NCBI GenBank assembly: GCA_963745135.1
Contig: CAVUWW010000013.1
Location: forward strand, 1 to 52,838
Source: an uncultured bacterium
GTDB lineage: Bacteria > Patescibacteriota > Minisyncoccia > UBA6257 > 2-01-FULL-56-20
Direction: 5' to 3'
Length of the DNA stretch: 52,838 bases
Translations under genes and position numbers: made by a program
The notes under the pieces: model-generated
What the model was told of the DNA's origin: nothing
Seen by the model: the letters and a program-made list of their open reading frames with translations, nothing else
Databases searched by the model: none
Part shown: one piece after another, positions 1-52,838 of the stretch
Numbering within the stretch: position 1 is the first letter of the stretch
Layout of the letters: each line of letters begins with the position of its first letter

Positions 1-279
1 CGCGCACCCCTTGTGGGTCGTCGGGGCGGTGTTGCCGTTTGACGAGCACATGGAAGTGGTGAAGGACGTGCCGTTCGGAAGGCTGCTGGGGAGGGGGGAA
101 CAGCCGAACCCGGTGCTACAGCCGGCGACGGTCTCGTCGGGGCAGTACGGATTGGAGACCCAGCAGCTCGTCTGGACGCCGCAGGCGTCGTCGGCGGAGG
201 CGGGGCGGAATGAGACAACAAAAATTACGCAGGCAATGGCGATGCCCGACACGAAGAACAGCCAGAATGCCCTTCTCAT
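1..279 (-). CDS. secreted protein, 5' part only (gene runs off the window start)
   Basis: ATG at 279..277 and the frame stays open to base 1 (93 codons). The N-terminus MRRAFWLFFVSGIAIACVIFVVSFRPASADDA is signal-peptide-like and resembles the N-terminus of the next gene. Absent from the ORF track because there is no stop in the window. Confidence 0.5.
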   Translation of the reverse strand, partial: MRRAFWLFFVSGIAIACVIFVVSFRPASADDACGVQTSCWVSNPYCPDETVAGCSTGFGCSPLPSSLPNGTSFTTSMCSSNGNTAPTTHKGCA

Positions 280-299
280 GTTGGAGTTATGCGCTCTAA

Positions 300-2756
300 T
301 CATTGCGTCCCTCCCGACCAGACATAATTGCCGGCGGACGAAACCCACCAAAGGTCGTTGCCGTCCACGCTCACACCCGTAACCTCGTTCACGGCCGTGA
401 AAGTTTCGCCGGCAGTGAGGACTTCTGAACCTGCGAGCGATGCCGCCGTATTGGGCGTCGACCGGACGTAGAGCGTTGGGACAGTGACTGTCACTGTGAC
501 GGGGAAATTCGTCGCTGCGGCGGCACCCGCCGCCACCGAGAACGTGATGCCGTTCGAGGCCGCAGTCGGCGCGACGTTCGAAACCGTCCCTCCCGCCAGG
601 GCGTTTTCAATGGCATCGCATACCGTAATAGTCCCCGCGCACGCCCATTCATGCCATGCGCCGACATCGCCGCTTCCGAAAGACCCGGAGAGCGACCATG
701 AGCCGTTCGCGTCCGTCGAGCCGGAGGACGAGCCGCCCAGCTGGCCCGCCGGAGTGCAATCATACAAGTCCGCGGCGGTCGCGCCCGGATGGATGGCGCA
801 AAGGTTGAACGGCGTGTTCGGCAAAGTGGATGTCACGGTCACCGTCCACGGCTGATTCACGGCGAACTGGCCGGTTTGGCTTCCGTTGATGGAAAGCGAG
901 ATAATCGGTGCCCCGCCGCCAGCCGCGGCCGCCAGCATGAAATACGCCGGAGCGGTCGTCGCGCCGCCCGCGGTCGTCACGGTAACCGTGTTTTGGGCTT
1001 GGGACCCTCCGTTGAGCGTCGAGCCGAGGGCGGAAATGGAAACGTTGACCTGGTCCTGGGCGGAGGAGTTCGGGGCGCCGGCCAATCCCTGGTAGGTGAT
1101 GTCGCTTGCGGGCACGGCGCTCCCGTTTATCGCGACCGTGTTGCCCGACGTTCCGAAATTGCCGTAGAGGATGACATAGGTTCCCGGGGTGACGGTCCCG
1201 TCCGTATATATTCCCGTCGCGGGGTCATAACCCTGCACGGTTATGGTCGGGGCCGCTCCGGTTGTCGGCGGCGCGGTGGCCCCTCCCGTCCCGCACGCCG
1301 AGGCGATTTCGGCCTCGATGCCCGCCAACTGCTGGGCATATCCCTGGTAGACCGTTTCCAAAGTGCTCTGGATCTCGAGGGGAATGGCACCGCCCTGCAG
1401 GGCGACATTCAGGCTGTTCAGCGCGCTCGCGAGGGCCGTGAGCTGGCTTTCGATTCCGGTTGCGTCAGAACAGGTGGTTTGGGTCGGGGTGATTACCGTT
1501 CCCGTCGCCGACCCCACCGTGAACGAAATGGCGTTCGACAGCTCGTTCTGCGACGGGAAGCTGGCCCATTCGAGCCACTGCCCGGTGCTCGAGCTCTGGA
1601 ACACACCCGTACCTGTCCAGCCGCCGTTGGCGTTCGTGGTCCCCCACGGCGTGCAGCTCTGGTTGCCGTTATTGTCAACGGCGCACATCGAAAAAGCGGC
1701 GTTCAAGATGCCGGAGGTGAGCGACAGCGTCCAACTCGTGCCGGCCGGATAGGTTCCGCCGGAAGCCGCGCCGTTCAGGGCGAGGCGGGGGGTCGCCGGA
1801 GTGGTGGATACGGTTCCCGCCGATGCGGCGCTGCCTACCGTGACGGTAGCGATCTGGTCGGCGTTCAGCGCGCTGTTGTTCGTGCAATGCAGGACGAACT
1901 GGGTTGTTGTGGCGACAGAGAAAACAGTCCCCGTGCCAACGCTCGCAGTGCCCGAAATGGCCGGCGTCGGATAGCCGAGACCCGGAGAGAACTGCTCAAA
2001 CCCGTTGTACATCCGACCAATCGCGCATGAAAACACATTCTGGCAGCTCCAAGAGAGCGATACCGAGCCGCCGGAGGCAACGGTCGCGGGGTTCGCGGAG
2101 AACGTGCAGCTTGGGTTGGCGGCGTTGCCGGTGACGCCGGTGGAGGAGGTCCCGCCGCCGGGCGATGACGGAGTCGGGAGGTTCTCCTCGGGATCGATGG
2201 CCTGTTGCATCCACCGCGACTCATCGCCGCCGTCCACGTTGACGAGCGTCGAGATGAGGTATCCCGCGTTCACATCAACCCCATTCGGGAGGAGGACTTC
2301 AAAAGTCGGGGGGGCGGTGAACCCTCCAGATTGGATAAAGTCCGCTCCGAAATTCGAGGTGAGCAGCACCGAAACGCCCAGGCAGGCGGCAAGCTCTTGG
2401 GTGGCGGAAGCGGTCGCGTAGTAGGCGTTGTTGTAGTAGGTCGCCGCGCCATTCGGGGCCGTTCCGGCGACGTTCTGCTGGAGATCCAAGGAGAGGTCGG
2501 AGGCGGCGAGGGAACTGCAGGCCGTGGAGCTGGGCGTGCTGGTGGCGCTACTCAAGGACGGCACGGGAGAACAGTAATTCAAGGTCACGGTCGAGCACGG
2601 ATCTGGCGAGGACGTGGCGTCCGCATGGCGGAACGGGACGATAAAAGCCGCGCAGGCAATGGCGATGCCCGAGGCGACGAGGAGGAAAGAAAGCCGGCGG
2701 GATCTGTTCATTAGAATCATGGCCGCTGTTCGGCCGAATTGCATGATTACCTCCAT
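300..2756 (-). CDS. large secreted Thr/Ser/Gly/Ala-rich surface protein with internal repeats
   Basis: 818-aa ORF with a hydrophobic signal segment RRLSFLLVASGIAIACAAFIVPF. Two similar Cys-flanked modules each end in ..W.EWA... The C-terminus is SH3b-like (LYVRSTPN...DLWWVSSAGNYVW). Overlapping ORFs are shadow frames. Confidence 0.7.
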   Translation of the reverse strand: MEVIMQFGRTAAMILMNRSRRLSFLLVASGIAIACAAFIVPFRHADATSSPDPCSTVTLNYCSPVPSLSSATSTPSSTACSSLAASDLSLDLQQNVAGTAPNGAATYYNNAYYATASATQELAACLGVSVLLTSNFGADFIQSGGFTAPPTFEVLLPNGVDVNAGYLISTLVNVDGGDESRWMQQAIDPEENLPTPSSPGGGTSSTGVTGNAANPSCTFSANPATVASGGSVSLSWSCQNVFSCAIGRMYNGFEQFSPGLGYPTPAISGTASVGTGTVFSVATTTQFVLHCTNNSALNADQIATVTVGSAASAGTVSTTPATPRLALNGAASGGTYPAGTSWTLSLTSGILNAAFSMCAVDNNGNQSCTPWGTTNANGGWTGTGVFQSSSTGQWLEWASFPSQNELSNAISFTVGSATGTVITPTQTTCSDATGIESQLTALASALNSLNVALQGGAIPLEIQSTLETVYQGYAQQLAGIEAEIASACGTGGATAPPTTGAAPTITVQGYDPATGIYTDGTVTPGTYVILYGNFGTSGNTVAINGSAVPASDITYQGLAGAPNSSAQDQVNVSISALGSTLNGGSQAQNTVTVTTAGGATTAPAYFMLAAAAGGGAPIISLSINGSQTGQFAVNQPWTVTVTSTLPNTPFNLCAIHPGATAADLYDCTPAGQLGGSSSGSTDANGSWSLSGSFGSGDVGAWHEWACAGTITVCDAIENALAGGTVSNVAPTAASNGITFSVAAGAAAATNFPVTVTVTVPTLYVRSTPNTAASLAGSEVLTAGETFTAVNEVTGVSVDGNDLWWVSSAGNYVWSGGTQ

Positions 2757-2811
2757 TCTACCATGGTCAATCCGCCGGAGGTGTGCATAAGCTGATTCGC
2801 GTCGCTTGACA

Positions 2812-3279
2812 CTAAAATCTTATCAGCTTCTCCAGCGCGTCAATCAGCGTCGGCTGGTAATCGGTTTCCTTGAGGATGGGCTTCAGGTTTTTCTTGGCTT
2901 CCTCGACCAAATGCGCCGGCATCAGGATCTTCACCGGGGTTTTCAATTTCGCCTTGAACGTGAAGATGAGCTCGGCCCACTCGTCATCAAGATGGTCGGC
3001 GCTCCACGCCTCGAGCTGGCCGAGGGGATAGAATTTTTTGCCGTCAATCGCGAGCTCTTTCTCGGTGAGCGAGAAACCGATTTCGCGCGGCGAGCGGTCG
3101 CCCCATGAGACGAAGAGCATCTCGGCGATGACGACGAAAAATCCGAAGAGGAAATTCCGCTCCCAGACGGCGAAGGCGACGATGACGCACGCGAGGATGA
3201 TGGAAATCCAATACCACGAGACCTCCTTCTCGCGGTACTCGAATTCGGGAGCTTGCCACTCGATTGAGAATTGTGCCAT
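2812..3279 (-). CDS. small membrane protein, unknown function
   Basis: 155-aa ORF with two hydrophobic helices (WYWISIILACVIVAFAVW, FLFGFFVVIAEMLFV). A -10 box lies 6 nt upstream of the ATG. Confidence 0.6.
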   Translation of the reverse strand: MAQFSIEWQAPEFEYREKEVSWYWISIILACVIVAFAVWERNFLFGFFVVIAEMLFVSWGDRSPREIGFSLTEKELAIDGKKFYPLGQLEAWSADHLDDEWAELIFTFKAKLKTPVKILMPAHLVEEAKKNLKPILKETDYQPTLIDALEKLIRF

Positions 3280-3285
3280 GTTTGA

Positions 3286-3294
3286 AGTTTAGCA
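3286..3294 (-). promoter_or_regulatory. extended -10 box TGcTAAACT, 6 nt before ATG 3279 (leaderless candidate)
   Basis: The minus strand reads aTGcTAAACTtcaaacATG. Confidence 0.45.
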
Positions 3295-3404
3295 TAGTTT
3301 GTGGTTCTGTCATTGTGGCTTTCACGGACAAGTACGGATTTATGAACGGATTTACACGGATTATCCGTAAAAATCCGTTCTAAGATCCGTATGTATTCGC
3401 GCAC

Positions 3405-4175
3405 TCACGCTTTTGCTGCAGCCACCGCTATGATTCTCCTCGCTCCTGCCGCTTTCAGCGCGCGCGCCGCTTCCAAAAACGTGCTGCCCGAGGTCGTCAC
3501 GTCGTCAATCAACAGGATTTTCTTGCCTTTTACGGCTTCGGGATTTTTGACCGTGAAACAGCCGGACAGATTTTCGCGGCGTTCCTTGATATCTTTCGTT
3601 TCGGTTTGCGGCTTGGTGTGTTTGGTTTTCAATAAAACATCAGTTACGATCGGCAGAGAAATTCTTTCCGTGAGCTTCGCGGCGATCAAGTTGGCTTGGT
3701 TGTAGCCGCGTTCGAGTTGGCGTTGTTTGGAAAGGGGGATGGGGATGATGGTGAAGCCGGAAACGAAGACCGTCTTCTCTAGAAACACGCCATCAGATCC
3801 TCTGCAAGCCCGAGGCGCGTTCGTTGTGGAAGACGGTCTTCGTTTCCGTTCAGCCGTTCCTTCTAAAAACTTTACCATCAGCTCCGCCAACGGCTCCGCG
3901 GCCTCGCGCGCGTTGCGGAACTTCAAGTTATGGATGAGAGCTTTGAGCGCCGGATTGTTATAGGGACCGGCGGCGCCCATGAGGCAGGGGACTTTTGGAT
4001 GGCAGATTTTGAGGGCGATTGGTAATCGCGCGCCGCATTCGCCGCAGAAGAAGGCGGTGTTGATTGGGATGCCCGTGAAGCAGGCGCCGCAAATGACGCC
4101 ATTCTTGATATTTATTCCGCACCCAAGGCAGGTCCGCGGGAAGAAGATTTCGGTGAGAATTGAGGTGAATTTCAT
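3405..4175 (-). CDS. comFC: ComF family protein (phosphoribosyltransferase domain)
   Basis: Start moved to MKFTSIL (ATG 4175). N-terminal Cys clusters CLGCG..CGAC..CGECG and a C-terminal PRT motif KILLIDDVTTSGSTF. Confidence 0.8.
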   Translation of the reverse strand: MKFTSILTEIFFPRTCLGCGINIKNGVICGACFTGIPINTAFFCGECGARLPIALKICHPKVPCLMGAAGPYNNPALKALIHNLKFRNAREAAEPLAELMVKFLEGTAERKRRPSSTTNAPRACRGSDGVFLEKTVFVSGFTIIPIPLSKQRQLERGYNQANLIAAKLTERISLPIVTDVLLKTKHTKPQTETKDIKERRENLSGCFTVKNPEAVKGKKILLIDDVTTSGSTFLEAARALKAAGARRIIAVAAAKA

Positions 4176-4204
4176 GGTATGATTGTGATAATGCAAATCG
4201 GTAT

Positions 4205-4324
4205 AATGCGAATTTGCGAATGTATGCGAATGCCGCAAATGCCGAGGTGCGAATGCCGCGAATGATTCGCAAAATTCGCACCGCATTATTCGCAGCATTC
4301 GCACGCCATTCGCGGATTCGCATT
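4205..4324. repeat. inverted array hairpin, GCGAAT / ATTCGC units
   Basis: The left half holds about 6 GCGAAT-containing units and the right half about 6 ATTCGC units. The centre is gcgaatgattcgc. It lies between divergent comF and pilM. Confidence 0.8.
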
Positions 4325-4365
4325 ACGCTGGCCGATTATAAACCCATACACCAAGCGCCACCACA

Positions 4366-5451
4366 ATGCAATCTTCTTTTAATCTTTTCCGGCGCACGTT
4401 TTCCGGCTCCTGCCTCGGCGTGGACATCGGTACGACTTCCATCAAGATTGTCGAAGTGGCGGGCGGCAAGGAGAAGCCGGCGGTCCTGAACTACGGGCTT
4501 TTGGAATCGAGCGGCTATCTTGCGCGGTCGAACCAGGCGTTCCAGACGAGCAGCTTAAAAATCTTCGAGGCGGAGGTCGCGGAGCTCTTAAGGGCGCTCG
4601 CGCGGTCGGTGCGGGCCGGGACCAAGAACGCGATCGCGTCCCTGCCGGTGTTCTCGGCGTTCACGACCGTGCTCGACTTCCCGCAAATGCCGCCGCAGGA
4701 GATTGAGCAGGCGCTCATTTTCCAGGCGCGGCAGTACGTGCCGTTGCCGCTTTCGGAAGTTTCGCTCGATTGGCTGAAGGTGGGCGAGTACGAGGACGAC
4801 AAGGGTTTCGCGCACCAGAAAATATTCCTGACTTCGATTCCCAACGAGCAGATAAAAAAATACCAGAATATGTTCGCCGCAGCCGGATTGCATCTGGTCG
4901 CGCTCGAGCTCGAAAGCTTGAGTTTGGCGAGATTGTTCGGCAACGATTCCACGCCCACAATCCTCGTGGACATCGGCAGCCGCTCGACGGACATCGTGTT
5001 CCTCGAGTCCGGCAATCTCGTCTGGAACGCGCAGAGCGATTTCGGCGGCGCGTCGCTCACGCAGGCCTTGGCCTCAAGCTTGGGCGTGAACCCGCTGCGC
5101 GCGGAGGAATTGAAGAAGGAGCGCGGCATCCTTGGCACCGGCCCAAGCTATGAGTTGTCCACAATCATGCTTCCGTTCGTGGATGTTATAATAAATGAGG
5201 TGAAGAAAGCCGATTTCGCTTACCGGCAGCAGTTCCCCGCCGCGAAAAAAGCGGAGCGGGTGATGCTCGCTGGCGGCGGCGCGAACTTGCTTGGCATCGA
5301 GAAATATTTCGAGCGCGAGTTCGGCGTCCCTGCAGTGAAGGCCGCGTCCTTCGTCAGGTTCGGCTATCCGCAGGAGATGGAGCCGCTCGTCCCCGAGCTG
5401 AATCCGCTGATGAGCGTGGCACTGGGGTTGGGGATGAGGAATTTCGTGTAG
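4366..5451 (+). CDS. pilM: type IV pilus assembly ATPase-fold protein PilM
   Basis: 361 aa with an actin-like fold signature CLGVDIGTTSIKIVEV and DIGSRSTDIVF. It is the first gene of the pilus operon. Confidence 0.85.
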   Translation: MQSSFNLFRRTFSGSCLGVDIGTTSIKIVEVAGGKEKPAVLNYGLLESSGYLARSNQAFQTSSLKIFEAEVAELLRALARSVRAGTKNAIASLPVFSAFTTVLDFPQMPPQEIEQALIFQARQYVPLPLSEVSLDWLKVGEYEDDKGFAHQKIFLTSIPNEQIKKYQNMFAAAGLHLVALELESLSLARLFGNDSTPTILVDIGSRSTDIVFLESGNLVWNAQSDFGGASLTQALASSLGVNPLRAEELKKERGILGTGPSYELSTIMLPFVDVIINEVKKADFAYRQQFPAAKKAERVMLAGGGANLLGIEKYFEREFGVPAVKAASFVRFGYPQEMEPLVPELNPLMSVALGLGMRNFV

Positions 5452-5549
5452 GCATACGAATGTACGAATCGGTACGAATATACGAATAGGAAATCAAAAA
5501 AATTAATCTCCCATTCGTATATTCGTAAAAATTCGTAAATTCGTATGCC
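5451..5549. repeat. inverted array hairpin, GGCATACGAAT...ATTCGTATGCC family
   Basis: 4 TACGAAT units, a loop, then 4 ATTCGTA units. It starts at the last base of the pilM stop codon and contains the next ATG (5545) in its last 5 nt. Confidence 0.85.
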
Positions 5550-6141
5550 ACTACCGCAACAAGTCGTCGAAAAATTGAGCCGCGAGCCGATTAAGACGCC
5601 CGGATGGTCGGGCGGGGTTTTGTTCTATTCGGGCGTGCTTTTGGCCGTGGTCGTCGTCATTTACGCCGGACTTTCGTTCGTGTACGCGCCAATCCTGAAT
5701 GCGCGCATCGCGGGCGCCGAAAGCAAAATTTCCGCATTGAGCAATACGATTTCCGCGTCGGACGAGCAGCAGCTTGCCACCTATTATTCCCAGATATCGA
5801 ACCTCCGCTTGCTCATACAGAACCACATCGTCCTTTCACCGTTTTTCGCGTGGCTCGAAGGGCACACGGAAGCGAACGTCTCCTATGCCAACTTGAATTT
5901 TTCTGCGGGGAACCAGGTTGCGCTCACGGCGACCGCGCTAACGGAAGCCGACGTGAACCAGCAGGTCGCGATTTTCCAGGCGGCGCCGGAAGTGAAGATG
6001 GTGAATGTTTCCAACCTTTCGTTCGTCGCGACGAACAATATGTGGCAGTTCAGTGTGTCCCTCGTGATGCAGCCGTCAATGTTCACGTGGCAGCCGCAGG
6101 GCGGCGCGGCGACAGGATCGGCGACGTCGAGCGGGCAGTGA
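5545..6141 (+). CDS. PilN-like single-pass pilus assembly protein
   Basis: 198 aa with one N-terminal TM helix (VLFYSGVLLAVVVVIYAGL) followed by a coiled region. It sits directly after pilM. Confidence 0.55.
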   Translation: MPLPQQVVEKLSREPIKTPGWSGGVLFYSGVLLAVVVVIYAGLSFVYAPILNARIAGAESKISALSNTISASDEQQLATYYSQISNLRLLIQNHIVLSPFFAWLEGHTEANVSYANLNFSAGNQVALTATALTEADVNQQVAIFQAAPEVKMVNVSNLSFVATNNMWQFSVSLVMQPSMFTWQPQGGAATGSATSSGQ

Positions 6142-6148
6142 TGAAGAA

Positions 6149-6201
6149 GGGTCTGGGGTCTAGGGTATAGTGAACCCCAAACCCCAAACCCCAAACCCTA
6201 C
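6149..6201. repeat. inverted array hairpin, GGGTCT/GGGTAT vs ACCCCAA units
   Basis: Sequence gggtctggggtctagggtatag-tg-aaccccaaaccccaaaccccaaaccctac. It fills the gap between stop 6141 and ATG 6204. Confidence 0.8.
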
Positions 6202-6203
6202 TA

Positions 6204-6812
6204 ATGAAGCAATCTTCAAAAAGATTAATCAGTATGCTCCTCGCCCTCGTCTTTTTGGTTGCCGCGTTCATCGGTTTTTTTGACTTCATCCAGCCAGCCT
6301 ACGGCAACATCGGGAACCTGCGGGGCGAGGCGTCCGCGGAACAGCAGCTTTTGACGACGCTTACGGCGACCGTGCAGCAGGCGCAGGCACTTCTCAGCTC
6401 GTACGGCAGCCAAAGCTCGAGTACGGCGGGAATTGGCATGGTTCTGCCGGCGGGGACCGACGTGGCTGGCGCGTTGGCGCAGGTGAACGGCATTGCGACG
6501 GCCGACAATCTCACCATTACCTCGATTGCCGTTTCTACGCCGGTGCTCCAGACGCAGCCGGCCACAAGCGTTTCCTCGACTTTAGCGACCGCGAAGCCGG
6601 CGGGCGAGTTCTCGCTGAAGATCGCGGCGACGGGAAGCTATGAGAGTTTCAAAAGCTTCCTGTCGGACATTGAAACAAACATCCGGCTGTTCGACGTGGA
6701 GAGCGTTTCCCTGCAGCCGGTCGCCGCCGCCGCAGCTTCAGGGAAAAGGTCGGTGTCCGTGGACTATTTCACGTATAATATAGTGGCGCAGACGTATTAC
6801 CAGACCCCTTAA
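6204..6812 (+). CDS. PilO-like pilus assembly protein
   Basis: 202 aa with an N-terminal TM helix (LISMLLALVFLVAAFIGFF). Assigned from its position in the pil operon. Confidence 0.5.
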   Translation: MKQSSKRLISMLLALVFLVAAFIGFFDFIQPAYGNIGNLRGEASAEQQLLTTLTATVQQAQALLSSYGSQSSSTAGIGMVLPAGTDVAGALAQVNGIATADNLTITSIAVSTPVLQTQPATSVSSTLATAKPAGEFSLKIAATGSYESFKSFLSDIETNIRLFDVESVSLQPVAAAAASGKRSVSVDYFTYNIVAQTYYQTP

Positions 6813-6816
6813 AGAA

Positions 6817-6902
6817 GGGTATGGGGTATAGGGGATAGGGTATAGTGAAGAAATTCCGTACCCTATACCCTATACCCTATGCCCTATGCCCTATACCCTA
6901 CC
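6817..6902. repeat. inverted array hairpin, GGGTATR / ACCCTAT family
   Basis: Left arm gggtatggggtataggggatagggtatag, loop tgaagaaattccg, right arm (taccctat/gccctat) x6. The ATG at 6904 follows 1 nt later. Confidence 0.85.
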
Positions 6903-6903
6903 A

Positions 6904-7203
6904 ATGGCAATCATTGTCGAAGAGGAAAAAACAAGCTCGGGGATCATCAGCTTTTTGGGCTGGGCGTCCATCATCGCGATCCTCGCCGTTGCGGCGTATT
7001 ACGGGTTCCTTGCGCCCGCGCCTCTGGTGGTCGTAGCCCCTCCCGCCGATTTGAATAACTTGCTTTCCATTTCAAGCGCCGGTTTGAACGCAAACAGTAT
7101 TTTGCAGGGCGCTGAATTCCAATCGCTTGCGCAACACGTGCCGGAGCCCTCCGCCACCGGTCCTGCGGGAGTCGGGAGAACGAATCCGTTTGTGGCTCCG
7201 TAG
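6904..7203 (+). CDS. small membrane protein in the pilus operon
   Basis: Start moved to MAIIVEEEK (ATG 6904), directly after the hairpin. One TM helix (IISFLGWASIIAILAVAAYYGF). Confidence 0.5.
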   Translation: MAIIVEEEKTSSGIISFLGWASIIAILAVAAYYGFLAPAPLVVVAPPADLNNLLSISSAGLNANSILQGAEFQSLAQHVPEPSATGPAGVGRTNPFVAP

Positions 7204-7204
7204 T

Positions 7205-7293
7205 AATCGCGAATATCGCGAATGAGCGCAAATAACGCGAATAAAACAAAACCACCATTCGCATTATTTGCTTTGATTCGCGTTATTCGCGAA
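7205..7293. repeat. inverted array hairpin, CGCGAAT / ATTCGCG units
   Basis: Left arm aatcgcgaatatcgcgaatgagcgcaaataacgcgaat, right arm attcgcattatttgctttgattcgcgttattcgcgaa. The ATG at 7301 is 7 nt downstream. Confidence 0.8.
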
Positions 7294-7300
7294 CACTCCT

Positions 7301-9025
7301 ATGACCGACGACCAACTGCTTGAACAGCTCCAGCGGCAGAACCTGATCACGCCTCCTTTGGTCACGCGGCTCAAACGGGATGCTTTGATCAAGATGCGGC
7401 CGGTCGAATCGCTTATCGAGGACGAGCGCCTGGTGCCGAGCGAGAAGATCGCGGAATTGAAAAGCCAGATCATGAACGTGCCGTACCAGAAAGTGGATCC
7501 GGCGAGCGTGACCGCCGAGCTGCTCGAACTGATTCCCGAAGACACGGCGCGCACGTACGGCGTCTTGCCGCTCGCGTTGCAGGACAACCTGCTCGTGGCG
7601 GGCATGGTGCACCCGGATGATTCAAAGGCGCAGGAAGCATTGAAGTTCCTCGCGCGGCGCGGCCATTACAATCTGGGCGTGTACGTCATTTCCTTCGGCG
7701 ACTGGCAGGCGGTCTTGCGGAAATATTCGCCGTACCGCACGGAGATCGCGCGCGCGGTGCAGTCGCTGAACATCAAGGAGGGATCGGCAATGCAGAAGTC
7801 GGTGAGCCTGGAGGACGCGATGGCGGGTGATGAGGCGCCGGTCATCCGGATCGTCGCGGACACACTGAAGGAAGCGGTGTTCAGCAAGGCGTCGGATGTC
7901 CACATCGAGCCGCAGGAAAATTCCGTGCGCGTTCGGTTCCGCAACGACGGCGACCTGCACCAAGTGGCGTCGCTCCCGCCGGAGCTTGGCCAGCCGGTCA
8001 TCTCGCGGGTGAAGGTGCTCTCCCAAATGAAGATTGACGAGACGCGCACGCCGCAGGACGGCCGCTTCCGCTCGCGCATTCTTGACAAGGACATTGATTT
8101 CCGCGTCTCGACCTTCCCGACGCCGCTCGGCGAGAAAGTGGCGATCCGCGTGCTTGACCCGGCGACGGGGCTGAAGGATTTTTCGAAGTTGCCATTCCTC
8201 TTTAGAAACGCGGAAATCGTGAAGGAGGGGCTCGAGAAACCATACGGGATGATTCTGATCACGGGGCCTACCGGCTCCGGAAAAACGACGACGCTCTATG
8301 CGTTCCTCCAGCAGATGAACAAGGAGGACGTGAATATCGTCTCACTTGAGGATCCGGTGGAATATTTCGTCGCGGGCGTGAACCAGTCGCAGGTGCGGCC
8401 GGAGATCGGCTACGACTTTGCGTCGGGCTTGCGCGAGATTGTGCGGCAGGATCCGGACATCATCATGGTCGGTGAGATTCGCGACGCCGAAACCGCCGGG
8501 CTCGCCGTGCAGGCGGCCTTGACCGGCCACATCGTGCTCTCGACTTTGCATACCAACAACGCCGCCGGCGTCATCCCGCGCCTCACGGATTTAAAAGTGG
8601 AACCATTCCTACTGCCAGTGTCGTTGAATTTAATGATCGCACAGCGCTTGCTTGGCGTTTTGTGCGACAACTGCAAGGCGGCGGACGTGGCGCCGGAAAG
8701 CGTGCAGAAAATAATCAAAAGCGCGCTCGCGAACCTGCCCGAGGAAGTTACCAAGGAATTTCAGGAGCCATACAAGACCTATCATGCGAAGGGTTGCAAT
8801 GTTTGCAAGGGCAAGGGCATTCTCGGCCGGACCGCGATTTACGAGGCGTTCCACATGAGCCCGCAAATGGAGGAGCTGATTGCCGCCGGGACGCCGACAG
8901 TCCAGAAGATCATGGCGGAAGCGAAGCGGCAGGGTATGCTCACGCTGCGGCAGGACGGCGTGATTAAGGCGTTGCGGGGGATCGTGTCGATCGAGGAGGT
9001 GGCTAGGGAAACGGAGGAAGTGTAG
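7301..9025 (+). CDS. pilB: type IV pilus assembly ATPase PilB (GspE family)
   Basis: 574 aa with Walker A GPTGSGKTTT, a GspE N-terminal domain and a tetracysteine motif CDNC...CNVCKGKG. Confidence 0.9.
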   Translation: MTDDQLLEQLQRQNLITPPLVTRLKRDALIKMRPVESLIEDERLVPSEKIAELKSQIMNVPYQKVDPASVTAELLELIPEDTARTYGVLPLALQDNLLVAGMVHPDDSKAQEALKFLARRGHYNLGVYVISFGDWQAVLRKYSPYRTEIARAVQSLNIKEGSAMQKSVSLEDAMAGDEAPVIRIVADTLKEAVFSKASDVHIEPQENSVRVRFRNDGDLHQVASLPPELGQPVISRVKVLSQMKIDETRTPQDGRFRSRILDKDIDFRVSTFPTPLGEKVAIRVLDPATGLKDFSKLPFLFRNAEIVKEGLEKPYGMILITGPTGSGKTTTLYAFLQQMNKEDVNIVSLEDPVEYFVAGVNQSQVRPEIGYDFASGLREIVRQDPDIIMVGEIRDAETAGLAVQAALTGHIVLSTLHTNNAAGVIPRLTDLKVEPFLLPVSLNLMIAQRLLGVLCDNCKAADVAPESVQKIIKSALANLPEEVTKEFQEPYKTYHAKGCNVCKGKGILGRTAIYEAFHMSPQMEELIAAGTPTVQKIMAEAKRQGMLTLRQDGVIKALRGIVSIEEVARETEEV

Positions 9026-9030
9026 GTGGA

Positions 9031-9150
9031 ACCAGCTACCAGCTGCTGGCGACCAGTCACCGATACTCATGGATTTGAGTTTTCATATGATACAATAAGA
9101 GTAATAATTTTGGATTTAGCTGGTAGCTGGTAGCTGGTAGCTGGTAGCTA
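9031..9150. repeat. inverted array hairpin, CCAGCTA / TAGCTGG units with a ~60-nt loop
   Basis: Left arm accagctaccagctgctggcgaccag. Right arm is (tagctgg) x4.7. The ATG at 9160 is 9 nt downstream. Confidence 0.8.
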
Positions 9151-9159
9151 ATCTCATTC

Positions 9160-10234
9160 ATGGACGACTTCAAGCAAAAACTAAACGACCTGCTCACCGC
9201 CACGGCGCGGCAGAACGCTTCCGACCTCCACATCGCCGTCGGCAAGCGGCCGACGTTGCGTATTGACGGGGTTCTCGTGCCGCTCCAGAAGGAGCCGGTC
9301 TTGACGCCCGAGATGGCGGAGGGAATCATCGGCGCGATGATATCGCCCGAGCAGAAAGAGAGGCTTGCGAAGGACCGGCAGGTGGACTTCGCCTACAGCT
9401 TCGAGGACAAGGCGCGGTTCCGCGTGAACGCTTTCTACCAGCGGGGGTATCTGGCTGCGGCATTGCGTTTGGTTCCCGGGCGCGTGAAGGACATTGAAGA
9501 GCTGAACCTGCCGCCGCTCCTGCACGACTTTACGAAACTTTCCCAAGGTTTCATTTTGGTCGTGGGTCCGGCGGGGCATGGCAAATCCACAACGCTCGCC
9601 GCGATGATCGACGAGGTGAACCACACCCGCTCCGACCATATCATCACGATCGAGGATCCGGTGGAATATCTCTTTACGCAGGACAAGTGCATCGTCTCCC
9701 AGCGCGAGGTGGGAAGCGACACCATTGGCTTCCACGCCGCGCTCCGGACCGTCCTGCGGCAGGATCCCGACGTCATCATGATCGGCGAGATGCGCGACGC
9801 GGTCTCGATTGACACTGCGATGACGGCGGCCGAGACCGGCCACTTGGTGCTCGCAACGCTGCATACTAATTCCGCCGCGCAGACAATCGACCGAATCATT
9901 GACTCGTTCCCCGCCGAGCAACAGGGGCAATGTCACTTCGCAATTGGCGGCCACCTTGGTTGCTATAGTTTCAGAGCGGCTTTTGCCGCGCATCTCCGGC
10001 GGCCGCGTGCCTGCGCTCGAGATCATGATTGTGAACCCCGCCATCCGCAACCTGATCCGCGAGCGCAAAGTGTATCAGATTGACTTGGTGATTGAGACCA
10101 GCTTGCAGGAAGGCATGGTAACGCTGAACCGGTCGCTCGCGAATTTGGTGAAGAACAAAGAAGTGACGCTCGAGAACGCAGAGCTGTATTCATTGAATCC
10201 TGCCGAGTTGAGGATTTTGCTGGAGAGGATGTAG
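9160..10234 (+). pseudogene. pilT: twitching-motility ATPase PilT, interrupted by a +1 frame break
   Basis: ORFs 9160..10083 (Walker A GPAGHGKST) and 9899..10234 (RISGGRVPALEIMIVNPAIRNLIRE) are two halves of one PilT. Deleting one G of the GGGG run at 9924..9927 fuses them. Confidence 0.8.
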
Positions 10235-10240
10235 GAGAAA

Positions 10241-10310
10241 GTTATCAGGTTATAAAGTTATCAGGTTATCAGGTAGGAATTTAACTTTAAAAACCTGATA
10301 ACTTGATAAC
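10241..10310. repeat. inverted array hairpin, GTTATCAG / CTGATAAC units
   Basis: Left arm gttatcaggttataaagttatcaggttatcaggt, right arm acctgataacttgataac. The ATG at 10319 is 8 nt downstream. Confidence 0.8.
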
Positions 10311-10318
10311 TTTCAACC

Positions 10319-11530
10319 ATGAAGTTCAAGTATCAGGCCCGAACCAAAGAAGGGGAGCTCCAAGTCGGCATCATTGACGCCGGCTCGCGCGACGCAGCTT
10401 TGCAGATTTTGGCGGGGCACGAGCTTTACACCTTGAGCGTCGAGACGGCAACGGCGCCGCAGTGGTACGACCGGATCGGGGAATTTTTCGGCCGCGTCAG
10501 GCGCCGGGATCTCGTCATCTTTTCGCGCCAGCTTGCGACGCTCCTCGAGGCGCGCCTGCCCTTGAACAACGCCTTGCGCGTGCTCCATGAGCAGACCGTG
10601 AACGCGCGGCTCAAGGAGGGGATTTTGCAGATGTCCCAGGACATTGACGCCGGGCTTTCGTTTTCGCAGGCGCTCGAGCACCAGGGGCGCATGTTCCCTT
10701 CATATTACATGGAGATGGTGCGGGCGGCGGAGGTGACAGGGAATCTTGCCGAGATATCGGGCTTCCTCGCCGATTACACGGAGCGCGAAGGCGACCTCGC
10801 GAGCAAGGCGTCTTCGGCGATGATCTATCCGGGCATCGTCCTTGGGCTTTTTCTCGTCGTCGGTTTCATCCTGCTCACATTCGTCTTTCCGCAGATTAAG
10901 CCGGTCTTCGACCAGAGCGGCGTGACGTTGCCGTGGTACACCGCGTTTTTCTTGGGGGCGGGCACTTTCATGCAGCAATGGTGGCCGGCGATAATTGTGG
11001 CGGCGTTCGTGCTTGGGGTTGTTGTCTTTGATTATTTCCGCACGCCCGAAGGCATTGCGCTGTTCGACGACCTGAAGATCCGCCTGCCGGTTTTGCAGAA
11101 AGTTTTTTTGCCGCTCCTCATGGCGCGGTTCGGGAATTCGGCGGAGCTTCTGATCCATGGCGGCGTCCCGCTCGCGCAAGCGCTCGAGATCATCAGCCAC
11201 ATGATGGGGAATGTCTTGTACGAGGACGTGGTGCACCAGGTTGCGGAGGACGTGCGGCAGGGGAAATTGCTATCGGAAAGTTTGGCGGACTACCCGCGCT
11301 ATTTCCCGATCATGGTGCCGCAGATGGTGTCGGTCGGCGAGACGACAGGAAAGATTGAGGAGATGTTTGGGCGTCTTTCGAAGATCTATACGCGCGAGGC
11401 AAACCAGACGATGGACAACCTGGTGGACCTCATCCAACCCATTCTCATGATTGGCATGGGCGCGATGGTGGGACTTTTGTTCGCATCAATTCTCGTGCCG
11501 CTCTACCAGCTGACGGCGAGCATACATTAA
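10319..11530 (+). CDS. pilC: type IV pilus platform protein PilC (T2SS F family)
   Basis: 403 aa with duplicated T2SSF-type domains and three hydrophobic segments. Confidence 0.9.
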   Translation: MKFKYQARTKEGELQVGIIDAGSRDAALQILAGHELYTLSVETATAPQWYDRIGEFFGRVRRRDLVIFSRQLATLLEARLPLNNALRVLHEQTVNARLKEGILQMSQDIDAGLSFSQALEHQGRMFPSYYMEMVRAAEVTGNLAEISGFLADYTEREGDLASKASSAMIYPGIVLGLFLVVGFILLTFVFPQIKPVFDQSGVTLPWYTAFFLGAGTFMQQWWPAIIVAAFVLGVVVFDYFRTPEGIALFDDLKIRLPVLQKVFLPLLMARFGNSAELLIHGGVPLAQALEIISHMMGNVLYEDVVHQVAEDVRQGKLLSESLADYPRYFPIMVPQMVSVGETTGKIEEMFGRLSKIYTREANQTMDNLVDLIQPILMIGMGAMVGLLFASILVPLYQLTASIH

Positions 11531-11534
11531 AGAA

Positions 11535-11747
11535 GGGTATGGGGGATAGGGTATAGGGTGAAGAGAAGAAAGAAGAATTTGCCCTGTGGATAACAAGAGA
11601 AGTTACGCGGTTTGACAATGATATACTTAAATAAATATCAAAAAGGTCGAGAAAGTTACTGAAAAATCAGATTAAAAAAAGAAAAGGGCTAGGAATTTTG
11701 GGCTTGGATTGAATATCTATACCCTATACCCTATACCCTATACCCTA
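11535..11747. repeat. GGGTATR / ACCCTAT inverted arrays separated by a ~155-nt A/T-rich spacer
   Basis: Left arm 11535..11560 and right arm 11717..11747, which is (ctatacc) x4. The pilin ATG at 11748 abuts the right arm. Confidence 0.75.
11612..11641 (+). promoter_or_regulatory. possible pilin promoter (TTGACA, 17-18 nt spacer, ATATCA/TATCAA)
   Basis: Perfect -35 TTGACA at 11612..11617 inside the spacer of the split hairpin. The -10 box is weak. Confidence 0.3.
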
Positions 11748-12242
11748 ATGCGAAATGGATTTACTTTGATTGAAATTCTCATCGTGGTCGCGATCATCGC
11801 CATTTTGGCGTCAGTCGTGCTCATCGGCCTTGGCCCAACCCAGCAGTCCGGCCGAGACGCGCGGCGGCTTTCCGACCTCCATGAGGTGCAGAACGCCATC
11901 GAGCTGTACTACCAGAAGTGCGGTTTCTATCCGGGCAGCGTAAGCGGTTCTGGTCCCACTGCAACTTGCGTTTCGCTTAACAGCCAAACCTATACTGGCA
12001 TGAGCGCTGCGATTTTGAGCGCCGGCATCGGCATCACGTCTCCCTTGCCGCTTGATCCGACGAACAATGCCACGTATTATTATTTCTACGGGACGAACGG
12101 CGCCACCTATATCCTCGGCGCGACGCTCGAAAACACGAATAACGCGGTGTTCAGCGGTTACCAAAACCCCCTGCCGACTTCGAACGTAACCATGCCCGGC
12201 GGGCAAAACTGCAACAGTCCTGAATATTGCATGTCATTGTAG
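11748..12242 (+). CDS. type IV pilin (prepilin with class III signal peptide)
   Basis: Start moved to MRNG/FTLIEILIVVAIIAILA, the canonical prepilin cleavage/methylation motif. Confidence 0.9.
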   Translation: MRNGFTLIEILIVVAIIAILASVVLIGLGPTQQSGRDARRLSDLHEVQNAIELYYQKCGFYPGSVSGSGPTATCVSLNSQTYTGMSAAILSAGIGITSPLPLDPTNNATYYYFYGTNGATYILGATLENTNNAVFSGYQNPLPTSNVTMPGGQNCNSPEYCMSL

Positions 12243-12271
12243 GATCAGCAGTTCGTTCGCTTCGGTTCCAA

Positions 12272-12295
12272 AGCCGGCAGAGATGCCGGTTTTTG
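12272..12295 (+). terminator. intrinsic terminator after the pilin gene
   Basis: Stem agccggc / gccggtt, loop agagat, then a T-run. Confidence 0.6.
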
Positions 12296-12303
12296 GTTGG
12301 ATT

Positions 12304-12394
12304 TTACGAAAGTACGAATACAGTACGAAAATACGAATATCCATCACAGTGCAGGTTATTCGTATTTTCGTAAATAATTCGTAATTTCGTAAAC
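12304..12394. repeat. inverted array hairpin, TACGAAW / WTTCGTA units
   Basis: Left arm ttacgaaagtacgaatacagtacgaaaatacgaatat, right arm ttattcgtattttcgtaaataattcgtaatttcgtaaa. Confidence 0.8.
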
Positions 12395-12398
12395 TAGG

Positions 12399-12404
12399 TA
12401 TAAT
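12399..12404 (+). promoter_or_regulatory. -10 box TATAAT, 6 nt before ATG 12411 (leaderless pilD candidate)
   Basis: Sequence ggTATAATaaaacaATG. Confidence 0.5.
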
Positions 12405-12410
12405 AAAACA

Positions 12411-13274
12411 ATGCCTTACGTCCTGCTCTTTGCGCTTGGTCTCTGCATCGGCAGCTTTTTGAACGTTGTCGCGCTGCGCTACGACGGCGAGCATTTTGTG
12501 TTCGACCCGAAAGTGATAGGCGGAAGATCCCATTGCCCGAAATGCGATCGCACGCTCCGTTGGTTTGAGTTGATTCCGATCGTGAGTTTCATCATCCAGC
12601 GCGCCAAATGCCGCGCTTGCCAAGCGCGCATCGGTTTGCGATATCCGGCTGTCGAGCTTTTGACCAGCTTGTTGTTTGTGGCGGTTCCGTGGCGCTTGGC
12701 GCAGCTTCCAGCTTCCAGCTTCCAGCTTCCAGTCGACATTCTTTGGATTGTTGCGTTTCTTATTCTCCTTCTTATCGCCTATATCGACATCCGGCTTGGC
12801 ATCATTCCGGATGAACTTGAAATAATGCTCGGCGTTTGCGCTTTTGGTATTGTTTTGATTTCTTCCCTAGCTGCTAGCTACTCGCCCCTCGCCCCTAATT
12901 TCTCCTTTCTCGGCGCTTTCGCGCCGATTTTCGGCTTCCAGCAAAACGTCTGGACTGCACGCATCATTGGCATGATTTTCGCTTTCGCGTTCTTTGAGTT
13001 GCTCGTGCTCGTGACGCGCGGCCGCGGCATGGGCGTGGGCGACGTGAAGCTCGCCCTGCCGCTCGGATTTCTTTTCGGCTGGCCGGATATTTTGATCGCC
13101 ATCATGTCCGCTTTCGTAGTTGGCGCCGCAGTCGGGGTTGTGAGCATCGCGGTCAAGTGGAAAAAAATGGGCGGCAATCTGCCTTTTGGGCCGTTTTTGG
13201 CTGCCGGCGCGGCGTTCGTCTTCTTTTTCGGGCTGCCGGTGGCGCAGTGGTATTTTCATTTGATGGGGATGTGA
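12411..13274 (+). CDS. pilD: prepilin peptidase PilD (A24 family)
   Basis: 287 aa with N-terminal CPKC..CRAC and catalytic Asp contexts GMGVGDVKL and LPFGPFL. Confidence 0.9.
   Translation: MPYVLLFALGLCIGSFLNVVALRYDGEHFVFDPKVIGGRSHCPKCDRTLRWFELIPIVSFIIQRAKCRACQARIGLRYPAVELLTSLLFVAVPWRLAQLPASSFQLPVDILWIVAFLILLLIAYIDIRLGIIPDELEIMLGVCAFGIVLISSLAASYSPLAPNFSFLGAFAPIFGFQQNVWTARIIGMIFAFAFFELLVLVTRGRGMGVGDVKLALPLGFLFGWPDILIAIMSAFVVGAAVGVVSIAVKWKKMGGNLPFGPFLAAGAAFVFFFGLPVAQWYFHLMGM
12703..12732 (+). repeat. intragenic tandem heptamer AGCTTCC x4.3 inside pilD
   Basis: Sequence agcttcc agcttcc agcttcc agcttcc ag, encoding QLPASSFQLP in the linker between the two PilD domains. Confidence 0.9.
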
Positions 13275-13280
13275 AGAAAT

Positions 13281-13374
13281 TTTCAGTTTTCAATTTCCAA
13301 TGGATGTTTCAGCGATGCAATGATGCAAACTTGAAACATTGGCTCATTGCTTCATCTATTGGAAATTGGAAATT
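13281..13374. repeat. nested inverted repeat (AATTTCCAAT / ATTGGAAATT units)
   Basis: Outer arms ttttcaatttccaatgg and tattggaaattggaaatt. Inner arms atgtttca and tgaaacat. Confidence 0.7.
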
Positions 13375-13394
13375 AATCCGTGGCTACCAAATCG

Positions 13395-13403
13395 TGCTAT
13401 GAT
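13395..13403 (+). promoter_or_regulatory. extended -10 box TGcTATGAT
   Basis: gTGcTATGAT is identical to the box at 23152. AAAGGA follows, and the ATG at 13416 is 12 nt downstream. Confidence 0.45.
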
Positions 13404-13415
13404 TAAAGGAAATCC

Positions 13416-13982
13416 ATGAAAAAGGGATTTACCTTGGTCGAAATGCTCATCGTGCTTGCCATTTCCGCGCTCCTTGCGGGCATCGCCTTGAGCTATAACA
13501 GCGCGAGCCGGAAAGAGATTGCGCTCTCGGTGGAGGCGGCAAAGATCTCCCAATTCATCCTGCAGGCGGAATCGCTCTCCATTGCGACCTACGGCGCCAA
13601 TTCCGCGACCCTTGTGTGCGGGTATGGGATGGTCTTCAACGCCGCAGCGCAGACCTACGGTATTTTCGAATACCAGCCGGCTGGCGCGACGACGTGCAGC
13701 GGCGTTGCTTTGCCTCTCGCTTCCATCGCCGCCGGGGAGATGCAACAATACACGCCGGGGACGTGGAACATCCACGTGGCTCCGGAGGTGCGCCTCGTGA
13801 GCGCCTCGACGGACAGCATAGCAGTCGTCCTCTTCTATCCGCCGGCGCCGACGACTTACATCAGCCGCGACGGAAGCAATTTCCTTTCCCCGACCGTGAC
13901 CTCAAAAATTTACCTCACGACGGCGGACGGCAGCGATGCGAGGACGATCAGCGTGAATTCGGAGGGGCAGGTGAGTTTTTGA
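13416..13982 (+). CDS. minor pilin (prepilin-type N-terminal cleavage/methylation domain)
   Basis: N-terminus MKKG/FTLVEMLIVLAISALLAG. Confidence 0.85.
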   Translation: MKKGFTLVEMLIVLAISALLAGIALSYNSASRKEIALSVEAAKISQFILQAESLSIATYGANSATLVCGYGMVFNAAAQTYGIFEYQPAGATTCSGVALPLASIAAGEMQQYTPGTWNIHVAPEVRLVSASTDSIAVVLFYPPAPTTYISRDGSNFLSPTVTSKIYLTTADGSDARTISVNSEGQVSF

Positions 13983-13989
13983 ATTTGAA

Positions 13990-14062
13990 GGGTATAGGGT
14001 ATGGGGTATAGGGTATAGTGAAACCCTAGACCCTAGACCCTAGACCCTAGACCCTAGACCCT
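13990..14062. repeat. inverted array hairpin, GGGTATR x4 / ACCCTAG x6
   Basis: Sequence gggtatagggtatggggtatagggtatag-tg-aaaccctag(accctag)x4 accct. The ATG at 14063 abuts the right arm. Confidence 0.9.
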
Positions 14063-14605
14063 ATGCAAAGTCAATCCTCACAATCCGGGCAATCGTTGAT
14101 CGAGGCCATGATTGCCATCAGTTTGCTCACCGTCGGTTTCATCGGCATCGCGGCGTTGCTCTCGCAGTCGCTCTATCTCACGCGCGTCATTTCCGACCAG
14201 ACGACGGCGACCTATCTTGCGTCCGAAGGCATTGAGCTTGCGAAGAACCTGATTGATCATGACGTGTATATGCACCTTGCGGGATTGGGAACCGGTTGGG
14301 GAACTTGCTTCAATATCAGCAATCCCGGGACGACCGAGATCGAGCTTGATTACACCTCGCTTGATTGCAGCAAGGCCTATTTCGCCGGAGATTTTTTGCA
14401 GTTCGATCCGGTGACCGGACTTTATGGCTACAGCTCTGATCTGCCGGCTGCGGACAATCCCATCCCGACCAAGTTCACGCGTGAGATTGACATTAATTTG
14501 CAGGGCAACGAGATTACCGTGAATTCCAAAGTCAGGTGGAACACCGGCGCGTTCACGTCGCAGAGCGTCAATCTGGAAGATCATTTTTACAATTGGAGGC
14601 AGTAA
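14063..14605 (+). CDS. pilin-like protein (PilV-like minor pilin)
   Basis: N-terminus MQSQSSQSGQSLIEAMIAISLLTVGFIG, a prepilin-type hydrophobic N-terminus. Confidence 0.75.
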   Translation: MQSQSSQSGQSLIEAMIAISLLTVGFIGIAALLSQSLYLTRVISDQTTATYLASEGIELAKNLIDHDVYMHLAGLGTGWGTCFNISNPGTTEIELDYTSLDCSKAYFAGDFLQFDPVTGLYGYSSDLPAADNPIPTKFTREIDINLQGNEITVNSKVRWNTGAFTSQSVNLEDHFYNWRQ

Positions 14606-14612
14606 TTTTTAA

Positions 14613-14671
14613 GGGTATGGGGTATAGGGTATAGTGAAACCCTAAACCCTAAACCCTAAACCCTAAACCCT
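14613..14671. repeat. inverted array hairpin, GGGTATR x3 / ACCCTAA x5
   Basis: Sequence gggtatggggtatagggtatag-tg-aaaccctaa(accctaa)x3 accct. The ATG at 14672 abuts the right arm. Confidence 0.9.
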
Positions 14672-15277
14672 ATGCAACGCCAATCTCCACAATCCGGCCA
14701 GTCCCTCATCGAGCTTCTCGTCGCCATCGGCCTCTTCTCTATCCTCTTTGCCATTGCGGGCGGGGGATTCGTGAACGCGCTCCATGCCCAGAACCAGGTT
14801 TCGGCGGAGATGGCGGCGGAAAGCAACGTCGGCATCGCGATTGAGGAGATGGCGCGGGAGATGCGGACCGGCTACCTTTTCTGCCACGATTTGAACGGCG
14901 TTTCAACGTGCGACACGAGCGATCCCTCGTACAATCGCCACTGCACATTCGATGCGGCAACCCAACTGCTCACCTGCTCCGACCTTGAATATTACGACGC
15001 GAACGGCGAGAAAATCGATTACGTCCTGAAGGGCGGCGTCCTGGAACGCGGAGACAACGATGCGTACCAGCCGATCACGGGGGATAATGTGACCGTGCGC
15101 TCGCTCTCATTCGTCCTTCACGGCAATACGGAAGGCGACCATTGGAACCCGCGGATCACCGTCACGATCGGCATTGCGCCGAACAATTCGGGCGTCTCAT
15201 GGAACACGGTTGACTTCCAGACCACGGTGAGCGCAAGGGAGATTGATTGCACGGCGGGAGCGAGCCCGAGCTGCTGA
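14672..15277 (+). CDS. pilin-like protein (PilW-like minor pilin)
   Basis: N-terminus MQRQSPQSGQSLIELLVAIGLFSILFAI. Confidence 0.75.
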   Translation: MQRQSPQSGQSLIELLVAIGLFSILFAIAGGGFVNALHAQNQVSAEMAAESNVGIAIEEMAREMRTGYLFCHDLNGVSTCDTSDPSYNRHCTFDAATQLLTCSDLEYYDANGEKIDYVLKGGVLERGDNDAYQPITGDNVTVRSLSFVLHGNTEGDHWNPRITVTIGIAPNNSGVSWNTVDFQTTVSAREIDCTAGASPSC

Positions 15278-15363
15278 AATCCTTAATCCTTAATCGTTAA
15301 TCCTTGACTAAAAATTTCGATTCCCTAGCGTTGTAATTGTTTAAGGATTAAAGATTAAGGATT
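15278..15363. repeat. inverted array hairpin, CCTTAAT / ATTAAGG units, between convergent genes
   Basis: Left arm aatccttaatccttaatcgttaatcctt, right arm aaggattaaagattaaggatt. It exactly fills the gap between stop 15277 and stop 15366. Confidence 0.8.
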
Positions 15364-15365
15364 GT

Positions 15366-16478
15366 TCAAATCTCCATCGTCCCATCCGCTTCCAGTTTGT
15401 ATTTTTTCTTTCTTAAAAACGCCATATATCCCGCGGCGCCGATCATGGCGGCGTTGTCGAGGTTGTATTTGAAATCGGGGACGAGAAATTGCACGCCAAT
15501 GAGTCCGGCCATGCGCTCCATGCTTTTTCGGAGTGCCTTATTCGCCGCGACGCCACCGCAGAGGATAATTGATTCCGCCGCGCATTCTTCAGCGGCTCGG
15601 CGTGTTTTCGCGACGAGCACGTCGATGGCGGCCTGTTGGAAGGAAGCGGCAACATCTGAGAGGCGGGAGGCGGGAGAAGGGAGAGGGGAGGAGAAATTCA
15701 TCTTCCGTCTTCCGTCTCCCATCTCCCTTAGGTAATAAAGAACCGCCGTCTTCAATCCCGAAAAACTAAAATCGTAATTCTTCTGGTCCAGCATCGGGCG
15801 CGGGAAAGTGATGGCGAATGGATTGCCTTTTTTCGCGAGTTTTTCGATTTCCGGCCCGCCGGGATAGGGAAGGTCGAGCAACCTCGCCACTTTATCGAAT
15901 GCCTCGCCGGCCGCGTCGTCGCGCGTCTCGCCGAGCCGCTCCCATTTCGAGAACGATTCCATGCGGAGCAAAATCGTGTGTCCGCCGGAGACGATGAGCG
16001 CGATCGCGGGGAACAGGGACGAGGGGCGAGTAGTGAGTAGGGAGGTATAACCCTTTAAGGATCTTGACGGAAGCAAGAAACTGTAAAGATGGCCTTCGAG
16101 ATGGTTCGCGCCGATGAGACGAGGGAGAGGAGAGAGGGGAGAAGGGAGAAGGGATTTCCGTATTTTTTTTGCAAATTCAATTCCTGTCCACAGTGCAGGT
16201 TCTAGCCCTGGTCCTACAGTAACTGCAATAATATCAATTTTTTTCTCCATCCCTCCTCCCTCCTCCCCTCTCAACCTCTCCCAAAGCAATGGCAAATTCT
16301 TCAAATGTTCCCGCTTTGCCAAATTCGGAACCACGCCGCCGAACGGTCGGTGGATCTTGATTTGCGAGGCGACCAGATTTTTTAAAATCTTAAAACGCGG
16401 ATTCTTCAATCCGCCGGAAGCGTCGAGCAAAGCGATGCCCGTCTCGTCGCAGCTCGTTTCGATGGAGAGGATTTTCAT
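15366..16478 (-). CDS. tsaD: tRNA N6-threonylcarbamoyladenosine synthesis protein TsaD
   Basis: 370 aa with KILSIETSCDETGIAL, VGPGLEPAL and NHLEGH. It carries low-complexity inserts encoded by purine/pyrimidine heptamer arrays. Confidence 0.9.
   Translation of the reverse strand: MKILSIETSCDETGIALLDASGGLKNPRFKILKNLVASQIKIHRPFGGVVPNLAKREHLKNLPLLWERLRGEEGGGMEKKIDIIAVTVGPGLEPALWTGIEFAKKIRKSLLPSPLSPLPRLIGANHLEGHLYSFLLPSRSLKGYTSLLTTRPSSLFPAIALIVSGGHTILLRMESFSKWERLGETRDDAAGEAFDKVARLLDLPYPGGPEIEKLAKKGNPFAITFPRPMLDQKNYDFSFSGLKTAVLYYLREMGDGRRKMNFSSPLPSPASRLSDVAASFQQAAIDVLVAKTRRAAEECAAESIILCGGVAANKALRKSMERMAGLIGVQFLVPDFKYNLDNAAMIGAAGYMAFLRKKKYKLEADGTMEI
15661..15728. repeat. intragenic inverted arrays (GGGAGAR / TCTYCCS heptamers) inside tsaD
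   Basis: Left arm aggcgggaggcgggagaagggagaggggaggag, loop aaattca, right arm tcttccgtcttccgtctcccatctccct. Translated in frame as ..GDGRRKMNFSSPLPSPAS... Confidence 0.75.
16121..16282. repeat. intragenic purine array and pyrimidine array flanking the conserved TsaD GPG core
   Basis: Purine array gagggagaggagagaggggagaagggagaaggga at 16121..16154. Pyrimidine array tctccatccctcctccctcctcccctctcaacctctccc at 16244..16282. Confidence 0.65.
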
Positions 16479-16485
16479 AGGGTAT

Positions 16486-16597
16486 AGCCACTAGCCAATA
16501 GCCACTAGTGAATGATTAGCCACTAGTACCTAGCCAATAGTGAGTTTAATTCCTTTTAGAGTTTACGCTAGTCGCCAGTGGCTAACAACTAGTGGCT
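16486..16597. repeat. inverted array hairpin, GCCACTA / TAGTGGC units, upstream of tsaD
   Basis: agccactagccaatagccactagtg and tagccactagtacctagccaatagtg face gctagtcgccagtggctaacaactagtggct. On the tsaD strand the last arm ends 7 nt before ATG 16478. Confidence 0.8.
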
Positions 16598-16812
16598 CTA
16601 TTTTATCCACCGGAAACATTTGACTCGCCGCCTTTGGTTTGCTAACCTAAAAGCAGTAGGCATCCCACCCCGTGCGCGGGGAATCAGGCGACTGCCATTC
16701 ACTCCAGCGGCGATTCGGCGATTTTTCGGAGAAAACGCCTATGATTGTGCTTACGTCCCACGTTCAGGTAAACGGCGCGCCTTAGCGACGAAGAAACAAG
16801 CGCTTCGGCTTA

Positions 16813-16847
16813 GGGGCTCGCCTGCGGAGCCCCTGCAATCATTTTTT
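16813..16847 (+). terminator. terminator-like hairpin 1
   Basis: Stem ggggctc / gagcccc, with a T-run 8 nt downstream. Confidence 0.4.
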
Positions 16848-16865
16848 CTCGTTCATTCAGTTCAA

Positions 16866-16896
16866 AGGCGACCCTCTTGGGTCGCCTCATGTTTTT
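16866..16896 (+). terminator. terminator-like hairpin 2
   Basis: Stem aggcgaccc / gggtcgcct, loop tctt, then catgttttt. Confidence 0.55.
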
Positions 16897-16975
16897 AGCG
16901 TTGCGTTGCAGGTTTTTTGAACCAATCCTTCTTTTTATTATATCGAGCTTGAAAATTTATCCATTTTAGATCACG

Positions 16976-17015
16976 GCGTCCGCCCAGAAGAAATTCCGGC
17001 GGGCGCATTTTTTTT
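16976..17015 (+). terminator. intrinsic terminator abutting the tRNA-Glu 3' end
   Basis: 9-bp stem gcgtccgcc / ggcgggcgc with one G.U pair, then T8. Confidence 0.55.
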
Positions 17016-17016
17016 G

Positions 17017-17091
17017 TACCGCCATCGGGATTCGAACCCGAGTTCCCGCCGTGAAAGGGCGGTGTCCTAGGCCGGGCTAGACGATAGCGGC
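17017..17091 (-). tRNA. tRNA-Glu (anticodon UUC)
   Basis: Hand-folded cloverleaf: acceptor GCCGCUA/UGGCGGU, anticodon stem CCGCC/GGCGG with loop CUUUCAC, T-arm UCGGG-UUCGAAU-CCCGA. CCA is not encoded. Confidence 0.85.
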
Positions 17092-17168
17092 ATCTCGGAA
17101 TTATAGGAACAAATTTTCAATGAGGCAACACGGAGCATTACGCGAAGCTGCGCTTCGCGTCGTCCAGA

Positions 17169-17435
17169 CCCCATTTCCATAATATCTCCAGCCCGCGTTG
17201 CGAGCAATTTTGCCCGAGTGCCAGGCGCGGCGAAGGAGACAATGGCTCACGCCATGGCTCCGAGTCCCAACGCCGCGATTCGGGCGAAATCGCCGCAACC
17301 CTCCGGGATTTGCCCAAACGCCGCAATGGCTGCGTTGCCTTGGGCTCGCGGTACCGAAAGGTACGGCTTCGCCCTCGCGCCTTGCCCTTGCGGCGCTTGG
17401 GTCGAATCGCGGGCGGAGAGATTATGGAAATGAGG
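17169..17435 (+). ncRNA. unclassified structured RNA, copy A (paralog of 23196..23465)
   Basis: 21-bp closing helix (17169..17189 with 17415..17435). At least 5 further helices change compensatorily relative to copy B. G.U pairs favour the plus strand. Confidence 0.7.
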
Positions 17436-17545
17436 TCACCACTAGACGATGGGAGCCGTCTTCAGGAGTTTAATAAATTTCAGGCGTTCCCGCAACTTTT
17501 TTTTATTGTTGGCAGGGCACGAAATTCATAATACAATTGATTTAT

Positions 17546-18314
17546 ATGGCAAGAGTCATCGCGGTTTGCAACCAGAAGGGCGGTGTGGGGAAGACCACGA
17601 CCTGCACTTCACTCGGCGCTTACCTCGCGCTCGCCGGACGACGGGTGCTTTTGATTGACTTTGACCCGCAGGCGAACGCGAGCTCGGCTTTCGGGGCACC
17701 ATTATGCGAACGTGATGAAGAGCATCTATCACGGCATCATCGGTGCGGCGTCGCCCGAGGAGATCACGAAGCCGACCGCGATCTACAATTACCATTTGAT
17801 CCCCGCCGCGCCGCATTTGGCGGGGATGCTCATCGAGCTTGTGGGCGAGCCGGAGCGGGAATACTTTTTGCGGAAGTTCGTGAACCGCGTGCGGCACGAG
17901 TACGATTACATTCTGATTGACCTGCCGCCGAGCTTGAGCTTGCTCACCGTGAACGGGCTTGTCGCCGCGGACGAGGTCATCATCCCGGTTCAGGCGGAGT
18001 ATTACAGCTTGGAGGGCATCGGGCAGCTGCTCGAAACGATTGAGCTTATCAGGAATAATTTGGGGCATCCGATCCGCGTTTCGGGCGCGCTGATTACGAT
18101 GTATAATAAGCGGGAGCACTTGAGCCGCGAAGTGGCGAAGAACCTACGCGACCATTTCCCGCATCGCGTGTTCGAAGTTGAGATTCCGCGCAGCATTGCG
18201 CTCGCTGAAGCCCCAAGCTACGGCATGCCGATCCTGCTCTACCGCCCGGATTCGAACGGTGCGGCGGCGTATAAAAAATTGGCGGAGGAAATTATAAGAG
18301 AAGAAAGGGCATAG
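17546..18314 (+). pseudogene. parA: chromosome partitioning ATPase ParA/Soj, interrupted by a +1 frame break
   Basis: [18 protein letters not shown] (deviant Walker A) is in one frame and [14 protein letters not shown]... to the end is in the +1 frame. Deleting one G of the GGGG run at 17693..17696 fuses them. Confidence 0.8.
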
Positions 18315-18358
18315 GGTGCAGAACTCTTAACCCCAGACCCTAAACCCCAGACCCTAAA
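18307..18358. repeat. inverted array hairpin, GGGCATAGGGTG / ACCCYAR units
   Basis: The loop gcagaactctt is shared with the element at 30484. The left arm overlaps the parA stop and the right arm abuts the parB ATG at 18359. Confidence 0.75.
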
Positions 18359-19414
18359 ATGCTAGGAAAAGGTTTGGAATCATTGATTCCCCAAAAAAGC
18401 GGCGGCAACGGCGACAATAACGACAGTCATGACGACGGGCAGATTTCCGTGCCGCAAGACGTGAATTCAAGTCTGGCGCCTGTGGATGAGCCGGAGGACA
18501 TGGGTCTCGGGTCTAGGGTCTCGGGTCTAGGGGAAGAGAAAAAATCAGAAACCCTAAACCCAAGACCCCAGACCCTAAACCCTAAGCCCGAACAAATTTT
18601 CGGTTCGATATTCCAGATTGAAGTTGACAAGATCTCGCCGAACCCGGACCAGCCGCGGCGGCATTTCGACGAGACGGCTTTGCACGACCTTGCGCGTTCC
18701 ATCCGCGAGTTCGGTTTTCTCCAGCCGCTCGTAGTCTCGAAAATCGAAAAGGAATCGCCGACGGGCATTGACGTCGAATACCAGCTCATCGCCGGCGAAC
18801 GGCGTTTGCTTGCGGCGAAATTGCTTGGCTTGCGGCTCGTGCCTGCCATTATCAGGAACGTCCATCTCGAGCGTGAAAAATTGGAGCTTGCCGTCATCGA
18901 GAACATCCAGCGCGAGGACTTGAATCCCATCGAGACCGCGCACGCGTTCCAGCGGCTGCAGGAAGAGTTTCGCATGACCCAGCGCGAGATTGCGGCGAAG
19001 CTCGGCAAGTCGCGGGAAGTTGTCGCGAATACCGTGCGGCTGCTCGACCTGCCGGAATATATCCAGGAGGCGGTCCAGAAAGGGGATCTGTCCGAAAGCC
19101 ATGCGCGCTTGCTGCTTTCGATCGGCGATCCGGGCGCGCAGAAAAGGTTGTTCGACGACATTTCCCTGAACCGCCTCACGACGCGCGATGTGAAGGAGCG
19201 CGTGAAGCAGATTGCAAAGCCACGCGAGCCGCGCGAAGGAGCGGAAATCTCGCCGGAGCTGAAAGCCATGCAGGAGTCATTGAGTTCAGCCCTCGGTGCG
19301 CCGGTCGAGATCCATAAAGGAGCGAACACCGGAAAGATCACGATTGTATTTTATTCGCAGGAAGAGCTGGAGAACATTTTGCAGAAATTGAAAAGCGGGG
19401 AGGGAAATCAATAA
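18359..19414 (+). CDS. parB: chromosome partitioning protein ParB/Spo0J
   Basis: 351 aa with N-terminal GKGLESLIP, ParB box ISPNPDQPRRHFDE and LIAGERRLLAAK. It carries an in-frame repeat-element insert. Confidence 0.9.
   Translation: MLGKGLESLIPQKSGGNGDNNDSHDDGQISVPQDVNSSLAPVDEPEDMGLGSRVSGLGEEKKSETLNPRPQTLNPKPEQIFGSIFQIEVDKISPNPDQPRRHFDETALHDLARSIREFGFLQPLVVSKIEKESPTGIDVEYQLIAGERRLLAAKLLGLRLVPAIIRNVHLEREKLELAVIENIQREDLNPIETAHAFQRLQEEFRMTQREIAAKLGKSREVVANTVRLLDLPEYIQEAVQKGDLSESHARLLLSIGDPGAQKRLFDDISLNRLTTRDVKERVKQIAKPREPREGAEISPELKAMQESLSSALGAPVEIHKGANTGKITIVFYSQEELENILQKLKSGEGNQ
18502..18589. repeat. GGGTCTM / ACCCTAA-type hairpin element inserted in frame inside parB
   Basis: Left arm gggtctcgggtctagggtctcgggtctagggg, loop, right arm aaaccctaaacccaagaccccagaccctaaaccctaagccc. 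Translated as GLGSRVSGLGEEKKSETLNPRPQTLNPKP. Confidence 0.85.
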
Positions 19415-19481
19415 AAAACCGCGTCCGTCCCGATAGCAGGAAACGAGCGCGGCACCAGTGCTGATGGGCGGCAAACGCAAA

Positions 19482-19679
19482 TCAAAAAAGTCCGTAGACG
19501 CAAAGCCCAAGAGACATTACCGACAGTATTGCACAGAGCCACCAGCTATCGTCTCCCATTTCGCGCGTTAGCGAAAAGTCCGCTCCGTGATGCTCAAAAC
19601 ATCCGGGAGCGAACTCGACGAGTCCCAGAATGCCAACTATGATCCAAAGCATAACTCTCCTTCTTATTCCGAGCGGCAT
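19482..19679 (-). CDS. possible small membrane protein
   Basis: 65-aa ORF with two hydrophobic stretches. No recognisable motif. Confidence 0.3.
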   Translation of the reverse strand: MPLGIRRRVMLWIIVGILGLVEFAPGCFEHHGADFSLTREMGDDSWWLCAILSVMSLGLCVYGLF

Positions 19680-19750
19680 CGAATAGCTGGAGAAAATATA
19701 ATATGCTTAACTATTGATGTCAAGCAAGTAAGTTAATTCAGTTCATTTTT

Positions 19751-19790
19751 TCATTTGCTCATTCGTTCAAATGAACGAATGAGCAAATGA
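19751..19790. repeat. 40-nt near-perfect palindrome TCATTTGCTCATTCGTTCA/TGAACGAATGAGCAAATGA
   Basis: Related copies lie at 38499..38522 and 49427..49460. Confidence 0.85.
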
Positions 19791-19792
19791 AA

Positions 19793-19957
19793 CCTGGATC
19801 CCGGGTCAAGCCCGGGATGACAGAGAAGGGATTCCGCGCGCAAATCGAGGCATTTTCCGAGCAGGCGCGGGATGCTTCATTCGCCAAGTGCTGCCGAGGG
19901 AATGAAGCGCCCGCGCCCGCGCAGGAAAATTCAATGGCCGTTTGGATTTGCGCGCGG
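19793..19957 (-). repeat. 3'-flank element (GCGCGCAAATCC ... GGATTTGCGCGC clamp, inner hairpin, GTCATCCCGG REP end)
   Basis: The reverse complement aligns along its length with 35861..36025. It starts directly after the relA stop. Confidence 0.8.
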
Positions 19958-19958
19958 T

Positions 19959-21680
19959 CTAGATTAATCTGTAGCTCGCTTCCTTCACTCCCCTTATCGC
20001 TTTCAATTTCAAAATCAGCTTTTCGATTTTCGCCTTGTCTGTGGATTGGATCTCGATCTTGTCGAACGGGTAGCGGCTGCCTTTGGCGTTGTCGGAATGG
20101 AAGGCGAGGATGTTCATGTGGCTGCGCGCGATCGTGCTCGAGAGGTCTTTGATGAGCCCGACGCGGTCCTCGACGGCGATTTTCAGTTCACAACGGTTAG
20201 CCACCGGCCACCGGCCACCGGCCACCAGTTTTTTACGCTTTCCCGCCGCCCGAATATGGTCCTTCGCGACGCCCGTTGCGACGAATTTGAGCCAGTCGTT
20301 TGACGGTTTCTTCCCTTTTTGCGTGATGATTTCCACCATGTCGCCGGAGCGGAGCTTATGGTCGAGCGGCACGAGCGTTCCATTCGCTTTCGCGCCCACC
20401 GCCGCATCGCCGATCTCGGAATGGACGTGGTAGGCGAAGTCCACCGGCGTCGAGCCCGCCGGCAGGTCAATCACGTCGCCGTGCGGCGTGATGGCGAAGA
20501 TGCGGTCCTTGAAGAAATCGATCTTCATCGCGCGCACGAACTCGTCCGGGTCGGATGCCGCCTCGTTCCCGACATGGTCTTGCCAATTCTTCAGCTGTTG
20601 CACCCACTCAAGCTCTTTCGCAAGTTTTTTCCCGCTTATTTGATTTCCTCGCCCCTCGCTGCTTGCCCCTTGTCTCTGTTTATACAACCAATGTGCCGCG
20701 ACGCCGTACTCGTTCTCTTCGTGCATCTCCTTTGTGCGGATTTGGAACTCGATGATTTTCTCGTCCGGGCCGATGACGGTCGTGTGCAGGCTGCGGTACG
20801 CGTTCGGCTTCGGCATCGCGATGTAATCCTTGATGCGCCCGGGCAGCGGCGGCCACGCGTCGTGGATCAGGCCCAAGACGGCGTAGCATTCGGGGATGGT
20901 TTCCACGATGACGCGCATCGCGACGAGATCGTAGATTTTCCCGAGGTCCACGCCGTAGCGCAGAAGTTTCTTATATAAGCTGCTGTAGCGTTTCGCGCGG
21001 AAATCGATGGCGAGCGGGCGGATATTGTTTTTTTTGAGCAACGCTTCAACTCCTGGCTTCAATTTTTCCAAGTACGCGAGCCGCTCCCTGTATTGCTCTT
21101 TCGTCGTGTCGAGCAGCCACCGGTATTCTTTGGGGTGCAGGAACGGGAACGCAAGGTCCTGCAGTTCGCCGCTCAAATTTTGCATGCCGAGACGGTAGGC
21201 CAAGGGACCGTAGATCTCGTCGGTCTCGAGCGCAATGCGCTTCTGTTTTGCGGGCGGGAGCGCGGCGAGCGTTCGCATATTATGGAGCCGGTCGGCGAGT
21301 TTAATGAAGACGACGCGCAAGTCCTGGCTTAACGCCAAGATCATCTTTCTCATGTTTTCTGCGATATTTTCTTTCCCGCGATATTTCACGCGGCCGAGCT
21401 TCGTCATGCCGTCCACGAGGAAGGCGATCTCGTCGCCAAATTCTTTTTTCAGATCATCGAGCGAAACGCCGGTGTCCTCTACCGTGTCGTGCAGCAGCCC
21501 CGCCGCGACCGTCGCGTCATCCATGTGCCATCCGCTCAAAATTTCCGCCACAGCGGCCGGGTGGCTGAAGTACGGCTCGCCACTTATGCGCTTCTGCCCG
21601 CGGTGCGCGCGTTCGGCGAAGGCGTAGGCCTTGGCTATGATTCCCGTGGGATTTTGCCTGATGAGGTCTTTCAGGGGCAT
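19959..21680 (-). CDS. relA: bifunctional (p)ppGpp synthetase/hydrolase (RelA/SpoT homolog)
   Basis: 573 aa with an HD domain (HRGQKRISGEPYFSHP, HDTVEDT), a synthetase region, and TGS- and ACT-like C-terminal domains. Confidence 0.9.
   Translation of the reverse strand: MPLKDLIRQNPTGIIAKAYAFAERAHRGQKRISGEPYFSHPAAVAEILSGWHMDDATVAAGLLHDTVEDTGVSLDDLKKEFGDEIAFLVDGMTKLGRVKYRGKENIAENMRKMILALSQDLRVVFIKLADRLHNMRTLAALPPAKQKRIALETDEIYGPLAYRLGMQNLSGELQDLAFPFLHPKEYRWLLDTTKEQYRERLAYLEKLKPGVEALLKKNNIRPLAIDFRAKRYSSLYKKLLRYGVDLGKIYDLVAMRVIVETIPECYAVLGLIHDAWPPLPGRIKDYIAMPKPNAYRSLHTTVIGPDEKIIEFQIRTKEMHEENEYGVAAHWLYKQRQGASSEGRGNQISGKKLAKELEWVQQLKNWQDHVGNEAASDPDEFVRAMKIDFFKDRIFAITPHGDVIDLPAGSTPVDFAYHVHSEIGDAAVGAKANGTLVPLDHKLRSGDMVEIITQKGKKPSNDWLKFVATGVAKDHIRAAGKRKKLVAGGRWPVANRCELKIAVEDRVGLIKDLSSTIARSHMNILAFHSDNAKGSRYPFDKIEIQSTDKAKIEKLILKLKAIRGVKEASYRLI
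20201..20228. repeat. intragenic tandem heptamer CCACCGG x4 inside relA
   Basis: Sequence ccaccgg ccaccgg ccaccgg ccaccag, encoding LVAGGRWPVA on the gene strand. Confidence 0.9.
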
Positions 21681-21697
21681 GAGCTTATCTTATAGCA

Positions 21698-21726
21698 GCC
21701 ACTAGCCACTAGCCAATAGCCACTAG
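21698..21726. repeat. single tandem array GCCACTA x4 upstream of relA
   Basis: Sequence gccacta gccacta gccaata gccacta. Same unit as the tsaD-upstream hairpin, but no inverted partner is seen. Confidence 0.8.
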
Positions 21727-21740
21727 GGGCAAAGGAAAAT

Positions 21741-21790
21741 GAAGGCGGTCCTCAAATCTCCAAAGAAGACCGCCTTCGTTTTCCCTTTTT
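21741..21790 (+). terminator. orphan terminator-like hairpin
   Basis: Stem gaaggcggtcctc / gaagaccgccttc followed by gttttcccttttt. There is no upstream plus-strand gene. Confidence 0.45.
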
Positions 21791-21793
21791 CTG

Positions 21794-21802
21794 TGTTATA
21801 CT
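21794..21802 (+). promoter_or_regulatory. extended -10 box TGtTATACT, 7 nt before ATG 21810 (leaderless candidate)
   Basis: Sequence cTGtTATACTttcatccATG. Confidence 0.5.
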
Positions 21803-21809
21803 TTCATCC

Positions 21810-22061
21810 ATGGAAAACTTCGAACTGTCGCCCGAGGCGAAGGCATTGAAGCCGGGTCGGTATCAGCATTTCAAGGGCGATATTATGGAGGTGATTGGCG
21901 TTGCGTTTCATAGCGAGACATTGGAAGAATTCGTGGTTTATAAACATCTCACGGGCGAGCACGCAGGCGAAGATTACTATTGGGTTCGGCCGTTGAAGAT
22001 GTTCACCGAAGAAGTGGAGCGGGACGGGGAGAAAATGCCGAGGTTCCGGCATATCGGATGA
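21810..22061 (+). CDS. DUF1653-like small protein
   Basis: 83 aa. GRYQHFKGDIMEVIGVAFHSETLEEFVVYKHL...WVRPLKMF matches my recollection of the DUF1653 pattern. Confidence 0.7.
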   Translation: MENFELSPEAKALKPGRYQHFKGDIMEVIGVAFHSETLEEFVVYKHLTGEHAGEDYYWVRPLKMFTEEVERDGEKMPRFRHIG

Positions 22062-22073
22062 GGTAAGACAAGA

Positions 22074-22114
22074 GAAGATTCCCTTCGCCGTGCCGCGCGG
22101 CGAAGGGAATCTTC
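22074..22114 (+). terminator. 17-bp hairpin after the DUF1653 gene (no T-run)
   Basis: Stem gaagattcccttcgccg / cggcgaagggaatcttc with a 7-nt loop. Confidence 0.45.
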
Positions 22115-22201
22115 GAATTCGAAGCAGTATGTTAATCCGCGGTCGCAAATCAACCGATCGCAGTTCAAAAACCCTTATTTTGCAAGGTGTTTTGCAGGTG
22201 C

Positions 22202-22231
22202 TTGACAGAAATATTCCCATAGTGCTATAAT
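22202..22231 (+). promoter_or_regulatory. consensus sigma70-type promoter of the DGR target gene
   Basis: TTGACA (22202..22207), 18-nt spacer ending in TGc, then TATAAT (22226..22231). Confidence 0.65.
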
Positions 22232-22361
22232 AGCTTGGTAGGCAAAAGCTCTTTTATAACAGATATTCCAAGGATTTACTGCTTCGTTGCAGCTTCCAGC
22301 TTGTCGCACAAACGATGCGTTGAAAGCTGCAACCAAGCGGCAGAAAGAAGGAGGAACCGCC

Positions 22362-23063
22362 ATGCTTACTCATGGAACCGCCTCGCAACTTCATGTTGAC
22401 GGGGGATACGTTGAATTTCAACAGGCAGTGCTTCGCGCCCTGCCTCACGACATCGATCCGAACATCGCCGACGGGTGGCGAAACAACACGGGAGCGCTCG
22501 CAAAAGTTTTGCGCGAGGCCCTGCTTCCGCCGGACAATCCCGCAACGGAAGCCGCTCCGGTTCCCAAGCCCGAACCGCAACCGCTCCTCATCCCCGTCTG
22601 CACGGAGAAGGTTTTCCCGAGAGTGGCTTTCACGGCTCGCGACCGCTTCGTCGTAAACACGAAGAAGAACGCACCCGTGAAGATCTCCTATCTGGGAGAC
22701 AACTTCAAGGCGTGGTTCCTCGGCAAAGAGGAGCAACCGTTTGCGGGATCGACCCTCAACTGCAGCAAGCTCTCGCGCTACTCCGTCGACGGCCCGATTA
22801 TCAAGGAACTCGGCGGCGAGGAAAAGGCCGAGACCACGCTCGCCGAACTCTTTTCGCTCATGGAAATGCAGAAGAACGGCGAAAGCGGTGCGCTGCTCAC
22901 AAACGGATACGCCAATATCTTTTACATCAAGGATACGGCCGGCGGTCTCCGGACGGTGGACGCGCGCTGGGGCGGCGTCGGCTGGCTCGTGCACGCCTTC
23001 GCCGTGGCGCACCCGTACGAGTGGAGCGACGGGTGCCGGGTCTTCTCCCGCGATTCTCGTTAG
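22362..23063 (+). CDS. DGR target protein (variable C-terminus, no signal peptide)
   Basis: Start moved to ATG 22362, preceded by AAGGAGG at -13..-7. The last 38 codons form the VR. The C-terminus ..WGGVGW...YEWSDGCRVFSRDSR is like C-type-lectin-fold DGR targets. Confidence 0.8.
   Translation: MLTHGTASQLHVDGGYVEFQQAVLRALPHDIDPNIADGWRNNTGALAKVLREALLPPDNPATEAAPVPKPEPQPLLIPVCTEKVFPRVAFTARDRFVVNTKKNAPVKISYLGDNFKAWFLGKEEQPFAGSTLNCSKLSRYSVDGPIIKELGGEEKAETTLAELFSLMEMQKNGESGALLTNGYANIFYIKDTAGGLRTVDARWGGVGWLVHAFAVAHPYEWSDGCRVFSRDSR
22939..23052 (+). other. DGR variable repeat (VR)
   Basis: Gap-free alignment to 23667..23780. All 23 mismatches are at adenines of the template copy. Confidence 0.9.
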
Positions 23064-23111
23064 CACTCGGTCGCTTTGCCCTTTTAACCCTTGGACACTC
23101 TGTCCCTTTGA

Positions 23112-23150
23112 CCCCCGCATCTTCTTCGGAAGCGGCGGGGGTTTTCTTTT
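23112..23150 (+). terminator. intrinsic terminator after the DGR target gene
   Basis: Stem cccccgc / gcggggg followed by ttttctttt. Confidence 0.7.
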
Positions 23151-23151
23151 G

Positions 23152-23160
23152 TGCTATGAT
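23152..23160 (+). promoter_or_regulatory. extended -10 box TGcTATGAT upstream of the structured RNA and TR
   Basis: gTGcTATGAT is the same 10-mer as at 13394..13403. Confidence 0.45.
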
Positions 23161-23195
23161 AAATCACGAAGGCAATGAATTCTGCGGAACGGCTA

Positions 23196-23465
23196 GACCC
23201 CTATCTCGAAAATAATTCAGCTCGCGTTGCGAGCGATTTTGTCCGAGAGCTAGGCAGGACAAGGAGGCAATAGTTTTTACTATGGCTCCGCAGTCCTAAC
23301 GACGCGATCGGACAAAATCGCCGCAACCCTCTGGGATCTGGCCAAATGCCACAATGGCTGCGTTGCTTCGGGTTCGCAGTACCATGAGGTACAGCTTCAC
23401 CCTCGCGCCTTGCCCTTGTGGCATTTGGCCGAGATCGCGGGCGAATTATTTTCGAGATAGGGGTC
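23196..23465 (+). ncRNA. unclassified structured RNA, copy B (inside the DGR cassette)
   Basis: Perfect 23-bp closing helix (23196..23218 with 23443..23465) followed by a U-run. Conserved core blocks and covarying helices relative to copy A. Confidence 0.7.
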
Positions 23466-23666
23466 TTGTTTTTCCGCCATGCCTTCGGGAAAACGCTCTG
23501 CCGGAATCACGTCGGGTACGCTTGCCGTGAGTGCGCAGGACGGAGTACTCTTACGCAACATACGAGAATTGGTATCTGCGGCTGGCGGACTTCTACGTCC
23601 CGAATACGATACAGTCCTGAGAGTAATCGAAGGGCAGTGGCGCGGATGGCCGCGGATACGAGACGA

Positions 23667-23780
23667 CCGGCGATCTCCGGACGGTGAACGCGAACTGGAA
23701 CGACGACGGCTGGAACGTGAACGCCAACGCCGTGACGAACCCGAACGAGTGGAACGACGAGAACCAGGTCTTCTCCCGAA
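23667..23780 (+). other. DGR template repeat (TR)
   Basis: In the VR frame it reads TGDLRTVNANWNDDGWNVNANAVTNPNEWNDENQVFSRN. Every Asn codon is AAC. Confidence 0.9.
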
Positions 23781-23791
23781 ACTGTCGTATG

Positions 23792-23825
23792 GCCTCCCGC
23801 TATCTCGCGGGAGGCTTGCTTTTTA
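23792..23825 (+). terminator. hairpin plus U-run directly 3' of TR
   Basis: Stem gcctcccgc / gcgggaggc, then ttgctttttat. The loop contains the avd stop codon on the other strand. Confidence 0.55.
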
Positions 23826-24144
23826 TGCCGTTGATCCAGCCGCCGAGCTGCCTCCCCACCTCGTCGAACTTTTCCGAAAGTAAGATATACTTCTGGTTGT
23901 CGAGCGCTCCCACGTCCCAGAGTATCTGCAAAAAGAACTTCGCCACGTCGAGCCGCACGTTCGCTTTCTGGAGATAGGGCAGCTTCTGCTCCTTGCCCAA
24001 GTAGCTTGCGATGAACAGCAGTTCAGCCGTTTCAACTAACGAGCGATCGATCTTTGTGCCGAGCGAATATCTGAAATCTTTCGGCATGTGCGGCAGGAAC
24101 TCGTGCCAGGCCTTGTATGCGGCCACCAGGTGCTGGATGATCAA
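23800..24144 (-). CDS. avd: Avd-like accessory variability determinant (four-helix bundle); start uncertain
   Basis: ..AYKAWHEFLPHMPKDFRYSLGTKIDRSLVE...LSEKFDEVGRQLGGWINGIK resembles Avd / 23S-IVS four-helix-bundle proteins. The long ORF to 24351 is antisense to the RT, so TTG 24144 is taken as a provisional start. Confidence 0.7.
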   Translation of the reverse strand: MIIQHLVAAYKAWHEFLPHMPKDFRYSLGTKIDRSLVETAELLFIASYLGKEQKLPYLQKANVRLDVAKFFLQILWDVGALDNQKYILLSEKFDEVGRQLGGWINGIKSKPPAR

Positions 24145-24158
24145 AAGCTGGGAACTGC

Positions 24159-24169
24159 GGGGGGGGGGG
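24159..24169. repeat. G11 / C11 homopolymer between avd and RT
   Basis: 11 consecutive G, 19 nt upstream of the RT ATG. Confidence 0.9.
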
Positions 24170-24188
24170 TACGTGAAAATTTGAATCC

Positions 24189-25244
24189 ATGAAGATACAG
24201 TTTGCCGGAAATTTGGAAAAAATCGCGAGCGCCGAAAACCTGCTGGAAGCTTGGCGGGAATTCTTGCCGGGCAAGCGCGGAAAGCATGACGTGCAGGAAT
24301 TCCAACTGCGGCTGATGGATAATATTCTATCACTCCGCGCCGATTTGACAAACGGTACGTACCGCCACGGCGGGTATCAGCATTTCAAAATCGCCGACCC
24401 GAAGCCGCGCGACATCCATAAGGCAACCGTGCGCGACCGCCTCGTCCACCACGCCATTTATCGCCAGCTCTATCCATTCTTCGACAAGACGTTCATCGCC
24501 GACTCCTTTTCCTGCCGCGACGGCAAGGGGACGCATGCGGCGCTGGATCGGTTTTGCGTGTTCGCACGGAAAGCCAGCAAGAACAACACGCGCGCCTGTT
24601 GGATCCTGAAGTGCGACATCCGTAAATTCTTCGCGAACATTGACCATCAAATTTTATTGGAGATTTTGGGAACATATATTCCGGACAAAAAAATTTTGCG
24701 GTTGCTGCGGGAAATCATCGAAAGCTTTTCTTCGACCATGCCCGGCATCGGCTTGCCCCGCCCTTTTGGAGCAAAACCAAAAGAGCGGGGCTTGCCGCTC
24801 GGCAACCTCACTTCGCAATTGTTTGTGAACGTTTACATGAACGAATTTGATCAATTTGCAAAACATACATTGAAGGCAAAATACTATGTCCGCTACGCCG
24901 ACGATTTCGCCGTCTTTTCCCCGAACCGCGATTGGCTCGAAATCATCCTGCCTGAAATCCGGAATTTCCTTTTGAACCGGCTCAAGCTAAATCTACATCC
25001 CGAAAAAGTTTCAATCAGAACCATTGCCTCGGGCGAGGATTTCCTCGGCTGGGTGCATTTTCCCGACCACCGCGTTTTGCGGACGGCGACGAAGCGGCGA
25101 ATGATGAGGAGATTGGCGGACCATCCGAAAGAAGAAACGATCCAGTCTTATCGCGGGCTTTTGGGCCATGGGAATGCGCAGAAGTTGACATCGAGATTAA
25201 AAGGCTTTTGGGTTGCAAACGAAAATGCAACGGATGCCTTTTGA
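24189..25244 (+). CDS. DGR-type reverse transcriptase
   Basis: 351 aa with RT motifs including LPLGNLTSQLFVNVY ([I/L]GxxxSQ) and YVRYADDFAVF. No maturase or endonuclease domains. Confidence 0.9.
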   Translation: MKIQFAGNLEKIASAENLLEAWREFLPGKRGKHDVQEFQLRLMDNILSLRADLTNGTYRHGGYQHFKIADPKPRDIHKATVRDRLVHHAIYRQLYPFFDKTFIADSFSCRDGKGTHAALDRFCVFARKASKNNTRACWILKCDIRKFFANIDHQILLEILGTYIPDKKILRLLREIIESFSSTMPGIGLPRPFGAKPKERGLPLGNLTSQLFVNVYMNEFDQFAKHTLKAKYYVRYADDFAVFSPNRDWLEIILPEIRNFLLNRLKLNLHPEKVSIRTIASGEDFLGWVHFPDHRVLRTATKRRMMRRLADHPKEETIQSYRGLLGHGNAQKLTSRLKGFWVANENATDAF

Positions 25245-25339
25245 GGGGCTCCCGGAGGCGCGAAGGCGCCGAGGGCGAGCGGCCGGCCAGCAGGCCTGAA
25301 CGCTGTACCCTCAAAAGGCATCCGTTGCATTTTCGTTTG
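25216..25339. repeat. perfect 32-bp inverted repeat with a 60-nt GC-rich spacer at the RT 3' end
   Basis: caaacgaaaatgcaacggatgccttttgaggg (25216..25247) pairs with ccctcaaaaggcatccgttgcattttcgtttg (25308..25339). The RT stop codon lies in the left arm. Confidence 0.9.
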
Positions 25340-25360
25340 TCGCTTGATAAACTTTTACCT

Positions 25361-25720
25361 ATGACCTTGGATGAATTCCAGAAAGCCGACTTGCGCGTGG
25401 CTACCATCGTCGCCGCGGAACGGGTCGAGGGGTCGGAGAAATTGTTGAAGCTTCAAATCAATCTCGGAGAGGAATTTCGGCAGATTATTTCGGGAGTGGC
25501 CAAGCAATACGCTCCCGAGGAATTGGTCGGCAAGCAGGTCGTCGTCATCGCAAATTTGGAACCGCGCACTATAATGGGTTTGGAAAGCCACGGGATGCTC
25601 CTCGCGGCGCACGGCGAAAATGGCTCGCCCTCCCAACTTTTGCCGGGCGAAAATCGGGAAGGCGAGCCGGTGATTTTAACGGTCGAGAAGCCGGTTCCGG
25701 CGGGAGCGAAGGTTTCGTGA
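25361..25720 (+). CDS. tRNA-binding domain protein (CsaA / EMAP-II-like OB fold)
   Basis: Start moved to MTLDEFQKADLRVATIVAAERVEGSEKLLKLQINLG, a typical tRNA-binding domain N-terminus. Confidence 0.75.
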   Translation: MTLDEFQKADLRVATIVAAERVEGSEKLLKLQINLGEEFRQIISGVAKQYAPEELVGKQVVVIANLEPRTIMGLESHGMLLAAHGENGSPSQLLPGENREGEPVILTVEKPVPAGAKVS

Positions 25721-25722
25721 TA

Positions 25723-25811
25723 GGCATACGAATGTACGAATTTTTACGAATATACGGACGGGAAACTCAATCTCTTATTCGTATATTCGTACCGATTCGT
25801 AAATTCGCATG
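25723..25811. repeat. GGCATACGAAT...ATTCG hairpin element (near-identical to 27513..27600)
   Basis: Shares both arms and the loop gggaaaYtcaatctc with the copy at 27513. The ATG at 25809 lies in the last arm unit (attcgcATG). Confidence 0.85.
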
Positions 25812-26357
25812 ACCCTCTCAGATAAAACCATGAATAAACCACTATCTATAGCAATTTTCATCATCCTCGTCATTGCGGTCATTGCGGGCGCGGTTTGGTA
25901 CAGCAATAATGTTTTGCAGGGCAATATGGTGAACGGCATCGGGCAAGCGGCAAGCAGCACGGGACAGCCGGCGGGGAATATAAATCAAGCGACAAGCGCT
26001 AACGCTACAACCACAAACATGAACCAAGGCCAATTGCAGATTACGGACCTCGTCGTGGGCACGGGGACGGTGGCGGAGAACGGCGACACGGTGAACGTGC
26101 TTTACACGGGGACGCTCGACGACGGTACTGTGTTCGACGCTTCGTCCATGCACGGCAACCAGCCGTTCAGCTTCACCCTCGGCGCGGGACAGGTCATCAA
26201 GGGATGGGATGAGGGCGTGCTTGGCATGAAGGTTGGCGGCAAGCGCGAGCTCGTCATCCCGCCTTCGCTTGGCTATGGCGCGCAGGGAGCCGGTAATACC
26301 ATCCCGCCGGACGCGACGTTGCATTTTACGGTTCAGCTTTTGTCAGTCGGGCAATAG
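25809..26357 (+). CDS. FKBP-type peptidyl-prolyl cis-trans isomerase with N-terminal membrane anchor
   Basis: Motifs GDTVNVLYTGTLDDGTVFDAS, FTLGAGQVIKGWDEGVLGMKVGGKRELVIPPSLGYG. An alternative start is at 25830. Confidence 0.85.
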   Translation: MTLSDKTMNKPLSIAIFIILVIAVIAGAVWYSNNVLQGNMVNGIGQAASSTGQPAGNINQATSANATTTNMNQGQLQITDLVVGTGTVAENGDTVNVLYTGTLDDGTVFDASSMHGNQPFSFTLGAGQVIKGWDEGVLGMKVGGKRELVIPPSLGYGAQGAGNTIPPDATLHFTVQLLSVGQ

Positions 26358-26468
26358 TTCTCCGTGCGCAAATCTAAATGGCTAACGATGGCCGTCTTCA
26401 AGATTGGGGAAGAAGGCGGCCATCGTTTTTTTCTCGTCCCGCGTCTGTGGGGGTCTGGTTTGCGCGCG
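26358..26468 (+). repeat. 3'-flank element, third member (TTCTCCGTGCGCAAATC ... GGTTTGCGCGCG clamp)
   Basis: Same 5' boundary as 35861 (TTCTCCGYGCGCAAATC). The inner hairpin is the terminator at 26384..26432. Confidence 0.65.
26384..26432 (+). terminator. intrinsic terminator after the FKBP gene
   Basis: Stem aacgatggccgtcttc / gaaggcggccatcgtt, then T7. Confidence 0.75.
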
Positions 26469-26506
26469 AAGCTAAATAAAAATGCCGCCAGAGGGTTGCG
26501 GCTGCT

Positions 26507-27031
26507 TTAGTGATTCGCTTGCGCGAGGAGTAGGTCGCCGTATGACACTGAAATCAAATCGCTTTCGCGGATTTCCAAAAGCGAAAGATATGTTCGGCAT
26601 TGTTTGAGCAGCTGTTCTCGCCCAATGGTTCCGTCGCTGTCAATCGCTTCGATTTCCACGAATGTTCCCAAACTCTCGACGACATCAAGGTGGAATTTTA
26701 CGTTCCCGATGAAATATATCTCCCGCACCTTATCCACCACGACCAGAACGCCCAGGGAGCGGACCAAAATTTCTTTCAGAGAAAATTGAGGATTCGACGC
26801 GAAAAGAATGACGTTCGATTCCTTTGGCCCTTCTTGGTCGGTGCGTTTGTAAAAGACAAGAAAATTCTCAATGTTCCCTTCGCGCAATTTCATCCTGCCG
26901 TCATTCACCCGGAAATACGTGTCGATTTGGCGGTCGGTGCCTTTGAAGTCAGCTCCTTGAGACCTGAGGAAATCCCGAACTTTTTTGTGGCTGCCGCAAC
27001 GAGCTTTGATTTCAACGTTAAGGTGCCTCAT
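26507..27031 (-). CDS. CYTH-domain protein (class IV adenylate cyclase / triphosphatase-like)
   Basis: 174 aa with N-terminal ExExK motif (NVEIKAR), then DTYF, KLREG and FVEIEA strands typical of CyaB/CYTH. Confidence 0.75.
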   Translation of the reverse strand: MRHLNVEIKARCGSHKKVRDFLRSQGADFKGTDRQIDTYFRVNDGRMKLREGNIENFLVFYKRTDQEGPKESNVILFASNPQFSLKEILVRSLGVLVVVDKVREIYFIGNVKFHLDVVESLGTFVEIEAIDSDGTIGREQLLKQCRTYLSLLEIRESDLISVSYGDLLLAQANH

Positions 27032-27116
27032 GGCAGTTCTTTACAAGAATGGTTGCAAAAGAGAATGGGATTGTCAATGGAATACGAATTGCGGCGCTTG
27101 ATGTATAATTGAATAA

Positions 27117-27512
27117 GTGAACCATCGCCACGGTCAAGCATTCCTTTCCGTCGTCCTGCTCATCGGCACCATCGTGATAGTCGTCGGGACAACCATTGCC
27201 TTCGTCACTGTGGCTTTCATTGATAGCAGCTACGGCACGCAGGCATTGCAGGGCGCCGAAGCCACGGCGATGGCGGGCATCAAGGACGCGCAATTGCGCC
27301 TGGCCAGGGGCGACCTTACAAGCGGCGGTGTCTACGCTCTTCCGACCATCGCTGGATCGGCAGCCGTCACGGTCACGCCGCCGAGCGCCGGCCTCGCGAC
27401 GGTCCTTTCCATTGCCACCGTCAACTTCCGCACACGGAAGATCCAAGCCGTGTTTTCAATTGACCCCACGACGGGGAAAGTGACGGAAGTGTCGCAGGTG
27501 GAAATTCAATGA
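27117..27512 (+). CDS. PilX-like pilus-associated protein (GTG start)
   Basis: 131 aa with an N-terminal hydrophobic helix GQAFLSVVLLIGTIVIVVGTTIAFV, then QALQGAEATAMAGIKDA, as in the PilX N-terminal domain. Confidence 0.5.
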   Translation: MNHRHGQAFLSVVLLIGTIVIVVGTTIAFVTVAFIDSSYGTQALQGAEATAMAGIKDAQLRLARGDLTSGGVYALPTIAGSAAVTVTPPSAGLATVLSIATVNFRTRKIQAVFSIDPTTGKVTEVSQVEIQ

Positions 27513-27600
27513 GGCATACGAATGTACGAATAGTTACGAATATACGAATGGGAAATTCAATCTCTTATTCGTATATTCGTACCGATTCGTAAATTCGTAA
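27513..27600. repeat. GGCATACGAAT...ATTCGTAA hairpin element
   Basis: Near-identical to 25723..25811. It starts 1 nt after stop 27512, and ATG 27609 is 8 nt downstream. Confidence 0.85.
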
Positions 27601-27608
27601 CCCTACCA

Positions 27609-29123
27609 ATGACTCTCTCGTCAATCTCTGAAAAACTGCTGGCGCTGTTTCGGATCAAGACCGCGACGGGAGGATTGGAGATCACCGACCAGGTGATGAG
27701 GTTGGGCGTATTCGAGGGATCGGCGTGGCAGTTTTACGCGGTAAGGATGGAACCGGGAATCTTGGAGGGCGGCAAGATAAAAGACAAGCCGAAATTTTTG
27801 GAATACCTCGTGGCGCTCCGCGCAAAGGTGTTCGGTCCCAAAGAAGGGAAGAAAAAGATGCATGTGACAGTGGCGTTGGGCGAGACCGCGATGTTCAATC
27901 AGGTTTTCAGCTTGCCGCTCGTTTCGGGGGAAGGGTTGGAGAGCGCGGCGCGTCTCAACCTGCAGATGTCCTCGCCCGCGGATTTTTCGCAGGTCTATTC
28001 GGGATGGCAGGTCGTGAAGCGTGATATTAGCATGTCGCGGATGGAGCTTCTTGGCGCCTTCGCCGACCGCGCGCTCATTGACGAATTGGTGAACGCGCTC
28101 TTTGATGTGGGTTTCATTGCGATTGCCGTGGAATCGAAGGCGCTCGCGCTCGCGCGGCTTTTGCGGGAAGAGGGCCGCGGACTCGACATCGCGGCGCCGT
28201 ACATCGCGGTCGGCATTGATGACGCGGGCATTGACTTCCTCATCATCCGCAACGGCCAGCTGTACTTCGAGTACGCGAACGTGTGGCGCGACCTTGCCGA
28301 CGAAAAGGGGACGATTTCCGCCGAGAGATTCCAGGAATCGCTCGAGCACAGCTTGCGCCAGGTAATGAATTTTTATCTCCAGCACTGGGAGGGCCGCGTG
28401 GCGGGTGTTATCGTCGCCGCGGCGGTCTTCGTTGACGAGGTGCGGCGCGCCGCAGAGGAGACGCTTTCCCTGCCAATAATCTCGCTCGAGACGATGATGG
28501 AGGGCAGGATAACGCCCGAATGGTTCGTCGCGTTCGGCACGGGGTTGAGAAGCTTATATTCCCGCGGAAAGGATGCCGAGATAACGCTCCTCGGCGAGGG
28601 TGCGCGGGCGACCTACGAGAAAGACCGGATTTTGAACTTCGTGGCGTTCTGGCGCGTCTTCGTCCCGGCGATGTTCGGCGCGCTCATTGTCCTCTTTGGC
28701 CTCGCAAATTTTTTCATGGGGCGCATCGCCGCGGGCTTGCCCTCGCCGTCCGCATCAAGCAGGAACGCGACGCCCGACGCTGCGGACATCGCGAACTTGC
28801 AGTCGCAGGCAGACGCGTTCAACCGTTCCGTCGCGCTCGTCGCGTCGGTCGAGAGCGGGCTGCAGCCGAAGTCGGCCGTTTTGAACGCCGTAGCAGAAAA
28901 CGCTTCGGCGAACAGCATTACCGTAACGCGCCTTTCGTACCCGTCGCCCGGATCGCCGCTCTACCTTGCGGGCACGGCTCCGTCCGAGGACCAGATCCTC
29001 GCGTTCAAGACCGCCATGGCCGCCGAGCCGCAGTTCGCGTCGGTGGACGTTCCGCTTTCGGGGATCCAAAGCGCCGGCGGGACGTATGCGTTCTCAATGA
29101 CGTTTAATTTGGCGGGCAATTAA
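27609..29123 (+). CDS. PilM-like protein fused to a TM segment and PilN/O-like C-terminal region
   Basis: 504 aa. The N-terminal ~330 aa are actin-fold PilM-like (IAVGIDDAGIDFLIIRNGQLYFEY), followed by the TM helix FVAFWRVFVPAMFGALIVLFGLANFF. Confidence 0.6.
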   Translation: MTLSSISEKLLALFRIKTATGGLEITDQVMRLGVFEGSAWQFYAVRMEPGILEGGKIKDKPKFLEYLVALRAKVFGPKEGKKKMHVTVALGETAMFNQVFSLPLVSGEGLESAARLNLQMSSPADFSQVYSGWQVVKRDISMSRMELLGAFADRALIDELVNALFDVGFIAIAVESKALALARLLREEGRGLDIAAPYIAVGIDDAGIDFLIIRNGQLYFEYANVWRDLADEKGTISAERFQESLEHSLRQVMNFYLQHWEGRVAGVIVAAAVFVDEVRRAAEETLSLPIISLETMMEGRITPEWFVAFGTGLRSLYSRGKDAEITLLGEGARATYEKDRILNFVAFWRVFVPAMFGALIVLFGLANFFMGRIAAGLPSPSASSRNATPDAADIANLQSQADAFNRSVALVASVESGLQPKSAVLNAVAENASANSITVTRLSYPSPGSPLYLAGTAPSEDQILAFKTAMAAEPQFASVDVPLSGIQSAGGTYAFSMTFNLAGN

Positions 29124-29130
29124 TTTTTTT

Positions 29131-29204
29131 CTGTCATCCCGAACCTGCCGAGGGATCTTTCCTGCCGTGAAGAAAGGATTCTTCGCTGTCGCTCAGAATG
29201 ACGG
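29131..29204. repeat. pair of GTCATYC...GGATYC REP-like hairpins in inverted orientation
   Basis: ctgtcatcccgaacctgccgagggatc faces aaaggattcttcgctgtcgctcagaatgacgg, between convergent stops. Confidence 0.75.
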
Positions 29205-29766
29205 AAAAAACCCTTTCTAAAATTTTCCTGTCCTTTGGCGTGATTTTATTCAGCACGAAATCCCCGGCTTTTTTTCTTTTTATTTGCGCCTTGCGCCTTG
29301 CGCCTTGCGCCTTGTCCATGGGCCGCACCCCAATCCTTATCCTCTGAAAATCTTTGGTTCCCAAAAAATCGATCACCGACTGCACGCCCTTGTGTCCTGC
29401 CGAGCTTTGGCTGCGGGAGATTTTGAACTCGCCGAGCGGCAGGTCGCTGTCGTCGTGGATTACGGTCAGATCTTCCGGAACGGCATTAAATTTTTTGAGC
29501 GCTTCTTTTGTAGCGAATCCGGATTCGTTCATGAAGGCGAGAGGAACAATGAGCGACATGCGACATGCGACATGCGACATGGACGGATTCACGCAAACAT
29601 AAGAAAATAGCTTTTTATAAGTTTTCCATTTCAAATCGGCGTCATTGGCCAACGAATTTGCCAAATATCGAACCGCCAGCGCGCCCGCGTTGTGGTAGGT
29701 ATTTTCGAATTCCGCGCCAGGGTTGCCGAGGCCGAGGATGATTTTGGAGTTCGCTTTCTCCGGCAT
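29134..29766 (-). CDS. pth: peptidyl-tRNA hydrolase
   Basis: Start moved to MPEKANSKIILGLGNPGAEFENTYHNAG. The C-terminal ~25 aa are read through the REP element. Two heptamer arrays lie inside the gene. Confidence 0.85.
   Translation of the reverse strand: MPEKANSKIILGLGNPGAEFENTYHNAGALAVRYLANSLANDADLKWKTYKKLFSYVCVNPSMSHVACRMSLIVPLAFMNESGFATKEALKKFNAVPEDLTVIHDDSDLPLGEFKISRSQSSAGHKGVQSVIDFLGTKDFQRIRIGVRPMDKAQGARRKAQIKRKKAGDFVLNKITPKDRKILERVFSVILSDSEESFLHGRKDPSAGSG
29284..29311. repeat. intragenic tandem heptamer TTGCGCC x4 inside pth
   Basis: Sequence ttgcgcc x4, then ttgtcc. Confidence 0.9.
29554..29581. repeat. intragenic tandem heptamer CGACATG x4 inside pth
   Basis: Sequence cgacatg x4. 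Confidence 0.9.
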
Positions 29767-29772
29767 TTGCTT

Positions 29773-29778
29773 ATTATA
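29773..29778 (-). promoter_or_regulatory. -10 box TATAAT, 6 nt before pth ATG 29766 (leaderless candidate)
   Basis: The minus strand reads gaTATAATaagcaaATG. Confidence 0.5.
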
Positions 29779-29788
29779 TCTCGAACCG

Positions 29789-29794
29789 TATAAT
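29789..29794 (+). promoter_or_regulatory. -10 box TATAAT upstream of the lepB hairpin leader
   Basis: Sequence ccgTATAATtgtgg. The predicted start is a few nt before hairpin 29807..29929. Confidence 0.4.
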
Positions 29795-29806
29795 TGTGGT
29801 AAGTGG

Positions 29807-29929
29807 GGCATACGAATTTACGAATCGGTACGAATATACTAATAAGATTAGTAGCGGAACCATTCCAAACATTCGTGTACCCATTCTGAATTATTCGTAT
29901 ATTCGTACAAATTCGTACATTCGTATGCC
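29807..29929. repeat. GGCATACGAAT...ATTCGTATGCC hairpin element (long-loop copy)
   Basis: Same termini as 5451..5549. The lepB ATG at 29925 lies inside the terminal ATTCGTATGCC. Confidence 0.85.
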
Positions 29930-30479
29930 CATGCGCAAATTCCTCGCCTCGCTCCTCGAAGTCCTGGAAATCGCGGCAATCGCCGTCGCCGCCGTCTTCA
30001 TCGTGCGCACGTTTCTTGTCCAGCCGTTCTTGGTCAGCGGCACGAGCATGTATCCCACTTTTTCGAACGGCGATTACGTTTTGGTTGACGAGCTGACCTA
30101 CCGCATCCGGCCGCCGGAGCGCGGCGAGGTCATCGTATTCCACGATCCCGAGGATTATTCCACGTATTTCATCAAACGCATCATCGGCCTGCCGGGCGAG
30201 AAAGTGGTTTTGCATAACAGCACCGTCACGGTCTATAACAGCGCGAACCCGAACGGCCTCGTGCTTGACGAATCGTATCTGCCGCCGGGGACGGTTACTT
30301 CGGGAGACCAGACCTACGTGCTTTCTTCAAGCACGTACTTGATGTTCGGCGACAACCGGCCGTTCAGCTACGATTCGCGCAGCTGGGGGCCGCTGCCGAC
30401 GAAGAACATCGTCGGCCTCGTGCGCGTCCGCCTGTGGCCGGTGACCGCGATCACCGCGTTCGCCGCGCCGAAGTATTGA
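29925..30479 (+). CDS. lepB: signal peptidase I
   Basis: Start moved to MPMRKF. Contains the catalytic Ser box SGTSMYPTF, the KRIIGLPGE Lys box and GDNRPFSYDSR. Confidence 0.9.
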   Translation: MPMRKFLASLLEVLEIAAIAVAAVFIVRTFLVQPFLVSGTSMYPTFSNGDYVLVDELTYRIRPPERGEVIVFHDPEDYSTYFIKRIIGLPGEKVVLHNSTVTVYNSANPNGLVLDESYLPPGTVTSGDQTYVLSSSTYLMFGDNRPFSYDSRSWGPLPTKNIVGLVRVRLWPVTAITAFAAPKY

Positions 30480-30483
30480 AGAA

Positions 30484-30560
30484 GGGTATAGGGTTTCGGG
30501 TATAGGGTATAGGGTGCGGAACTCTTGACCCTAGACCCTAGACCCTTGACCCTAGACCCT
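30484..30560. repeat. inverted array hairpin, GGGTATA / ACCCTAG family
   Basis: Left arm gggtatagggtttcgggtatagggtatagggtg, loop cggaactctt, right arm gaccctagaccctagacccttgaccctagaccct. The ATG at 30565 follows 4 nt later. Confidence 0.85.
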
Positions 30561-30564
30561 GCCA

Positions 30565-31878
30565 ATGAACACTAAACTAAACGGGAAGACCGAAAAAAAA
30601 GAAAAGCGAGACAGTTTCCAGGCTCCCCGTGGCATGCACGACCTGATGCCGGCGGACGAGGCGTACTGGGAAAAGATCGAGGGCGTAACGAAATCGCTTG
30701 CGCGGGCGTATTCTTTTGGCCGGCTTGAGCCTCCAATTTTGGAATTCGCCGACCTTTATAGCAAGACGTCAGGCGAGGAGAGCGATGTTGTCCAAAAAGA
30801 GATGTACATTTTGAGGACGAAGGGAGGCGACACGCTCGCGCTGCGCCCCGAATACACGCCAGGCATCTGCCGCGCGTACCTCGAGCACTCGATGGGCCGC
30901 ATGGGCCAGCCGCAGAAGCTCTATTATTTCGGTCCGGTGTTCCGCCATGACCGCCCCCAGCTCGGCCGGTTCCGGCAGTTCAGCCAGCTTGGCTTCGAGG
31001 TCATCGGCGGCGTGAACGACCCGATCTACGACGCGGAAATCATCTCGATGTTTTGGGAACTGCTCCTTGAACTGAAGATCAAGAATTCTTCATTGAAGAT
31101 CAATTCTATCGGCTGCCGCGTGTGCCGGCCGATCTACAAGAAGCAGTTGCAGGCGTACTACAGAAACCACGAGAAGGAACTTTGCGAGGATTGCGTGAAG
31201 CGGATGAAGGAGAACCCGCTGAAGCTTTTTGATTGCAAGGTTCTGCAGTGCCAGCCATTCAAGGAGAAGGCGCCGAATTTTCTGGACAAGCTGTGCTCGA
31301 TGTGCATGGCGCACTTCAAGGCGGTGCTCGAATACATGGAGGAGATTGGCGTCACGTACGAGATTGACCATCATCTGGTGCGCGGGCTTGATTATTACAA
31401 CCGCACGGTCTTCGAAATTTTTGCAGACGGCAAGGAGGCCGAGATCGGCGCACTTGCAGGCGGCGGGCGCTACGACTACCTTATGGAGATGATAGGCGGG
31501 CATCTGACGCCGGCGCTGGGCGGTGCTGCGGGCGTGGAACGGATTATCGCGGTGATGAGGGCGCGCGAAATCGTCCCGAACGGCCGCGCGCAAAAGAAAG
31601 TGTTCCTCACGCACGCGGGCGACACGGCGAAGAAAAAAGCGTTTTCGCTTTTGCACGACCTGCGGAAGGCAGGCATTTCGGTCTCGGAATCGCTCGCAAA
31701 GGAATCGCTGAACGGCCAACTCCGGTCGGCGGACAAGGAAGGCATCGGGTTGGCGCTGATTCTGGGGCAAAAGGAAATCTACGAGCAGAGCATCATCATC
31801 AGGGACTTGAGGACCGGGTTGCAGGAGTCGGTGTTGCTGGAGAAGTTGGTGGATGAAATCAAGAAACGGTTGAAATAA
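30565..31878 (+). CDS. hisS: histidine--tRNA ligase
   Basis: 437 aa with class II motifs (LRPEYTPG, FRHDRPQLGRFRQF, GGGRYD) and an anticodon-binding C-terminus. Confidence 0.9.
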   Translation: MNTKLNGKTEKKEKRDSFQAPRGMHDLMPADEAYWEKIEGVTKSLARAYSFGRLEPPILEFADLYSKTSGEESDVVQKEMYILRTKGGDTLALRPEYTPGICRAYLEHSMGRMGQPQKLYYFGPVFRHDRPQLGRFRQFSQLGFEVIGGVNDPIYDAEIISMFWELLLELKIKNSSLKINSIGCRVCRPIYKKQLQAYYRNHEKELCEDCVKRMKENPLKLFDCKVLQCQPFKEKAPNFLDKLCSMCMAHFKAVLEYMEEIGVTYEIDHHLVRGLDYYNRTVFEIFADGKEAEIGALAGGGRYDYLMEMIGGHLTPALGGAAGVERIIAVMRAREIVPNGRAQKKVFLTHAGDTAKKKAFSLLHDLRKAGISVSESLAKESLNGQLRSADKEGIGLALILGQKEIYEQSIIIRDLRTGLQESVLLEKLVDEIKKRLK

Positions 31879-31883
31879 TATTT

Positions 31884-31960
31884 TGTCATTCTGAGGCGAC
31901 AGCCGAAGAATCCCTGATAATTTTTTGAAGGGATCCTTCGCCTGAAGGCTCAGGATGACA
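31884..31960. repeat. pair of GTCATYCTGAG...GGATCC REP-like hairpins in inverted orientation
   Basis: tgtcattctgaggcgacagccgaagaatccc faces gggatccttcgcctgaaggctcaggatgaca. Confidence 0.75.
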
Positions 31961-31965
31961 TAACT

Positions 31966-32394
31966 ATGGATTCCTGTCTCTTCTGTAAAATAGCCGACAA
32001 ATCAATACCGGCGGCAATCATCTACGAAGACGATAAAACCATCGCCTTCCTCGACATCCATCCGCGGTCGCCGGGGCATGCGGTCGTGATCCCGAAATTC
32101 CACGCGCCGACAATCATTGATCTGCCGGATGCCGAGATTGGTCCGCTCTTCGCCGCGGTGAAAAAAGTGGCGGAGCTCTTGATACACTCTTTAAAGCCGG
32201 ACGGCGTGACGATTGGCATCAATCAAGGCCGTGCGAGCGGCCAGGAAGTGGACCATCTCCACGTCCATCTCATGCCCCGCTGGCACAACGACGGTGGAGG
32301 AGCCGTCCAATCGTTGGTAAACAATAAGCCGAAAGAAACGGTGGAGGAGATGAGGAAAAAGATAGCCAATAGCCACTTGCCACTAGGGGATTAA
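31966..32394 (+). CDS. HIT-family nucleotide hydrolase
   Basis: 142 aa with the histidine triad HLHVHLMPR. Confidence 0.85.
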   Translation: MDSCLFCKIADKSIPAAIIYEDDKTIAFLDIHPRSPGHAVVIPKFHAPTIIDLPDAEIGPLFAAVKKVAELLIHSLKPDGVTIGINQGRASGQEVDHLHVHLMPRWHNDGGGAVQSLVNNKPKETVEEMRKKIANSHLPLGD

Positions 32395-32492
32395 GAGAAA
32401 ATCGCCCCGTGGCGCGATTTCCTGCCATCCCGGCGGAGGCCGGAATCCACGCTTTTAAAAAATGGACACCGCAATTGTTTTTACCTTCTGAA

Positions 32493-33184
32493 TTACCGCA
32501 TCCGGTAAATCACGTCCTTACGCTCAACTACGACTTGCCAGCCGGATTTTTTTGCAGCATCAAATAATTTCTTGTTAGGATTGAAGCAGATCGGCTTGTC
32601 CACTAATTTCAGAAACGGGATGTCGCTCTCGGTGTCTCCTATGCCAATCGAACCACTGAGCGTTACAGACTCCTTTCGAGGATTCGTTCCAAGATTTTCG
32701 CCTTATCCAATATTGGATCATCGCGGCGGGATTCACCGATGAATTTCTTTTTGGAGTCAATTTCATATCGGAATCCATATACCTTATCGAATCCCATCTT
32801 TTCGGCGAACGAACCCACGATAATCCGCGGCGAGTGGGAAATTGCCGCCAAATAGTATCCCTTCCCTTTGAGTTCTTTGACCAGATTGCGCGTGAAGCGG
32901 TAAACGCGGTTTTTGTGCAGCGCAACGACCTCGTTCGCCACGCGGAGGAAGTCGCCGTAGCGTACGCCTTTCAGATTTTTTCTGAACGCTTTCACTACGT
33001 TTGCGATGTACGTTTCGTAATTTCCCTCTCGATCTAGCCATTTCCGCTTGTCACGTTCGTAGATTTTTGCCGCATCCGGTTTGAAAATTCCCTCGTAGAT
33101 CAGCGCGTCCACAAGCTCGATAAGCAAACTTGACCGGAAGACAGTGCCGTCAATGTCGAAAATCGCCAGGCGCTTTTTGGACAT
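32493..33184 (-). pseudogene. HAD-IB family hydrolase, interrupted by a -1 frame break
   Basis: The N-terminal part has AIFDIDGT (DxDxT). The C-terminal part SIGIGDTESDIPFLKLVDKPICFNPN... is in another frame. Adding one base to the T3 run at 32674..32676 fuses them. Confidence 0.7.
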
Positions 33185-33195
33185 ATCTACAGTAT

Positions 33196-33235
33196 AGCTT
33201 GAAGACGGTCTTCCGCTGAAGACGGTCTTCAAGCT
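33196..33235. repeat. two tandem copies of the palindrome GAAGACGGTCTTC inside a larger palindrome
   Basis: Sequence agctt-gaagacggtcttc-cgct-gaagacggtcttc-aagct, 12 nt upstream of the HAD ATG. Confidence 0.8.
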
Positions 33236-33253
33236 GCTTGTGCCGCTTGACAC

Positions 33254-33581
33254 CGGAATGGGGTAGGAATAGGATAGGAAACAGTTATATTTTCTCGTAT
33301 TTACAGAGATTCCAGGCGGGAACGATGATCCTTGGGCATGGGGGATTTCTAGAGTCCCTTTTCTGGGGTGAGCGAACGTTTGGATAGTGGATGGGCCAAG
33401 CTATGATCGGATCCTGTTGGGTAGTATGACGGCTTAGGGGAGTCCCATGAACCCAATGATGCCGTGCGATAGAGTAACCAGGATTCCGGGAGTGGGCAAA
33501 CTCATCCATCCATCGTCGCGGGGAGTAATCCCCGGACGCAATCATAAATCAGGGCACCTTCGGGTGTCCTCGTTATTTTTT
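33254..33581 (+). ncRNA. candidate non-coding transcript ending in an orphan terminator (unclassified)
   Basis: No credible ORF and no upstream plus-strand gene. It ends in a UUCG-tetraloop hairpin plus T6. Confidence 0.25.
33551..33581 (+). terminator. intrinsic terminator (UUCG tetraloop)
   Basis: Stem agggcacc / ggtgtcct, loop ttcg, then cgttatttttt. Confidence 0.65.
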
Positions 33582-33641
33582 GGCTAATCGCTTTCCTTTC
33601 AACTATTGATTTTTCCCTCAATTGCCTTATACTCAATTCCC

Positions 33642-34889
33642 ATGAGGCGCCATCCCGGCCTGTTTCTTGGAATTATCATCATCGTCGCGATCGCGGCGGC
33701 TTTCTTTGTTTATCCGAAGGGCTGGGGCGCCCAGGCCGAGCCGTGGCGCTTGGGGCTTGACCTCGAGGGTGGCGCGCACTTGGTTTACAACATCGACCTT
33801 TCAAAAGTGGCGGCGGCCGACCAGGATTCCGTGGTCGCCGGGCTCCGCGATGTCATCGAGAAGCGCGTAAACCTGTTCGGCGTGAGCGAGCCGCAGGTTT
33901 ACACCGCGCAATCGGGCGGGCAGCAGCAGCTCATCGTGGACCTTGCGGGCGTGAAGAGCGTGACGGACGCGATCAATGAGATCGGCCAGACGCCGCTCCT
34001 CGATTTCCGCGAAGTGGACACCAGCGGCTCGACCACGCAATACGTTTATACGAACCTGACCGGCCAATACATCACGGGCGCACAACTTACCTTCGATCAG
34101 ACGACCGGCGCGCCGCAGGTCTCGATTACCTTCAATACGGACGGCGCGGAAATTTTCGCCAGGATGACGGCCGCGAACGTCGGCAAGCCGCTCGCAATCT
34201 TCCTCGACAACCAGCTCATCGAGGCACCGGTCGTGCAGGAAGCGATCACCGGCGGGAGCGCGCTCATCACCGGCAACTTCACGGTCGCCGACGCGCAGAC
34301 GCTCGTCTCGCGCTTCAACGCGGGCGCGCTGCCGGCGCCAATCACACTCGTGAACCAGCAGACGGTGAGCGCGACCCTGGGCAGCGACTCATTGAAGAAA
34401 GTCATCCTCGCGGGAATCATCGGTGCCCTGCTTGTCATTTTATTCATGCTATTCTATTACCGGCTGTTCGGCCTCTTCGCCGCGTTCGCGCTCGTGATCT
34501 ACATCATTCTCACCCTTGGCGTCTTCAAGCTGATTCCGATTACGATGAGCTTGGCGGGCATCGCGGGCTTCGTGCTCACGATCGGCATGGCGGTGGACGC
34601 GAACATCCTGATTTTTGAGCGCATCAAAGAAGAGAAGAAGCGGGGACTGCCGGACGCGTCGGCCGTCGAGGAAGGGTTCCGCCGCGCGTGGCCGTCCATC
34701 CGCGACTCGAACACGTCCACCATCATCACCGCCGTCATTTTGTATTATTTCACCTCAAGCTTCGTCCAGGGCTTCGCACTCACGCTGCTCTTGGGGGTGC
34801 TGGTGAGCTTGTTCAGCGCCATCACGACCACTCGACTTTTCCTTCGTGTCTTTGCCGGTGGGAGCGCAAAACCAGCAATGAAAATGTAG
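33642..34889 (+). CDS. secD: protein translocase subunit SecD
   Basis: Start moved to MRRHPGLFLG (ATG 33642). Large periplasmic loop followed by a 5-TM block with MAVDANILIFERIKEE. Confidence 0.9.
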   Translation: MRRHPGLFLGIIIIVAIAAAFFVYPKGWGAQAEPWRLGLDLEGGAHLVYNIDLSKVAAADQDSVVAGLRDVIEKRVNLFGVSEPQVYTAQSGGQQQLIVDLAGVKSVTDAINEIGQTPLLDFREVDTSGSTTQYVYTNLTGQYITGAQLTFDQTTGAPQVSITFNTDGAEIFARMTAANVGKPLAIFLDNQLIEAPVVQEAITGGSALITGNFTVADAQTLVSRFNAGALPAPITLVNQQTVSATLGSDSLKKVILAGIIGALLVILFMLFYYRLFGLFAAFALVIYIILTLGVFKLIPITMSLAGIAGFVLTIGMAVDANILIFERIKEEKKRGLPDASAVEEGFRRAWPSIRDSNTSTIITAVILYYFTSSFVQGFALTLLLGVLVSLFSAITTTRLFLRVFAGGSAKPAMKM

Positions 34890-34899
34890 ATTGTTAGAA

Positions 34900-34966
34900 G
34901 GGTATAGGGTCTAGGGTATGGGGTATAGGATACCCTAAACCCTAAACCCTAAACCCTAAACCCTAA
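34900..34966. repeat. inverted array hairpin, GGGTATR x4 / ACCCTAA x5
   Basis: Sequence gggtatagggtctagggtatggggtatagg-a-taccctaa(accctaa)x4. The secF ATG at 34967 abuts the right arm. Confidence 0.9.
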
Positions 34967-35860
34967 ATGTTAAACATCACCGGCAACAAAAAAATATGGT
35001 TCACGCTCTCCGGCATTTTGGTCGGCTTGGCCGTCATTGCGATGGTCGGCTTTGGCTTCAAGGAGAGTGCCGAGTTCAAAGGTGGCACGCTGTGGGAATT
35101 TTCGATCCCGAACGCGAATGTCTCGCTCACGGAAGTGCAGACGTTCTTCGCGCAGAATTTGAACGTCCCGGACGCACAGATCACCTTGGACACATCGAGC
35201 GGCGATTTTATGGCGCGGCTTGACGTGCTTGACGAGGCGACGCACCAGAAATTCGCGAGCATATTGCAGAGCCAATGGCCAACCTTCCAGGAGTTGAGCT
35301 TCCAGTCCATCGGGCCGTCGGTCGGCGCGTCGGTCGAGAAGAATGCGATTATCGCGATTATCCTCGTCATCATCGGCATCTCGCTCTATATCGCCTATGC
35401 GTTCCGCAAGACCTCGCGTCCGGTGAGCTCGTGGAAGTATGGTTGGATCACGCTCTTGACGCTCTTCCATGACGTTTCCATCCCGGCGGGCATGCTCGCG
35501 ATCCTCGGCCACTTTTTGAATGTCCAGATTGACACCAACTTCATCGTCGCGCTTCTCGTCGTGATGGGCTTCTCCGTGCACGACACGATCGTCGTCTTTG
35601 ACCGCATCCGCGAGAACCTGACGCTGAACCGTGGGAAGGAGAAGTTCGAGACGGTCGTGAACACGAGCGTGAACCAAACCCTCGCGCGTTCCATTAACAC
35701 CTCGCTCACGCTGATTCTCGTGCTCATTGCGCTTTATTTTGTCGGTCCCGCCGACCTCCAATATTTCGTCTTGACCTTGCTCGTCGGCGTCACGACCGGC
35801 ATCTACTCGTCCATCTTCATAGCGAGCCCGGCGCTGCTGCTCGTGAGTCCGAAAGAATAG
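34967..35860 (+). CDS. secF: protein translocase subunit SecF
   Basis: 297 aa with six hydrophobic segments and the motif HDTIVVFDRIREN. Confidence 0.9.
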   Translation: MLNITGNKKIWFTLSGILVGLAVIAMVGFGFKESAEFKGGTLWEFSIPNANVSLTEVQTFFAQNLNVPDAQITLDTSSGDFMARLDVLDEATHQKFASILQSQWPTFQELSFQSIGPSVGASVEKNAIIAIILVIIGISLYIAYAFRKTSRPVSSWKYGWITLLTLFHDVSIPAGMLAILGHFLNVQIDTNFIVALLVVMGFSVHDTIVVFDRIRENLTLNRGKEKFETVVNTSVNQTLARSINTSLTLILVLIALYFVGPADLQYFVLTLLVGVTTGIYSSIFIASPALLLVSPKE

Positions 35861-36025
35861 CTTCTCCGCGCGCAAATCCGAACGGCTTTTGAATCGTTCG
35901 GTGTGCGGGCGCTGGCGCTCCATTTCCTCGGTCGCACTCGGCAAATGGAGCATCCCGCGCCTGCTCCCTCCGATACGGTGGATTTGCGCACGGAATCCGC
36001 TCTCTCATTCCGGAATCCGGTCTCC
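35861..36025 (+). repeat. 3'-flank element (GCGCGCAAATCC clamp, inner hairpin, REP-like end)
   Basis: Aligns with the reverse complement of 19793..19957. The inner hairpin covaries (ctccattt/aaatggag versus cttcattc/gaatgaag). Confidence 0.8.
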
Positions 36026-36110
36026 ACAGCCTCATCTGTCTGATGGGCGGCAAAATGCCGGCAATTTATGGCCCGAGCGCGGACACGGCAGAATAATCAT
36101 TTTTCTTTCT

Positions 36111-36135
36111 TTGATATCGCAAATTGCGATATCAA
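36111..36135. repeat. 25-bp palindrome TTGATATCGCAA-A-TTGCGATATCAA
   Basis: 12-bp perfect arms. A related palindrome gtcgccaattgcgac lies at 36165..36179. Both are upstream of the endonuclease gene. Confidence 0.8.
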
Positions 36136-36211
36136 TGAGATATGTGTTTAAGCTTAAATTGGAGGTCGCCAATTGCGACTTCCATTTTTTAATCATTTTT
36201 TAATCTCGATA

Positions 36212-36220
36212 TGCTATAAT
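36212..36220 (+). promoter_or_regulatory. extended -10 box TGcTATAAT
   Basis: aTGcTATAAT, 23 nt before ATG 36244. Confidence 0.5.
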
Positions 36221-36243
36221 TGCGGAAACGCGTTATTCATACC

Positions 36244-36936
36244 ATGAATTGGTGCAGGGGATTTACCAAAGAAACCCATCCGGGCGTTGCAAAAATTTCC
36301 GCGACTATGAAGGCGCGGAAGATTGATAATTTCAAGCAATGGCGCTTGGGCATGATGGAGGCGGGGGAAATAAAGTCAGCATACCCGCCGTTTCCAAAGT
36401 CCGCCATGCTTGCGGAATATATCGGCGTTACGCTCGGCGACGGGCATATAGAGCAATTTCCCCGATGCGAAAGAATTACTATAGCCGGAGATCTTCATAA
36501 GATGGGCTATATCTGGCATTATTTTCAACTCACAAAAAAGCTTTTCGATAAAAAACCGATTGTCGCAAAGGCGAAAAATTCGAACGGTGTTCGGTTGAGT
36601 TTATACGAGAAACATATTTCCGACCGGTTGGGGATACCTGTCGGCAGCCGAAAGAATCTGGATTATAAGCTGCCCGCATGGATTGATGAAAATCCTGATT
36701 ATTTGGTCGGTTTTCTAAAGGACCTTTTTGAAGCGGAGGCATATCTCTCCGTCCATTTGCCGACCTGCACCTATAATTTTGCCTTTGTAAATCTTAACCC
36801 TTATCTTTTGAAGATAGTTGAAAATAGCCTGCGAAAACTTGAATTTCATCCCGAAGTGCGCCATAATGCCATAAGGTTAAGGAAGAAAGCCGAAGTTGAA
36901 AGATTCAGGACGCTCATTTCTTTTCGGGAATATTAA
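36244..36936 (+). CDS. LAGLIDADG-family homing endonuclease (free-standing)
   Basis: Two LAGLIDADG-type motifs: YIGVTLGDGHI and LVGFLKDLFEAEAYL. The gene is visibly more A/T-rich than its flanks. Confidence 0.75.
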   Translation: MNWCRGFTKETHPGVAKISATMKARKIDNFKQWRLGMMEAGEIKSAYPPFPKSAMLAEYIGVTLGDGHIEQFPRCERITIAGDLHKMGYIWHYFQLTKKLFDKKPIVAKAKNSNGVRLSLYEKHISDRLGIPVGSRKNLDYKLPAWIDENPDYLVGFLKDLFEAEAYLSVHLPTCTYNFAFVNLNPYLLKIVENSLRKLEFHPEVRHNAIRLRKKAEVERFRTLISFREY

Positions 36937-36942
36937 CCTGAT

Positions 36943-37016
36943 TGCCGGGTGGTGTAAGGGTAGCACGTCGCGCTCTGGACGCGAAAATCGGGGTCCGATT
37001 CCCTGCCCGGCAGCCA
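36943..37016 (+). tRNA. tRNA-Gln (anticodon CUG), CCA encoded
   Basis: Hand-folded: acceptor UGCCGGG/CCCGGCA (U1-A72), anticodon stem UCGCG/CGCGA with loop CUCUGGA, T-arm CGGGG-UCCGAUU-CCCUG, then GCCA. Confidence 0.85.
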
Positions 37017-37127
37017 TTCGACTCGCTGCGCTCGCTCATGGCTATAGCCGCTGACCCGCAGTGTGGTCTAGAAAGGGGTTCGCCTCTGTATTCTGGTTCT
37101 AACGTCTTCTACGATATCCGGCCGTTT

Positions 37128-37736
37128 TCACAACCTCGCCAAAATTTCTCCTGTCTTTCTCACGCGGCCGATGCGCGGGAAGGTTTTACTGACGGTAAAT
37201 TGGTGCTCTTCCGCCGACGCAGCCGCCATCGCGTCTTCGGCGAAGATTTGATTGTAACCATATTCATAAGCGAACCGCGCGGTGCTCTCGACGCCGATGT
37301 TCGTCGAGATGCCGCAGAGAACCATCGTTGTTATGCCACGCCGCCTGAGTTCCAGATCAAGTTCCGTACCATAAAATGCGCCCCATTGGTGTTTGGTGAT
37401 GACAAAGTCGCCGGGCTTCGGACCTATTTCCGGCACGATGTCCGCCCAATCTGGCTCACGAGTCTGGTTCCATGGTGCCACGTCAGCGATCGGGCGCAAT
37501 GCATCCTTCCCGTCCGGCGACGGCGTCACGTGTACCAAAAATATCGGCATGCCGTTTTTTCTGAAAGCATCCGCAAGCGACGCCGCGTTTATGACGACAT
37601 CAGCCGCCGTGTGTGGGACGGTCTCGCGTCCCACGATGCCTTTCTGGAGATCAATCACGACGAGCGCCGTTTTGGATTTATCGATGGATAGGTTGCCCAT
37701 GCTTCTCATATTGCCACTTTTATAAAGAGATGACAA
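37128..37736 (-). CDS. isochorismatase-family cysteine hydrolase
   Basis: Motifs ALVVIDLQKG and VLCGISTNIGVEST. The start is uncertain (TTG 37736, or ATG 37709 / 37700). Confidence 0.8.
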   Translation of the reverse strand: MSSLYKSGNMRSMGNLSIDKSKTALVVIDLQKGIVGRETVPHTAADVVINAASLADAFRKNGMPIFLVHVTPSPDGKDALRPIADVAPWNQTREPDWADIVPEIGPKPGDFVITKHQWGAFYGTELDLELRRRGITTMVLCGISTNIGVESTARFAYEYGYNQIFAEDAMAAASAEEHQFTVSKTFPRIGRVRKTGEILARL

Positions 37737-37769
37737 GGGATTTCTATTTTGACTTCGTTATTCAGAATT

Positions 37770-37778
37770 TGTTATGAT
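37770..37778 (+). promoter_or_regulatory. extended -10 box TGtTATGAT, 6 nt before ATG 37785 (leaderless candidate)
   Basis: Sequence tTGtTATGATaaaataATG. Confidence 0.5.
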
Positions 37779-37784
37779 AAAATA

Positions 37785-38210
37785 ATGGCAAACAAATTTA
37801 TTTGGCAGGACATATACAGTGTCGGCATCCCGTCAATCGATGCCCAACACAAGGACTTCTTCTCGACGACCAATGAGATCATTGACTTGCTCAACAGGAA
37901 GGAAAGCGCGACTAATGAGCAGCTACTTGCGGAGGTCATGAAACTTGTGAACTATGCCAATACACACTTCAAAACGGAGGAAGGATACTTTGACAAGTTG
38001 CATTATTTTGATGCAGCAACCCATGAGGCCGCCCACAACTCATATCGCAAGCGGGTGGCATATTATTTGGAAGAGTTTGCAAAGCCGGAGGTTGACACGC
38101 CGCGCATGGCGGACGAGATCGCGAGTTATTCGATTTATTGGCTGTCGGATCACATCCTTCAAGTGGACAAACAGTATACGATTTTTTTCAAGGAGCACGG
38201 AGTGAAGTGA
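37785..38210 (+). CDS. bacteriohemerythrin-like metal-binding protein
   Basis: Start moved to MANKFIWQD. His/Glu ligand pattern: IDAQHKDFF, HFKTEEGYF, HEAAH, WLSDHI. Confidence 0.8.
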   Translation: MANKFIWQDIYSVGIPSIDAQHKDFFSTTNEIIDLLNRKESATNEQLLAEVMKLVNYANTHFKTEEGYFDKLHYFDAATHEAAHNSYRKRVAYYLEEFAKPEVDTPRMADEIASYSIYWLSDHILQVDKQYTIFFKEHGVK

Positions 38211-38220
38211 TACAATAACA

Positions 38221-38448
38221 ATGTTGCGGAGAACGCTTTCAATGATCGCGGTTGTGCTCGGAATCGTCTTTGTCATCCTCGCTTTCTTTTACTGGCTCAC
38301 GCCGGCGGGAAATTTGCCGTCGTTCATGCCAGGATTCATCGCCGGGTCTTCGGCGATCCATTTCAAGCACGGCCTGGCGGCGCTCATCGTCGCAATTTTG
38401 CTTTTCATTTACGCATGGTTCGCGGGCGGGAAGAAATCATCTTTATAG
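38221..38448 (+). CDS. small two-TM membrane protein
   Basis: 75 aa with two hydrophobic helices. Confidence 0.55.
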   Translation: MLRRTLSMIAVVLGIVFVILAFFYWLTPAGNLPSFMPGFIAGSSAIHFKHGLAALIVAILLFIYAWFAGGKKSSL

Positions 38449-38498
38449 TTGAGCTTTTCCAAAGCGGTCAAAGAGAGGCAATAAAACAGCGATTGTTT

Positions 38499-38522
38499 TC
38501 ATTCGTTCAAATGAACGAATGA
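38499..38522. repeat. palindrome TCATTCGTTCA-AA-TGAACGAATGA
   Basis: This is the core of the 19751..19790 palindrome. It lies between convergent genes. Confidence 0.8.
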
Positions 38523-38542
38523 AGTTTGTAACACTCTTGCTT

Positions 38543-39403
38543 TCACAGAAAGAGGATCGACGCGATAATTCCGACCGCAATGCAATAAACGGCGAACGGC
38601 CACAACTTTTTTGTTTCGAAATATTTCAATAGGAACTTTACGGAAAGATACGCGAAAATTCCCGCGGCCACTGCGCCCGCCACGGTTTGGCCGAGGAACA
38701 TCGCCTCGCCGGGCGTCGTGAAGAGTTCGGGGATTTTCAAGACCGATGCGGCGCCGATGATGGGCGTGGCAAGGAGAAATGAGAAGCGGGCGGCGTCTTC
38801 GTAGGACAGCTCCGCCAAAAGGCCGCCGGTGATGGTTGAGCCGGTGCGCGAGAATCCGGGCACGAGCGCGAGCACTTGCATGAGGCCGATTTTGACCGTT
38901 TGCCGCCAAGAATTTTTCGCTATACGAATATCACTTTGTTCGCCGACGGTTTCGGTTTCAATTTTCTTTTTCTTGCGCAAAATGTCCGCGCTCCAGAGCA
39001 TAGTGCCGTTTAAGACCAAAACGCCGGCGACGAGGCGCGGCGACGCGAAGAGCTCGGCGAGCGATTGTTGGAATAATAGGCCGAGTATTCCGGCAGGGAT
39101 GGTCGCGACGACGAGCATCCAGCCAAGTTTTGCGTAAGGTCCGCCGGCGTCGATTGCGCGTTCCTTGAGCGAAATCCACATTCCGCGGAAAATTTTCATC
39201 CAGTCGTTCCAGAAAAAGAAGAACAAAACGAGCGCGGTCGCGGTGTGCGTGGCGACGAGAAAGGTCAAAAAAATAGGATTGCTCTGGTTAATGTGCCATC
39301 CGAGAAGCGACGGCAGGATGACGCTGTGCCCCAAGCTTGAAACCGGAAAAAGTTCGGTGATGCCCTGAAAAGCGCCGATCACGAGCGTCTGCAGATAGGT
39401 CAT
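38543..39403 (-). CDS. uppP: undecaprenyl-diphosphate phosphatase
   Basis: 286 aa, polytopic. Contains the GITELFPVSSLGHS motif and FSRTGSTITGG. Confidence 0.9.
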   Translation of the reverse strand: MTYLQTLVIGAFQGITELFPVSSLGHSVILPSLLGWHINQSNPIFLTFLVATHTATALVLFFFFWNDWMKIFRGMWISLKERAIDAGGPYAKLGWMLVVATIPAGILGLLFQQSLAELFASPRLVAGVLVLNGTMLWSADILRKKKKIETETVGEQSDIRIAKNSWRQTVKIGLMQVLALVPGFSRTGSTITGGLLAELSYEDAARFSFLLATPIIGAASVLKIPELFTTPGEAMFLGQTVAGAVAAGIFAYLSVKFLLKYFETKKLWPFAVYCIAVGIIASILFL

Positions 39404-39409
39404 GGATTC

Positions 39410-39418
39410 AATATATCA
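39410..39418 (-). promoter_or_regulatory. extended -10 box TGaTATATT, 6 nt before ATG 39403 (leaderless candidate)
   Basis: The minus strand reads cTGaTATATTgaatccATG. Confidence 0.5.
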
Positions 39419-39469
39419 GACGGCAGGTGGCACCCGTCCAATTTTATTTATGAAAGCTTTCGAGTTAGA

Positions 39470-39814
39470 ATGAGCACTATATTGAAAACGCTCAAATTTC
39501 GGTCTGCATTGGCGAAGCTCATCCTCGACGGCGAGAAGACCACGACGTGGCGGCTTTTTGACGACAAGGATTTGCAGGTTGGCGACGTTGTGGAACTTAT
39601 GAATTGGGAAACGCACGAGATTTTCGGGCGCGCCGTGATTACGGAAGTCGAGGAGAAACCAATCAATTATTTGAACGAAAAGGATTGGGAAGGGCACGAG
39701 CGATTCTTGAGCGACGCCGAGATGTACGCAAAATACCGCGAATATTATCCCGGCCGCGAAGTCGGTTCCAATACGCTCGTGAAAATCATCCATTTCGATC
39801 GCATTGAAAAATGA
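39470..39814 (+). CDS. ASCH-domain protein
   Basis: 114 aa. LKFRSALAKLILDGEKTTTWRLFDDKDLQVGDVVEL is a typical ASCH beta-barrel N-terminus. Confidence 0.7.
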   Translation: MSTILKTLKFRSALAKLILDGEKTTTWRLFDDKDLQVGDVVELMNWETHEIFGRAVITEVEEKPINYLNEKDWEGHERFLSDAEMYAKYREYYPGREVGSNTLVKIIHFDRIEK

Positions 39815-39821
39815 ACCTATT

Positions 39822-40232
39822 TTAATCTGTTTCTGCGAGAAAACCTTGCAATGTCTTATGGATCTCGCCTGCAAGTTTCCGCAACGCTTCGCGGCGCTTC
39901 CAAAATGAATTGTTTTCCGAGAGATCGTTTTTACGGATCAAGCCCAGCTCGCGGATTGCGACGTACCGGTCGTGGCCGAGGTCGTCCGTCGTGCGGATAT
40001 CAATGTCTTCGATGCCCTGATAAACCTGTTTCAGCACTGCGTACTTCGGGGAGATTTCCGCCGCGCGTTTCCCTTTTTTGCCGTCGCTGAAAAAGACGCC
40101 GAACGACGGCGTGGATTCCACATATTCCACGAAATCATGGAGCGTCACGAAAAATCGGTAGCTTGCGGGCGTTTCGCTAACCTTGCCGTATTTTTGGTCT
40201 AAAGCTAATTTTGTCTTGGTTGCCGATGCCAT
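39822..40232 (-). CDS. hypothetical protein
   Basis: 136-aa ORF with no recognised motif. A leaderless-type -10 box lies upstream. Confidence 0.55.
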   Translation of the reverse strand: MASATKTKLALDQKYGKVSETPASYRFFVTLHDFVEYVESTPSFGVFFSDGKKGKRAAEISPKYAVLKQVYQGIEDIDIRTTDDLGHDRYVAIRELGLIRKNDLSENNSFWKRREALRKLAGEIHKTLQGFLAETD

Positions 40233-40238
40233 CGCTCA

Positions 40239-40247
40239 ATGATAGCA
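40239..40247 (-). promoter_or_regulatory. extended -10 box TGcTATCAT, 6 nt before ATG 40232 (leaderless candidate)
   Basis: The minus strand reads aTGcTATCATtgagcgATG. Confidence 0.5.
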
Positions 40248-40281
40248 TGGATTTGGGATAATAGGTATATTTTTTTGCAAT

Positions 40282-41259
40282 ATGCTCATAGACGACGTAG
40301 CCATCAAAATATCGGCGGGACACGGCGGCAAAGGCGCGGCGGTTTTTAATTCGACGCTCATGGCGCTGGGGCCGGCGGGCGGTTCGGGCGGGCGTGGCGG
40401 GAACGTTCTAGCGGTCGGGGTTTCTGATATCAGCGCGCTGAACCAGTTTCGTTTCAAAAAGGAATTTAACGCGGAAAATGGCCGAGACGGACGGGGACAG
40501 TTCCGCGACGGGCATGTCGGAAAAGATTTGGTGATGAAGCTGCCGGTCGGCACGGTGGTATATAAATTGGGACATGGGACAGGGGACATGGGACGGGGTA
40601 TTGAAATCACGCACGTCGGCGAAACGGTTACGCTCGCGAAAGGCGGTCTCGGCGGCAAGGGGAATTTCCAGTTCCGCTCGGCGACGAACACCTCGCCCAC
40701 GCAGTTCCAATCCGGCTTGCCGGGCGAAAGCTTCGATTTGCGGTTGGAGCTGAAGCTCATCGCGGATGTCGGCTTTGTCGGTCTGCCGAACGCCGGCAAG
40801 TCAAGCATGCTGAATATGCTTACGAACGCGTCGAGCAAGGTGGCGAACTATCCGTTCACCACGCTCGAGCCGAATTTGGGCGTCTATTATGAATTGATTC
40901 TCGCCGACATTCCGGGACTTATCGAAGGATCGTCAGCGGGCAAGGGACTTGGCGTAAAATTTCTGCGTCACGTTGAGCGTACGAAAATCCTCTTCCATTT
41001 CGTTTCCGCCGAATCATCCGATCCGGAAAAGGATTACAAAACGATCCGCCGCGAGCTTGGCGCGTATAATAAAGAGCTTCTCGAAAAAACCGAATATCTT
41101 CTCCTCTCGAAAAGCGACCTCGCGGAGAAAAAAGAATTGAAGGAGAAGCTTGAGATCCTCAAAAAATTGAACCCGACCGCAATCGCGGTTTCCGTGAACG
41201 ATCCAGAAAGCGTGAAGAAGGTGGAGAAGATATTAAATCAGATCAAGGTGGAAAAGTGA
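40282..41259 (+). CDS. obg: GTPase Obg/CgtA
   Basis: 325 aa with a Gly-rich Obg fold N-terminus (GHGGKGAA, GGSGGRGG), G1 GLPNAGKSS and G3 DIPGLIEG. Confidence 0.9.
   Translation: MLIDDVAIKISAGHGGKGAAVFNSTLMALGPAGGSGGRGGNVLAVGVSDISALNQFRFKKEFNAENGRDGRGQFRDGHVGKDLVMKLPVGTVVYKLGHGTGDMGRGIEITHVGETVTLAKGGLGGKGNFQFRSATNTSPTQFQSGLPGESFDLRLELKLIADVGFVGLPNAGKSSMLNMLTNASSKVANYPFTTLEPNLGVYYELILADIPGLIEGSSAGKGLGVKFLRHVERTKILFHFVSAESSDPEKDYKTIRRELGAYNKELLEKTEYLLLSKSDLAEKKELKEKLEILKKLNPTAIAVSVNDPESVKKVEKILNQIKVEK
40569..40596 (+). repeat. intragenic tandem heptamer GGGACAK x4 inside obg
   Basis: Sequence gggacat gggacag gggacat gggacgg, encoding LGHGTGDMGRG. It also fits a four-G-run quadruplex pattern. 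Confidence 0.9.
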
Positions 41260-41265
41260 TGAATT

Positions 41266-41274
41266 TGGTATACT
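41266..41274 (+). promoter_or_regulatory. extended -10 box TGgTATACT, 10 nt before ATG 41285
   Basis: Sequence tTGgTATACTtcacagaacaATG. Confidence 0.45.
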
Positions 41275-41284
41275 TCACAGAACA

Positions 41285-43217
41285 ATGGCGAACAGGGCAG
41301 AATTTTTGAATTTGAATCCAAAATCGGCTCGGGAAATTTTATGGAAGACGAACACGGCTTTGCGTTCGGCGGAAAAGGAATTGGCGGCAATCGCGGACGT
41401 ACCGAAAAAAGGGAAGCGCACGGTCGCGAATACTTTCGAGCCGTTAAACCGGGTTTCGATGATTATTGCCGAAGCGCGCAACCGGGCGTCACTTTTTTCC
41501 GCTGCGCATCCGGATTCGAAGATCCGCGCGGCGGCGGAAAAGGCCACGCAGAAGCTCGCGGAATTTTTTCCGAGGATCTATTTGCGGCGCGACATTTATG
41601 AAGCGGTGCAAAGCGTTTCGCCGGAGGGACTTGATGCGGAAGCGAAACGGTTCCGTGAAAAGGAATTGCTGGATTTCAAGCTGACCGGCGTGGACAAGTC
41701 CGCGGACGTGCGGCGTGAAATTCAGCGGCTGACGCGGCGCGGCGTGAAGCTCGGGCAGGCATTCGACCGGAACATCAAAAATGATGTCCGATATGTCGAT
41801 TTGAAGCCAAGCGAACTTGAAGGGCTGCCGGAAGATTATCGGAAAGCGCACGCGCCTAATAAGCACGGCATGGTTCGCCTCTCGACGCAGTATCCGGATT
41901 ATCTGCCGTTCATGCAATACGCGAAGAGCGACGGCGCGCGGCGGCGTTTCAATTTTCTCTTTTTGAACCGTGGCTGGCCGAAGAATGACAAGGTGTTCCG
42001 CGAGCTTTTGGCCGTCCGCCGGCGGCAGGCGCGGCTTTTGGGATTCAAGGATTGGGCGGATTACGCCACGGTGGAAAAGATGACCGGCTCGGCGAAAATC
42101 GTGCAGGCGTTTCTGGATCAAGTTGATCGGCTGACAAAAATACGCGCGGATCGCGACTACCAACTTTTGCTTGCACGAAAACGAAAAGACGACCCAAAAG
42201 CGAAGTCGATCGGCTCATGGGAATCAGTGTATTACGATAATTTGGTTGCGAAAGAAAAAATCGGCTTTGATTCGAAAGAGGTCAGAAATTATTTCCAGTT
42301 CAAAAAAGTGAAAGCGGGGGTTTTGAAAACGGCGGCACGGCTGTTCGGACTGGATTGTCAGCGGGTAAAAGCGTCGGTGTGGCACAAAGATGCCGAGGCA
42401 TTTAACGTGTTTCGCGGAAGAAAGCTTATCGGCCTCTTTTATCTCGATCTCCACCCGCGCACGGGCAAATATGGCCACGCGGCGTGCTTTGACATTCGGC
42501 CGGGCATTCATAGCAAACAGCTTCCCGAGGCGGCGCTGATTTGCAATTTTTCAAAAGAACTGATGAGCCACGACGAGGTCACGACTTTTTTCCACGAGTT
42601 CGGGCATCTTGTCCATTTCATATTGGGCGGCGACCAGCGATGGGCGCGCTACAGCGGTTTTGCGACGGAATGGGATTTCGTCGAGGCGCCGTCGCAGATG
42701 CTCGAGTCGTGGGCGCTTGACTTCGGCACCTTGCGGCAATTTGCTTTCCATCACAAGACCGGAAAGCCGATATCCCGCGATTTGGTCAGCCGCATGCAGA
42801 AAGCCGAAAATTCCGGGAAAGGGATTTGGCAGCGGACAGCAGCTTTTTTACGCGGCGCTGTCGCTGCATTACCACCAGGAACTGTCACCTGCGCGCGCGG
42901 ATTTGCTCGGCATCATGCTGCGCGAGCGGAAAAAATTCAGCCCGTTCGGCTATTTGCCCGGGACGCATCTGCATGCAAGCTTCGGCCATCTGAACGGCTA
43001 CTCGGCGCTTTATTACACCTATACATGGTCGCGCGCCATCGCGGAGGACATCCTGACGCCTTTCCGAAAGAAAGGCATGTATGACCGCGCGACCGCGAAA
43101 AGATATGCCGAGCTGATTCTGGCGCGGGGCGGTTCAAAAGACGCGCGCGAATTGCTGAAGGATTTCCTCGGGCGCGAGTGGAATCTTGAAGCATTCCGGA
43201 GGTGGTTGAAGAAATAG
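41285..43217 (+). pseudogene. M3-family zinc metallopeptidase (oligopeptidase), interrupted by a +1 frame break
   Basis: HEFGHLVH is in ORF 41285..43084. The conserved C-terminus QQLFYAALSLHYHQ...to the end is in ORF 42609..43217. The frames must join between about 42800 and 42840. Confidence 0.75.
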
Positions 43218-43232
43218 GGTTTCATAACAATC

Positions 43233-43258
43233 AAAAACCGCACTTTCGCGCGGTTTTT
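43233..43258. terminator. bidirectional intrinsic terminator
   Basis: Stem aaaaaccgc / gcggttttt with an 8-nt loop, flanked by an A-run and a T-run. Confidence 0.7.
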
Positions 43259-43282
43259 GAACTGGTGGCATAAGGATGCCAC

Positions 43283-43297
43283 GCCAGCCTGTCACCT
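43283..43297 (+). repeat. 15-nt copy of the tRNA-Asp anticodon arm, inverted relative to the gene
   Basis: gccagcctgtcacct is identical to tRNA positions 27-41, including the extra loop base. Confidence 0.8.
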
Positions 43298-43353
43298 TGA
43301 TATTCATAGTACGCGCGTTTTTATGGATGTCAAGCATCCGGAGTCCGCCAACG

Positions 43354-43426
43354 TGGACCGGCGGAGAGTCGAACTCCGATCTGCCAGGTGACAGGCTGGC
43401 CGTGTTACCCTTATCACCACCGGCCC
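43354..43426 (-). tRNA. tRNA-Asp-like (GUC) with an 8-nt anticodon loop
   Basis: Hand-folded: acceptor GGGCCGG/CCGGUCC, T-arm CGGAG-UUCGACU-CUCCG, perfect 5-bp anticodon stem GCCAG/CUGGC enclosing CCUGUCAC (8 nt). Confidence 0.75.
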
Positions 43427-43556
43427 AGCATTTGGCTTTTGAAATATAACATTGCCGATATGAAATTTAGATAAAGAAAAGATAAAAATTTTATGAAGAT
43501 GGCAAAATGACTACAGCCCTCATAAAATAAGCGAAAACAGGTCGTTTAATTTTCGA

Positions 43557-44894
43557 ATGGTATGTGTCCACGCTACTTCGAGGGCGGAATTGCCCTATCA
43601 GCTTTCCCATTTTCGGTTTAATATGGAGTTGATGGAAAAGCCCGAAAATCTGAATACTGGGTCGGCACGGTTTTGGGTCATCGCCGCCGTCGTTTTTTTG
43701 TTCGCCGCTGTGGCGGTTTTTTGGATGGTCCGGTATCCGCGGGTTGCGGTCGTGAAAAGCGGCGTTCCGGTTTCGGCGGCAAGCTCTTCGACTGCCGTGT
43801 TGGGATCTTTAACGGCGAGTTCATCGGTTGCGTTTGGCAATTCTTCAGCGACGGATTCTTTTGGGACAGACGCAAGCGGCGCACCGGAGATTCCGGACAT
43901 TTTATCATTCATCAACACTTCAACGCCGGTGAACACGGCTGCCTATGACGCGAAGATGTTGCAGCTGGCGAATCTGCCGCCGCGCGTCATCAAATACGAG
44001 GTTTCGAGCACCGTCGCGACTTCGGGATTCGTGATGGCGACGCGGACAGTGCCGGGCGTCTCAACGCTGTGGCCGGTATCAACTGCGCGGGCGCCGTATC
44101 CGAACGCTGGCGCGATACTGCCTTTCAATCGCATCGTGGCGTATTACGGAAATTTTTATTCGGCGCAGATGGGCGTGCTTGGCGAGTATCCGCCGGCGCA
44201 AGTTTTGCAAATGCTTGCGAGCACGACGGCGGCTTGGGCGGCGGCCGATCCAACGACGCCGGTGATTCCAGCCATCCAATACATCGCGGTGACGGCACAG
44301 GGGAGTCCGGGGCCGGACGGCAAATACCGGCTGCGGATGCCGGCTGACCAGATCGAGAAGGCGATCAGCATGGCGGCGCAGGTGAACGGGCTCGTGTTCC
44401 TCGACGTGCAGGTCGGTTTGAGCAACGTCGAGACGGAAGTGCCGCTGCTCGCGTCATATCTGAAGTTGCCGCAGGTGGAATTGGCAATTGATCCGGAGTT
44501 CGCAATGCATGACGGCGAGCGGCCAGGAACGGTAATCGGCACGATGGATGCGGCGGATATCAATTGGGCGGCGCAGTATTTGGCGAATATCGTGCATGAC
44601 AACAATCTGCCACCGAAAATTCTCGTCGTCCACCGCTTCACCGAAGACATGGTGACGAATTATAAGAAAATCCAGCCGCTGCCCGAGGTGCAGATTGTTA
44701 TGGACATGGACGGCTTCGGCTTCCCGGCAAAAAAAATAAACACGTATGCGCAAGTGATCGTGCCGGAGCCGGTGCAGTTCACGGGGTTCAAACTTTTTTA
44801 TAAAAACGACATTAAAGGTCCGCTCGGGCACCTCATGACGCCGAGCGAAGTTTTGAAGCTAAGCCCGCAGCCGAGTTATATCCAGTACCAATAA
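43557..44894 (+). CDS. membrane-anchored protein of unknown function
   Basis: 445-aa ORF with a TM helix [20 protein letters not shown]. An alternative start is at 43623. No motif recognised. Confidence 0.6.
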
Positions 44895-44943
44895 TTCGTG
44901 CTACTCCTCACGCAGATTCATTTCCAATTTAAAAGGACAACGG

Positions 44944-44952
44944 TGCTACAAT
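44944..44952 (+). promoter_or_regulatory. extended -10 box TGcTACAAT, 6 nt before ATG 44959 (leaderless candidate)
   Basis: Sequence gTGcTACAATggagctATG. Confidence 0.55.
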
Positions 44953-44958
44953 GGAGCT

Positions 44959-46362
44959 ATGCCAAGAAAAACTGTTAACTTTGGAAACCTAAAATCCCGG
45001 CCGACAGCCGCAGCGCGACTGTTCTGTAGCGAAGTGGTCGACCAGGCGATTGTTGACATCAGCACGGAAATCAAAGACCCGGCCATTCGCCGGATGTTCA
45101 GCCAGTGTTTGCCGAACACGCTTGACACGACGGTGCATTATCGCGAAGACGAGCGCGGCAATCCGGACAGCTTCGTTTCAACCGGCGATATCCCGGCGAT
45201 GTGGCTGCGCGATTCGACCAGCCAGGTCTGGCCGTATCTACGGCTCATCAGCAATGCCCCGGAAATAAAGGATCTTTTTGTCGGCCTCATCATGCGCCAG
45301 GTAAAAAGTATTCTCATTGATCCATACGCAAACGCTTTCACCGATCCTCTCGCCCCGTGCAAAAAAAGAAATCCGTGGTGGCCGAAAGGGGATGCTTGGA
45401 AAAAAGGAGTGTGGGAGCGGAAGTATGAGCTCGACAGCCTTTGCTCATTTTTTCGCCTTGCGGTTGGTTACCATGAAGTGACGAAGGATCTCCTGCCTTT
45501 CAATCGCACTTGGACGAAGGCCGTTGGGAGCGCCATCAAGGTCATACAGCGCGAACAAGAGACGCTTGACAAATCTACAGTGCTCGCTGCCGGCGAAAAA
45601 AGTATGTATAAATTTTTTGGTCCCGACGGGAAACCGCATCCGGCGGTTCGGGTGCGGGGCTATGGCTATCCCGGGAAAAGATCCGGCTTGAGCCGTACGG
45701 TTTTCCGACCGTCCGATGATGAGGCCGTGTTTCCCTATTTGATTCCGGCCAATGCGATGGCGGTGGTTAATTTGCGCGGCGTCGCAAAAATATTGAAGCT
45801 AACCAAGCAGCCGAAACTGGCGAACGTCGCCCTGCGGCTTGCCCAAGAAATCAATGAAGGGATCAAAAAGCATGGCATCGTAAAACGCGAAAAGTTCGGT
45901 AAAGTTTTCGCATTTGAAGCGGATGGCTTTGGTTCGGCGTGTATTATGGATGATCCGAATGTGCCGAGCCTGCTCAGCTTGCCGTATCTGGGATATTGTT
46001 CTGCTGACGACTCTGTTTACGCCGCGACGCGGAAATTGATTTTGAGTGATGCGAATCCGTTTTACGCGAAAGGCCGTGTGGCATCGGGGATGACGAGTCC
46101 GCACACTGGCGTGCTCGACCACATCTGGCCGATTGGGACGATCATGCAGGCGATGACATCGGATGATGAAAGAGAGATTGCCCGCTGCCTGAAAATTCTC
46201 AAGAATACGCACGGAGGAACTTACTTTATTCATGAAAGCGTGAATGTTGATAATCCAAAAGACTATACGCGCCCGTGGTTTGGATGGGCGAATTCGCTCT
46301 TCGGGGAATTGATTCTTGAGCTGCGGGAGAAACATCCGAAGATGCTCACGAAAATATTTTGA
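44959..46362 (+). CDS. glycoside hydrolase family 125 (DUF1237, exo-alpha-1,6-mannosidase-like)
   Basis: 467 aa. The [21 protein letters not shown] signature matches my recollection of GH125. Confidence 0.75.
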
Positions 46363-46367
46363 CGGCG

Positions 46368-46393
46368 CCCGCACTCTTTTGTGCGGGTTTTTT
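46368..46393 (+). terminator. intrinsic terminator
   Basis: Stem cccgcac / gtgcggg, then tttttt. Confidence 0.7.
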
Positions 46394-46421
46394 ATCCAAT
46401 TGCGAATTACTTGCAAATAAC

Positions 46422-46451
46422 TTGACCCACACCATCGGTGGATGGGACAAT
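46422..46451 (+). promoter_or_regulatory. promoter TTGACC, 18 nt spacer, GACAAT, 7 nt before ATG 46459
   Basis: -35 box at 46422..46427 and -10 box at 46446..46451. Confidence 0.45.
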
Positions 46452-46458
46452 GGGAAGT

Positions 46459-47388
46459 ATGAGGAGAGTTATTTTGATCTGGATCGTGGTCGCGGTCATT
46501 GCTGTCGTTGGTCTTGGCTGGCTGGCATTTCGCGGTGGCAGCCCTGTTGCCGGTGCTCCGGCGTCTGGCGGCGTCTTGCAGATCGTCGCCGCCGAAAATT
46601 TTTGGGGTAGCTTGGTTTCGCAGCTCGGCGGCTCGCACGTGCGGGTCTTGAGCGTTGTGTCCGACCCGAACGCCGATCCGCATGAATATGAAAGCGACGC
46701 GAATGACGCGCGCGCGGTTGCTACGGCGAATTACATTATCGAGAATGGCGCGGGGTACGACAGTTGGATGGACAAATTGATCGGCGCTGGCTCGAATCCG
46801 AACCGCACAGTGCTCGACGTAGCGTCGCTTCTCGGAAAAAAGGAAGGCGATAATCCCCATTTTTGGTACAATCCCGATTATGTCAATCAGGTAATCGCGC
46901 AAATGGAGCAGGATCTCATCGCGCTCGATCCGGCAGATTCTTCCTATTATAAGGAGCAGTACGCCGCGCTTCAGGCATCACTCGCGCCGTATCAAACTCG
47001 TATCGCAAGTATCAAGCAGCAGTTCGGCGGCGCGAAAGTCGCGGCGACGGAGGACATTTTCGCTTATCTCGCGGACGCAGCCGGCCTCGATCTTGTTTCG
47101 CCACTGGCGTTCACGCAGGCCGTGGCGGAAGGCAATGACCCGCCGGCCTCGAGCATCGTGGAATTCGAGAATCAGCTCAAGGGCGGCGGCATCCAAATGC
47201 TGGCGTATAATGGACAGACCGTGACGCCGCTCACCGACAGCATGAAAAAGCTTGCCGCAGACCAAGGCATACCCGTCGTCGGCGTCACTGAAACGATCCA
47301 GCCGCCGGATGTTTCATTCCAAGACTGGATGGACGCGCAGCTGATCGAATTGCAAAACGCTTTGAATGCAAAAACACTCGGGCAATGA
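46459..47388 (+). CDS. metal (Zn/Mn-type) ABC transporter substrate-binding protein
   Basis: Start moved to MRRVILIWIVVAVIAVVGLG. TroA/ZnuA-like with DPNADPHEYE. The ORF track starts at GTG 46438. Confidence 0.8.
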   Translation: MRRVILIWIVVAVIAVVGLGWLAFRGGSPVAGAPASGGVLQIVAAENFWGSLVSQLGGSHVRVLSVVSDPNADPHEYESDANDARAVATANYIIENGAGYDSWMDKLIGAGSNPNRTVLDVASLLGKKEGDNPHFWYNPDYVNQVIAQMEQDLIALDPADSSYYKEQYAALQASLAPYQTRIASIKQQFGGAKVAATEDIFAYLADAAGLDLVSPLAFTQAVAEGNDPPASSIVEFENQLKGGGIQMLAYNGQTVTPLTDSMKKLAADQGIPVVGVTETIQPPDVSFQDWMDAQLIELQNALNAKTLGQ

Positions 47389-47398
47389 AAAATAAAAC

Positions 47399-48220
47399 AT
47401 GACCGCTGATTCCGTCATCGCCGCTGAAAATTTGGCGGGAGGATATCCGTCGAACGTCATTTGGAAGGGCGCTGATTTCTCCGTCGGGCAAGGGGAGTTC
47501 GTCGCCGTGCTCGGACCGAACGGCGCTGGCAAGACGACGCTCTTCCGCCTGCTGCTCGGGCTCGCACAGCCGCTCGGTGGCACTTTGAATGTCTTTGGCA
47601 AAGCCCCGCGGCGCGGCAATCCGCGTATCGGCTACGTGCCGCAGCAGCATCCGATAGACAGCGAGACGGGCGTCGAGGCGCTCGAACTCGTGCGGCTCGG
47701 GCTTGACGGGAACCGTTGGGGGATCGGCTCGGCAAAACAGGCGACCGAAGCGGCGCTCGCGGCACTTCGCACTGTCGGCGCGGAAGAATTGGCACATCGC
47801 CCACTCGGCGCGCTCTCGGGCGGGGAGTTGCAGCGCATATTCCTCGCAGAGGCCTTGATCGGAAAGCCGGACCTGCTCCTGCTCGACGAGCCGCTTGCGA
47901 ACCTCGACATGCGCCGCGAGGCGAATCTCGCGCAGCTCATCGCTGGCATCGTTCGTTCGCGCGGCGTTACGGTTCTTTTGATCGCCCACAACATCAATCC
48001 GCTTTTGCCGGTGCTCGACCGCGTCATCTATGTCGCGAACGGCCGGATCATGAACGGCACGCTGTCGGAGGTCATCACTTCAAAGTCGCTCACCGACCTC
48101 TACGGAATTCCAATTGAAGTTTTGAAAGATTCGCGCGGCAGGATTGCCATCATCGGCATGGACGAGGCGCCCGAGCATGAGCACCATATTCATAGCAATC
48201 GCGACATCCCACATCCATGA
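47399..48220 (+). CDS. metal ABC transporter ATP-binding protein
   Basis: Walker A GPNGAGKTTL, signature LSGGELQR and Walker B LLLLDEP. Confidence 0.9.
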   Translation: MTADSVIAAENLAGGYPSNVIWKGADFSVGQGEFVAVLGPNGAGKTTLFRLLLGLAQPLGGTLNVFGKAPRRGNPRIGYVPQQHPIDSETGVEALELVRLGLDGNRWGIGSAKQATEAALAALRTVGAEELAHRPLGALSGGELQRIFLAEALIGKPDLLLLDEPLANLDMRREANLAQLIAGIVRSRGVTVLLIAHNINPLLPVLDRVIYVANGRIMNGTLSEVITSKSLTDLYGIPIEVLKDSRGRIAIIGMDEAPEHEHHIHSNRDIPHP

Positions 48221-49086
48221 TTAGCGCCGCATTCAGCTTTAATATTCTCGCCGACCTGCAATCAATGTGGCAGTACGATTTTATGCGGCATGCGTTCGAG
48301 GCGGGAACGATCGTCGCGATTATTGCCGGGATCATCGGCTACTTCATCGTTTTGCGGCGGTCGTCATTCGCCGCGCACGCGCTGTCGCATATCGGTTTCG
48401 CCGGAGCCGCCGGCGCCGTCCTCCTGGGCGTGAATCCGATCATCGGGCTCCTCGTCTTCACGAGCGGCGGCGGCTTCGCCATGGCGACCTTGGGCCGCAA
48501 AGCCGCGAGCCGCGATGTGCAGATCGGAACCGTGCTGGCGTTTATGCTTGGCCTCGGTGTCCTCTTCATCAGCCTGTATTCCGGCTACGCCACGGAGGCT
48601 TACTCGCTTTTGTTCGGTGAAATTTTGGGGATCAGCAGCGGCGACGTGCTCGTAACGCTCGTCGCGGCGCTCGTTCTTCTCGCAGCAGTCGCGGTTGCGT
48701 ATCGTCCGCTCCTTTTCACATCGCTTGACGAAGACGTCGCGGAAGCGAAAGGCGTGCCGATTTTCTGGATAGGCGTCCTCTTTATGCTGCTCGTCGCCGT
48801 CGCGACCTCCATTGCCGTGCAGGTGGTCGGTGTCCTCTTGATCTTCGCGCTCATGGTTACTCCCGCTGCGGTCGCGCAGCGCCTTGCCCGCCGCCCCGCG
48901 CAGGGGATTCTTGTTTCAGTGCTCATAGCATTGTTCGCCACCTGGTTTGGGCTGTTCATTTCGTTCTACGTGCCGTATCCCGTGAGTTTTTTCATAACAA
49001 CCATAACCTTCGCGGCGTATCTGGCCGTGAGGTTATCGCAGTCGGCGAAAGTTCGCAATGCGCGAGCGGCGGCGCAGCTGTTTTGA
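48217..49086 (+). CDS. metal ABC transporter permease (ABC-3 family)
   Basis: 289 aa, polytopic. It overlaps the ATPase gene by 4 nt. Confidence 0.85.
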   Translation: MISAAFSFNILADLQSMWQYDFMRHAFEAGTIVAIIAGIIGYFIVLRRSSFAAHALSHIGFAGAAGAVLLGVNPIIGLLVFTSGGGFAMATLGRKAASRDVQIGTVLAFMLGLGVLFISLYSGYATEAYSLLFGEILGISSGDVLVTLVAALVLLAAVAVAYRPLLFTSLDEDVAEAKGVPIFWIGVLFMLLVAVATSIAVQVVGVLLIFALMVTPAAVAQRLARRPAQGILVSVLIALFATWFGLFISFYVPYPVSFFITTITFAAYLAVRLSQSAKVRNARAAAQLF

Positions 49087-49104
49087 CGAACCTATCTGGG
49101 GATT

Positions 49105-49362
49105 TTGATCATCGTGCCGTTCCTGACGGACGCGAAAAGCGACCCGTTCGTCAAGTTTCACATAAAGCAGGGCCTCGTGCTCATTATCTTCGAGATCATC
49201 ACGTGGTTTATTGAAATCATTCCGGTCATTGGCTATTTGATCGGATGGATCTTCTGGCTTGTGACGATCATTTTCATCATCGTCGGCGTCATGAATGCGT
49301 CGCAGAAAAAGGAACAGGAATTGCCGCTCATCGGCGGCTATGCGAAGAATTTCAATTTTTAG
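49105..49362 (+). CDS. small membrane protein (DUF4870-like), non-ATG start
   Basis: DPFVKFHIKQGLVLIIFEII followed by two TM helices. The frame is open only from 49087, so the start must be a TTG/CTG/GTG codon. Confidence 0.5.
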   Translation: MIIVPFLTDAKSDPFVKFHIKQGLVLIIFEIITWFIEIIPVIGYLIGWIFWLVTIIFIIVGVMNASQKKEQELPLIGGYAKNFNF

Positions 49363-49387
49363 GATCGGTTTGGTTCGCCGTAATCCG

Positions 49388-49417
49388 AAAGCGTCGATTT
49401 CGAGATCGGCGCTTTTT
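49388..49417 (+). terminator. intrinsic terminator
   Basis: Stem gcgtcgat / atcggcgc flanked by AAA and TTTTT. Confidence 0.65.
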
Positions 49418-49426
49418 GGAATTTTT

Positions 49427-49460
49427 TCATTTGCTCATTCGAACGAATGAACGAATGAGA
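49427..49460. repeat. degenerate copy of the TCATTTGCTCATTCG...CGAATGA palindrome
   Basis: Sequence tcatttgctcattcgaacgaatgaacgaatgaga. Confidence 0.7.
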
Positions 49461-49650
49461 TTTTCGAAAATTCCCCGGGATAGGCGAGTTTAAAGACGGT
49501 CTTCGCCGTGAAAGCTGTCTTCTCGACCCGCAAAAACCAACATTAAATTTTAATGAAGTGAATTATTAAATTTTGATTAAAAGAAACTTGCAAATTGATT
49601 TTTACCTTATACGCTTTAGGAAAGGCCGAAAAAAATATCAAAAATCCGCA

Positions 49651-49812
49651 ATGGACAACAACAACGGCGAGAAAAAGCGGTTTGCGGGGAACTGGAAGTG
49701 CGCGAAGTGCGGGGCGGAGATCACCTCGCTCCCATTCGAGCCGAAAGGCAAGAGCGTGGAGCGCCTGCAGTGCGTGGAGTGTTATAAGAAGAGCAAGGAG
49801 GCGGAGGAATAG
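49651..49812 (+). CDS. small zinc-ribbon protein
   Basis: Start moved to MDNNNGEKKRF (53 aa). Contains CAKCG...17 aa...CVEC. Confidence 0.6.
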   Translation: MDNNNGEKKRFAGNWKCAKCGAEITSLPFEPKGKSVERLQCVECYKKSKEAEE

Positions 49813-49821
49813 GGGATAGAT

Positions 49822-49909
49822 AAAAAGAGCGGGGCGGGCGCAAGAAGACCGTCTTCGCGGAACTCCGCGAAGAGGGTCTTCAAAATCCCGCGCCCGCCCC
49901 GCTCTTTTT
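49822..49909. terminator. bidirectional terminator, 19-bp arms
   Basis: aaaaagagcggggcgggcg pairs with cgcccgccccgctcttttt. The loop contains gaagaccgtcttc. It lies between convergent genes. Confidence 0.75.
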
Positions 49910-49913
49910 ATAG

Positions 49914-51098
49914 TTATTTTCCGTAATTCTTTATCGCTTCGGCATAAATCGCTTCCCATCTTTTTGCTATCTCTGGCGGCGAATAGCGTAAGGCGGTCTT
50001 CCGCCCTCCGGCGCCGAGGGTTTTTTGGAGTTGGGGATTTTTCAGGATTTGGATGATACGTGCGGCAAGGGCTTGGGGGTCATTGGGTTCAACCACAAAA
50101 CCGTTTTCCTTGTTGATATATTCGGGCAACGCACGGGCGTTCACGCCGACGACGGGCACGCCGCACGCCATCGCCTGCATCATGACCATGCTTTGGGTGT
50201 CGGCGGTGCTCGTGATGGCGAAAACTTTTCCGGCGTTCATGATCTCGACCATATGCGGTTGGTCAACGAATCCGGGGAATCTCACCGAGCTTTCAACTTT
50301 GAGCGCTTTTGCGAGGTCGCGTAGCCCTTGTTCATCCGCGCCGCGGCCGGCAATCATCAGTTCCGCCTCCGGGATTTCTTTCTTCACGAATGGCAGTGCG
50401 TGGATGATGACGTCAATGCTGCGTTCTTTGGCCAACCTTCCGGCGTGGATGATGGGACAATTTCCAAGCTTCCATTTTTTTCTCAACGCCGCCCGGTTCC
50501 GGAGCGGCTTGAAAATATCCGTGGCGATGGGGTTTGAGAGTGGGACACCTTTTTTCTTGAAGCCGGTCTCTTCCATCTCTTTGAAGACCGAGCGTGACGG
50601 GCCTGTCACGATCACGCACCGCTCGTAATACCAATTCACGTATTTCAAAATGAGCGCGTCGGTCCATGCGGACTTGAACGGGTTGTAACGCAAAAATTCC
50701 TTCGTTGCGGTGTGGTTCGTGCCGACGAGGGGCTTGTGGAGGAACCGGCTCGCGAGCAGCGCCTCAAAGCCGAGGCCGAAGAACGTTTGGGTATGGATGA
50801 CATCAGGGTTGAATTTTTTCACTTCCAAAAAGCGGAGGCCGTTTGGGATGACGCCGCGACCTTGCCCCGAACCCGTGTTGAAATGGATCCCCGAGAAGCG
50901 CGTGATCTCCACGTTTGGCCCGAGGTCGGGTTCGCGGTGCGGTTCGTTCGAGAGCTTGTAATCGGCTTCGGAATATTTTGGGACGTAAAAATGGATGCGG
51001 TGTCCGCGTTTCGAGAGCTCTTTTGAGAGCGAAATGAGCGAGTCGGAGATGCCGGAGAGTTCAGGGTAAAAATTATCAGAGAACAGTGCAATTTTCAT
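49914..51098 (-). CDS. glycosyltransferase family 4 (GT-B fold)
   Basis: 394 aa. N-terminus MKIALFSDNFYPELSGIS. C-terminal domain with SVRFPGFV and QSMVMMQAMACGVPVVG. Confidence 0.85.
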   Translation of the reverse strand: MKIALFSDNFYPELSGISDSLISLSKELSKRGHRIHFYVPKYSEADYKLSNEPHREPDLGPNVEITRFSGIHFNTGSGQGRGVIPNGLRFLEVKKFNPDVIHTQTFFGLGFEALLASRFLHKPLVGTNHTATKEFLRYNPFKSAWTDALILKYVNWYYERCVIVTGPSRSVFKEMEETGFKKKGVPLSNPIATDIFKPLRNRAALRKKWKLGNCPIIHAGRLAKERSIDVIIHALPFVKKEIPEAELMIAGRGADEQGLRDLAKALKVESSVRFPGFVDQPHMVEIMNAGKVFAITSTADTQSMVMMQAMACGVPVVGVNARALPEYINKENGFVVEPNDPQALAARIIQILKNPQLQKTLGAGGRKTALRYSPPEIAKRWEAIYAEAIKNYGK

Positions 51099-51108
51099 TT
51101 ATTCTTTT

Positions 51109-51187
51109 CTGTCATCCCGGGCTTGACCCGGGATCCAGATTGACTAATTTCAAACCTGGATTCCGGCTCGGTGGCCGGAATGACAAG
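51109..51187. repeat. pair of GTCATYCCGG...GGATYC REP-like hairpins in inverted orientation
   Basis: ctgtcatcccgggcttgacccgggatccag faces cctggattccggctcggtggccggaatgacaag. Confidence 0.75.
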
Positions 51188-51194
51188 CACTCTT

Positions 51195-51797
51195 TCATTC
51201 CTCAAACTCCCTCGCGAATCTTTCTGTGAGCCGCCGCTGGAAGTAGAGCGCGAGGAGGACGATTGCAATCGCGGCGGCGATGATGTAGCCGCCAATATTC
51301 AGGTAATGGACGAGCTGGCTGTAGGCGGCCCCGAAATAGTAGCCGATGAGCAAATAAAGGAGCGAGCTGGGGATGGTGATGATGACGCACCAGAACGCGA
51401 ATTTTTTGATGTCCATCTTCGCGATGCCGGCGGCGACGAGTCCCGGAGTCGCGAGGAGGGGAATGAGCTTGATGGCGATGAGCGATTTGCCGGCATGTTT
51501 GTGGATGGCGCGTTCGGCTTGTTGGATTTTCGGTTTTGTGAGGCCGATAAAGTGTCCGTACTTGTCAACGAACTTTTCGCGGCCCCAGTAGCCGAAAGCG
51601 TAAAGGAAACCGTCAGGGATCAGGTTTCCCAAAATAGAGAGTATGAGCACGGCCCAGACGTTTAGCGCGCCCAACGCGGCACCGAAGGCGGCGGCAGCCG
51701 TCACGACGGGGCCTTCAATGAGCATGGCGATGAAAAGGAGCGTGTAGCTCTGGCCGACGATCCAATGGCCGAGCATTCCGAAGTCAATTGAGGGCAT
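51195..51797 (-). CDS. DedA-family membrane protein
   Basis: 200 aa. EGPVVTAAAAFGAALG and LIPLLATPGLVAAG match the paralog at 52067. Confidence 0.8.
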   Translation of the reverse strand: MPSIDFGMLGHWIVGQSYTLLFIAMLIEGPVVTAAAAFGAALGALNVWAVLILSILGNLIPDGFLYAFGYWGREKFVDKYGHFIGLTKPKIQQAERAIHKHAGKSLIAIKLIPLLATPGLVAAGIAKMDIKKFAFWCVIITIPSSLLYLLIGYYFGAAYSQLVHYLNIGGYIIAAAIAIVLLALYFQRRLTERFAREFEE

Positions 51798-51803
51798 TCC
51801 ATA

Positions 51804-51812
51804 ATTCTAGCA
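51804..51812 (-). promoter_or_regulatory. extended -10 box TGcTAGAAT, 6 nt before ATG 51797 (leaderless candidate)
   Basis: The minus strand reads tTGcTAGAATtatggaATG. Confidence 0.55.
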
Positions 51813-51833
51813 AATGCGTAGCGCATGTTCACT

Positions 51834-52017
51834 GGGCGAAGCGGATACGACGCGCCTTTCGAGGTACGGTGTCGCGTCGTGCTCGCCGCGCACCTGGCCC
51901 TCGGCGCGGGCCGGCTTGTTCGTCCGTGTGCCGATTGAAGGCGCGCACTGCGGGATCGCCTTGAAAGGCACGCCGTATCCGCTTCGCCCAAACCCGACGG
52001 CATCGAATGCCGTCGGG
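51834..52017. repeat. GC-rich long hairpin (16-bp perfect outer arms) plus a second 10-bp hairpin
   Basis: gggcgaagcggatacg (51834..51849) pairs with cgtatccgcttcgccc (51974..51989). A second hairpin cccgacggca/tgccgtcggg lies at 51993..52017. Confidence 0.7.
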
Positions 52018-52049
52018 ATTTCTACTCCCTTCTTATTTGAACCGGCGAA

Positions 52050-52058
52050 TGCTATAGT
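52050..52058 (+). promoter_or_regulatory. extended -10 box TGcTATAGT, 8 nt before ATG 52067
   Basis: Sequence aTGcTATAGTcattaaaaATG. Confidence 0.5.
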
Positions 52059-52066
52059 CATTAAAA

Positions 52067-52786
52067 ATGACACTCAGACCGCAATTTTTGGTGCTTTTGC
52101 TCGTGGTTTGCTTTGTCACGGTTCTTGGATTGCAATTTAACGTTTATCATTATGCGCAGGCGCAGAATTTGGTCGTCGCGGCAAACTTCACTTCTTTTTC
52201 CGGCACTTTGGCTTTTGTGATTGCGGGCGGTTACGTTTTAATGTTCGTCGGGATGCTGATCGAGGGGCCGGTCGTGACGGCTGCCGCCGCCTTCGCCGCC
52301 GCGCTTGGCTATTTCAATATCTGGATCGTGCTCGTGCTCGCGATTCTGGGCGACCTGCTCGCCGACATGATTTACTATGGCATCGGCTACTTTGGCCGCG
52401 TGCACTTCGTTGAAAAATATGGCCACCACATCGGCATCACGACGGCCCGGATGGAGCGTTTGGAATATCTGATCAAGAACCATCCCAAGAAAACGCTTGC
52501 GGCCGTGAAGCTCGCGCCGATGCTGCCCGTGCCCGGTCTCATGATGATCGGCGCGACGCGGATGCCATTCAAGAAATTCAGTACGATGGCGTTCGTCATC
52601 ACGCTCCCCAAAGCGCTGCTTTTCATGGCAATCGGCTATTATTTCGGCCGCGCGTACGATTCCATCGCGCGCTACGTCGAGAACGGGCAGTATTTCATCA
52701 TTGTGGCGCTCGTCGTGATCGTCGCCGCGTTTTACGTTTACAAAAAAATCGCCGCGAGGATTTCGCTGCAATTGGAAGTGATTTGA
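52067..52786 (+). CDS. DedA-family membrane protein (paralog)
   Basis: 239 aa with EGPVVTAAAAFAAALG and KLAPMLPVPGLMMIG. Confidence 0.8.
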   Translation: MTLRPQFLVLLLVVCFVTVLGLQFNVYHYAQAQNLVVAANFTSFSGTLAFVIAGGYVLMFVGMLIEGPVVTAAAAFAAALGYFNIWIVLVLAILGDLLADMIYYGIGYFGRVHFVEKYGHHIGITTARMERLEYLIKNHPKKTLAAVKLAPMLPVPGLMMIGATRMPFKKFSTMAFVITLPKALLFMAIGYYFGRAYDSIARYVENGQYFIIVALVVIVAAFYVYKKIAARISLQLEVI

Positions 52787-52791
52787 GGCGT

Positions 52792-52818
52792 TGTCATTCC
52801 GGCCCCCGAGCCGGAATC
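52792..52818 (+). repeat. single GTCATTCCGG...CCGGAATC REP-like hairpin
   Basis: Sequence tgtcattccggcccccgagccggaatc, directly after stop 52786. Confidence 0.7.
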
Positions 52819-52838
52819 TATGTTTGTAATTTTCAATT

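Follow-up and report, generated by a model that had tools for sequence, protein, structure and literature searches.

The stretch of DNA analysed here (the window; 52,838 nucleotides) is a chromosome segment of a small-genome bacterium (Patescibacteria/Paceibacteria) that carries a type IV pilus operon, parAB, secDF and hisS. A sequence-only reading had listed nine copies of a GGGTAT/ACCCTA element in it, eight intergenic and one intragenic, and all nine are found where it placed them. They are given below by coordinates and strand, with the predicted energy of the RNA hairpin; this set is called the G family.

6149..6201, plus strand: hairpin from the 198-aa gene in the pilN position (5545-6141) to pilO; G arm 6149-6170 (GGGTCTG/GGGTCTA/GGGTATA), loop TAGTGA, C arm 6173-6201 ((ACCCCAA)3 ACCCTAC); three G runs only; -24.3 kcal/mol, z -2.4.
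6817..6902, plus strand: hairpin from pilO to a 99-aa gene (start 6904); G arm 6817-6845, C arm 6859-6902 with units (ACCCTAT)/(GCCCTAT); -52.3 kcal/mol, z -7.4.
11535..11564, plus strand: G arm of a split element, 4 nt 3' of the pilC stop.
11717..11747, plus strand: C arm of the split element ((CTATACC)4.4), adjoining the pilin ATG at 11748.
13990..14062, plus strand: hairpin between two minor-pilin genes, the copy highlighted in the earlier reading; G arm 13990-14018 (4 units), loop TAGTGAA, C arm 14023-14062 ((ACCCTAG)5 ACCCT), then ATG 14063; -38.9 kcal/mol, z -4.0.
14613..14671, plus strand: hairpin between minor-pilin genes; G arm 14613-14634 (3 units), lacking a G-quadruplex (G4) motif, loop TAGTGAA, C arm 14639-14671 ((ACCCTAA)4 ACCCT), then ATG 14672; -28.6 kcal/mol, z -3.7.
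18307..18358, plus strand: weak copy from parA to parB; two G units only, loop GGGTGCAGAACTCTT, C arm 18330-18358; -12.2 kcal/mol, z -1.2, not significant.
18502..18589, plus strand: intragenic copy, in frame and stop-free, within the variable ParB linker (about residues 48-77); G arm 18502-18532 (GGGTCTC/GGGTCTA), C arm 18549-18589; -46.1 kcal/mol, z -4.7.
30484..30560, plus strand: hairpin from lepB (signal peptidase) to hisS; G arm 30484-30515 (5 units), loop GGGTGCGGAACTCTT, C arm 30527-30560; -47.2 kcal/mol, z -5.5.
34900..34966, plus strand: hairpin from secD to secF; G arm 34900-34929, C arm 34932-34966 ((ACCCTAA)5), then ATG 34967; -42.7 kcal/mol, z -5.7.

That this is a hairpin-forming family sited exactly at stop/start junctions is borne out, and its arrays are far above chance. 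Matches at no more than one mismatch number 36 for ACCCTARACCCTA and 24 for GGGTATRGGGTAT, with 0.00 expected (100 shuffles); predicted RNA hairpins of -24.3 to -52.3 kcal/mol (z = -2.4 to -7.4) are found in seven of the eight contiguous copies. By Tandem Repeats Finder both arms of most copies are arrays of period 7, the exceptions being the G arms at 18307 and 18502; the units given are AGGGTAT, ACCCTAG and AAACCCT. The left arm begins 4-10 nt past the upstream stop in the intergenic copies (8/8), counting 18307, which overlaps its stop: the parA TAG lies within the first unit (GGGCATAGGG). The right arm of all eight ends 0-4 nt ahead of an ATG; downstream of the 6817 copy the true start is 6904 (MAII..., in agreement with the orthologue in the relative L002), not 6886. 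An AGAA or GAA flank precedes the G arm in most copies, and two loops recur, TAGTGAA in four copies and GGGTGCRGAACTCTT in two. The uniform (CCCTAAA)n C arm that had been described does not hold: only 14613 and 34900 carry (ACCCTAA)n, whereas 13990 and 30484 have (ACCCTAG)n, 6817 and 11717 have (ACCCTAT)n, and 6149 has (ACCCCAA)n. The G arms of the nine copies have 3, 4, 4, 4, 3, 2, 5, 5 and 4 units; the C arm is the longer arm in seven of the nine, and the sense-strand order is GGGTATR then ACCCTAR in 8/8. Because the non-repetitive loops and the AGAA flank are common to copies, the copies are best described as dispersed repeats.

The G family is one among at least six families in this genome built as a tandem 7-9-nt array followed by its own inverted array. 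The sister units TACGAAT, CGCGAAT, GTTATCAG, ACCAGCT and AATCCTT contain no G runs at all; members in the window are these.

4225-4303: TGCGAAT hairpin, related to the CGCGAAT family.
5451..5549, plus strand: TACGAAT(N) array hairpin from pilM to the next gene, with ATG 5545 inside the right arm's last unit.
7202..7298, plus strand: (A/T)CGCGAAT array hairpin upstream of pilB.
9031..9149, plus strand: ACCAGCT/TAGCTGG array hairpin from pilB to pilT, split by a 63-nt spacer bearing a TGATACAAT box.
10245..10322, plus strand: GTTATCAG array hairpin from pilT (true stop 10234) to pilC.
12303-12393, 25725-25811, 27512-27604 and 29806-29930: near-identical TACGAAT copies.
15278..15363, no strand assigned: AATCCTT/TTAAGGA array hairpin between the convergent genes pilin (plus) and tsaD (minus), with both stop codons adjoining the arms.
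29806..29930, no strand assigned: TACGAAT-family hairpin between the divergent genes pth (minus) and lepB (plus), with both start codons contained in the arms (CAT 29809-29811, ATG 29925-29927).

All families together fill about 20 spacers between 3 and 35 kb; the junctions occupied are co-directional, divergent and convergent, and in-frame copies lie in the parB linker and in loops of TsaD. A point to be set beside this distribution is that divergent, convergent and intragenic hairpins cannot bridge a stop and a start. In the split elements (11535/11717 and 9031/9149) one arm is at the stop and the other at the ATG, with an older, promoter-bearing spacer between them. The ~150 nt that separate the arms of the former hold the ancestral conserved pilin promoter/leader core (CTGTGGATAAC...TTGACA...TATACT...AAAGGTCGAGA), which is kept in relatives that have no arms; complementary arrays at such a distance are something that the explanation preferred below does not account for.

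Comparison with relatives reveals fast turnover. The flanking genes are housekeeping genes, syntenic in relatives, and at ancestral pilin-pilin junctions the genes stand 7 nt or 4 nt apart, or overlap: the spacer orthologous to the 13990 junction is 7 nt in L001 and 'CCCT' in L074, and the L001 orthologues of the genes flanking 14613 overlap by 4 nt. G-family hairpins are missing at the orthologous junctions of L073 (PilC 93% identical), L001 (83%) and L004 (74%); at these junctions L002 (84%) and the syntenic L138 (ParB 78%) bear hairpins built from other units, and L138 has one at lepB/hisS that differs from that of the window. No second genome with the same G-family locus was found, the best relatives standing at 93% (PilC), 78% (ParB) and 57% (pilin); the 93% relative is a 2.2-kb contig without the arms, and orthologous arms therefore cannot be aligned. 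Variation at short range is visible between L002 and L003, near-identical contigs from two samples with four differences over 9.2 kb: the single indel is exactly 21 nt (3 units), inside a sister-family array, and two of the three substitution sites likewise fall within arrays. Over 613 kb of related DNA, period 7 dominates the tandem arrays (46, against 9 hexamer arrays), in 33 unit classes.

The GGGTATR/ACCCTAN hairpin itself is found at 67 loci in other genomes, spread over more than 10 phyla. Arms with two G units occur at 22 of these loci, three at 14, four at 22 and five or more at 9; the C arm is the longer in 34 and the G arm in 16. In other genomes the order GGGTATR then ACCCTAR lies on the sense strand of the flanking genes in 18 cases (++) against 4 (--). 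Phage-borne spread finds no trace in 2.9 million viral contigs (0 matches). Random slippage does not account for the occurrence of an identical unit pair in so many phyla.

The sequence-only reading had gone further, and supposed that hairpin and G4/i-motif are alternative folds that could act as a switch at the junction. The canonical intramolecular G4 motif is four runs of at least three G, spaced 1-7 nt. The claim that the G arm fits it is correct in part: the example arm matches G3N4 x4, and six of the nine copies fit G3N3-4 x4, but those at 6149, 14613 and 18307 do not. The closest known repeats, the GGGAATC/GGGGAYT heptamers, form G4 in vitro and prefer four units, and competition between hairpin and G4/i-motif has already been discussed for that near-identical class (Rehm 2015, PMC4692102); G3-4N3-4 heptamers moreover recur in several phyla. 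Against this stand the energies. With the ViennaRNA quadruplex model, the G arm by itself reaches -8.4 to -9.6 kcal/mol in each of the six copies that have the motif, and the full element -22 to -51 kcal/mol as RNA and -10 to -25 kcal/mol as DNA; G4 never appears in the minimum-energy fold when both arms are present. The predicted advantage of the hairpin is 13-42 kcal/mol, so that in silico it is overwhelmingly the more stable fold, the outcome which the earlier reading had itself named as telling against a switch. Fewer than four G units are present in 3/9 arms here and in 36/67 elsewhere, and an RNA i-motif is in any case unlikely at neutral pH. The switch is left unsupported also because sister families of like architecture and placement have no G runs whatever; across the 613 kb of related DNA only 11 of the 46 period-7 arrays have a G3 or C3 run. 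A junction switch is thus very improbable. A transient G4 could still form prior to transcription of the C arm, or in transcripts that hold the G arm only; under the explanation preferred below, the quadruplex competence of some G arms would be incidental to one unit sequence.

Several known classes of element do not accommodate these sequences. Rfam 15, at the gathering threshold, finds only three tRNAs in the window. A REP/BIME would be a palindrome of 20-40 nt headed by GTAG or CGTC, in a genome with a RAYT (TnpA-REP) gene; that assignment fails, as the elements start with (A)GAAGGGT and have no GTAG/CGTC head. Among the 30 window ORFs scanned with Pfam there is no transposase. A MITE is not indicated: empty sites in relatives (L001 tgaATTTCAAatg; L074 taaCCCTatg), set against tgaATTTGAA[element]atg in the window, reveal no target-site duplication. 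The integron attC site is defined as an imperfect palindrome with R''/R' cores (RYYYAAC...GTTRRRY), lying between mobile promoterless cassettes; by eye, the element sequences have no GTTRRRY core, and their flanks are syntenic housekeeping genes. Nor are these intrinsic terminators: no element is among the 21 terminator-like sites (a count equal to that in shuffles), and right arms are followed by ATG, not by a T run.

A broader likeness does exist. REP/BIME, Correia (CREE/nemis), ERIC and Rickettsia palindromic elements (RPEs) are also multi-copy imperfect intergenic palindromes, co-transcribed with operons, and Liang, Rudd and Deutscher reportedly found in 2015 that a REP has an effect on the terminating ribosome if it lies no more than about 15 nt from the stop codon. 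Correia hairpins in operon transcripts are cut by RNase III, and RPEs insert in frame into protein-coding genes (review PMC10969869). The present elements differ in that each arm is itself a run of tandem 7-9-mers, which slips by whole units; no terminal inverted repeat with target-site duplication, and no associated RAYT or transposase, is seen; and turnover is much faster. The Correia precedent lends some weight to a role in mRNA processing or stability, in the manner of REP/BIME, Correia or T7 RNase III sites, in which the hairpins would serve as RNase III cleavage sites or as barriers to 3'-5' exonucleases, and would thereby divide operon mRNAs into segments and set how stable the cistrons are relative to one another. 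Stems of 20-30 bp do lie between cistrons and between convergent genes, and L002 and L138 have hairpins directly 3' of pilC, ahead of the pilin promoter. Yet there is no U tract or terminator consensus, the helix is broken by a mismatch every 7 bp, intragenic copies would expose essential mRNAs to cleavage, and presence in relatives is patchy; this role is distinctly unlikely.

Translation in this genome supplies another context. A Shine-Dalgarno (SD) motif is absent ahead of almost every gene in the window, which also speaks against an SD-like reading of the AGAAGGG flank. A TGnTAnnnT box lies 6-8 nt upstream of the ATG in at least 12 genes, and genes that run in the same direction meet at junctions that are short or overlapping, bridged by a hairpin, or furnished with a leaderless-type -10 box. 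One may then suppose that the hairpins are selected intercistronic RNA devices: an adaptive bridge from stop to start, either shunt-like or coupling termination to reinitiation, or a gate that ties the downstream cistron strictly to translation of the upstream one. The junction pattern fits, as does the adjacency of arms to stop and ATG even around older spacers of ~150 nt and 63 nt; pairing predominates at positions -9 to -1 before the AUG when an element is there (unpaired probability 0.07-0.62); hairpins are kept at corresponding junctions in the window, L002 and L138 despite differing sequences; and gene orientation is biased 18:4. Elements at divergent and convergent junctions and within ORFs do not fit, nor do the close relatives that manage without them. 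Selection on RNA pairing was assessed by comparing G-U pairs with A-C mismatches and sense with antisense folding energy: the sense strand folds better in 15 cases and the antisense in 14, and the G-U pair count is 71 against 95. Pairing specific to sense RNA is thus not favored, and complementarity appears to be maintained at the DNA level. Selected RNA devices are possible, if rather unlikely.

Four G-family copies have TATAGT at the loop, a sequence also used as a -10-like box for the gene at 52067. The element might then be a promoter-plus-leader cassette, in which the last G unit and loop (GGGTATAGT) would supply the -10 box and the C arm a G-free 5' leader without structure. However, neither the other five copies nor the sister families have the motif, and no -35 element or TG extension accompanies it; a sigma-70 consensus scan places no promoter within any element, and the hits are not above shuffles. 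Such a cassette is highly improbable.

The C arm invites one further proposal, that the arrays are sites for a sequence-specific protein, either a nucleoid or regulatory DNA-binder or an S1/Csp/CsrA-like RNA-binder on a G-free (ACCCUAR)n leader. ACCCTA(N0-3)ATG recurs, also behind a TACGAAT hairpin (27609) and ahead of tsaD; the C arm tends to be longer than the G arm; and the GGGTATR/ACCCTAN unit is found across phyla. Protein binding was proposed for the TAACTGA arrays of Beggiatoaceae, which likewise precede starts of genes without SD sites (MacGregor 2015, PMC4679880). On the other side, 33 unit classes in relatives and at least six families in one genome would call for many binding specificities, and a candidate protein was not found; binding sites are quite improbable.

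Heptamer repeats at gene boundaries have a longer history; the cyanobacterial STRR (short tandemly repeated repetitive) sequences were reportedly described by Mazel et al. in 1990. The closest precedent is the set of GGGAATC heptamer inverted pairs of Xanthomonas. GGGNATC-type heptamer repeats occur in Xanthomonas and Nostoc, with 70-75 convergent inverted pairs per genome (Rehm 2015, PMC4692102). Like those, the present repeats are tandem intergenic heptamers with a G3-4 run (period 7 in the window, absent in shuffles); the G-rich array lies at most 50 bp after a stop and the C-rich array at most 50 bp before a start, on the coding strand (8/8 in the window); and convergent paired arrays can make a stem-loop (significant in 7/8 contiguous copies). 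Unit number varies between relatives in the Rehm repeats; here a 3-unit indel is seen only in a sister family. The differences lie in the unit (GGGTATR, not GGGAATC/GGGGAYT) and the phylum (Patescibacteria), in the pairing of nearly all copies so that they fill the whole stop-to-ATG spacer, in the co-existence of several non-G families of identical design with some copies in frame in genes, and in a four-unit preference that is not clear here. The TAACTGA direct repeats of Beggiatoaceae, Cyanobacteria and Bacteroidetes (MacGregor 2015, PMC4679880) are also intergenic heptamers, often a few nt ahead of starts without ribosome-binding sites, and also occur patchily across phyla, which suggests transfer or a shared mechanism; unlike the present arrays they have other unit sequences and are direct only (one indirect among 170 sets, in BOGUAY). 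A literature search found no published description of such elements in CPR/Patescibacteria.

The explanation preferred here, at about even confidence, is that the elements are dispersed heptamer-array palindromes of fast turnover, driven by slippage, near-neutral, and tolerated through the adjacency of stop and start. The unit of design would be a tandem 7-nt array, a short loop and an inverted array with one purine-purine mismatch per unit. Whole-unit replication slippage would lengthen or shorten the arrays (loops above about 4 nt evade mismatch repair), and intrastrand template switching or gene conversion would homogenise the two arms as well as separate loci; the process would act at the DNA level and would be essentially selfish or near-neutral. 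In an operon transcript the element would fold into an imperfect hairpin of 20-30 bp, its base 3-10 nt past the upstream stop and 0-10 nt ahead of the AUG. Given the lack of SD sites and the leaderless-type promoters of first cistrons, internal cistrons would need termination-reinitiation at very short junctions; a palindromic insert would be tolerated there because folding holds stop and start a few nt apart, and the terminating ribosome would melt the AUG-masking base of the stem. Orientation relative to genes (8/8; 18:4) and the longer C arm hint at strand-specific, possibly RNA-level selection, which pure neutrality does not predict.

A bolder form of these ideas treats the slippery hairpins as stop-start bridges in their own right. 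Stem-loops that juxtapose translation signals are known from the split ribosome-binding sites of phage T4 genes 38 and 25, the CaMV ribosome shunt and the T4 gene 60 bypass; in the CaMV shunt a short ORF ends a few nt ahead of the base of the stem. Similarly, as a geometric analogy only, the stem-loop here would bring the stop of the previous cistron beside the start; unlike those systems there is no SD, and those are single specialised sites where this is a genome-wide repeat family. A ribosome terminating 3-10 nt before the stem base would melt it and pass across to the AUG; insertions of 60-220 nt would then act as the ancestral 4-7-nt junction did, a prokaryotic analogue of ribosome shunting, and longer C-side arrays would permit register shifts that tune exposure of the AUG. 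More radically, a horizontally spread enzymatic activity might build heptamer-array palindromes of arbitrary sequence, which would explain the occurrence of multiple families in more than 10 phyla. This bolder form is unlikely and is offered as speculation.

Heptamer tandem repeats at gene boundaries had been noted in Xanthomonas (Rehm 2015, PMC4692102), and in cyanobacteria, Beggiatoaceae and Bacteroidetes (MacGregor 2015, PMC4679880). What is new is their abundance in Patescibacteria, where several families co-exist and turn over very quickly; the recurrence of the GGGTATA/ACCCTAA palindrome in more than 10 phyla; and the position of the elements, in an organism without SD sites, at spots where tightly coupled cistrons once touched. 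For annotation there are two warnings: the arrays yield false ATG starts (6886, for example), and they place in-frame low-complexity inserts in the essential genes parB and tsaD. The families also provide a comparative data set with which to ask if one shared mechanism makes these arrays, and they give a connection, concrete enough to be tested, from repeat insertion to translation reinitiation.

All nine copies of the G family (a GGGTATR array or G arm, a short loop, and an ACCCTAN array or C arm) listed by the sequence-only reading were found as described, with their recurring loops (TAGTGAA in four copies, GGGTGCRGAACTCTT in two), their AGAA or GAA flank, and a spacing of 4-10 nt from the stop and 0-4 nt from the ATG. 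The two-unit array patterns ACCCTARACCCTA and GGGTATRGGGTAT match the window 36 and 24 times at no more than one mismatch, where shuffles expect 0.00 for each; Tandem Repeats Finder resolves both arms of most copies as period-7 arrays. Folded as RNA, seven of the eight contiguous copies are imperfect hairpins (-24 to -52 kcal/mol; z = -2.4 to -7.4); the parA/parB copy at 18307, with two G units only, gives no significant fold (z = -1.2). Within every pair of heptamers, A stands opposite A or G, a single purine-purine mismatch that is missing only where the C arm is ACCCTAT; the C arm exceeds the G arm in length in seven of nine copies. One element is split, its GGGTAT and ACCCTAT arms lying at the two ends of the pilC-pilin spacer.

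Flanking genes, assigned with Pfam, are those of a type IV pilus operon (pilM, pilO, pilB, pilT, pilC, pilin, prepilin peptidase and three minor pilins) and tsaD, parA/parB, relA, pth, lepB, hisS and secD/secF; their homologues are in Patescibacteria (Paceibacteria/Minisyncoccia). An apparent frameshift of 1 nt near 9900 divides the pilT gene (9160-10234): ORF 9160-10083 encodes the N-terminal 307 aa, and ORF 9899-10234, in another frame, the C-terminal 107 aa, 91% identical to residues 251-357 of PilT in the related contig L002. Sequencing error, pseudogene formation or recoding could each explain the split. A diversity-generating retroelement occupies 22932-25339:

22932-23060: variable repeat, 129 nt, 79% identity to the template repeat
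23660-23788: template repeat, 129 nt
24189-25244: reverse transcriptase (RVT_1)
25216-25247 / 25308-25339: perfect 32-nt inverted repeat after the reverse transcriptase

Mismatches between the two repeats fall on adenines of the template copy in 24 of 27 cases, and the target ORF is probably that ending at 23215 on the + strand. No reverse transcriptase gene was called at the syntenic locus of the relative L138.

In nearly all spacers between 3 and 35 kb there is a hairpin with a tandemly repeated unit of 7-9 nt in one arm and the reverse complement of that array in the other. The sister families lack G runs:

Sister array families in the window
5451-5549, 12303-12393, 25725-25811, 27512-27604, 29806-29930: TACGAAT(N)
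4225-4303, 7202-7298: (T/C)GCGAAT
3333-3391: ACGGATTT
9031-9149: ACCAGCT
10245-10322: GTTATCAG
15278-15363: AATCCTT

These families are present at co-directional junctions and in other contexts. The convergent pilin/tsaD junction carries an array hairpin, the divergent pth(-)/lepB(+) junction has one with both start codons inside its arms, and arrays run in frame within genes, in the ParB linker (18502-18589) and the variable loops of TsaD. The TsaD arrays (- strand, 15660-15727 and 16116-16267) have GAGGCGG, CATCTCC, AGGGAGA and CTCCTCC units, with an array hairpin among them; in relatives these loops hold other low-complexity inserts, as in L002, whose TsaD has 405 aa. AGCCACT/AGTGGCT arrays, solitary or loosely paired and forming no full hairpins, precede the starts of tsaD and relA on the - strand (16485-16508 and 21697-21726); the unit recurs in L002 (84% relative) at 907-1015 and 9540-9673. 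The window also has repeats of another kind: a 13-nt palindrome, GAAGACNGTCTTC, is present eight times at no more than one mismatch (0.12 expected), often paired within larger hairpins close to gene ends:

3765-3841, 21765-21777, 33201-33230, 49492-49504, 49844-49881: GAAGACNGTCTTC palindrome

The last 17 kb (36000-52838) hold no array hairpins; spacers there are short or contain -10 boxes, GC is lower at 36-44 kb (0.48-0.53), and a tRNA at 43353-43426 (-) scores 46.6 bits with Rfam, ARAGORN giving undetermined identity and a two-base 'gt' anticodon reading.

We take it as established that the elements are palindromes built of heptamer arrays, dispersed and evolving fast, and that they change through slippage of whole units. 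L002 and L003, near-identical contigs from two samples, show four differences over 9.2 kb; one is a 21-nt indel of three heptamers within an array; of the three substitution sites, two likewise fall in arrays. These contigs (84%) and the syntenic L138 (ParB 78%) have array hairpins of different units at many of the same junctions; the L138 lepB-hisS hairpin begins tgaAGAAGGGG, as element 30484 does, the rest being unrelated. In L073 (PilC 93% identical) the pilC-pilin spacer is without GGGTAT/ACCCTAT arms and the pilT-pilC junction has an unrelated TACGAA-like hairpin. The core of the pilC-pilin spacer (CTGTGGATAAC...-35/-10...AAAGGTCGAGA) is conserved in all relatives; therefore, the two arms were added at its two ends in the window. 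At the sites of elements 13990 and 14613 the pilin junctions of L001 (83% relative) are 7-nt and overlapping, and L074 reads taaCCCTatg at the former, a possible seed for an ACCCTAN array. Tandem arrays in 613 kb of related DNA comprise 46 of period 7 (33 unit classes, a G3/C3 run in only 11), nine hexamer, three pentamer and two octamer; the density of array hairpins is uneven, at 3 per 10 kb in the window and in L002, and none in most relatives. A rival reading takes the elements as protein-binding arrays.

Scanning one genome per species for exact matches to GGGTATRGGGTAT-N3-33-ACCCTANACCCTA gave 67 loci (chance expectation ~0.07, our own estimate), about half in several classes of Patescibacteria, the others in Planctomycetota, Cyanobacteria, Bacteroidota, Elusimicrobia, Rickettsiales, Gammaproteobacteria, Nitrospirota, Gemmatimonadota, Fibrobacteria and others; viral contigs gave no matches. 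Genomes with the hairpin often have several copies, and other-unit array hairpins are present in 20 of the 67 8-kb loci. With the element set G arm first in GGGTATR units, flanking genes in these genomes run ++ at 18 loci and -- at 4. Because the hairpin reads G arm first on either strand, the bias is one of mismatch position only (purines on the sense strand). The asymmetry also involves arm length, the C arm being longer at 34 loci and shorter at 16.

The sequence-only reading proposed a switch between hairpin and G-quadruplex/i-motif at the stop/start junction, which we count among the rivals. In the window six of nine G arms have at least four G units, as do 31 of 67 from other genomes. 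Scored with the ViennaRNA quadruplex model, competent G arms alone reach -8.4 to -9.6 kcal/mol, complete elements -22 to -51 (RNA parameters) or -10 to -25 kcal/mol (DNA parameters), and the minimum-energy structure of every complete element is without a quadruplex. These folds and the G-free sister families lead us to drop the quadruplex as unifying property; it may still form transiently where there is no C arm.

Arm complementarity is strand-symmetric: the better-folding strand is sense RNA in 15 spacers and antisense in 14 (71 G-U pairs versus 95). Thus either complementarity of the arms is maintained in the DNA itself, or a single pair counts for little in stems of this length. A promoter or leader cassette is another rival; a scan of the window for promoter and terminator consensus sequences gave no match in the elements, nor did any of them match an Rfam family. 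Shine-Dalgarno sites are essentially unused in the window, almost no gene having the motif, and at least 12 genes have a TGnTAnnnT extended -10-like box ending 6-8 nt before the ATG:

12411, 19959-21680(-), 32663(-), 37785, 38221, 39822(-), 41285, 44959, 51195(-), 52067: examples of the ATGs concerned

The pattern recurs in L001 and L004, and suggests that leaderless mRNAs, of which such a box is the hallmark, are widespread. By our classification, co-directional junctions are very short or overlapping, hairpin-bridged (arms touching stop and ATG), or marked by a -10 box; two or three fall outside. Adaptive coupling devices are a rival here; in folds that include flanking coding sequence, the nine positions ahead of the AUG (-9 to -1) are largely paired, with a mean unpaired probability of 0.07-0.62. 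A non-periodic hairpin with 35-nt arms (31879-31965) fills the entire spacer from hisS to the next gene, 2 nt from stop and from ATG; stop-to-start bridging is thus not confined to array families.

Heptamer-array hairpins are an already known kind of element, given their close match to arrays of GGGAATC and GGGGAYT in Xanthomonas and Nostoc (Rehm et al. 2015, PMC4692102). In those genomes G-rich arrays follow stops within 50 bp on the coding strand and the C-rich side precedes starts, 70-75 convergent inverted pairs occur per Xanthomonas genome, unit number differs among species, and competition of stem-loop and G4 was explicitly raised as a possibility. TAACTGA arrays just before SD-less start codons are likewise patchy and cross-phylum (MacGregor 2015, PMC4679880). 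Precedents for likely effects are Correia elements, which are RNase III substrates, and Rickettsia palindromic elements, which are in-frame insertions (PMC10969869); RNase III or stability elements are among the rivals.

Our preferred reading is that these elements are largely selfish or near-neutral: acting on the DNA, slippage together with template switching or conversion would both create them and keep them homogeneous. Formerly tight junctions would tolerate such palindromes because folding away keeps stop and start adjacent, so that termination-reinitiation may be preserved in an SD-less organism. Three facts do not fit the neutral view: the asymmetries of orientation and of arm length, the existence of split elements, and a single unit that recurs across phyla. 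Our literature search found no description of such arrays for Patescibacteria; what is new is an operon saturated by multiple families and the link to SD-less translation.

Follow-up and report, generated by a model that had tools for sequence, protein, structure and literature searches.

The window, as the whole 52,838-nt stretch of DNA analysed here is called, contains two related segments of about 270 nt, which raise the question whether they are genes for a structured RNA or DNA that moves. A preliminary description, made from the sequence alone, had taken them for a structured RNA of no recognisable class, read from the plus strand, and had considered a link with the DGR beside one of them. 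The reading as a new DGR-linked RNA class is replaced here by a better supported one, a MITE with a structured core. Both copies are probably non-autonomous DNA transposons of the MITE type, belonging to a large family without genes, whose structured core would be under selection in single-stranded form.

Organisation and fold of the two copies

The two copies lie where they had been placed, with terminal-repeat boundaries at 17167–17437 (copy A) and 23196–23465 (copy B), and every conserved block and helix pair listed in the preliminary description is found in both by alignment and by sequence. Their parts are as follows.

17167..17437, 271 nt: copy A, whole element, Y-type (from sequence, alignment with copy B and the homologue L089, and fold)
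17167..17189: left terminal inverted repeat of copy A, GACCCCATTTCCATAATATCTCC, the 5′ strand of the closing helix, with its partner at 17415–17437
17197..17299, minus strand: arm 1 of copy A, a diverged reverse-complement core hairpin module
17299..17307: linker of copy A, CCC-TCC-GGG, joining the arms
17307..17408, plus strand: arm 2 of copy A, the core hairpin module, with GGCTGCGTTGC at 17328–17338 and GCGCCTTGCC at 17377–17386
17415..17437: right terminal inverted repeat of copy A (from sequence and fold)
23196..23465, 270 nt: copy B, whole element, Y-type (from sequence, alignment and fold)
23196..23218: left terminal inverted repeat of copy B, GACCCCTATCTCGAAAATAATTC, with CTA as left flank (CTA, then G...)
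23226..23327, minus strand: arm 1 of copy B, a diverged inverted core module, aligned to its counterparts in copy A and 12 homologues
23327..23335: linker of copy B, CCC-TCT-GGG
23335..23436, plus strand: arm 2 of copy B, the core module, with GGCTGCGTTGC at 23356–23366 and GCGCCTTGCC at 23405–23414
23443..23465: right terminal inverted repeat of copy B, with TTG as right flank

Both copies fold into a Y, where a terminal stem carries two arms of about 100 nt joined by CCC-TCY-GGG. The terminal repeats pair at 20 of 22 positions in copy A (counted from one base upstream, A17166) and at all 23 positions in copy B, whose left repeat has its partner at 23443–23465, and the closing helix continues into a conserved pairing of GCCCGC with GCGGGC (copy B has GCTCGC). 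The plus strand folds with −159.7 kcal/mol in copy A and −167.1 kcal/mol in copy B, corresponding to z scores of −9.4 and −16.2 against dinucleotide shuffles. Mean column identity between the copies is 84%, the arms being 81–82% and the closing helices about 56% identical (14 of 25 and 15 of 27 aligned positions). The closing helices had been called entirely different in sequence, but both start with GACCCC and end with G(G/A)GGTC, and about six terminal bases are conserved between the terminal repeats of A and B. When copy A is compared with itself, its left half aligns with its reverse-complemented right half, and does so beyond the closing helix.

The conserved blocks occur nowhere else in the window, and a module covariance model, built from 85 arm-2-type modules, likewise matches only copies A and B there. 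It matches arm 2 on the plus strand in both copies (17300–17414, E = 1.2e-14; 23328–23442, E = 8e-16) and arm 1 of copy A on the minus strand (17192–17305, E = 0.0027), and gives no match at E ≤ 1 to arm 1 of copy B. As had been stated, the copies fall into no known RNA class, since Rfam 15 gives no match in the window at the gathering score or at E ≤ 10; a search of the window together with 18 homologous loci gives no Rfam 15 family either, but only sub-threshold matches to generic miRNA hairpins.

Distribution and architecture of the family

A scan of species-representative genomes finds one full-length homologue, at 6216–6478 of locus L089 from the Patescibacteria isolate REEB161, which is 75–76% identical. 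No relatives of copy A are found in viral contigs, phage records or plasmid records, where scans of viral sequences with the conserved blocks give chance matches; neither blastn of a typical soil module against the phage and plasmid collections nor a search of the plasmid collection with L239 gives a match. Metagenomes were scanned with a pattern consisting of the two arm-2 blocks only, GGCTGCGTTGC N(25-55) GCGCCTTGCC, which returns at least 120 loci, nearly all of them genuine, and the hairpin core is met very frequently in metagenomes from soil and sediment.

Two architectures are recognised when these loci are folded. The first is a single long hairpin of about 156–171 nt with the block pair at its tip, and the second is a Y of 263–276 nt like the copies in the window. 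Arm 1 of the Y form repeats the arm-2 module as its reverse complement (CAAGGCGCG...GCAACGC), and the module model matches it on the opposite strand with E = 7e-8 in L263, 9e-6 in L089 and 0.003 in copy A. Terminal inverted repeats are present in all homologues and start with G-N-G, the ends among single hairpins being GTG, GGG, GGA and GAG. These repeats differ by subfamily (GTGTCC..., GGGCTCG..., GGAGCCCG..., and GACCCC... in the window copies), while the core is common to all, and a core shared by subfamilies with different terminal repeats is an unusual feature of this family.

No conserved ORF is found within the elements, and ORF clustering in the 120 listed loci reveals neither cargo nor a recurrent neighbouring gene. 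The known hosts range from Patescibacteria to Pseudomonas and Azotobacter (Pseudomonadaceae); the Y-type copy on the Azotobacter chroococcum plasmid pAcX50f is unannotated, with no feature beneath the match. As cultured hosts exist, mobility and RNA function are open to direct testing. Full-text literature searched with the core sequences yields only 454-adaptor and primer noise, and nothing relevant was found in the literature on MITEs in candidate phyla and on IS427/IS1031 MITEs. The family is thus large and apparently without earlier description, and until it is described, annotation pipelines and RNA-motif screens will keep calling its members novel structured RNAs. Among the repeats listed for Pseudomonas fluorescens, R6 (177 bp), R26 and R200 (Silby 2009, PMC2718517) might overlap with the hairpin-core family.

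Insertion sites and evidence for mobility

The L089 element interrupts the ORF of a conserved gene of 136 aa. Nearly all homologues of this gene are 136 aa long among the 120 listed of the 570 that pass the E-value threshold, and 13 aligned homologues read ...NGQPNY(I/L)GGATFLEIF... without a gap. Deleting 6216–6478 (263 nt) and a further 2 nt, that is 265 nt, gives back the 136-aa length and the frame, and the codon at the junction (ATA or CTA, then GG) reconstructs a (C/A)TAG target. The gene has no Pfam match, and both of its halves are intact and 64–84% identical to the homologues.

A filled and an empty site are seen in Pseudomonas. L263 is a Pseudomonas contig whose GlyA shares 98% identity with the P. 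mandelii JR-1 protein. Its 265-nt Y element occupies the point at which seven loci of P. mandelii (L304–L310) read CAGCTC-CTAG-ACTCAG, the flank being 96.5% identical to P. mandelii. In L313, the closest syntenic relative of the window (RelA 84% identical), the order TsaD, tRNA-Glu, ParA, ParB, RelA is kept, and the spacer between tRNA-Glu and parA is about 165 nt long and lacks the element; a DGR is also absent from this locus.

Perfect direct flanks of TA, TAA or TTA are found in 29 of 57 distinct single-hairpin relatives, against 1–3 of 57 in shifted controls. The duplications are TA in 21 cases, TAA in four and TTA in four, TA within CTAG being commonest. Since TA is self-complementary, a flanking TA could be a mere extension of the palindrome, but the TAA...TAA and TTA...TTA flanks are direct, not inverted; such non-palindromic TNA repeats number eight in the screen and about 12 when Y-type and hand-inspected copies are counted. 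Among Y-type copies, duplications are present in L238, L239, L264 and L212 (TA), in L284 (TTA) and in Azotobacter (TA), where the plasmid copy reads CTA-GGGTCTGTTGACG...CGTCAACAGACCC-TAG and an insertion sequence of the IS630 family stands directly before it (TA-IS-TA-element-TA). The flanks of copy A (CA/AC), copy B (TA/TT) and L089 (CA/GG) hold no intact duplication. The duplications at these three have probably decayed, and it is by homology, by the L089 gene and by the comparison with L313 that the three are judged to be insertions.

The elements insert at TA, usually within CTAG, or at T-N-A and duplicate those bases, so that filled and empty sites occur and genes are split. From the split gene, the empty site and the duplications it follows that the "closing helix" represents the terminal inverted repeats of a non-autonomous transposon, and the window copies are very probably mobile MITE-like elements; the family has the size, repeats, duplications and site polymorphism by which MITEs are recognised. 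Mobility had been excluded on the ground that the interior is conserved and the ends are free, an argument that these observations overturn, as complementary ends that vary around a conserved interior are compatible with mobility.

Covariation and the conserved core

The helices were examined in an alignment of 14 Y-type elements, three from candidate-phyla bacteria and 11 from metagenomes, including Pseudomonas. The RNAalifold consensus has 65 pairs, 51 of which show compensatory double changes, so the expectation that the helices covary in homologues is borne out. Of the pairing cells 87.9% form pairs, and sliding the 3′ partners lowers this to 36–44%; the covariation score drops likewise, from 0.60 to 0.09–0.16, and none of 500 shuffles reaches any of these measures. 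The helices equivalent to the closing helix of copy A (helices 1–4) covary, and double changes affect 21 of 23 pairs of helix 5 in arm 1 and 13 of 17 pairs of helix 8. The need for both ends to fit one transposase could explain covariation in the terminal stem, but not that in the arms.

The invariance of GGCTGCGTTGC and GCGCCTTGCC follows from the design of the search, and independent conservation comes from arm 1, a few extra matches of the model and the Azotobacter copy, whose core carries GCGGCGTTGC. Since the metagenomic members were found via arm 2 only, the linker and arm 1 lie outside the search pattern; all 14 Y-type elements share the CCC and GGG of the linker CCC-NNN-GGG, and their arm 1 always contains AGGC and AAC(G). 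Covariation is also seen in the basal helix of the module when the 85 sequences are compared. In L089 an extended rod fold competes with the Y fold. The structure appears to be under selection even though the element moves.

Several known structures were compared with the elements and rejected. A retron msr/msd does not fit, as no reverse transcriptase lies beside copy A and the arms are symmetric, and a K-turn is contradicted by the lack of G.A pairs after the bulge. AAV-like T-shaped replication hairpins and attC sites differ in that the conserved part here is at the tip, not at the base; in a comparison with bridge RNA, the loops rather than the stems are conserved, and an intrinsic terminator would need the T-run that is missing.

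Strand polarity and the nature of the single strand

The plus strand had been taken for the RNA because G.U pairs were thought to occur only there, which is not borne out by either copy. The minus strand folds equally well (−162.0 kcal/mol in copy A, −162.6 kcal/mol in copy B), wobbles on the plus and minus strands number four versus six in copy A and two versus one in copy B, and a C.A mismatch in the closing helix of copy A is a would-be G.U pair on the minus strand. With minus-strand folds as good and wobble counts balanced, copies A and B do not reveal the strand.

A polarity is seen in 55 single hairpins, where the strand with the core GGCAAGGCGC...GCAACGCAGCC folds better in 51, with a mean advantage of 12.7 kcal/mol (Wilcoxon p = 2.5e-10). 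When the core is swapped for a tetraloop, the stems alone still favour the same strand in 50 of the 55, and they hold 188 G.U pairs on the favoured strand versus 58 on the other. Decay of a palindrome in a strand-symmetric manner would give equal wobbles, and a mutational bias would need to be coupled to the orientation of the core. The simplest reading of the wobble excess is that a single strand of one polarity is used or at least transcribed. The polarity of the Y form is weak, with 35 G.U versus 18 A.C outside the forced pair and mixed energies. As its arms are inverted, either strand of the Y shows the favoured core form in its 5′ arm, and this two-way presentation may explain why the Y form lacks polarity.

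These data bear on the possibility that the elements are selfish double-stranded DNA MITEs without a single-strand function, where the core is a duplex binding site for a transposase or host factor and the palindromy stems from inverted duplication of one end and from the fit of both ends to one transposase. Terminal repeats, duplications and filled and empty sites are what such elements would show, as are the resemblance of the left half to the reverse complement of the right half and the similar folding of both strands in copies A and B, and co-evolving terminal repeats would mimic covariation of the closing helix. We nevertheless regard this as unlikely, as the compensatory changes run throughout both arms (helices 5 and 8) and not just through the terminal repeats, the asymmetry of the core (U versus CUU bulge, G.U pair) is kept across more than 120 loci, and a wobble excess of 188 versus 58 that is tied to core orientation is unexpected for a function in the duplex only.

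The single strand is most likely RNA, although RNA and folded single-stranded DNA look alike in these data; RNA is favoured because the duplications and inverted repeats are those expected of duplex DNA moved by a DDE transposase. The alternative is a mobile folded single-stranded DNA, where the extruded hairpin or Y is read by a structure-specific enzyme, as in integron attC sites or the ends of IS200/IS605. Tolerance of wobbles on one strand would agree with it (G.T is the mildest DNA mismatch), and so would the preservation of structure while stem sequence varies, the narrow length classes (about 156–171 nt and 263–276 nt) and the lack of a promoter at the window copies, where neither a consensus promoter nor a consensus terminator is found. 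To our knowledge, the known single-strand transposons (IS200/IS605, IS91) have no target duplications and no terminal inverted repeats. The presence of both here makes a folded single-stranded DNA improbable, and no HUH or tyrosine recombinase gene recurs nearby in the 120 listed loci.

In the preferred model of a MITE with a structured core, one core inside terminal repeats gives the single hairpin, and two opposed cores with CCC-NNN-GGG give the Y form. Selection on a single-stranded form of one polarity would keep the full-length hairpin and the core, and the single strand, taken as a transcript, would be an RNA hairpin that is bound or processed by a conserved protein rather than a byproduct of the inverted repeats. 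That the core acts as RNA has, in our estimate, slightly less than an even chance. It is doubtful that the element depends on the core as a functional RNA or folded strand in order to spread or survive, the core serving perhaps as ligand or guide of the transposase or of a host RNA-binding protein; if this were true, the family would be a phylum-spanning "mobile RNA gene", and the Y form, whose 5′ arm would have the same structure in a transcript of either strand, would function in both orientations of insertion. When the elements are compared with the genes around them, as given by crude gene calls, the less stable form is co-oriented in 65 cases versus 38, a weak bias, and the better-folding strand is, if anything, antisense to these genes. 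This bias and the missing promoter and terminator at the window copies speak against a simple read-through transcript.

Search for a transposase and a parent element

A DDE transposase acting in trans would move the elements, and their duplications and end sequences agree with two candidate sources, IS630 and, within the IS5 family, the IS427/IS1031 groups. IS630 elements make TA duplications within CTAG, while the IS427/IS1031 groups (ISfinder) make T(N)A duplications of 2–4 nt and have ends that start with GA or GG. The hairpin-core duplications fit the IS427/IS1031 pattern, the ends being GTG, GGG, GGA and GAG, and no parent IS is found. A purely IS630-derived element was rejected, as eight of the 29 duplications are of 3 nt (TAA/TTA), against exclusive TA.

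The insertion sequence next to the element on pAcX50f contains HTH_32/HTH_29 and DDE_3 domains, is frameshifted, and has the repeats TA-GTGTTATGACAC... and ...GTGTTGAGACAC-TA. Many hairpin-core subfamilies begin with TA-GTGTC..., to be compared with TA-GTGTCTCAACAC of the Azotobacter IS630 copy, a likeness of a few bases, and the adjacency to IS630 is a single case. No autonomous element with matching terminal repeats is found in the window, in the 120 listed loci or in 100 kb of pAcX50f, where a scan for the terminal repeat returns only the element itself. A tblastn search with the Azotobacter IS630 transposase finds only an unrelated locus, Pfam annotation of the window ORFs gives only housekeeping genes and no partner, and long-range inverted-repeat pairs considered as a partner turned out to be genes for GlyA and a CBS-domain protein. 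Conservation of only about six repeat bases between copies A and B is unusual for sequence-specific binding by a transposase.

Genomic context and the DGR

The surroundings of both copies are as they had been given, copy A lying between a minus-strand tRNA-Glu gene and parA, and copy B between the VR and the TR of the DGR. The site of copy A is between the promoter region of tRNA-Glu and the promoter of parA, and that of copy B is ahead of the TR, after the DGR target gene and its strong terminator. A possible extended −10 (TGCTATGAT) stands upstream of copy B, which may therefore belong to the TR-RT leader. The DGR is genuine, as 24 of the 27 differences between VR and TR are at TR adenines. 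Co-occurrence of homologues with DGRs, which had been suggested as a check, does not hold: of the three copies from candidate phyla only one has a DGR close by, no DGR lies near copy A, L089, L263 or the Azotobacter copy, and neither a reverse transcriptase nor any other recurrent neighbour gene is found in the 120 listed loci. Nothing links the element specifically to the DGR, and both positions in the window are incidental insertion sites.

The elements could in principle be a free-standing family of structured non-coding RNA genes of a new class, possibly serving DGRs, as would be suggested by the strong covariation, the lack of an Rfam match and the site of copy B, which separates VR from TR and may lie in the TR-RT leader. 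This is very improbable, because disruption of a gene, an empty site and duplications mean movement as DNA, and because copies A and B give no strand; a service to DGRs is contradicted by the copies that have no DGR nearby (copy A, L089, Pseudomonas, Azotobacter), and by L313, which is without both DGR and element. Hardly credible is an intron-like sequence that is cut out of the RNA and so leaves the split L089 gene functional, as might be indicated by the intact halves of that gene (64–84% identical to homologues) beside a decayed flanking duplication and by the pairing of the element ends with each other. Against it, 2 nt must go together with the element for the frame to be restored, as with a transposon duplication, most copies are intergenic, no group I or II intron model matches at the element, and the fold is mostly a helical rod with no obvious catalytic core.

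Comparison with known elements

Among described elements, the closest analogues of the hairpin-core family appear to be RNA-active MITEs such as Correia and ERIC. Correia/NEMIS of Neisseria and ERIC/IRU of enterobacteria are RNA-active MITEs thought to act as transcript hairpins. Like the present family, they are small, ORF-less palindromes over nearly their whole length, with terminal inverted repeats, TA duplication and intergenic scatter. Unlike it, they are confined to a genus or family, and there is no sequence similarity; they also lack a conserved asymmetric core across subfamilies and a two-core Y form. The family differs from described MITEs in its asymmetric covarying tip core, in its one-core and two-core forms and in hosts that extend from Patescibacteria to Pseudomonadaceae.

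REPINs, or REP doublets (RAYT), are likewise abundant intergenic hairpin repeats in Pseudomonas with conserved structure. They are, however, conserved at the base of the hairpin and variable at the tip, are about 100 nt long and make no target duplication, whereas the hairpin-core family has a conserved tip, a variable stem and duplications. The bridge RNA of IS110 and the omega RNA of TnpB/IscB (HEARO) are also structured RNAs of mobile elements with two looped arms, a superficial likeness. The programmable guide loops of bridge and omega RNAs stand in contrast to the loops here, which are conserved while the stems vary; those systems have no terminal repeats or duplications, and hairpin-core elements have no adjacent recombinase or nuclease gene. 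The HEARO model gives no match in the window.

IS630 and its MITEs resemble the family in TA duplication and in preference for CTAG, and one Y copy abuts an IS630 at a common TA. The duplications of IS630 are TA only, whereas about a quarter of those in the hairpin-core family are TAA or TTA, and no transposase is found inside the elements or regularly beside them. A further likeness is to MITEPsy1 and the IS5 family of Pseudomonas syringae, which share insertion at CTAG or YTAA, a short duplication, terminal repeats beginning with GG/GAG and non-autonomous movement in trans. In P. syringae the IS5-family ISPsy19 makes 3-nt duplications, and MITEPsy1, which inserts at CTAG or YTAA, is 100 nt long and has 18-nt repeats matching those of a known parent, ISPsy2 (PMC3189936). 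Unlike MITEPsy1, hairpin-core elements have no parent that could be found, measure 160–275 nt and form a covarying hairpin over their whole length.

Diversity-generating retroelement around copy B

The window encodes a complete DGR (22287-25244), the retroelement near copy B of the gene-less, MITE-like palindrome, with the following parts:

22932-23060, variable repeat (VR), within the target gene
23660-23788, template repeat (TR)
24189-25244, reverse transcriptase (RT)

The VR and TR differ at 27 positions, 24 of which are TR adenines. No avd-like gene is recognised by Pfam in 23479-23883. The closest syntenic relative (L313) contains no DGR cassette.

In region 23107-23165, as read by eye from the sequence, a strong intrinsic terminator (CCCCCGC...GCGGGGG followed by a T-run) lies 3' of the target gene; the terminator scan detected there no more than a weaker stem (23123-23141) that overlaps it. 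Just past this terminator comes a candidate extended -10 (TGCTATGAT), and, given this order of signals, copy B would sit in the 5' leader of the TR-RT transcript.

parA beside copy A

The parA gene beside copy A (17546-18314) is split by a frameshift: 17546-17920 matches the N-terminal part and 17655-18314 the C-terminal part of ParA/AAA_31. ParA is intact in L313 (258 aa). Either the frameshift is an artefact of assembly or parA is a pseudogene here.

Copy on an Azotobacter plasmid

Plasmid pAcX50f of Azotobacter chroococcum (NZ_CP010421.1) carries, in region 17953-19405, a frameshifted and unannotated IS630-family element (~17953-19132), which is directly followed by an unannotated copy (19135-19405) of the Y-type, the two-core form of the palindrome. 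All three junctions of this pair of elements bear TA.

Partial and paired elements in metagenome loci

Two metagenome loci matched by the core-block search, L260 and L292, contain half elements comprising arm 2 and the right terminal repeat without arm 1, both truncated at the CCC-NNN-GGG linker which joins the arms; that of L260 lies directly 3' of the end of a tRNA gene. Two further loci, L220 (1514-1992) and L202 (67-246), each hold two oppositely oriented copies of the module (core hairpin), adjoining or overlapping, which are possibly nested or head-to-head insertions. The soil contig of L228 matches Rfam RF00029 (45.2 bits), a domain of group II introns, at 10135-10209, ~800 nt from a single-hairpin (one-core) element, a proximity that is probably coincidental.

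Other repeats and palindromes in the window

Many intergenic spacers of the window contain tandem heptamer arrays in which (AGGGTAT/AGGGTCT)n precedes its complement, (ACCCTAA/ACCCTAG)n; these arrays form hairpins of telomere-like repeats (families D1-D3). Inverted arrays of TACGAAT-type octamers, sharing 85-95% identity among copies, constitute a second intergenic repeat family (D4, D6, D9). A perfect AT-rich palindrome (TTCATTTGCTCATTCGTTCAAATGAACGAATGAGCAAATGAA) has two related copies (family D5) and was also a source of spurious miRNA-like Rfam matches in the window.

Intergenic arrays and palindromes in the window
~6141-6213, 6809-6899, 11527-11571, 11694-11754, 13982-14076, 14598-14678, 18322-18362, 18494-18604, 30476-30574, 34892-34985, intergenic heptamer arrays (D1-D3)
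5450-5549, 12358-12394, 25722-25813, 27512-27603, 29807-29929, intergenic octamer arrays (D4, D6, D9)
19737-19796, 38485-38523, 49413-49459, AT-rich palindromes (D5)

Follow-up and report, generated by a model that had tools for sequence, protein, structure and literature searches.

In-frame palindromic heptamer arrays in parB, tsaD and other housekeeping genes of a putative Paceibacteria genome

To our knowledge, translated palindromic repeats in essential genes have so far been near-unique to Rickettsia. The palindromic elements of that genus (RPEs) occur between genes and also in frame within housekeeping genes, there at sites that are compatible with the fold of the protein (Ogata et al. 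2000, 2002, as summarized in PMC10969869); in that summary they are approximately 100-150 bp long, follow a family consensus and encode a conserved peptide of approximately 30-50 aa. A second point of comparison is provided by the G-rich heptameric SSRs of Xanthomonas and Nostoc, of which each genome contains 70-75 convergent (inverted) pairs (Rehm et al. 2015, PMC4692102). The same paper reports these SSRs as under-represented in coding DNA and gives a single consensus unit for each genus (PMC4692102), and the STRR heptamers of Calothrix are a related case in so far as they are cited there. Short palindromic repeats of the MITE and REP/BIME (REPIN) kinds also enter genes, in-frame genic copies being known for ERIC, BOX and QMITE1 (PMC10969869). 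Finally, the tandem repeats of Borgs create intrinsically disordered protein regions, according to those passages of PMC9879509 that deal with them. A full-text literature search for comparable elements found no description in CPR bacteria, which is not proof of absence.

The DNA that we analysed (the window, 52,838 nucleotides in length) is contig C13 of a 753-kb metagenome-assembled genome with a G+C content of 53% (55 contigs, 77% complete; referred to here as G000). Judged by its tsaD relatives, G000 appears to belong to the Patescibacteria / Paceibacteria (Parcubacteria-type CPR). It was compared with a genome of the same genus (G001) and with further relatives that include G002, G003 and G010. 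Note that our gene calls were home-made and crude, and that matches were then inspected by hand.

The original prediction was that an 88-nt element of the GGGTCT/ACCCTAA type lies within the coding region of parB. This was borne out with respect to the arms, the loop and the open frame of the element. The features of this locus are as follows.

18359..19414, plus strand: parB, 351 aa (ORF list and Pfam)
18502-18589, plus strand: in-frame hairpin of parB, 88 nt, in the disordered N-terminal linker, frame open throughout
18502..18532, plus strand: left (G-rich) arm of the parB hairpin, GGGTCTC GGGTCTA GGGTCTC GGGTCTA GGGG, 4.4 units
18533..18548, plus strand: loop of the parB hairpin, A-rich, AAGAGAAAAAATCAGA, encoding EEKKS
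18549..18589, plus strand: right (C-rich) arm of the parB hairpin, AAACCCT AAACCCA AGACCCC AGACCCT AAACCCT AAGCCC, 5.9 units of the AAACCCT type
18303..18358, plus strand: hairpin in the parA-parB spacer, repeat family as for the parB hairpin, subfamily loop GGGTGCNGAACTCTTAACCC

The parB product consists of an N-terminal MLGKGLESLIP peptide, a linker of 70 aa, and the three Pfam domains ParB_N (aa 84-184), HTH_ParB (aa 186-286) and ParB_C, the C-terminal dimerisation domain (aa 298-345). The MLGKGLESLIP motif is kept in about 30 of 34 relatives and shares its frame with the ParB domain. Because this conserved peptide is in frame with the domain, translation must run through the hairpin, and would give M48-GLGSRVSGLGEEKKSETLNPRPQTLNPKP-77 between MLGKGLESLIP and ParB_N, which is exactly the peptide that had been predicted, and in the predicted place (between the GLESLIP motif and the ParB box). 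The frame is open, with departures from the repeat consensus at two positions: the third unit of the left arm is a C variant, read as GTC TCG, at a position where the consensus GGGTCTA would place an in-frame TAG, and the right arm has CAG where a consensus (ACCCTAA)n array would place an in-frame TAA. Among non-genic copies of the family, just approximately 17% of frames are open and 12 of 27 copies are closed in all six. The RNA of the parB hairpin is predicted to fold with -48 kcal/mol (z -4.96), and none of 200 shuffled sequences folded equally well. With at most one mismatch allowed, the window contains 21 copies of GGGTCTNGGGTCT, which is 190 times the 0.11 copies that chance would give.

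The left arm of the hairpin between parA and parB overlaps the stop codon of parA, and the right arm (18329-18358) reaches as far as the ATG of parB. The latter arm is complementary to the in-gene arm at 18502-18532, and the predicted ensemble is diffuse. (parA itself appears to shift its frame by +1 within a run of Gs.)

The second gene of the window for which in-frame arrays had been claimed is tsaD, and the coordinates given for those arrays proved right to within 1-10 nt by TRF and by repeat search. The features there, and the hairpins that flank the gene, are as follows.

15366..16478, minus strand: tsaD, 370 aa (Pfam), TsaD/Kae1 fold intact in the model
15660..15727, minus strand: tsaD site D, purine/pyrimidine heptamers, in frame; aa ~251-273, GDGRRKMNFSSPLPSPASRLS
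16122..16155, minus strand: tsaD site B arm, pyrimidine-rich on the coding strand; aa 108-119, KSLLPSPLSPLP
16156..16248, minus strand: enclosed core of tsaD, 93 nt, 31 codons, encoding the invariant IDIIAVTVGPGLEPALWTGIEFAKK
16249..16282, minus strand: tsaD site A arm, purine-rich on the coding strand; aa 69-77, LRGEEGGGM
15278..15363, unstranded: intergenic hairpin at the tsaD stop codon, which it abuts; AATCCTT x4 / TTAAGGA x3.3
[quoted passage not shown]

TRF resolved the arrays of site D into 15660-15691 (GAGGCGG, 4.6 units) with 15699-15727, and those of sites B and A into 16122-16154 (AGGGAGA, 4.7 units) with 16245-16267 (CTCCTCC). We judged the tsaD insertions against 29 relatives, 55 further orthologs and the TsaD of Thermotoga. 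Site D adds approximately 13-15 residues that are missing from most orthologs, including that of the same-genus genome G001, and site B has approximately 6-7 residues extra when compared to the majority of orthologs; the loops that hold the arrays are gaps in most orthologs, the Thermotoga protein included. Alignment with orthologs, which had been proposed as a means to delimit the inserts in both proteins, did so for sites B and D of TsaD. The ParB linker is hypervariable among all relatives (from about 35 to 150 aa), so that an insert is not delimitable there by protein alignment.

Sites A and B form a pair of a different kind. Their arms at 16132-16155 and 16249-16272 are 24 nt long, 92% complementary (22 of 24 positions) and spaced 93 nt apart, and in the sense of the mRNA the pair is predicted to fold with -82.5 kcal/mol (z -5.0). 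The score of this stem is 18, compared to at most 9 in 28 orthologs and at most 13 in 400 random placements within the gene; a conserved stem around the core was not found in these 28 relatives, and the stem is confined to G000. Since the two arms bracket an ancestral, invariant core of 31 codons, a single simple insertion is ruled out as their origin; probably one arm served as template for the second in a template switch. In G001 both sites are purine-rich, and site B of G000 resembles an inverted version of its counterpart. The idea that the tsaD arrays are low-complexity inserts beside conserved motifs therefore holds for B and D, which are net insertions at loops, and fails for the A/B pair in so far as the pair brackets the core and is not one insert.

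An AlphaFold model of TsaD, built from an alignment of 56 sequences, has a mean pLDDT of 89.6 and superimposes on E. coli YgjD/TsaD (4wq5_A) with a TM score of 0.92. In this model the inserts are coils of lowered confidence: mean pLDDT per 10-residue block is 71 (residues 71-80), 63 (251-260) and 56 (261-270), and it drops below 50 at 257-261 within site D. The modelled structure is thus in agreement with the suggestion that the inserts form surface loops, as it places them in coils of low confidence. Heptamer arrays with unrelated units occur at five shared loops in 13 of 56 Paceibacteria tsaD orthologs, and tsaD orthologs contain 0.32 arrays per ORF versus 0.0009 in shuffles; the loops of tsaD are recurrent sinks for heptamer arrays.

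The 31-codon core between sites A and B is itself unusual. Its GC3 is 0.11-0.17 versus 0.67 expected from the codon usage of the genome (z -6.1 to -6.7), such that only two genes of G000 are more extreme than tsaD, and its third-position identity to G001 is 0.31 versus 0.69 in a control block. No donor of the AT-rich core was found among the 29 relatives, the best nucleotide identity being 0.77. The AT shift may have been caused by local, AT-biased hypermutation while the loop is extruded, by selection that keeps the loop open, or by a patch from an unsampled donor.

We considered whether these elements are maintained as selected nucleic-acid structures, for instance in ribosome pausing, in mRNA half-life or processing, in competition between arms at the start of parB, or as a cruciform in replication or segregation. 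The stems of parB and of tsaD A/B are strong, the complementarity of the arms is maintained despite coding constraint, the third arm abutting the ATG of parB could in theory pair with the in-gene G arm, and the silent sites of the 93-nt tsaD loop are depleted of G+C as if the loop were kept unstructured. On the other hand, the linker of parB, which in G000 has a folding z of -4.6, has a z of 0.0 in G001, and a search for conserved linker structure in parB relatives found mostly no signal and a few cases with unrelated structure. At the site where G000 has GGGTCTN, the G001 linker contains other heptamer arrays (GGAGAAT). The A/B stem is found in G000 tsaD only, and the site D element hardly folds (-31.8 kcal/mol, z -1.9). 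Furthermore, the positions of the elements follow protein loops and not functional mRNA landmarks. No parS-like palindrome was found near the parB hairpin, the window as a whole having two weak matches elsewhere versus 1.2 expected by chance, and a comparison with Rfam returned just sub-threshold generic miRNA-hairpin matches in addition to a tRNA at 17017-17091. That the parB hairpin is not conserved, that site D is weak and that there is neither a parS site nor a known RNA family together make a selected RNA or DNA role a minor rival, and one that we regard as decidedly improbable.

To place the two genes in context we took a census of short tandem arrays in G000. TRF reported 1095 of them, 405 with a period of 7; after overlapping arrays were merged, 393 of 871 had this period. 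Arm pairs, that is, an array and an array of the reverse-complement unit within 200 nt, number at least 108, 83 of them with 7-nt units, and the heptamer arm pairs typically have 3-6 units (TRF) in elements that are here 58-95 nt long. The family to which the parB hairpin belongs, GGGT-N-T / ACCCTA-N, accounts for approximately 29 arm pairs in G000 (TRF), nearly all of them intergenic. Its loop sequences form common subfamilies, such as GGGTGCGGAACTCTTAACCC, which is found also as the parA-parB spacer. The order of the arms is 100% consistent inside every unit family of G000, and each arm is internally homogenised, with one systematic one-base mismatch per unit between arms. The invading sequences had been said to look like the intergenic hairpins in kind; this is so for the parB element, and the tsaD arrays belong to a different family from it, one of purine/pyrimidine units (GGGAGRN).

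Elements of this kind lie in frame in at least 11 Pfam-identified housekeeping genes of G000, namely parB, tsaD, topA, gltX, infB, lepA, ksgA, rluA-like (an RluA-type pseudouridine synthase), holB, iscS-like (an IscS-like desulfurase) and the gene for an M50 protease. (Two further in-frame hosts, mnmA and the gene for a solute-binding protein, were identified by eye.) When strict arrays were defined as those with at least three units and at most one mismatch per 14 comparisons, 56 strict lag-7 arrays were present in 36 of 478 well-scored ORFs, compared to none in codon shuffles and 44 in the remaining DNA. Lags of 6, 9 and 12, the classes expected of slippage within genes, were at the level of noise in ORFs. 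The copy in topA belongs, as does that of parB, to the GGGTAT/ACCCTA family, is 28 aa long and encodes GYRISGIGYGKSEKKLKSDYTLNPTPYTL. Hairpins of the purine/pyrimidine type are located inside ORFs in 9 of 10 cases (TRF-pair lists) and have a recurring peptide signature, EGGGRREEG...K...SPLPSPASRL, that appears in unrelated enzymes; the predicted insert peptides include SPLPSPASR and TLNPRPQTLNPK. The original observation is confirmed; its interpretation holds up for the most part, with the corrections given here, and extends genome-wide.

The composition of the in-gene units can be understood from the genetic code. Since 7 is not a multiple of 3, three or more units (21 nt) are read in all three phases, and a unit with a stop trinucleotide in any rotation therefore closes every frame. 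Units composed only of purines or only of pyrimidines are unable to form a stop on either strand, and for that reason they dominate in genes. Consistent with this, neither strand of the unit contains a stop in 12 of 17 hairpins in ORFs versus 4 of 31 intergenic hairpins, and among single arrays the ratio of stop-free to stop-containing units is 87:6 in genes and 52:55 between genes; this excess is partly built in, as an ORF cannot contain stops. The stop filter explains both the dominance of purine-only and pyrimidine-only units in genes and the unit variants at the critical positions of parB.

The distribution of units and sites among relatives bears on how the elements arose. The topA element is missing in all five relatives checked, G001 included, and the gltX element, together with a second gltX insert of 34 aa, is missing in G001 and other relatives. 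Along with tsaD site D, these are insert-free alleles of the kind that was to be sought in related genomes; note that the nearest genome available has just approximately 76-80% protein identity, so that these comparisons offer no recent empty site at the level of DNA. In a gltX loop that is shared by both species, G001 has GGAGAAT arrays and G000 has GAGGGAG arrays. Across genomes, (GGGTATN)3 occurs in 140 windows of G000, in one each of G001 and G002 and in none of two more genera; (GGAGAAT)3 occurs in 169 windows of G001 and in none of G000 or elsewhere; and (GGGAGRN)3 occurs in 84 windows of G000 and in 0-1 of three other genera. (The sole (GGGTATN)3 window of G002 falls in site B of its tsaD.) The species-specific units, the filled and empty sites, the common loops and the fixed arm order point to a process by which a family spreads within a genome and is replaced within the genus, and speak against independent local birth. 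The homogenised arms with their systematic mismatch indicate that amplification of units within an arm is fast as well.

According to a purely local alternative, a heptamer seed was expanded by slippage and the second arm was made by template switching (quasi-palindrome correction), with no copying between loci. This alternative would account for the fact that arms are homogeneous inside and mismatched per unit between each other, and also for the tsaD A/B arms, which flank an ancestral core and are complementary at 22 of 24 positions as if one had templated the other, and for the apparent inversion of G000 site B relative to G001, where both sites are purine-rich. The location of 9 of 10 purine/pyrimidine hairpins in ORFs fits too, as GAR and GGN codons could have seeded arrays there. 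It does not readily account for species-specific units that fill over 100 windows of a genome, genic and intergenic alike, for two G001 genes that have GGAGAAT where G000 has two other units, or for loop sequences that are common to family members and an arm order that is fixed. Moreover, selected slippage within genes would favour 3n units, and the corresponding lags are noise. We therefore consider a purely local origin unlikely.

We think it fairly probable that the in-gene elements are copies of species-specific, dispersed families of palindromic heptamer arrays that are translated as passenger low-complexity peptides. In outline, each arm consists of a few 7-nt units in tandem, and its partner arm is the reverse complement. 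The families fill intergenic spacers and would also land in, or be copied into, coding DNA. The copies that survive in genes would be those that keep the frame, place no stop in the frame that is read and occupy a permissive place such as a disordered linker or a surface loop, and these would be translated as passenger low-complexity peptides. The copy in parB, which derives from a stop-containing family, has unit variants precisely at the would-be stops. Following arrival, the number and sequence of units would shift rapidly within an arm by way of slippage and homogenisation. The open frames suggest that the inserts are translated, and the copies presumably bring no benefit, being neutral or selfish, and have presumably spread through some copying process.

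Three observations touch on the manner of copying. Neither a transposase nor another hallmark of transposition was found for these elements, which counts against the copying view. So does the presence of different units at matching positions of G000 and G001, in that old arrays could have been converted there instead of new ones having been inserted. The homogenised arms and the per-unit mismatch speak against pure copy-paste and point to local amplification as well or instead.

The inserts might alternatively be protein-level adaptations, in which new flexible linkers or disordered regions have been put to use, as has been proposed for Borg repeats in the relevant passages of PMC9879509, which provide a precedent. 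They do lie in linkers and loops, where they form low-complexity segments rich in G, R and E or in S, P and L. However, peptides of the EGGGRREEG...SPLPSPASRL type occur in unrelated enzymes, and it is the DNA palindrome that determines their sequence. In addition, the unit length is 7 nt and not 3n, and near relatives have these enzymes without the inserts. For these reasons adaptation at the level of the protein seems to us very improbable. An artefact, in which short repeats of a metagenome bin were misassembled or gene models are wrong, is suggested by the nature of G000 (a MAG of 55 contigs that is 77% complete) and by the frameshift in parA. It is extremely improbable, given that conserved essential genes stay open through every element with conserved flanks on both sides and that separate studies have yielded many independent MAGs in which the phenomenon recurs.

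How do the elements read as translated copies of dispersed families compare with the systems described at the outset? Like RPEs, they are dispersed, intergenic as well as in frame, add extra peptide segments, occur in a bacterium with a small genome, and vary in presence and absence from lineage to lineage; G000 has many dispersed palindromes, in-frame extensions with empty sites, and fold-compatible positions (in TsaD as modelled, and in the ParB linker). Unlike RPEs, at least as these are summarized in PMC10969869, the G000 elements are heptamer arrays of 58-95 nt that turn over within a genus; they are in another phylum, and one arm pair brackets host coding sequence. In our analysis the elements would accordingly not be filed as RPEs, as architecture and phylum differ and the likeness appears to be one of outcome alone. 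The likeness to RPEs that had been proposed thus stands as a parallel of outcome (PMC10969869) and not as membership of the RPE family. Here the RPE-like outcome is reached with a different kind of repeat and in a different phylum.

The SSRs of Xanthomonas and Nostoc share with the G000 elements the 7-nt unit, a preference for approximately four units, a genome-wide distribution and inverted pairs that are capable of forming stem-loops. In contrast to the single consensus unit per genus of those SSRs (PMC4692102), G000 has many families, and its arrays are not under-represented in coding regions (56 strict arrays in ORFs versus 44 elsewhere). MITEs and REP/BIME resemble the G000 elements in being short palindromic repeats without coding capacity and with occasional fusions to host ORFs. 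They differ in that the entire G000 element is an inverted repeat, terminal inverted repeats set apart from a body, as in MITEs, not having been found, and in that G000, at 77% completeness, has no match to the cognate Y1 (RAYT) transposase of REP/REPIN. As for the repeats of Borgs, the available account describes fast-evolving, lineage-specific, low-complexity protein segments, as in G000; that account concerns direct repeats only, whereas the elements of G000 have 7-nt units plus an inverted arm. Direct 3n repeats of the Borg kind do not stand out in G000 ORFs (units are 7 nt long, and lags 6, 9 and 12 are noise).

The Patescibacteria case suggests that translated palindromic repeats may be what generally follows when repeats proliferate in small, probably repair-poor genomes. 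The inserts inflate and distort alignments of CPR proteins, make frameshift-prone sites in essential genes, and mark loops of conserved enzymes that tolerate 7-30 extra residues. In addition, the species-specific units and the AT-shifted tsaD "loop" provide a handle on the process that generates the repeats or the mutations.

With respect to a possible source of the copies, the Y1 (RAYT) transposase family PF01797 had no match in G003 or G010, as in the 77%-complete G000, and had matches in G001 and G002. A universal rule whereby the G-rich arm comes first, as a model of 3'-end extension would have it, was rejected, as 24 unit families are G-first and 13 are C-first. A bolder proposal is that a trans-acting activity of Paceibacteria (a templated repeat-adding or hairpin-primed polymerase, or conversion) writes species-specific inverted heptamer arrays into many sites of the genome, among them essential genes, that the hairpins extrude in vivo, and that the loss of G+C at silent sites over 93 nt of tsaD would be the mutational footprint of extrusion; we hold this to be quite unlikely.

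The idea that low-GC3 patches generally go together with inverted repeats on their flanks was also considered and rejected, as no repeats flank the other extreme patches of G000 and several of them are wrong-frame calls. Other coding stretches that lie between inverted arms are depressed in GC3 as well, namely those in ksgA (z -3.35) and in the gene for the solute-binding protein (z -2.99), and the mean z for arm-enclosed coding stretches is -2.7 (n = 8, some cases having doubtful gene calls).

The dominant heptamer family (7-nt tandem units) of G001, a same-genus relative of the source genome G000, is (GGAGAAT)n, which occurs in 169 windows of that genome, in arrays whose longest reach about 14 units. 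Examples are as follows:

G001 C242:8905-9002, (GGAGAAT)n array
G001 C309:14344-14427, (GGAGAAT)n array
G001 C243:24865-24948, (GGAGAAT)n array

No (GGAGAAT)n was found in G000 or in three other genera. Two genes of G001 carry the repeat in frame, parB, where it is read as ENGGWRMENG, and gltX, where it is read as ENGAWRMEN. In G002, a genome of another genus, the sole GGGTAT-type array (C5:7744-7763) lies in frame in tsaD (KTLLAKPYTLYPK), where it occupies the loop corresponding to site B of the window tsaD, an in-frame array arm (16122-16155, minus strand).

Other elements and inserts were seen inside ORFs of G000. An ATTCGCA/TGCGAAT-family hairpin, with units of 8-9 nt, is apparently read in frame in an mnmA-like gene (C33:9643-10956; NANPRMACEYREYRGANTANKTRHSTAFYSQHSHTFANSHY), and in-frame tolerance therefore extends beyond the heptamer families. 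The gltX gene (C28:11546-13177) has a second insert of 34 aa at residues ~456-490 (KKSLSHPAFAAASAKQARESSPIDADSRQPEAGSRANR) that is not evidently a heptamer array and is missing in all five relatives checked. Within our crude ORF calls at C41:6557-7957 and 7954-8511 there are a palindrome with near-perfect arms of ~105 nt and two oppositely oriented elements of 95 nt (GGAGGAAGCGAAGGGAA...TTCCCTTCGCTTCCTCC), which together look like a distinct, larger mobile palindromic element.

Between tsaD and parA in the window lies a tRNA gene, and the parA coding sequence (17546-18314) is itself divided between two frames:

17017-17091, minus strand, tRNA gene (Rfam RF00005, 54.6 bits)
17692-17695, GGGG run in parA

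Given three G instead of four, the Walker-A N-terminus (ending ...SSAFG) joins the remainder perfectly. The break is thus either an assembly error at the homopolymer or real, as a +1 frameshift or pseudogene.

One arm of the intergenic hairpins is sometimes a perfect (AAACCCT)n/(TTTAGGG)n array:

window 14637-14672, perfect arm
window 34932-34967, perfect arm
G000 C25:1987-2020, perfect arm
G000 C44:4041-4075, perfect arm

This is the plant-type telomere repeat. The match is probably coincidental, and such arms could mislead screens for contamination or telomeres.

Follow-up and report, generated by a model that had tools for sequence, protein, structure and literature searches.

Diversity-generating retroelements (DGRs) with the B3 layout 'TR-(avd)-RT', in which avd lies antisense between the template repeat (TR) and the reverse transcriptase (RT) gene, are typical of CPR (Wu et al. 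2018, PMC5758913). We analyzed a locus of this kind in a window of 52,838 nt, by which we mean the whole stretch of DNA studied. The genes in question are those for the target, i.e., the variable protein (22362–23063, plus strand), the accessory protein Avd (23800–24147, minus strand) and the RT (24189–25244, plus strand). We consider it highly probable (about 93%) that the locus is a chromosomal DGR of the Patescibacteria (CPR) clade, with the order target gene and its variable repeat (VR), TR, avd on the opposite strand, and RT gene. The first-pass annotation had called the element complete; all parts are indeed present, but the locus also has three palindromic insertions not shared by its relatives.

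The nearest homologs and related loci came from Liptonbacteria, Paceibacterota, Taylorbacteria, Vogelbacteria, and other Patescibacteria MAGs. Among the 41 related loci with a TR, all that keep avd or the RT gene share one arrangement, in which the target gene is followed by the TR, by avd in opposite orientation, and by the RT gene; avd is on the minus strand in every one that has it. The mismatches between the repeats were dominated by adenines in 41 of 41 loci.

The repeat pair and its target gene

Positions 22939–23052 and 23667–23780 aligned without gaps at an offset of 728, and on recounting, as first reported, all 23 mismatches fell on adenines of the downstream copy (12 A>G, six A>T, five A>C). 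The hypergeometric probability that 23 mismatches all fall on the 31 A among 114 positions is 1.1e-17. The earlier adenine tally was off by one, with eight of 31 adenines unchanged in the VR rather than nine of 32. The homology reaches 4 nt further in the 5' direction (22935/23663), adding one A mismatch at 22938. The VR (22935–23050, plus strand) takes up the final ~40 codons of the target gene and differs from the TR (23663–23778, plus strand) only at TR adenines. The same offset-728 pair was recovered by a repeat search of the window, and no second VR turned up anywhere in the window when the TR was used as a BLAST query. Codon analysis supported the assignment of the TR: translated in the VR frame it reads TTGDLRTVNANWNDDGWNVNANAVTNPNEWNDENQVFSRNCRM, 30 of the 31 adenines occupy codon position 1 or 2, and there are 11 AAC codons and no AAT, so that every Asn codon is AAC, as had been claimed.

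The first non-A mismatches were at 23782 (C/T) and 23784 (G/C), exactly where the earlier hand alignment had placed them. The VR is followed by an IMH-like end, CGATTCTCGTTA (23051–23062, plus strand; family consensus CAATTC...), with fixed non-A differences from the TR end. In nearly all relatives the VR end is CGCAATTC, and their TRs carry CGAAACT; the two ends thus differ at non-A positions across the family, as IMH and IMH* do. The IMH*-like TR end, AAACTGTCGTAT (23779–23790, plus strand), is a proposed partner of the primer strand described below, based on complementarity and covariation.

The target is a protein of 233 aa whose ATG is preceded by GGAGG and aligns with the N-termini of its homologs, of which there are >1000 in Patescibacteria. 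It matched no Pfam or NCBIfam family, we found no recognisable domain or transmembrane segment in it, and profile searches against PDB and Pfam returned nothing. The AF2 model was confident (pLDDT 91.6), but a Foldseek search against PDB and BFVD yielded no matches at E <= 1e-3. The top PDB matches were animal C-type lectins with non-significant E values (0.9–2.3) and TM scores of 0.24–0.35, and the C-type lectin fold suggested for the C-terminus is thus unconfirmed. The family alignment is hypervariable exactly at the positions of the TR AAC codons, which are set in a conserved scaffold, LRAVxVxWxxxGWxVxAxSVxxPxxWxxGxQVFSRNS.

A putative promoter of the target gene (22202–22231, plus strand) consists of TTGACA, an 18-nt spacer, and TATAAT with a TG extension, matching the consensus at 12 of 12 positions. 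Between the stop codon and the hairpin that follows are five degenerate 8-nt units (23075–23114, plus strand): GCTTTGCC CTTTTAAC CCTTGGAC ACTCTGTC CCTTTGAC. They were detected by autocorrelation (family-wide 0.465 at lag 8 and 0.419 at lag 16, compared to about 0.21–0.28 for the coding control) and were not called by TRF. The G+C-rich hairpin CCCCCGC..GCGGGGG with its T run (23112–23149, plus strand) is found in the same place in relatives, the hairpin proper (23112–23141) lying about 50 nt past the VR. Because of the T run, it may do no more than terminate the target gene, and it is also a possible counterpart of the post-IMH hairpin; G+C-rich inverted repeats after the IMH were reported in only 34% of DGRs (Wu et al., PMC5758913).

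The template RNA

The TR is preceded by a structured leader (23170–23659, plus strand; about 210 nt without its insertion). Across 30 relatives, its 47 helix pairs were paired in 96.9% of cases compared to 41–53% in slid controls, and 36 of the 47 showed compensatory double changes. The leader had no match in Rfam. An extended -10-like box picked out by eye, TGCTATGAT (23152–23160, plus strand), could serve the TR RNA, and TATAAT/TATACT-like boxes align with it in relatives. Helix H4 pairs GUAUCUGCGGCU (23572–23583) with GGCCGCGGAUAC (23648–23659) on the plus strand over 12 bp, 10 of them with compensatory changes, and ends 3 nt before the TR/VR homology. We regard it as a candidate cDNA-stop duplex resembling the 'cPRT Stop' of Bordetella (bioRxiv 10.1101/2023.10.23.563531). 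Directly after the TR, a terminator-like 10-bp hairpin, GGCCTCCCGC..GCGGGAGGCT, and a T run (23791–23824, plus strand) overlap the avd stop codon. Covarying stems are found at this place in 41 of 41 loci, and the hairpin is a candidate terminator and/or Avd-binding stem-loop. Stem-loops just 3' of the TR were reported by Handa et al. (bioRxiv 10.1101/2023.10.23.563531) for 207 of 278 DGRs, among them those of CPR.

Directly 5' of H4 is a candidate RNA primer strand, AUACGAGAAUUG (23560–23571, plus strand), identified by covariation and complementarity. It pairs with the TR 3' flank (23779–23790) at nine of 12 positions, and it is likewise complementary to the VR end (23051–23062) at nine of 12. 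Across loci, the motif matched the TR flank of its own locus at 7.97 of 12 positions and those of other loci at 6.70 (permutation p 5e-5); for the VR IMH, the corresponding values were 7.78 and 7.23 (p 1.5e-4). The leader/TR-flank duplex was 68% paired, compared to 34–52% in slid controls, and is imperfect, with three systematic mismatches. The leader motif matches the VR end better than the TR 3' flank. The Bordetella segment Sp47-56 complements the VR IMH perfectly over 9 nt and does not do so for the TR IMH*, an observation made earlier by Naorem et al. (PMC5703328). Because the leader motif carries this published signature of the Bordetella RNA primer, the template RNA looks circularly permuted relative to that of Bordetella. 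We found no description of a structured leader or an upstream primer motif in the main texts of PMC5758913 and PMC8144416.

Taken together, these features suggest the following mechanism. A non-coding RNA consisting of the leader, the TR, and the hairpin with its U run would be transcribed from its own promoter at ~23152–23160, both transcript ends being predicted. By homology, the RT and Avd would bind this template RNA. Synthesis of cDNA would start from the TR 3' end, with the RNA itself serving as the cis primer, probably through 23560–23571 folded onto 23779–23790, as the covariation and the Bordetella precedent suggest, and would halt at H4, which abuts the TR 5' end. The RT appears to misincorporate opposite template adenines, a step visible in the mismatch pattern. 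The cDNA would then replace the VR (22935–23050), with direction possibly given by pairing of the primer RNA with the VR-specific end (23051–23062). As a result, a maximum of about 31 A-templated positions, spread over some 21 codons in the C-terminal beta-sheet of the 233-aa target, would be re-randomised.

A different arrangement of the RNA, in the order known from Bordetella, is possible although we think it doubtful. Transcription would then read through the hairpin (23791–23816) into avd antisense, the elements for priming and for the RT would lie downstream of the TR, and the leader would be no more than a regulatory 5' UTR whose complementarity to the IMH arose by chance. For many DGRs, including those of CPR, Handa et al. 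(bioRxiv 10.1101/2023.10.23.563531) reported Avd-binding stem-loops and stop duplexes that were predicted from the sequence around the TR (40 nt on its upstream and 100 nt on its downstream side). In the present locus the TR is immediately followed by a hairpin, and the RT gene lies downstream on the same strand with no promoter of its own found in a promoter-consensus scan. However, RNAalifold predicted no upstream–downstream duplex for 75 nt upstream and 150 nt downstream of the TR in 31 loci, where conservation downstream of the TR is confounded by avd coding. A conserved U run follows the hairpin, consistent with an intrinsic terminator, and the motif that covaries with the TR flank lies in the leader, next to the helix that ends just before the TR.

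Insertions, recent activity and the enzymes

The VR-to-TR offset of 728 compares to 376–491 in 39 relatives (422–491 in all but one). The difference coincides with a 270-nt structured element (23196–23465, plus strand) in the loop of leader hairpin H1, whose host stem is formed by 23184–23189 and 23472–23477; a relative (L006) carries TGCGGAACGGCTACGGTTTTTCCGCC uninterrupted at this place. Since the insertion forms a closed hairpin of its own within the loop of another, the host leader keeps its fold. A second copy of the element lies at 17166–17440; when the copies were compared, compensatory changes were seen in 19 of 102 pairs and none was broken. The second insertion is a 39-nt in-frame palindrome within the RT gene (24758–24796, plus strand), which adds 13 aa, LPRPFGAKPKERG, right before GLPLGNLTSQ. 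It is flanked by an 8-nt direct repeat, GGCTTGCC (24750–57 and 24789–96), and a terminator-like hairpin on the minus strand (24800–24783) lies over it. The third, at the 3' end of the RT gene, is an inverted repeat with perfectly matching 32-bp arms around a 60-nt loop (25216–25339), identical in a sibling contig; its left arm codes for the last RT residues.

The sibling contig (L001) is 97.9% identical to the window. Its VR differs at 17 sites, of which 16 are A-templated (P 3e-10), in line with the first-pass annotation, which had expected variation in sibling genomes to be confined to such positions; the odd one out is at a TR cytosine (23027). Substitutions per 100 nt numbered 14.9 in the VR, 0.19 in the RT gene, and 0.69 in the target gene outside the VR, in a comparison with this single sibling, a visibly error-prone contig with many 1-nt indels. 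Three TR differences in the sibling are not mirrored in its VR. Because of the 16 A-templated differences among 17, the element appears to have been active recently, despite the insertions in the leader and the RT.

These insertions raise the question of whether the element is a fossil that was active until lately and is now disabled by the 13-aa RT insertion, the 270-nt leader insertion, or both, its A pattern being a relic. We consider this unlikely. The RT insertion immediately precedes a conserved motif and is absent from eight close homologs, 39 relatives lack the leader insertion, and the exact RT protein is missing from the protein collection, in which the target is present. On the other hand, none of the three ORFs is disrupted in the window, and the RT insertion is in frame. 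Both insertions are moreover shared with the sibling, while the VRs differ at 16 A-templated sites, which suggests that diversification went on after the insertions. Because of the same two insertions, present-day activity of what we take to be a DGR is not guaranteed, and a paralogous RT–Avd pair elsewhere in the genome could have acted in trans.

The RT (351 aa) belongs to RVT_1 and carries GLPLGNLTSQ and YADD. In RTs of the DGR clade, the motif (I/L)GxxxSQ stands in place of the QGxxxSP of group II introns. The best PDB match was by far the Bordetella phage DGR RT (bRT, 8ub7; E 2.4e-44), followed by group II intron (5.4e-23) and retron (about 1e-4) RTs, which upholds the earlier classification as a DGR-type RT. 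In the alignment with 8ub7, R74 is conserved, LGNLTSQ corresponds to IGSLTSQ, and L stands at I181 of (I/L)GxxxSQ. None of the NCBIfam cut-offs for group II, retron, and DRT families was reached (group II 144.6 of 300 bits, Drt3a 62.8 of 200, retron 44.3 of 235).

That the locus is no DGR and pairs a retron, group II intron, or defence RT with a diverged direct repeat is a reading to which the best sub-threshold NCBIfam match (group II RT/maturase) and the annotation of homologs lend some color, but it is refuted by the A-only mismatches (P 1e-17), the adjacent bAvd gene, and a bRT match 21 orders of magnitude better than that to group II, with no intron RNA or retron ncRNA family found by Rfam. 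Public annotations of the RT homologs read 'group II intron RT' or 'retron-type RT'.

The avd gene encodes 115 aa from a TTG start, and its product ends in ..EKFDEVGRQLGGWINGIK... The Avd likeness noted for this minus-strand ORF was borne out by Pfam PF22296 (bAvd), for which it scored 46.6 bits against a cut-off of 40; for NCBIfam NF033474 (DivGenRetAVD), it scored 70.7 bits, under the cut-off of 80. A sequence search found no solved (PDB) relative. The 41-nt gap between the divergent start codons of avd and the RT gene contains a G11 homopolymer (24159–24169), which is G10 in the sibling and may be a sequencing error. A promoter-like site in the 5' coding region of the RT gene (24324–24351, minus strand; TTGTCA, 16 nt, TAGAAT, with TG) matches the consensus at 10 of 12 positions and could drive avd.

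Comparison with known systems

The layout of the locus is that of the published CPR 'B3' DGRs and not that of Bordetella. In the Bordetella BPP-1 DGR (mtd-avd-TR-brt; AY029185; 8ub7), the RT (E 2.4e-44) and Avd are homologous to those described here. In both elements the VR is AAC-rich and at the 3' end of the target gene, the IMH differs from the IMH*, an RNA segment complements the IMH better than the IMH*, a duplex abuts the TR 5' end, and a stem-loop directly follows the TR. Unlike in BPP-1, avd here is on the other strand, downstream of the TR, and the candidate primer strand, the stop-duplex partner, a small stem-loop, and an A-rich stretch lie 5' of the TR rather than in a 3' spacer. 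The element has a cellular host rather than a phage; its target is no tail fibre, and a C-type lectin fold is unconfirmed for this protein. The hairpin past the VR lies at a distance of about 50 nt and may also serve as a terminator.

With the archaeal/DPANN variable protein AvpA (Handa et al. 2016, cited in PMC8144416) and with two C-type lectin targets, TvpA of Treponema and TaqVP of Thermus, the target shares a C-terminal VR on a beta-rich domain and a conserved scaffold of aromatic and Gly residues (W, GW, W) between the variable positions, but there is no detectable similarity by sequence or Foldseek.

The closest systems are the B3 DGRs of CPR/Patescibacteria (PMC5758913; clade 2 of Roux et al. 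2021, PMC8144416), which have the same gene order and strands. They are likewise chromosomal and A-specific, with a C-terminal VR in a small target that lacks any recognisable domain or transmembrane segment. There is no essential difference between them and the element described here; this copy has its three palindromic insertions in the leader, in the RT gene, and at the RT 3' end. It is a DGR of a kind already known and common in Patescibacteria (CPR).

The repeat pair and the retroelement genes

The repeat pair of the first-pass annotation, an ungapped alignment of 22939–23052 in the variable repeat (VR) with 23667–23780 in the template repeat (TR) at an offset of 728, was borne out by realignment, and the same pair was recovered independently by a repeat finder (entry D1). 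As had been described, all 23 mismatches fell where the TR copy has A (to G in 12 cases, to T in six and to C in five), and the earliest non-A mismatches lay at 23782 and 23784. The number of unchanged adenines needed correction, from nine to eight, so that the TR copy holds 31 adenines rather than 32. The probability that 23 mismatches would all fall on 31 adenines among 114 positions was 1.1e-17. The repeat continued for 4 nt farther in the 5′ direction, which added one A mismatch at 22938. Translated in the VR frame, the TR reads TTGDLRTVNANWNDDGWNVNANAVTNPNEWNDENQVFSRN; it contains 11 AAC and no AAT codons, and 30 of the 31 adenines occupy codon position 1 or 2. No third copy of the repeat was found in a search of the whole window.

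The ORF at 24189–25244 (+ strand, 351 aa) matched the Pfam reverse transcriptase (RT) family RVT_1. Its assignment to the diversity-generating retroelement (DGR) type, made earlier from motifs, was upheld by comparison with solved structures: chain 8ub7_A was by far the top relative (E-value 2.4e-44), followed by group II intron RTs (5.4e-23 or higher) and retron RTs (about 1e-4). Judging by its sequence (IGSLTSQ, YMDD context) and length (328 aa), we take 8ub7_A to be the Bordetella phage bRT. In the alignment of the two, LGNLTSQ lies over IGSLTSQ, and Arg74 is conserved. The NCBIfam models of group II, retron, DRT and Abi RTs all gave scores far under their cut-offs. The minus-strand ORF at 23800–24147 (115 aa, TTG start), previously likened to Avd, proved to match the Pfam bAvd family (46.6 bits vs. 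a threshold of 40) and scored slightly under the cut-off of the NCBI DGR-Avd model (70.7 vs. 80). The avd and RT genes diverge, with 41 nt between their start codons; this interval contains a G11 homopolymer (24159–24169; G10 in the sibling locus), which either is phase-variable or arose as an artefact of sequencing. Another ORF of 351 aa, at 18359–19414, was considered as a second RT and rejected; by eye, it reads as ParB-like and adjoins a ParA-like ORF.

Scanning with one genome per species yielded 80 related loci, nearly all from Patescibacteria (CPR) MAGs. A TR was detectable in 41 loci, the window and its sibling included, and A dominated the TR mismatches there. Wherever avd or RT persists in these 41 loci, the gene order is target (+), TR (+), avd (−), RT (+), and the avd and RT start codons are separated by ~30–120 nt across loci. 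In about half of the 80 loci (L005, L008, L009 and ~35 others), the 5 kb around the target homolog contain neither a TR nor avd or RT; these may be orphan or remote targets. The DGR interpretation of the locus is supported, and the locus falls within a known clade, the CPR DGRs of type B3 (published layout TR-(avd)-RT, with avd antisense), as one of its ordinary members.

Recent activity was assessed using the sibling locus L001 (ENA sample ERZ25039535), which was reached via an RT fragment (P0219, 95% identical). This noisy assembly, with numerous single-base indels, was 97.9% identical to window positions 20697–27504 and had the same gene order. The two loci differ by 14.9 substitutions per 100 nt in the VR, 0.69 in the rest of the target gene, 0.19 in the RT gene and 0.09 in the 2.2 kb downstream. 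Variation between sibling genomes had been expected at A-templated sites, and 16 of the 17 VR differences were found there (P = 3e-10), the remaining one being at a TR cytosine. The L001 TR carries three differences without a counterpart in its VR. Because the VR differences are concentrated and A-specific, they are hard to explain otherwise than by DGR mutagenesis after the lineages split. The locus shows signs of recent activity, and adds one more confirmed, apparently active DGR to a clade whose abundance in CPR bacteria was established before. At the edge of the compared region, part of a RelA/SpoT-like gene (named from its translation; 20697–21300, L001 2–600) differs by ~7%, and the following 1 kb is identical, which points to recombination or to a contig end that is chimeric.

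The target protein and the insertions

The target ORF (22362–23063, + strand) encodes 233 aa. It matched no Pfam or NCBIfam family, and sequence and profile searches against solved structures gave no match. More than 1000 homologs were found, those with names being from Patescibacteria (Liptonbacteria, Paceibacterota). In the family alignment, a conserved body is followed at the C-terminus by the scaffold LRAVxVxWxxxGWxVxAxSVxxPxxWxxGxQVFSRNS, whose hypervariable x positions fall on the AAC codons of the TR. The AlphaFold2 model (115 homologs; pLDDT 91.6, pTM 0.71) predicts a helical N-terminal part followed by an alpha/beta domain, with the VR on the last strands (residues 196–203, 208–214 and 226–230). 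A Foldseek search of the model against PDB and BFVD returned no match at E ≤ 1e-3. The best PDB matches were weak (E 0.9–2.3, TM 0.24–0.35) and comprised animal C-type lectins (MCL, NKR-P1) and the C-terminal domain of Bdellovibrio Bd2740. The C-type lectin fold raised in the first-pass annotation was therefore not confirmed, though the target may still have it. Given a confident model without a structural neighbour, it is reasonable to regard this family as a candidate variable-display scaffold that is new or highly divergent. Reading the sequence by eye, we saw no obvious signal peptide or membrane segment in the target itself; some family members (e.g., P0003 and P0006) have tandem domain duplications and a signal-peptide-like N-terminus.

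The target gene is flanked by further repeats. An 18-nt inverted repeat (22281–22338) lies in the 5′ UTR between a consensus promoter and the start codon; in the locus of the homolog P0029, a translated N-terminal extension points to conservation of part of this UTR. Between the target stop codon and a terminator there is a degenerate 8-nt array, CTTTGAnn, of three to six units (23075–23114; also in L002–L081). The array is conserved family-wide (lag-8 autocorrelation 0.465 vs. 0.21), was not called by TRF, being visible only in the family autocorrelation, and may serve in cis for homing or RNA binding. Elsewhere, a TACGAAT-rich hairpin repeat family has at least two intergenic copies (25725–25811 and 27512–27608), and short AGCCACTAG/AGCCAATAG-like repeat runs occupy two intergenic regions (16480–16600 and 21697–21724).

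Three insertions set this copy apart. The VR-to-TR distance is 728 nt in the window and 733 nt in the sibling vs. 376–491 nt in the 39 other loci (422–491 nt in all but one). The extra DNA is a 270-nt element (23196–23465) with a closed three-way fold (z-score of the region −10), which interrupts the loop of the first leader hairpin. Where the related locus L006 has uninterrupted TGCGGAACGGCTACGGTTTTTCCGCC, the window has GCGGAACGGCTA, the element and then TTGTTTTTCCGCC. A second copy lies at 17166–17440, with a tRNA-Glu gene on one side and a ParA-like gene on the other. Both copies are on the + strand and are ~80–85% identical; 19 of 102 predicted pairs were changed on both sides and none was broken. 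No plasmid or phage match (BLAST) and no conserved ORF was found for the element. The core of its second arm (CAAUGGCUGCGUUGC, a variable hairpin, CUCGCGCCUUGCCCUUG) also occurs in long intergenic hairpins of four unrelated metagenome contigs (sites include L082 1777–1854, L084 5736–5797 (−) and L085 2179–2256 (−)); its neighbours there include, by eye, 2-oxoacid dehydrogenase E2-like ORFs on both sides at one site and sufD-like and NAD synthetase-like ORFs at another.

The second insertion is a palindrome of 39 nt in frame within the RT gene (24758–24796; 13 aa, residues 186–198), bounded by the 8-nt direct repeat GGCTTGCC (24750–24757 and 24789–24796) and missing from eight close homologs; it resembles a very small MITE-like element or a duplicated hairpin. 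The third is an inverted repeat (25216–25339) with perfectly matching 32-bp arms around a G+C-rich loop of 60 nt; it overlaps the last RT codons and is identical in the sibling. All three are present in the sibling, and the divergence of the VRs came later; the insertions thus seem to be tolerated, unless the activity was supplied in trans by an RT–Avd paralog. Tolerance of a 270-nt hairpin in the first loop of the leader is likewise suggested.

The leader of the template RNA

The ~200 nt 5′ of the TR are conserved family-wide. A −10-like box, TGCTATGAT (23152–23160, by eye), precedes this leader, and relatives have one too. RNAalifold predicted seven helices from 30 loci. In the six leader helices and the hairpin that follows the TR, 96.9% of the alignment cells were paired vs. 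41–53% with slid partners, 36 of the 47 pairs showed compensatory double changes, and none of five measures was reached by any shuffle. From the 5′ end, the region comprises helices H0–H3, an A-rich stretch, a near-invariant motif (consensus AAGAAUUGG) and the 5′ strand of helix H4 (23572–23583), followed by a small stem-loop, a second A-rich stretch, a stem-loop, the 3′ strand of H4, the TR and the hairpin. H4 is a 12-bp helix whose 3′ strand (23648–23659) stops 3 nt short of the TR/VR homology. The post-TR hairpin, 7–10 bp with covarying stems and then TTTT, lies immediately 3′ of the TR in every locus; in the window this terminator-like site (23791–23816) overlaps the avd stop codon.

No Rfam family was found for the leader or the inserted element (whole window at gathering thresholds, 23000–25450 by E-value); these scans returned only three tRNAs and spurious miRNA-like matches. 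For the tRNA at 43353–43426 (− strand; Rfam tRNA, 46.6 bits), ARAGORN gave no identity and an odd anticodon, "gt". A pairing of the 3′ strand of the post-TR hairpin with CUCCCG of the TR was considered and dropped; by eye, it is not kept in relatives.

A candidate primer strand 5′ of the template repeat

We infer, at roughly even odds, that the TR RNA of this clade is a circularly permuted form of the Bordetella phage DGR RNA, with primer and stop elements in the 5′ leader and a 3′ end at the post-TR hairpin. The comparative argument is that a leader motif has the primer signature and the corresponding position, yet lies 5′ of the TR. This candidate primer, AUACGAGAAUUG (23560–23571, just 5′ of H4), can pair at nine of 12 positions with the TR end that follows the TR body (IMH*, 23779–23790). 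In a set of 36 non-redundant loci, the motif's reverse complement matched its own TR flank at 7.97 and those of other loci at 6.70 of 12 positions (permutation p = 5e-5); for the variable distal half, the values were 4.47 and 3.50 of six (p = 5e-5). On the alignment, the helix between motif and TR flank was 68% paired (slid partners, 34–52%) and had 27 doubly changed cells (slid partners, 4–13). The three systematic mismatches between motif and TR are exactly the sites that distinguish the VR end (IMH, 23051–23062) from the TR end. The VR end, CAATTC... in the family, is complementary to the motif (own match 5.42 of six in the proximal half). Rare variants covary: CACGAGTTGG with AACTCGTG in L023, CAATCGG with CGATTG in L056, and likewise in L076 and L081. 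If the pairing is real, this covariation of leader, TR flank and VR end over dozens of loci is comparative evidence for the idea that primer–IMH pairing sets the direction of homing, and dozens of covarying primer/IMH/IMH* triplets bear on how the cDNA picks VR over TR.

The TR transcript may read through past the post-TR hairpin, since avd coding confounds conservation downstream. RNAalifold, run on the upstream and downstream TR flanks of 31 loci after these had been concatenated, found no duplex of the Bordetella style between them. An earlier primer idea, in which the leader consensus AAGAAUUGG paired with CCAGGUCUU of the TR, was rejected because A23766 within it is copied into cDNA, as seen from its differing between VR and TR and between siblings. 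The searched literature yielded no description of a permuted TR RNA in CPR DGRs; Handa et al. restricted their analysis to the 40 nt before and the 100 nt after the TR (bioRxiv 10.1101/2023.10.23.563531).

In the Bordetella RNA, an avd segment, the TR and an Avd-binding stem-loop (Sp3–33) precede the primer strand, Sp47–56, which pairs with TR117–129 through seven canonical and three non-standard pairs. Two nucleotides later comes the Sp strand of the "cPRT Stop" duplex, whose partner is the avd segment immediately upstream of the TR, and then a small stem-loop, adenosines, a single-stranded ring and a bRT-binding stem-loop (bioRxiv 10.1101/2023.10.23.563531). In the BPP-1 sequence (AY029185), we found that the reverse complement of Sp47–56, TGACCACCTA, perfectly matches VR118–126 (TGACCACCT) and only imperfectly the TR (TGCCCATCACC). 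If the leader does hold primer and stop elements, CPR DGRs would offer a permutation of the Bordetella ribonucleoprotein carried out by nature. As in Bordetella, the leader motif has the published signature of a primer strand, at the same place relative to a stop-duplex-like helix. Unlike in Bordetella, the candidate primer strand lies 5′ of the TR rather than in the 3′ spacer, and the putative stop-duplex strand, small stem-loop, A-rich stretch and further stem-loop lie in the ~210-nt 5′ leader instead of that spacer.
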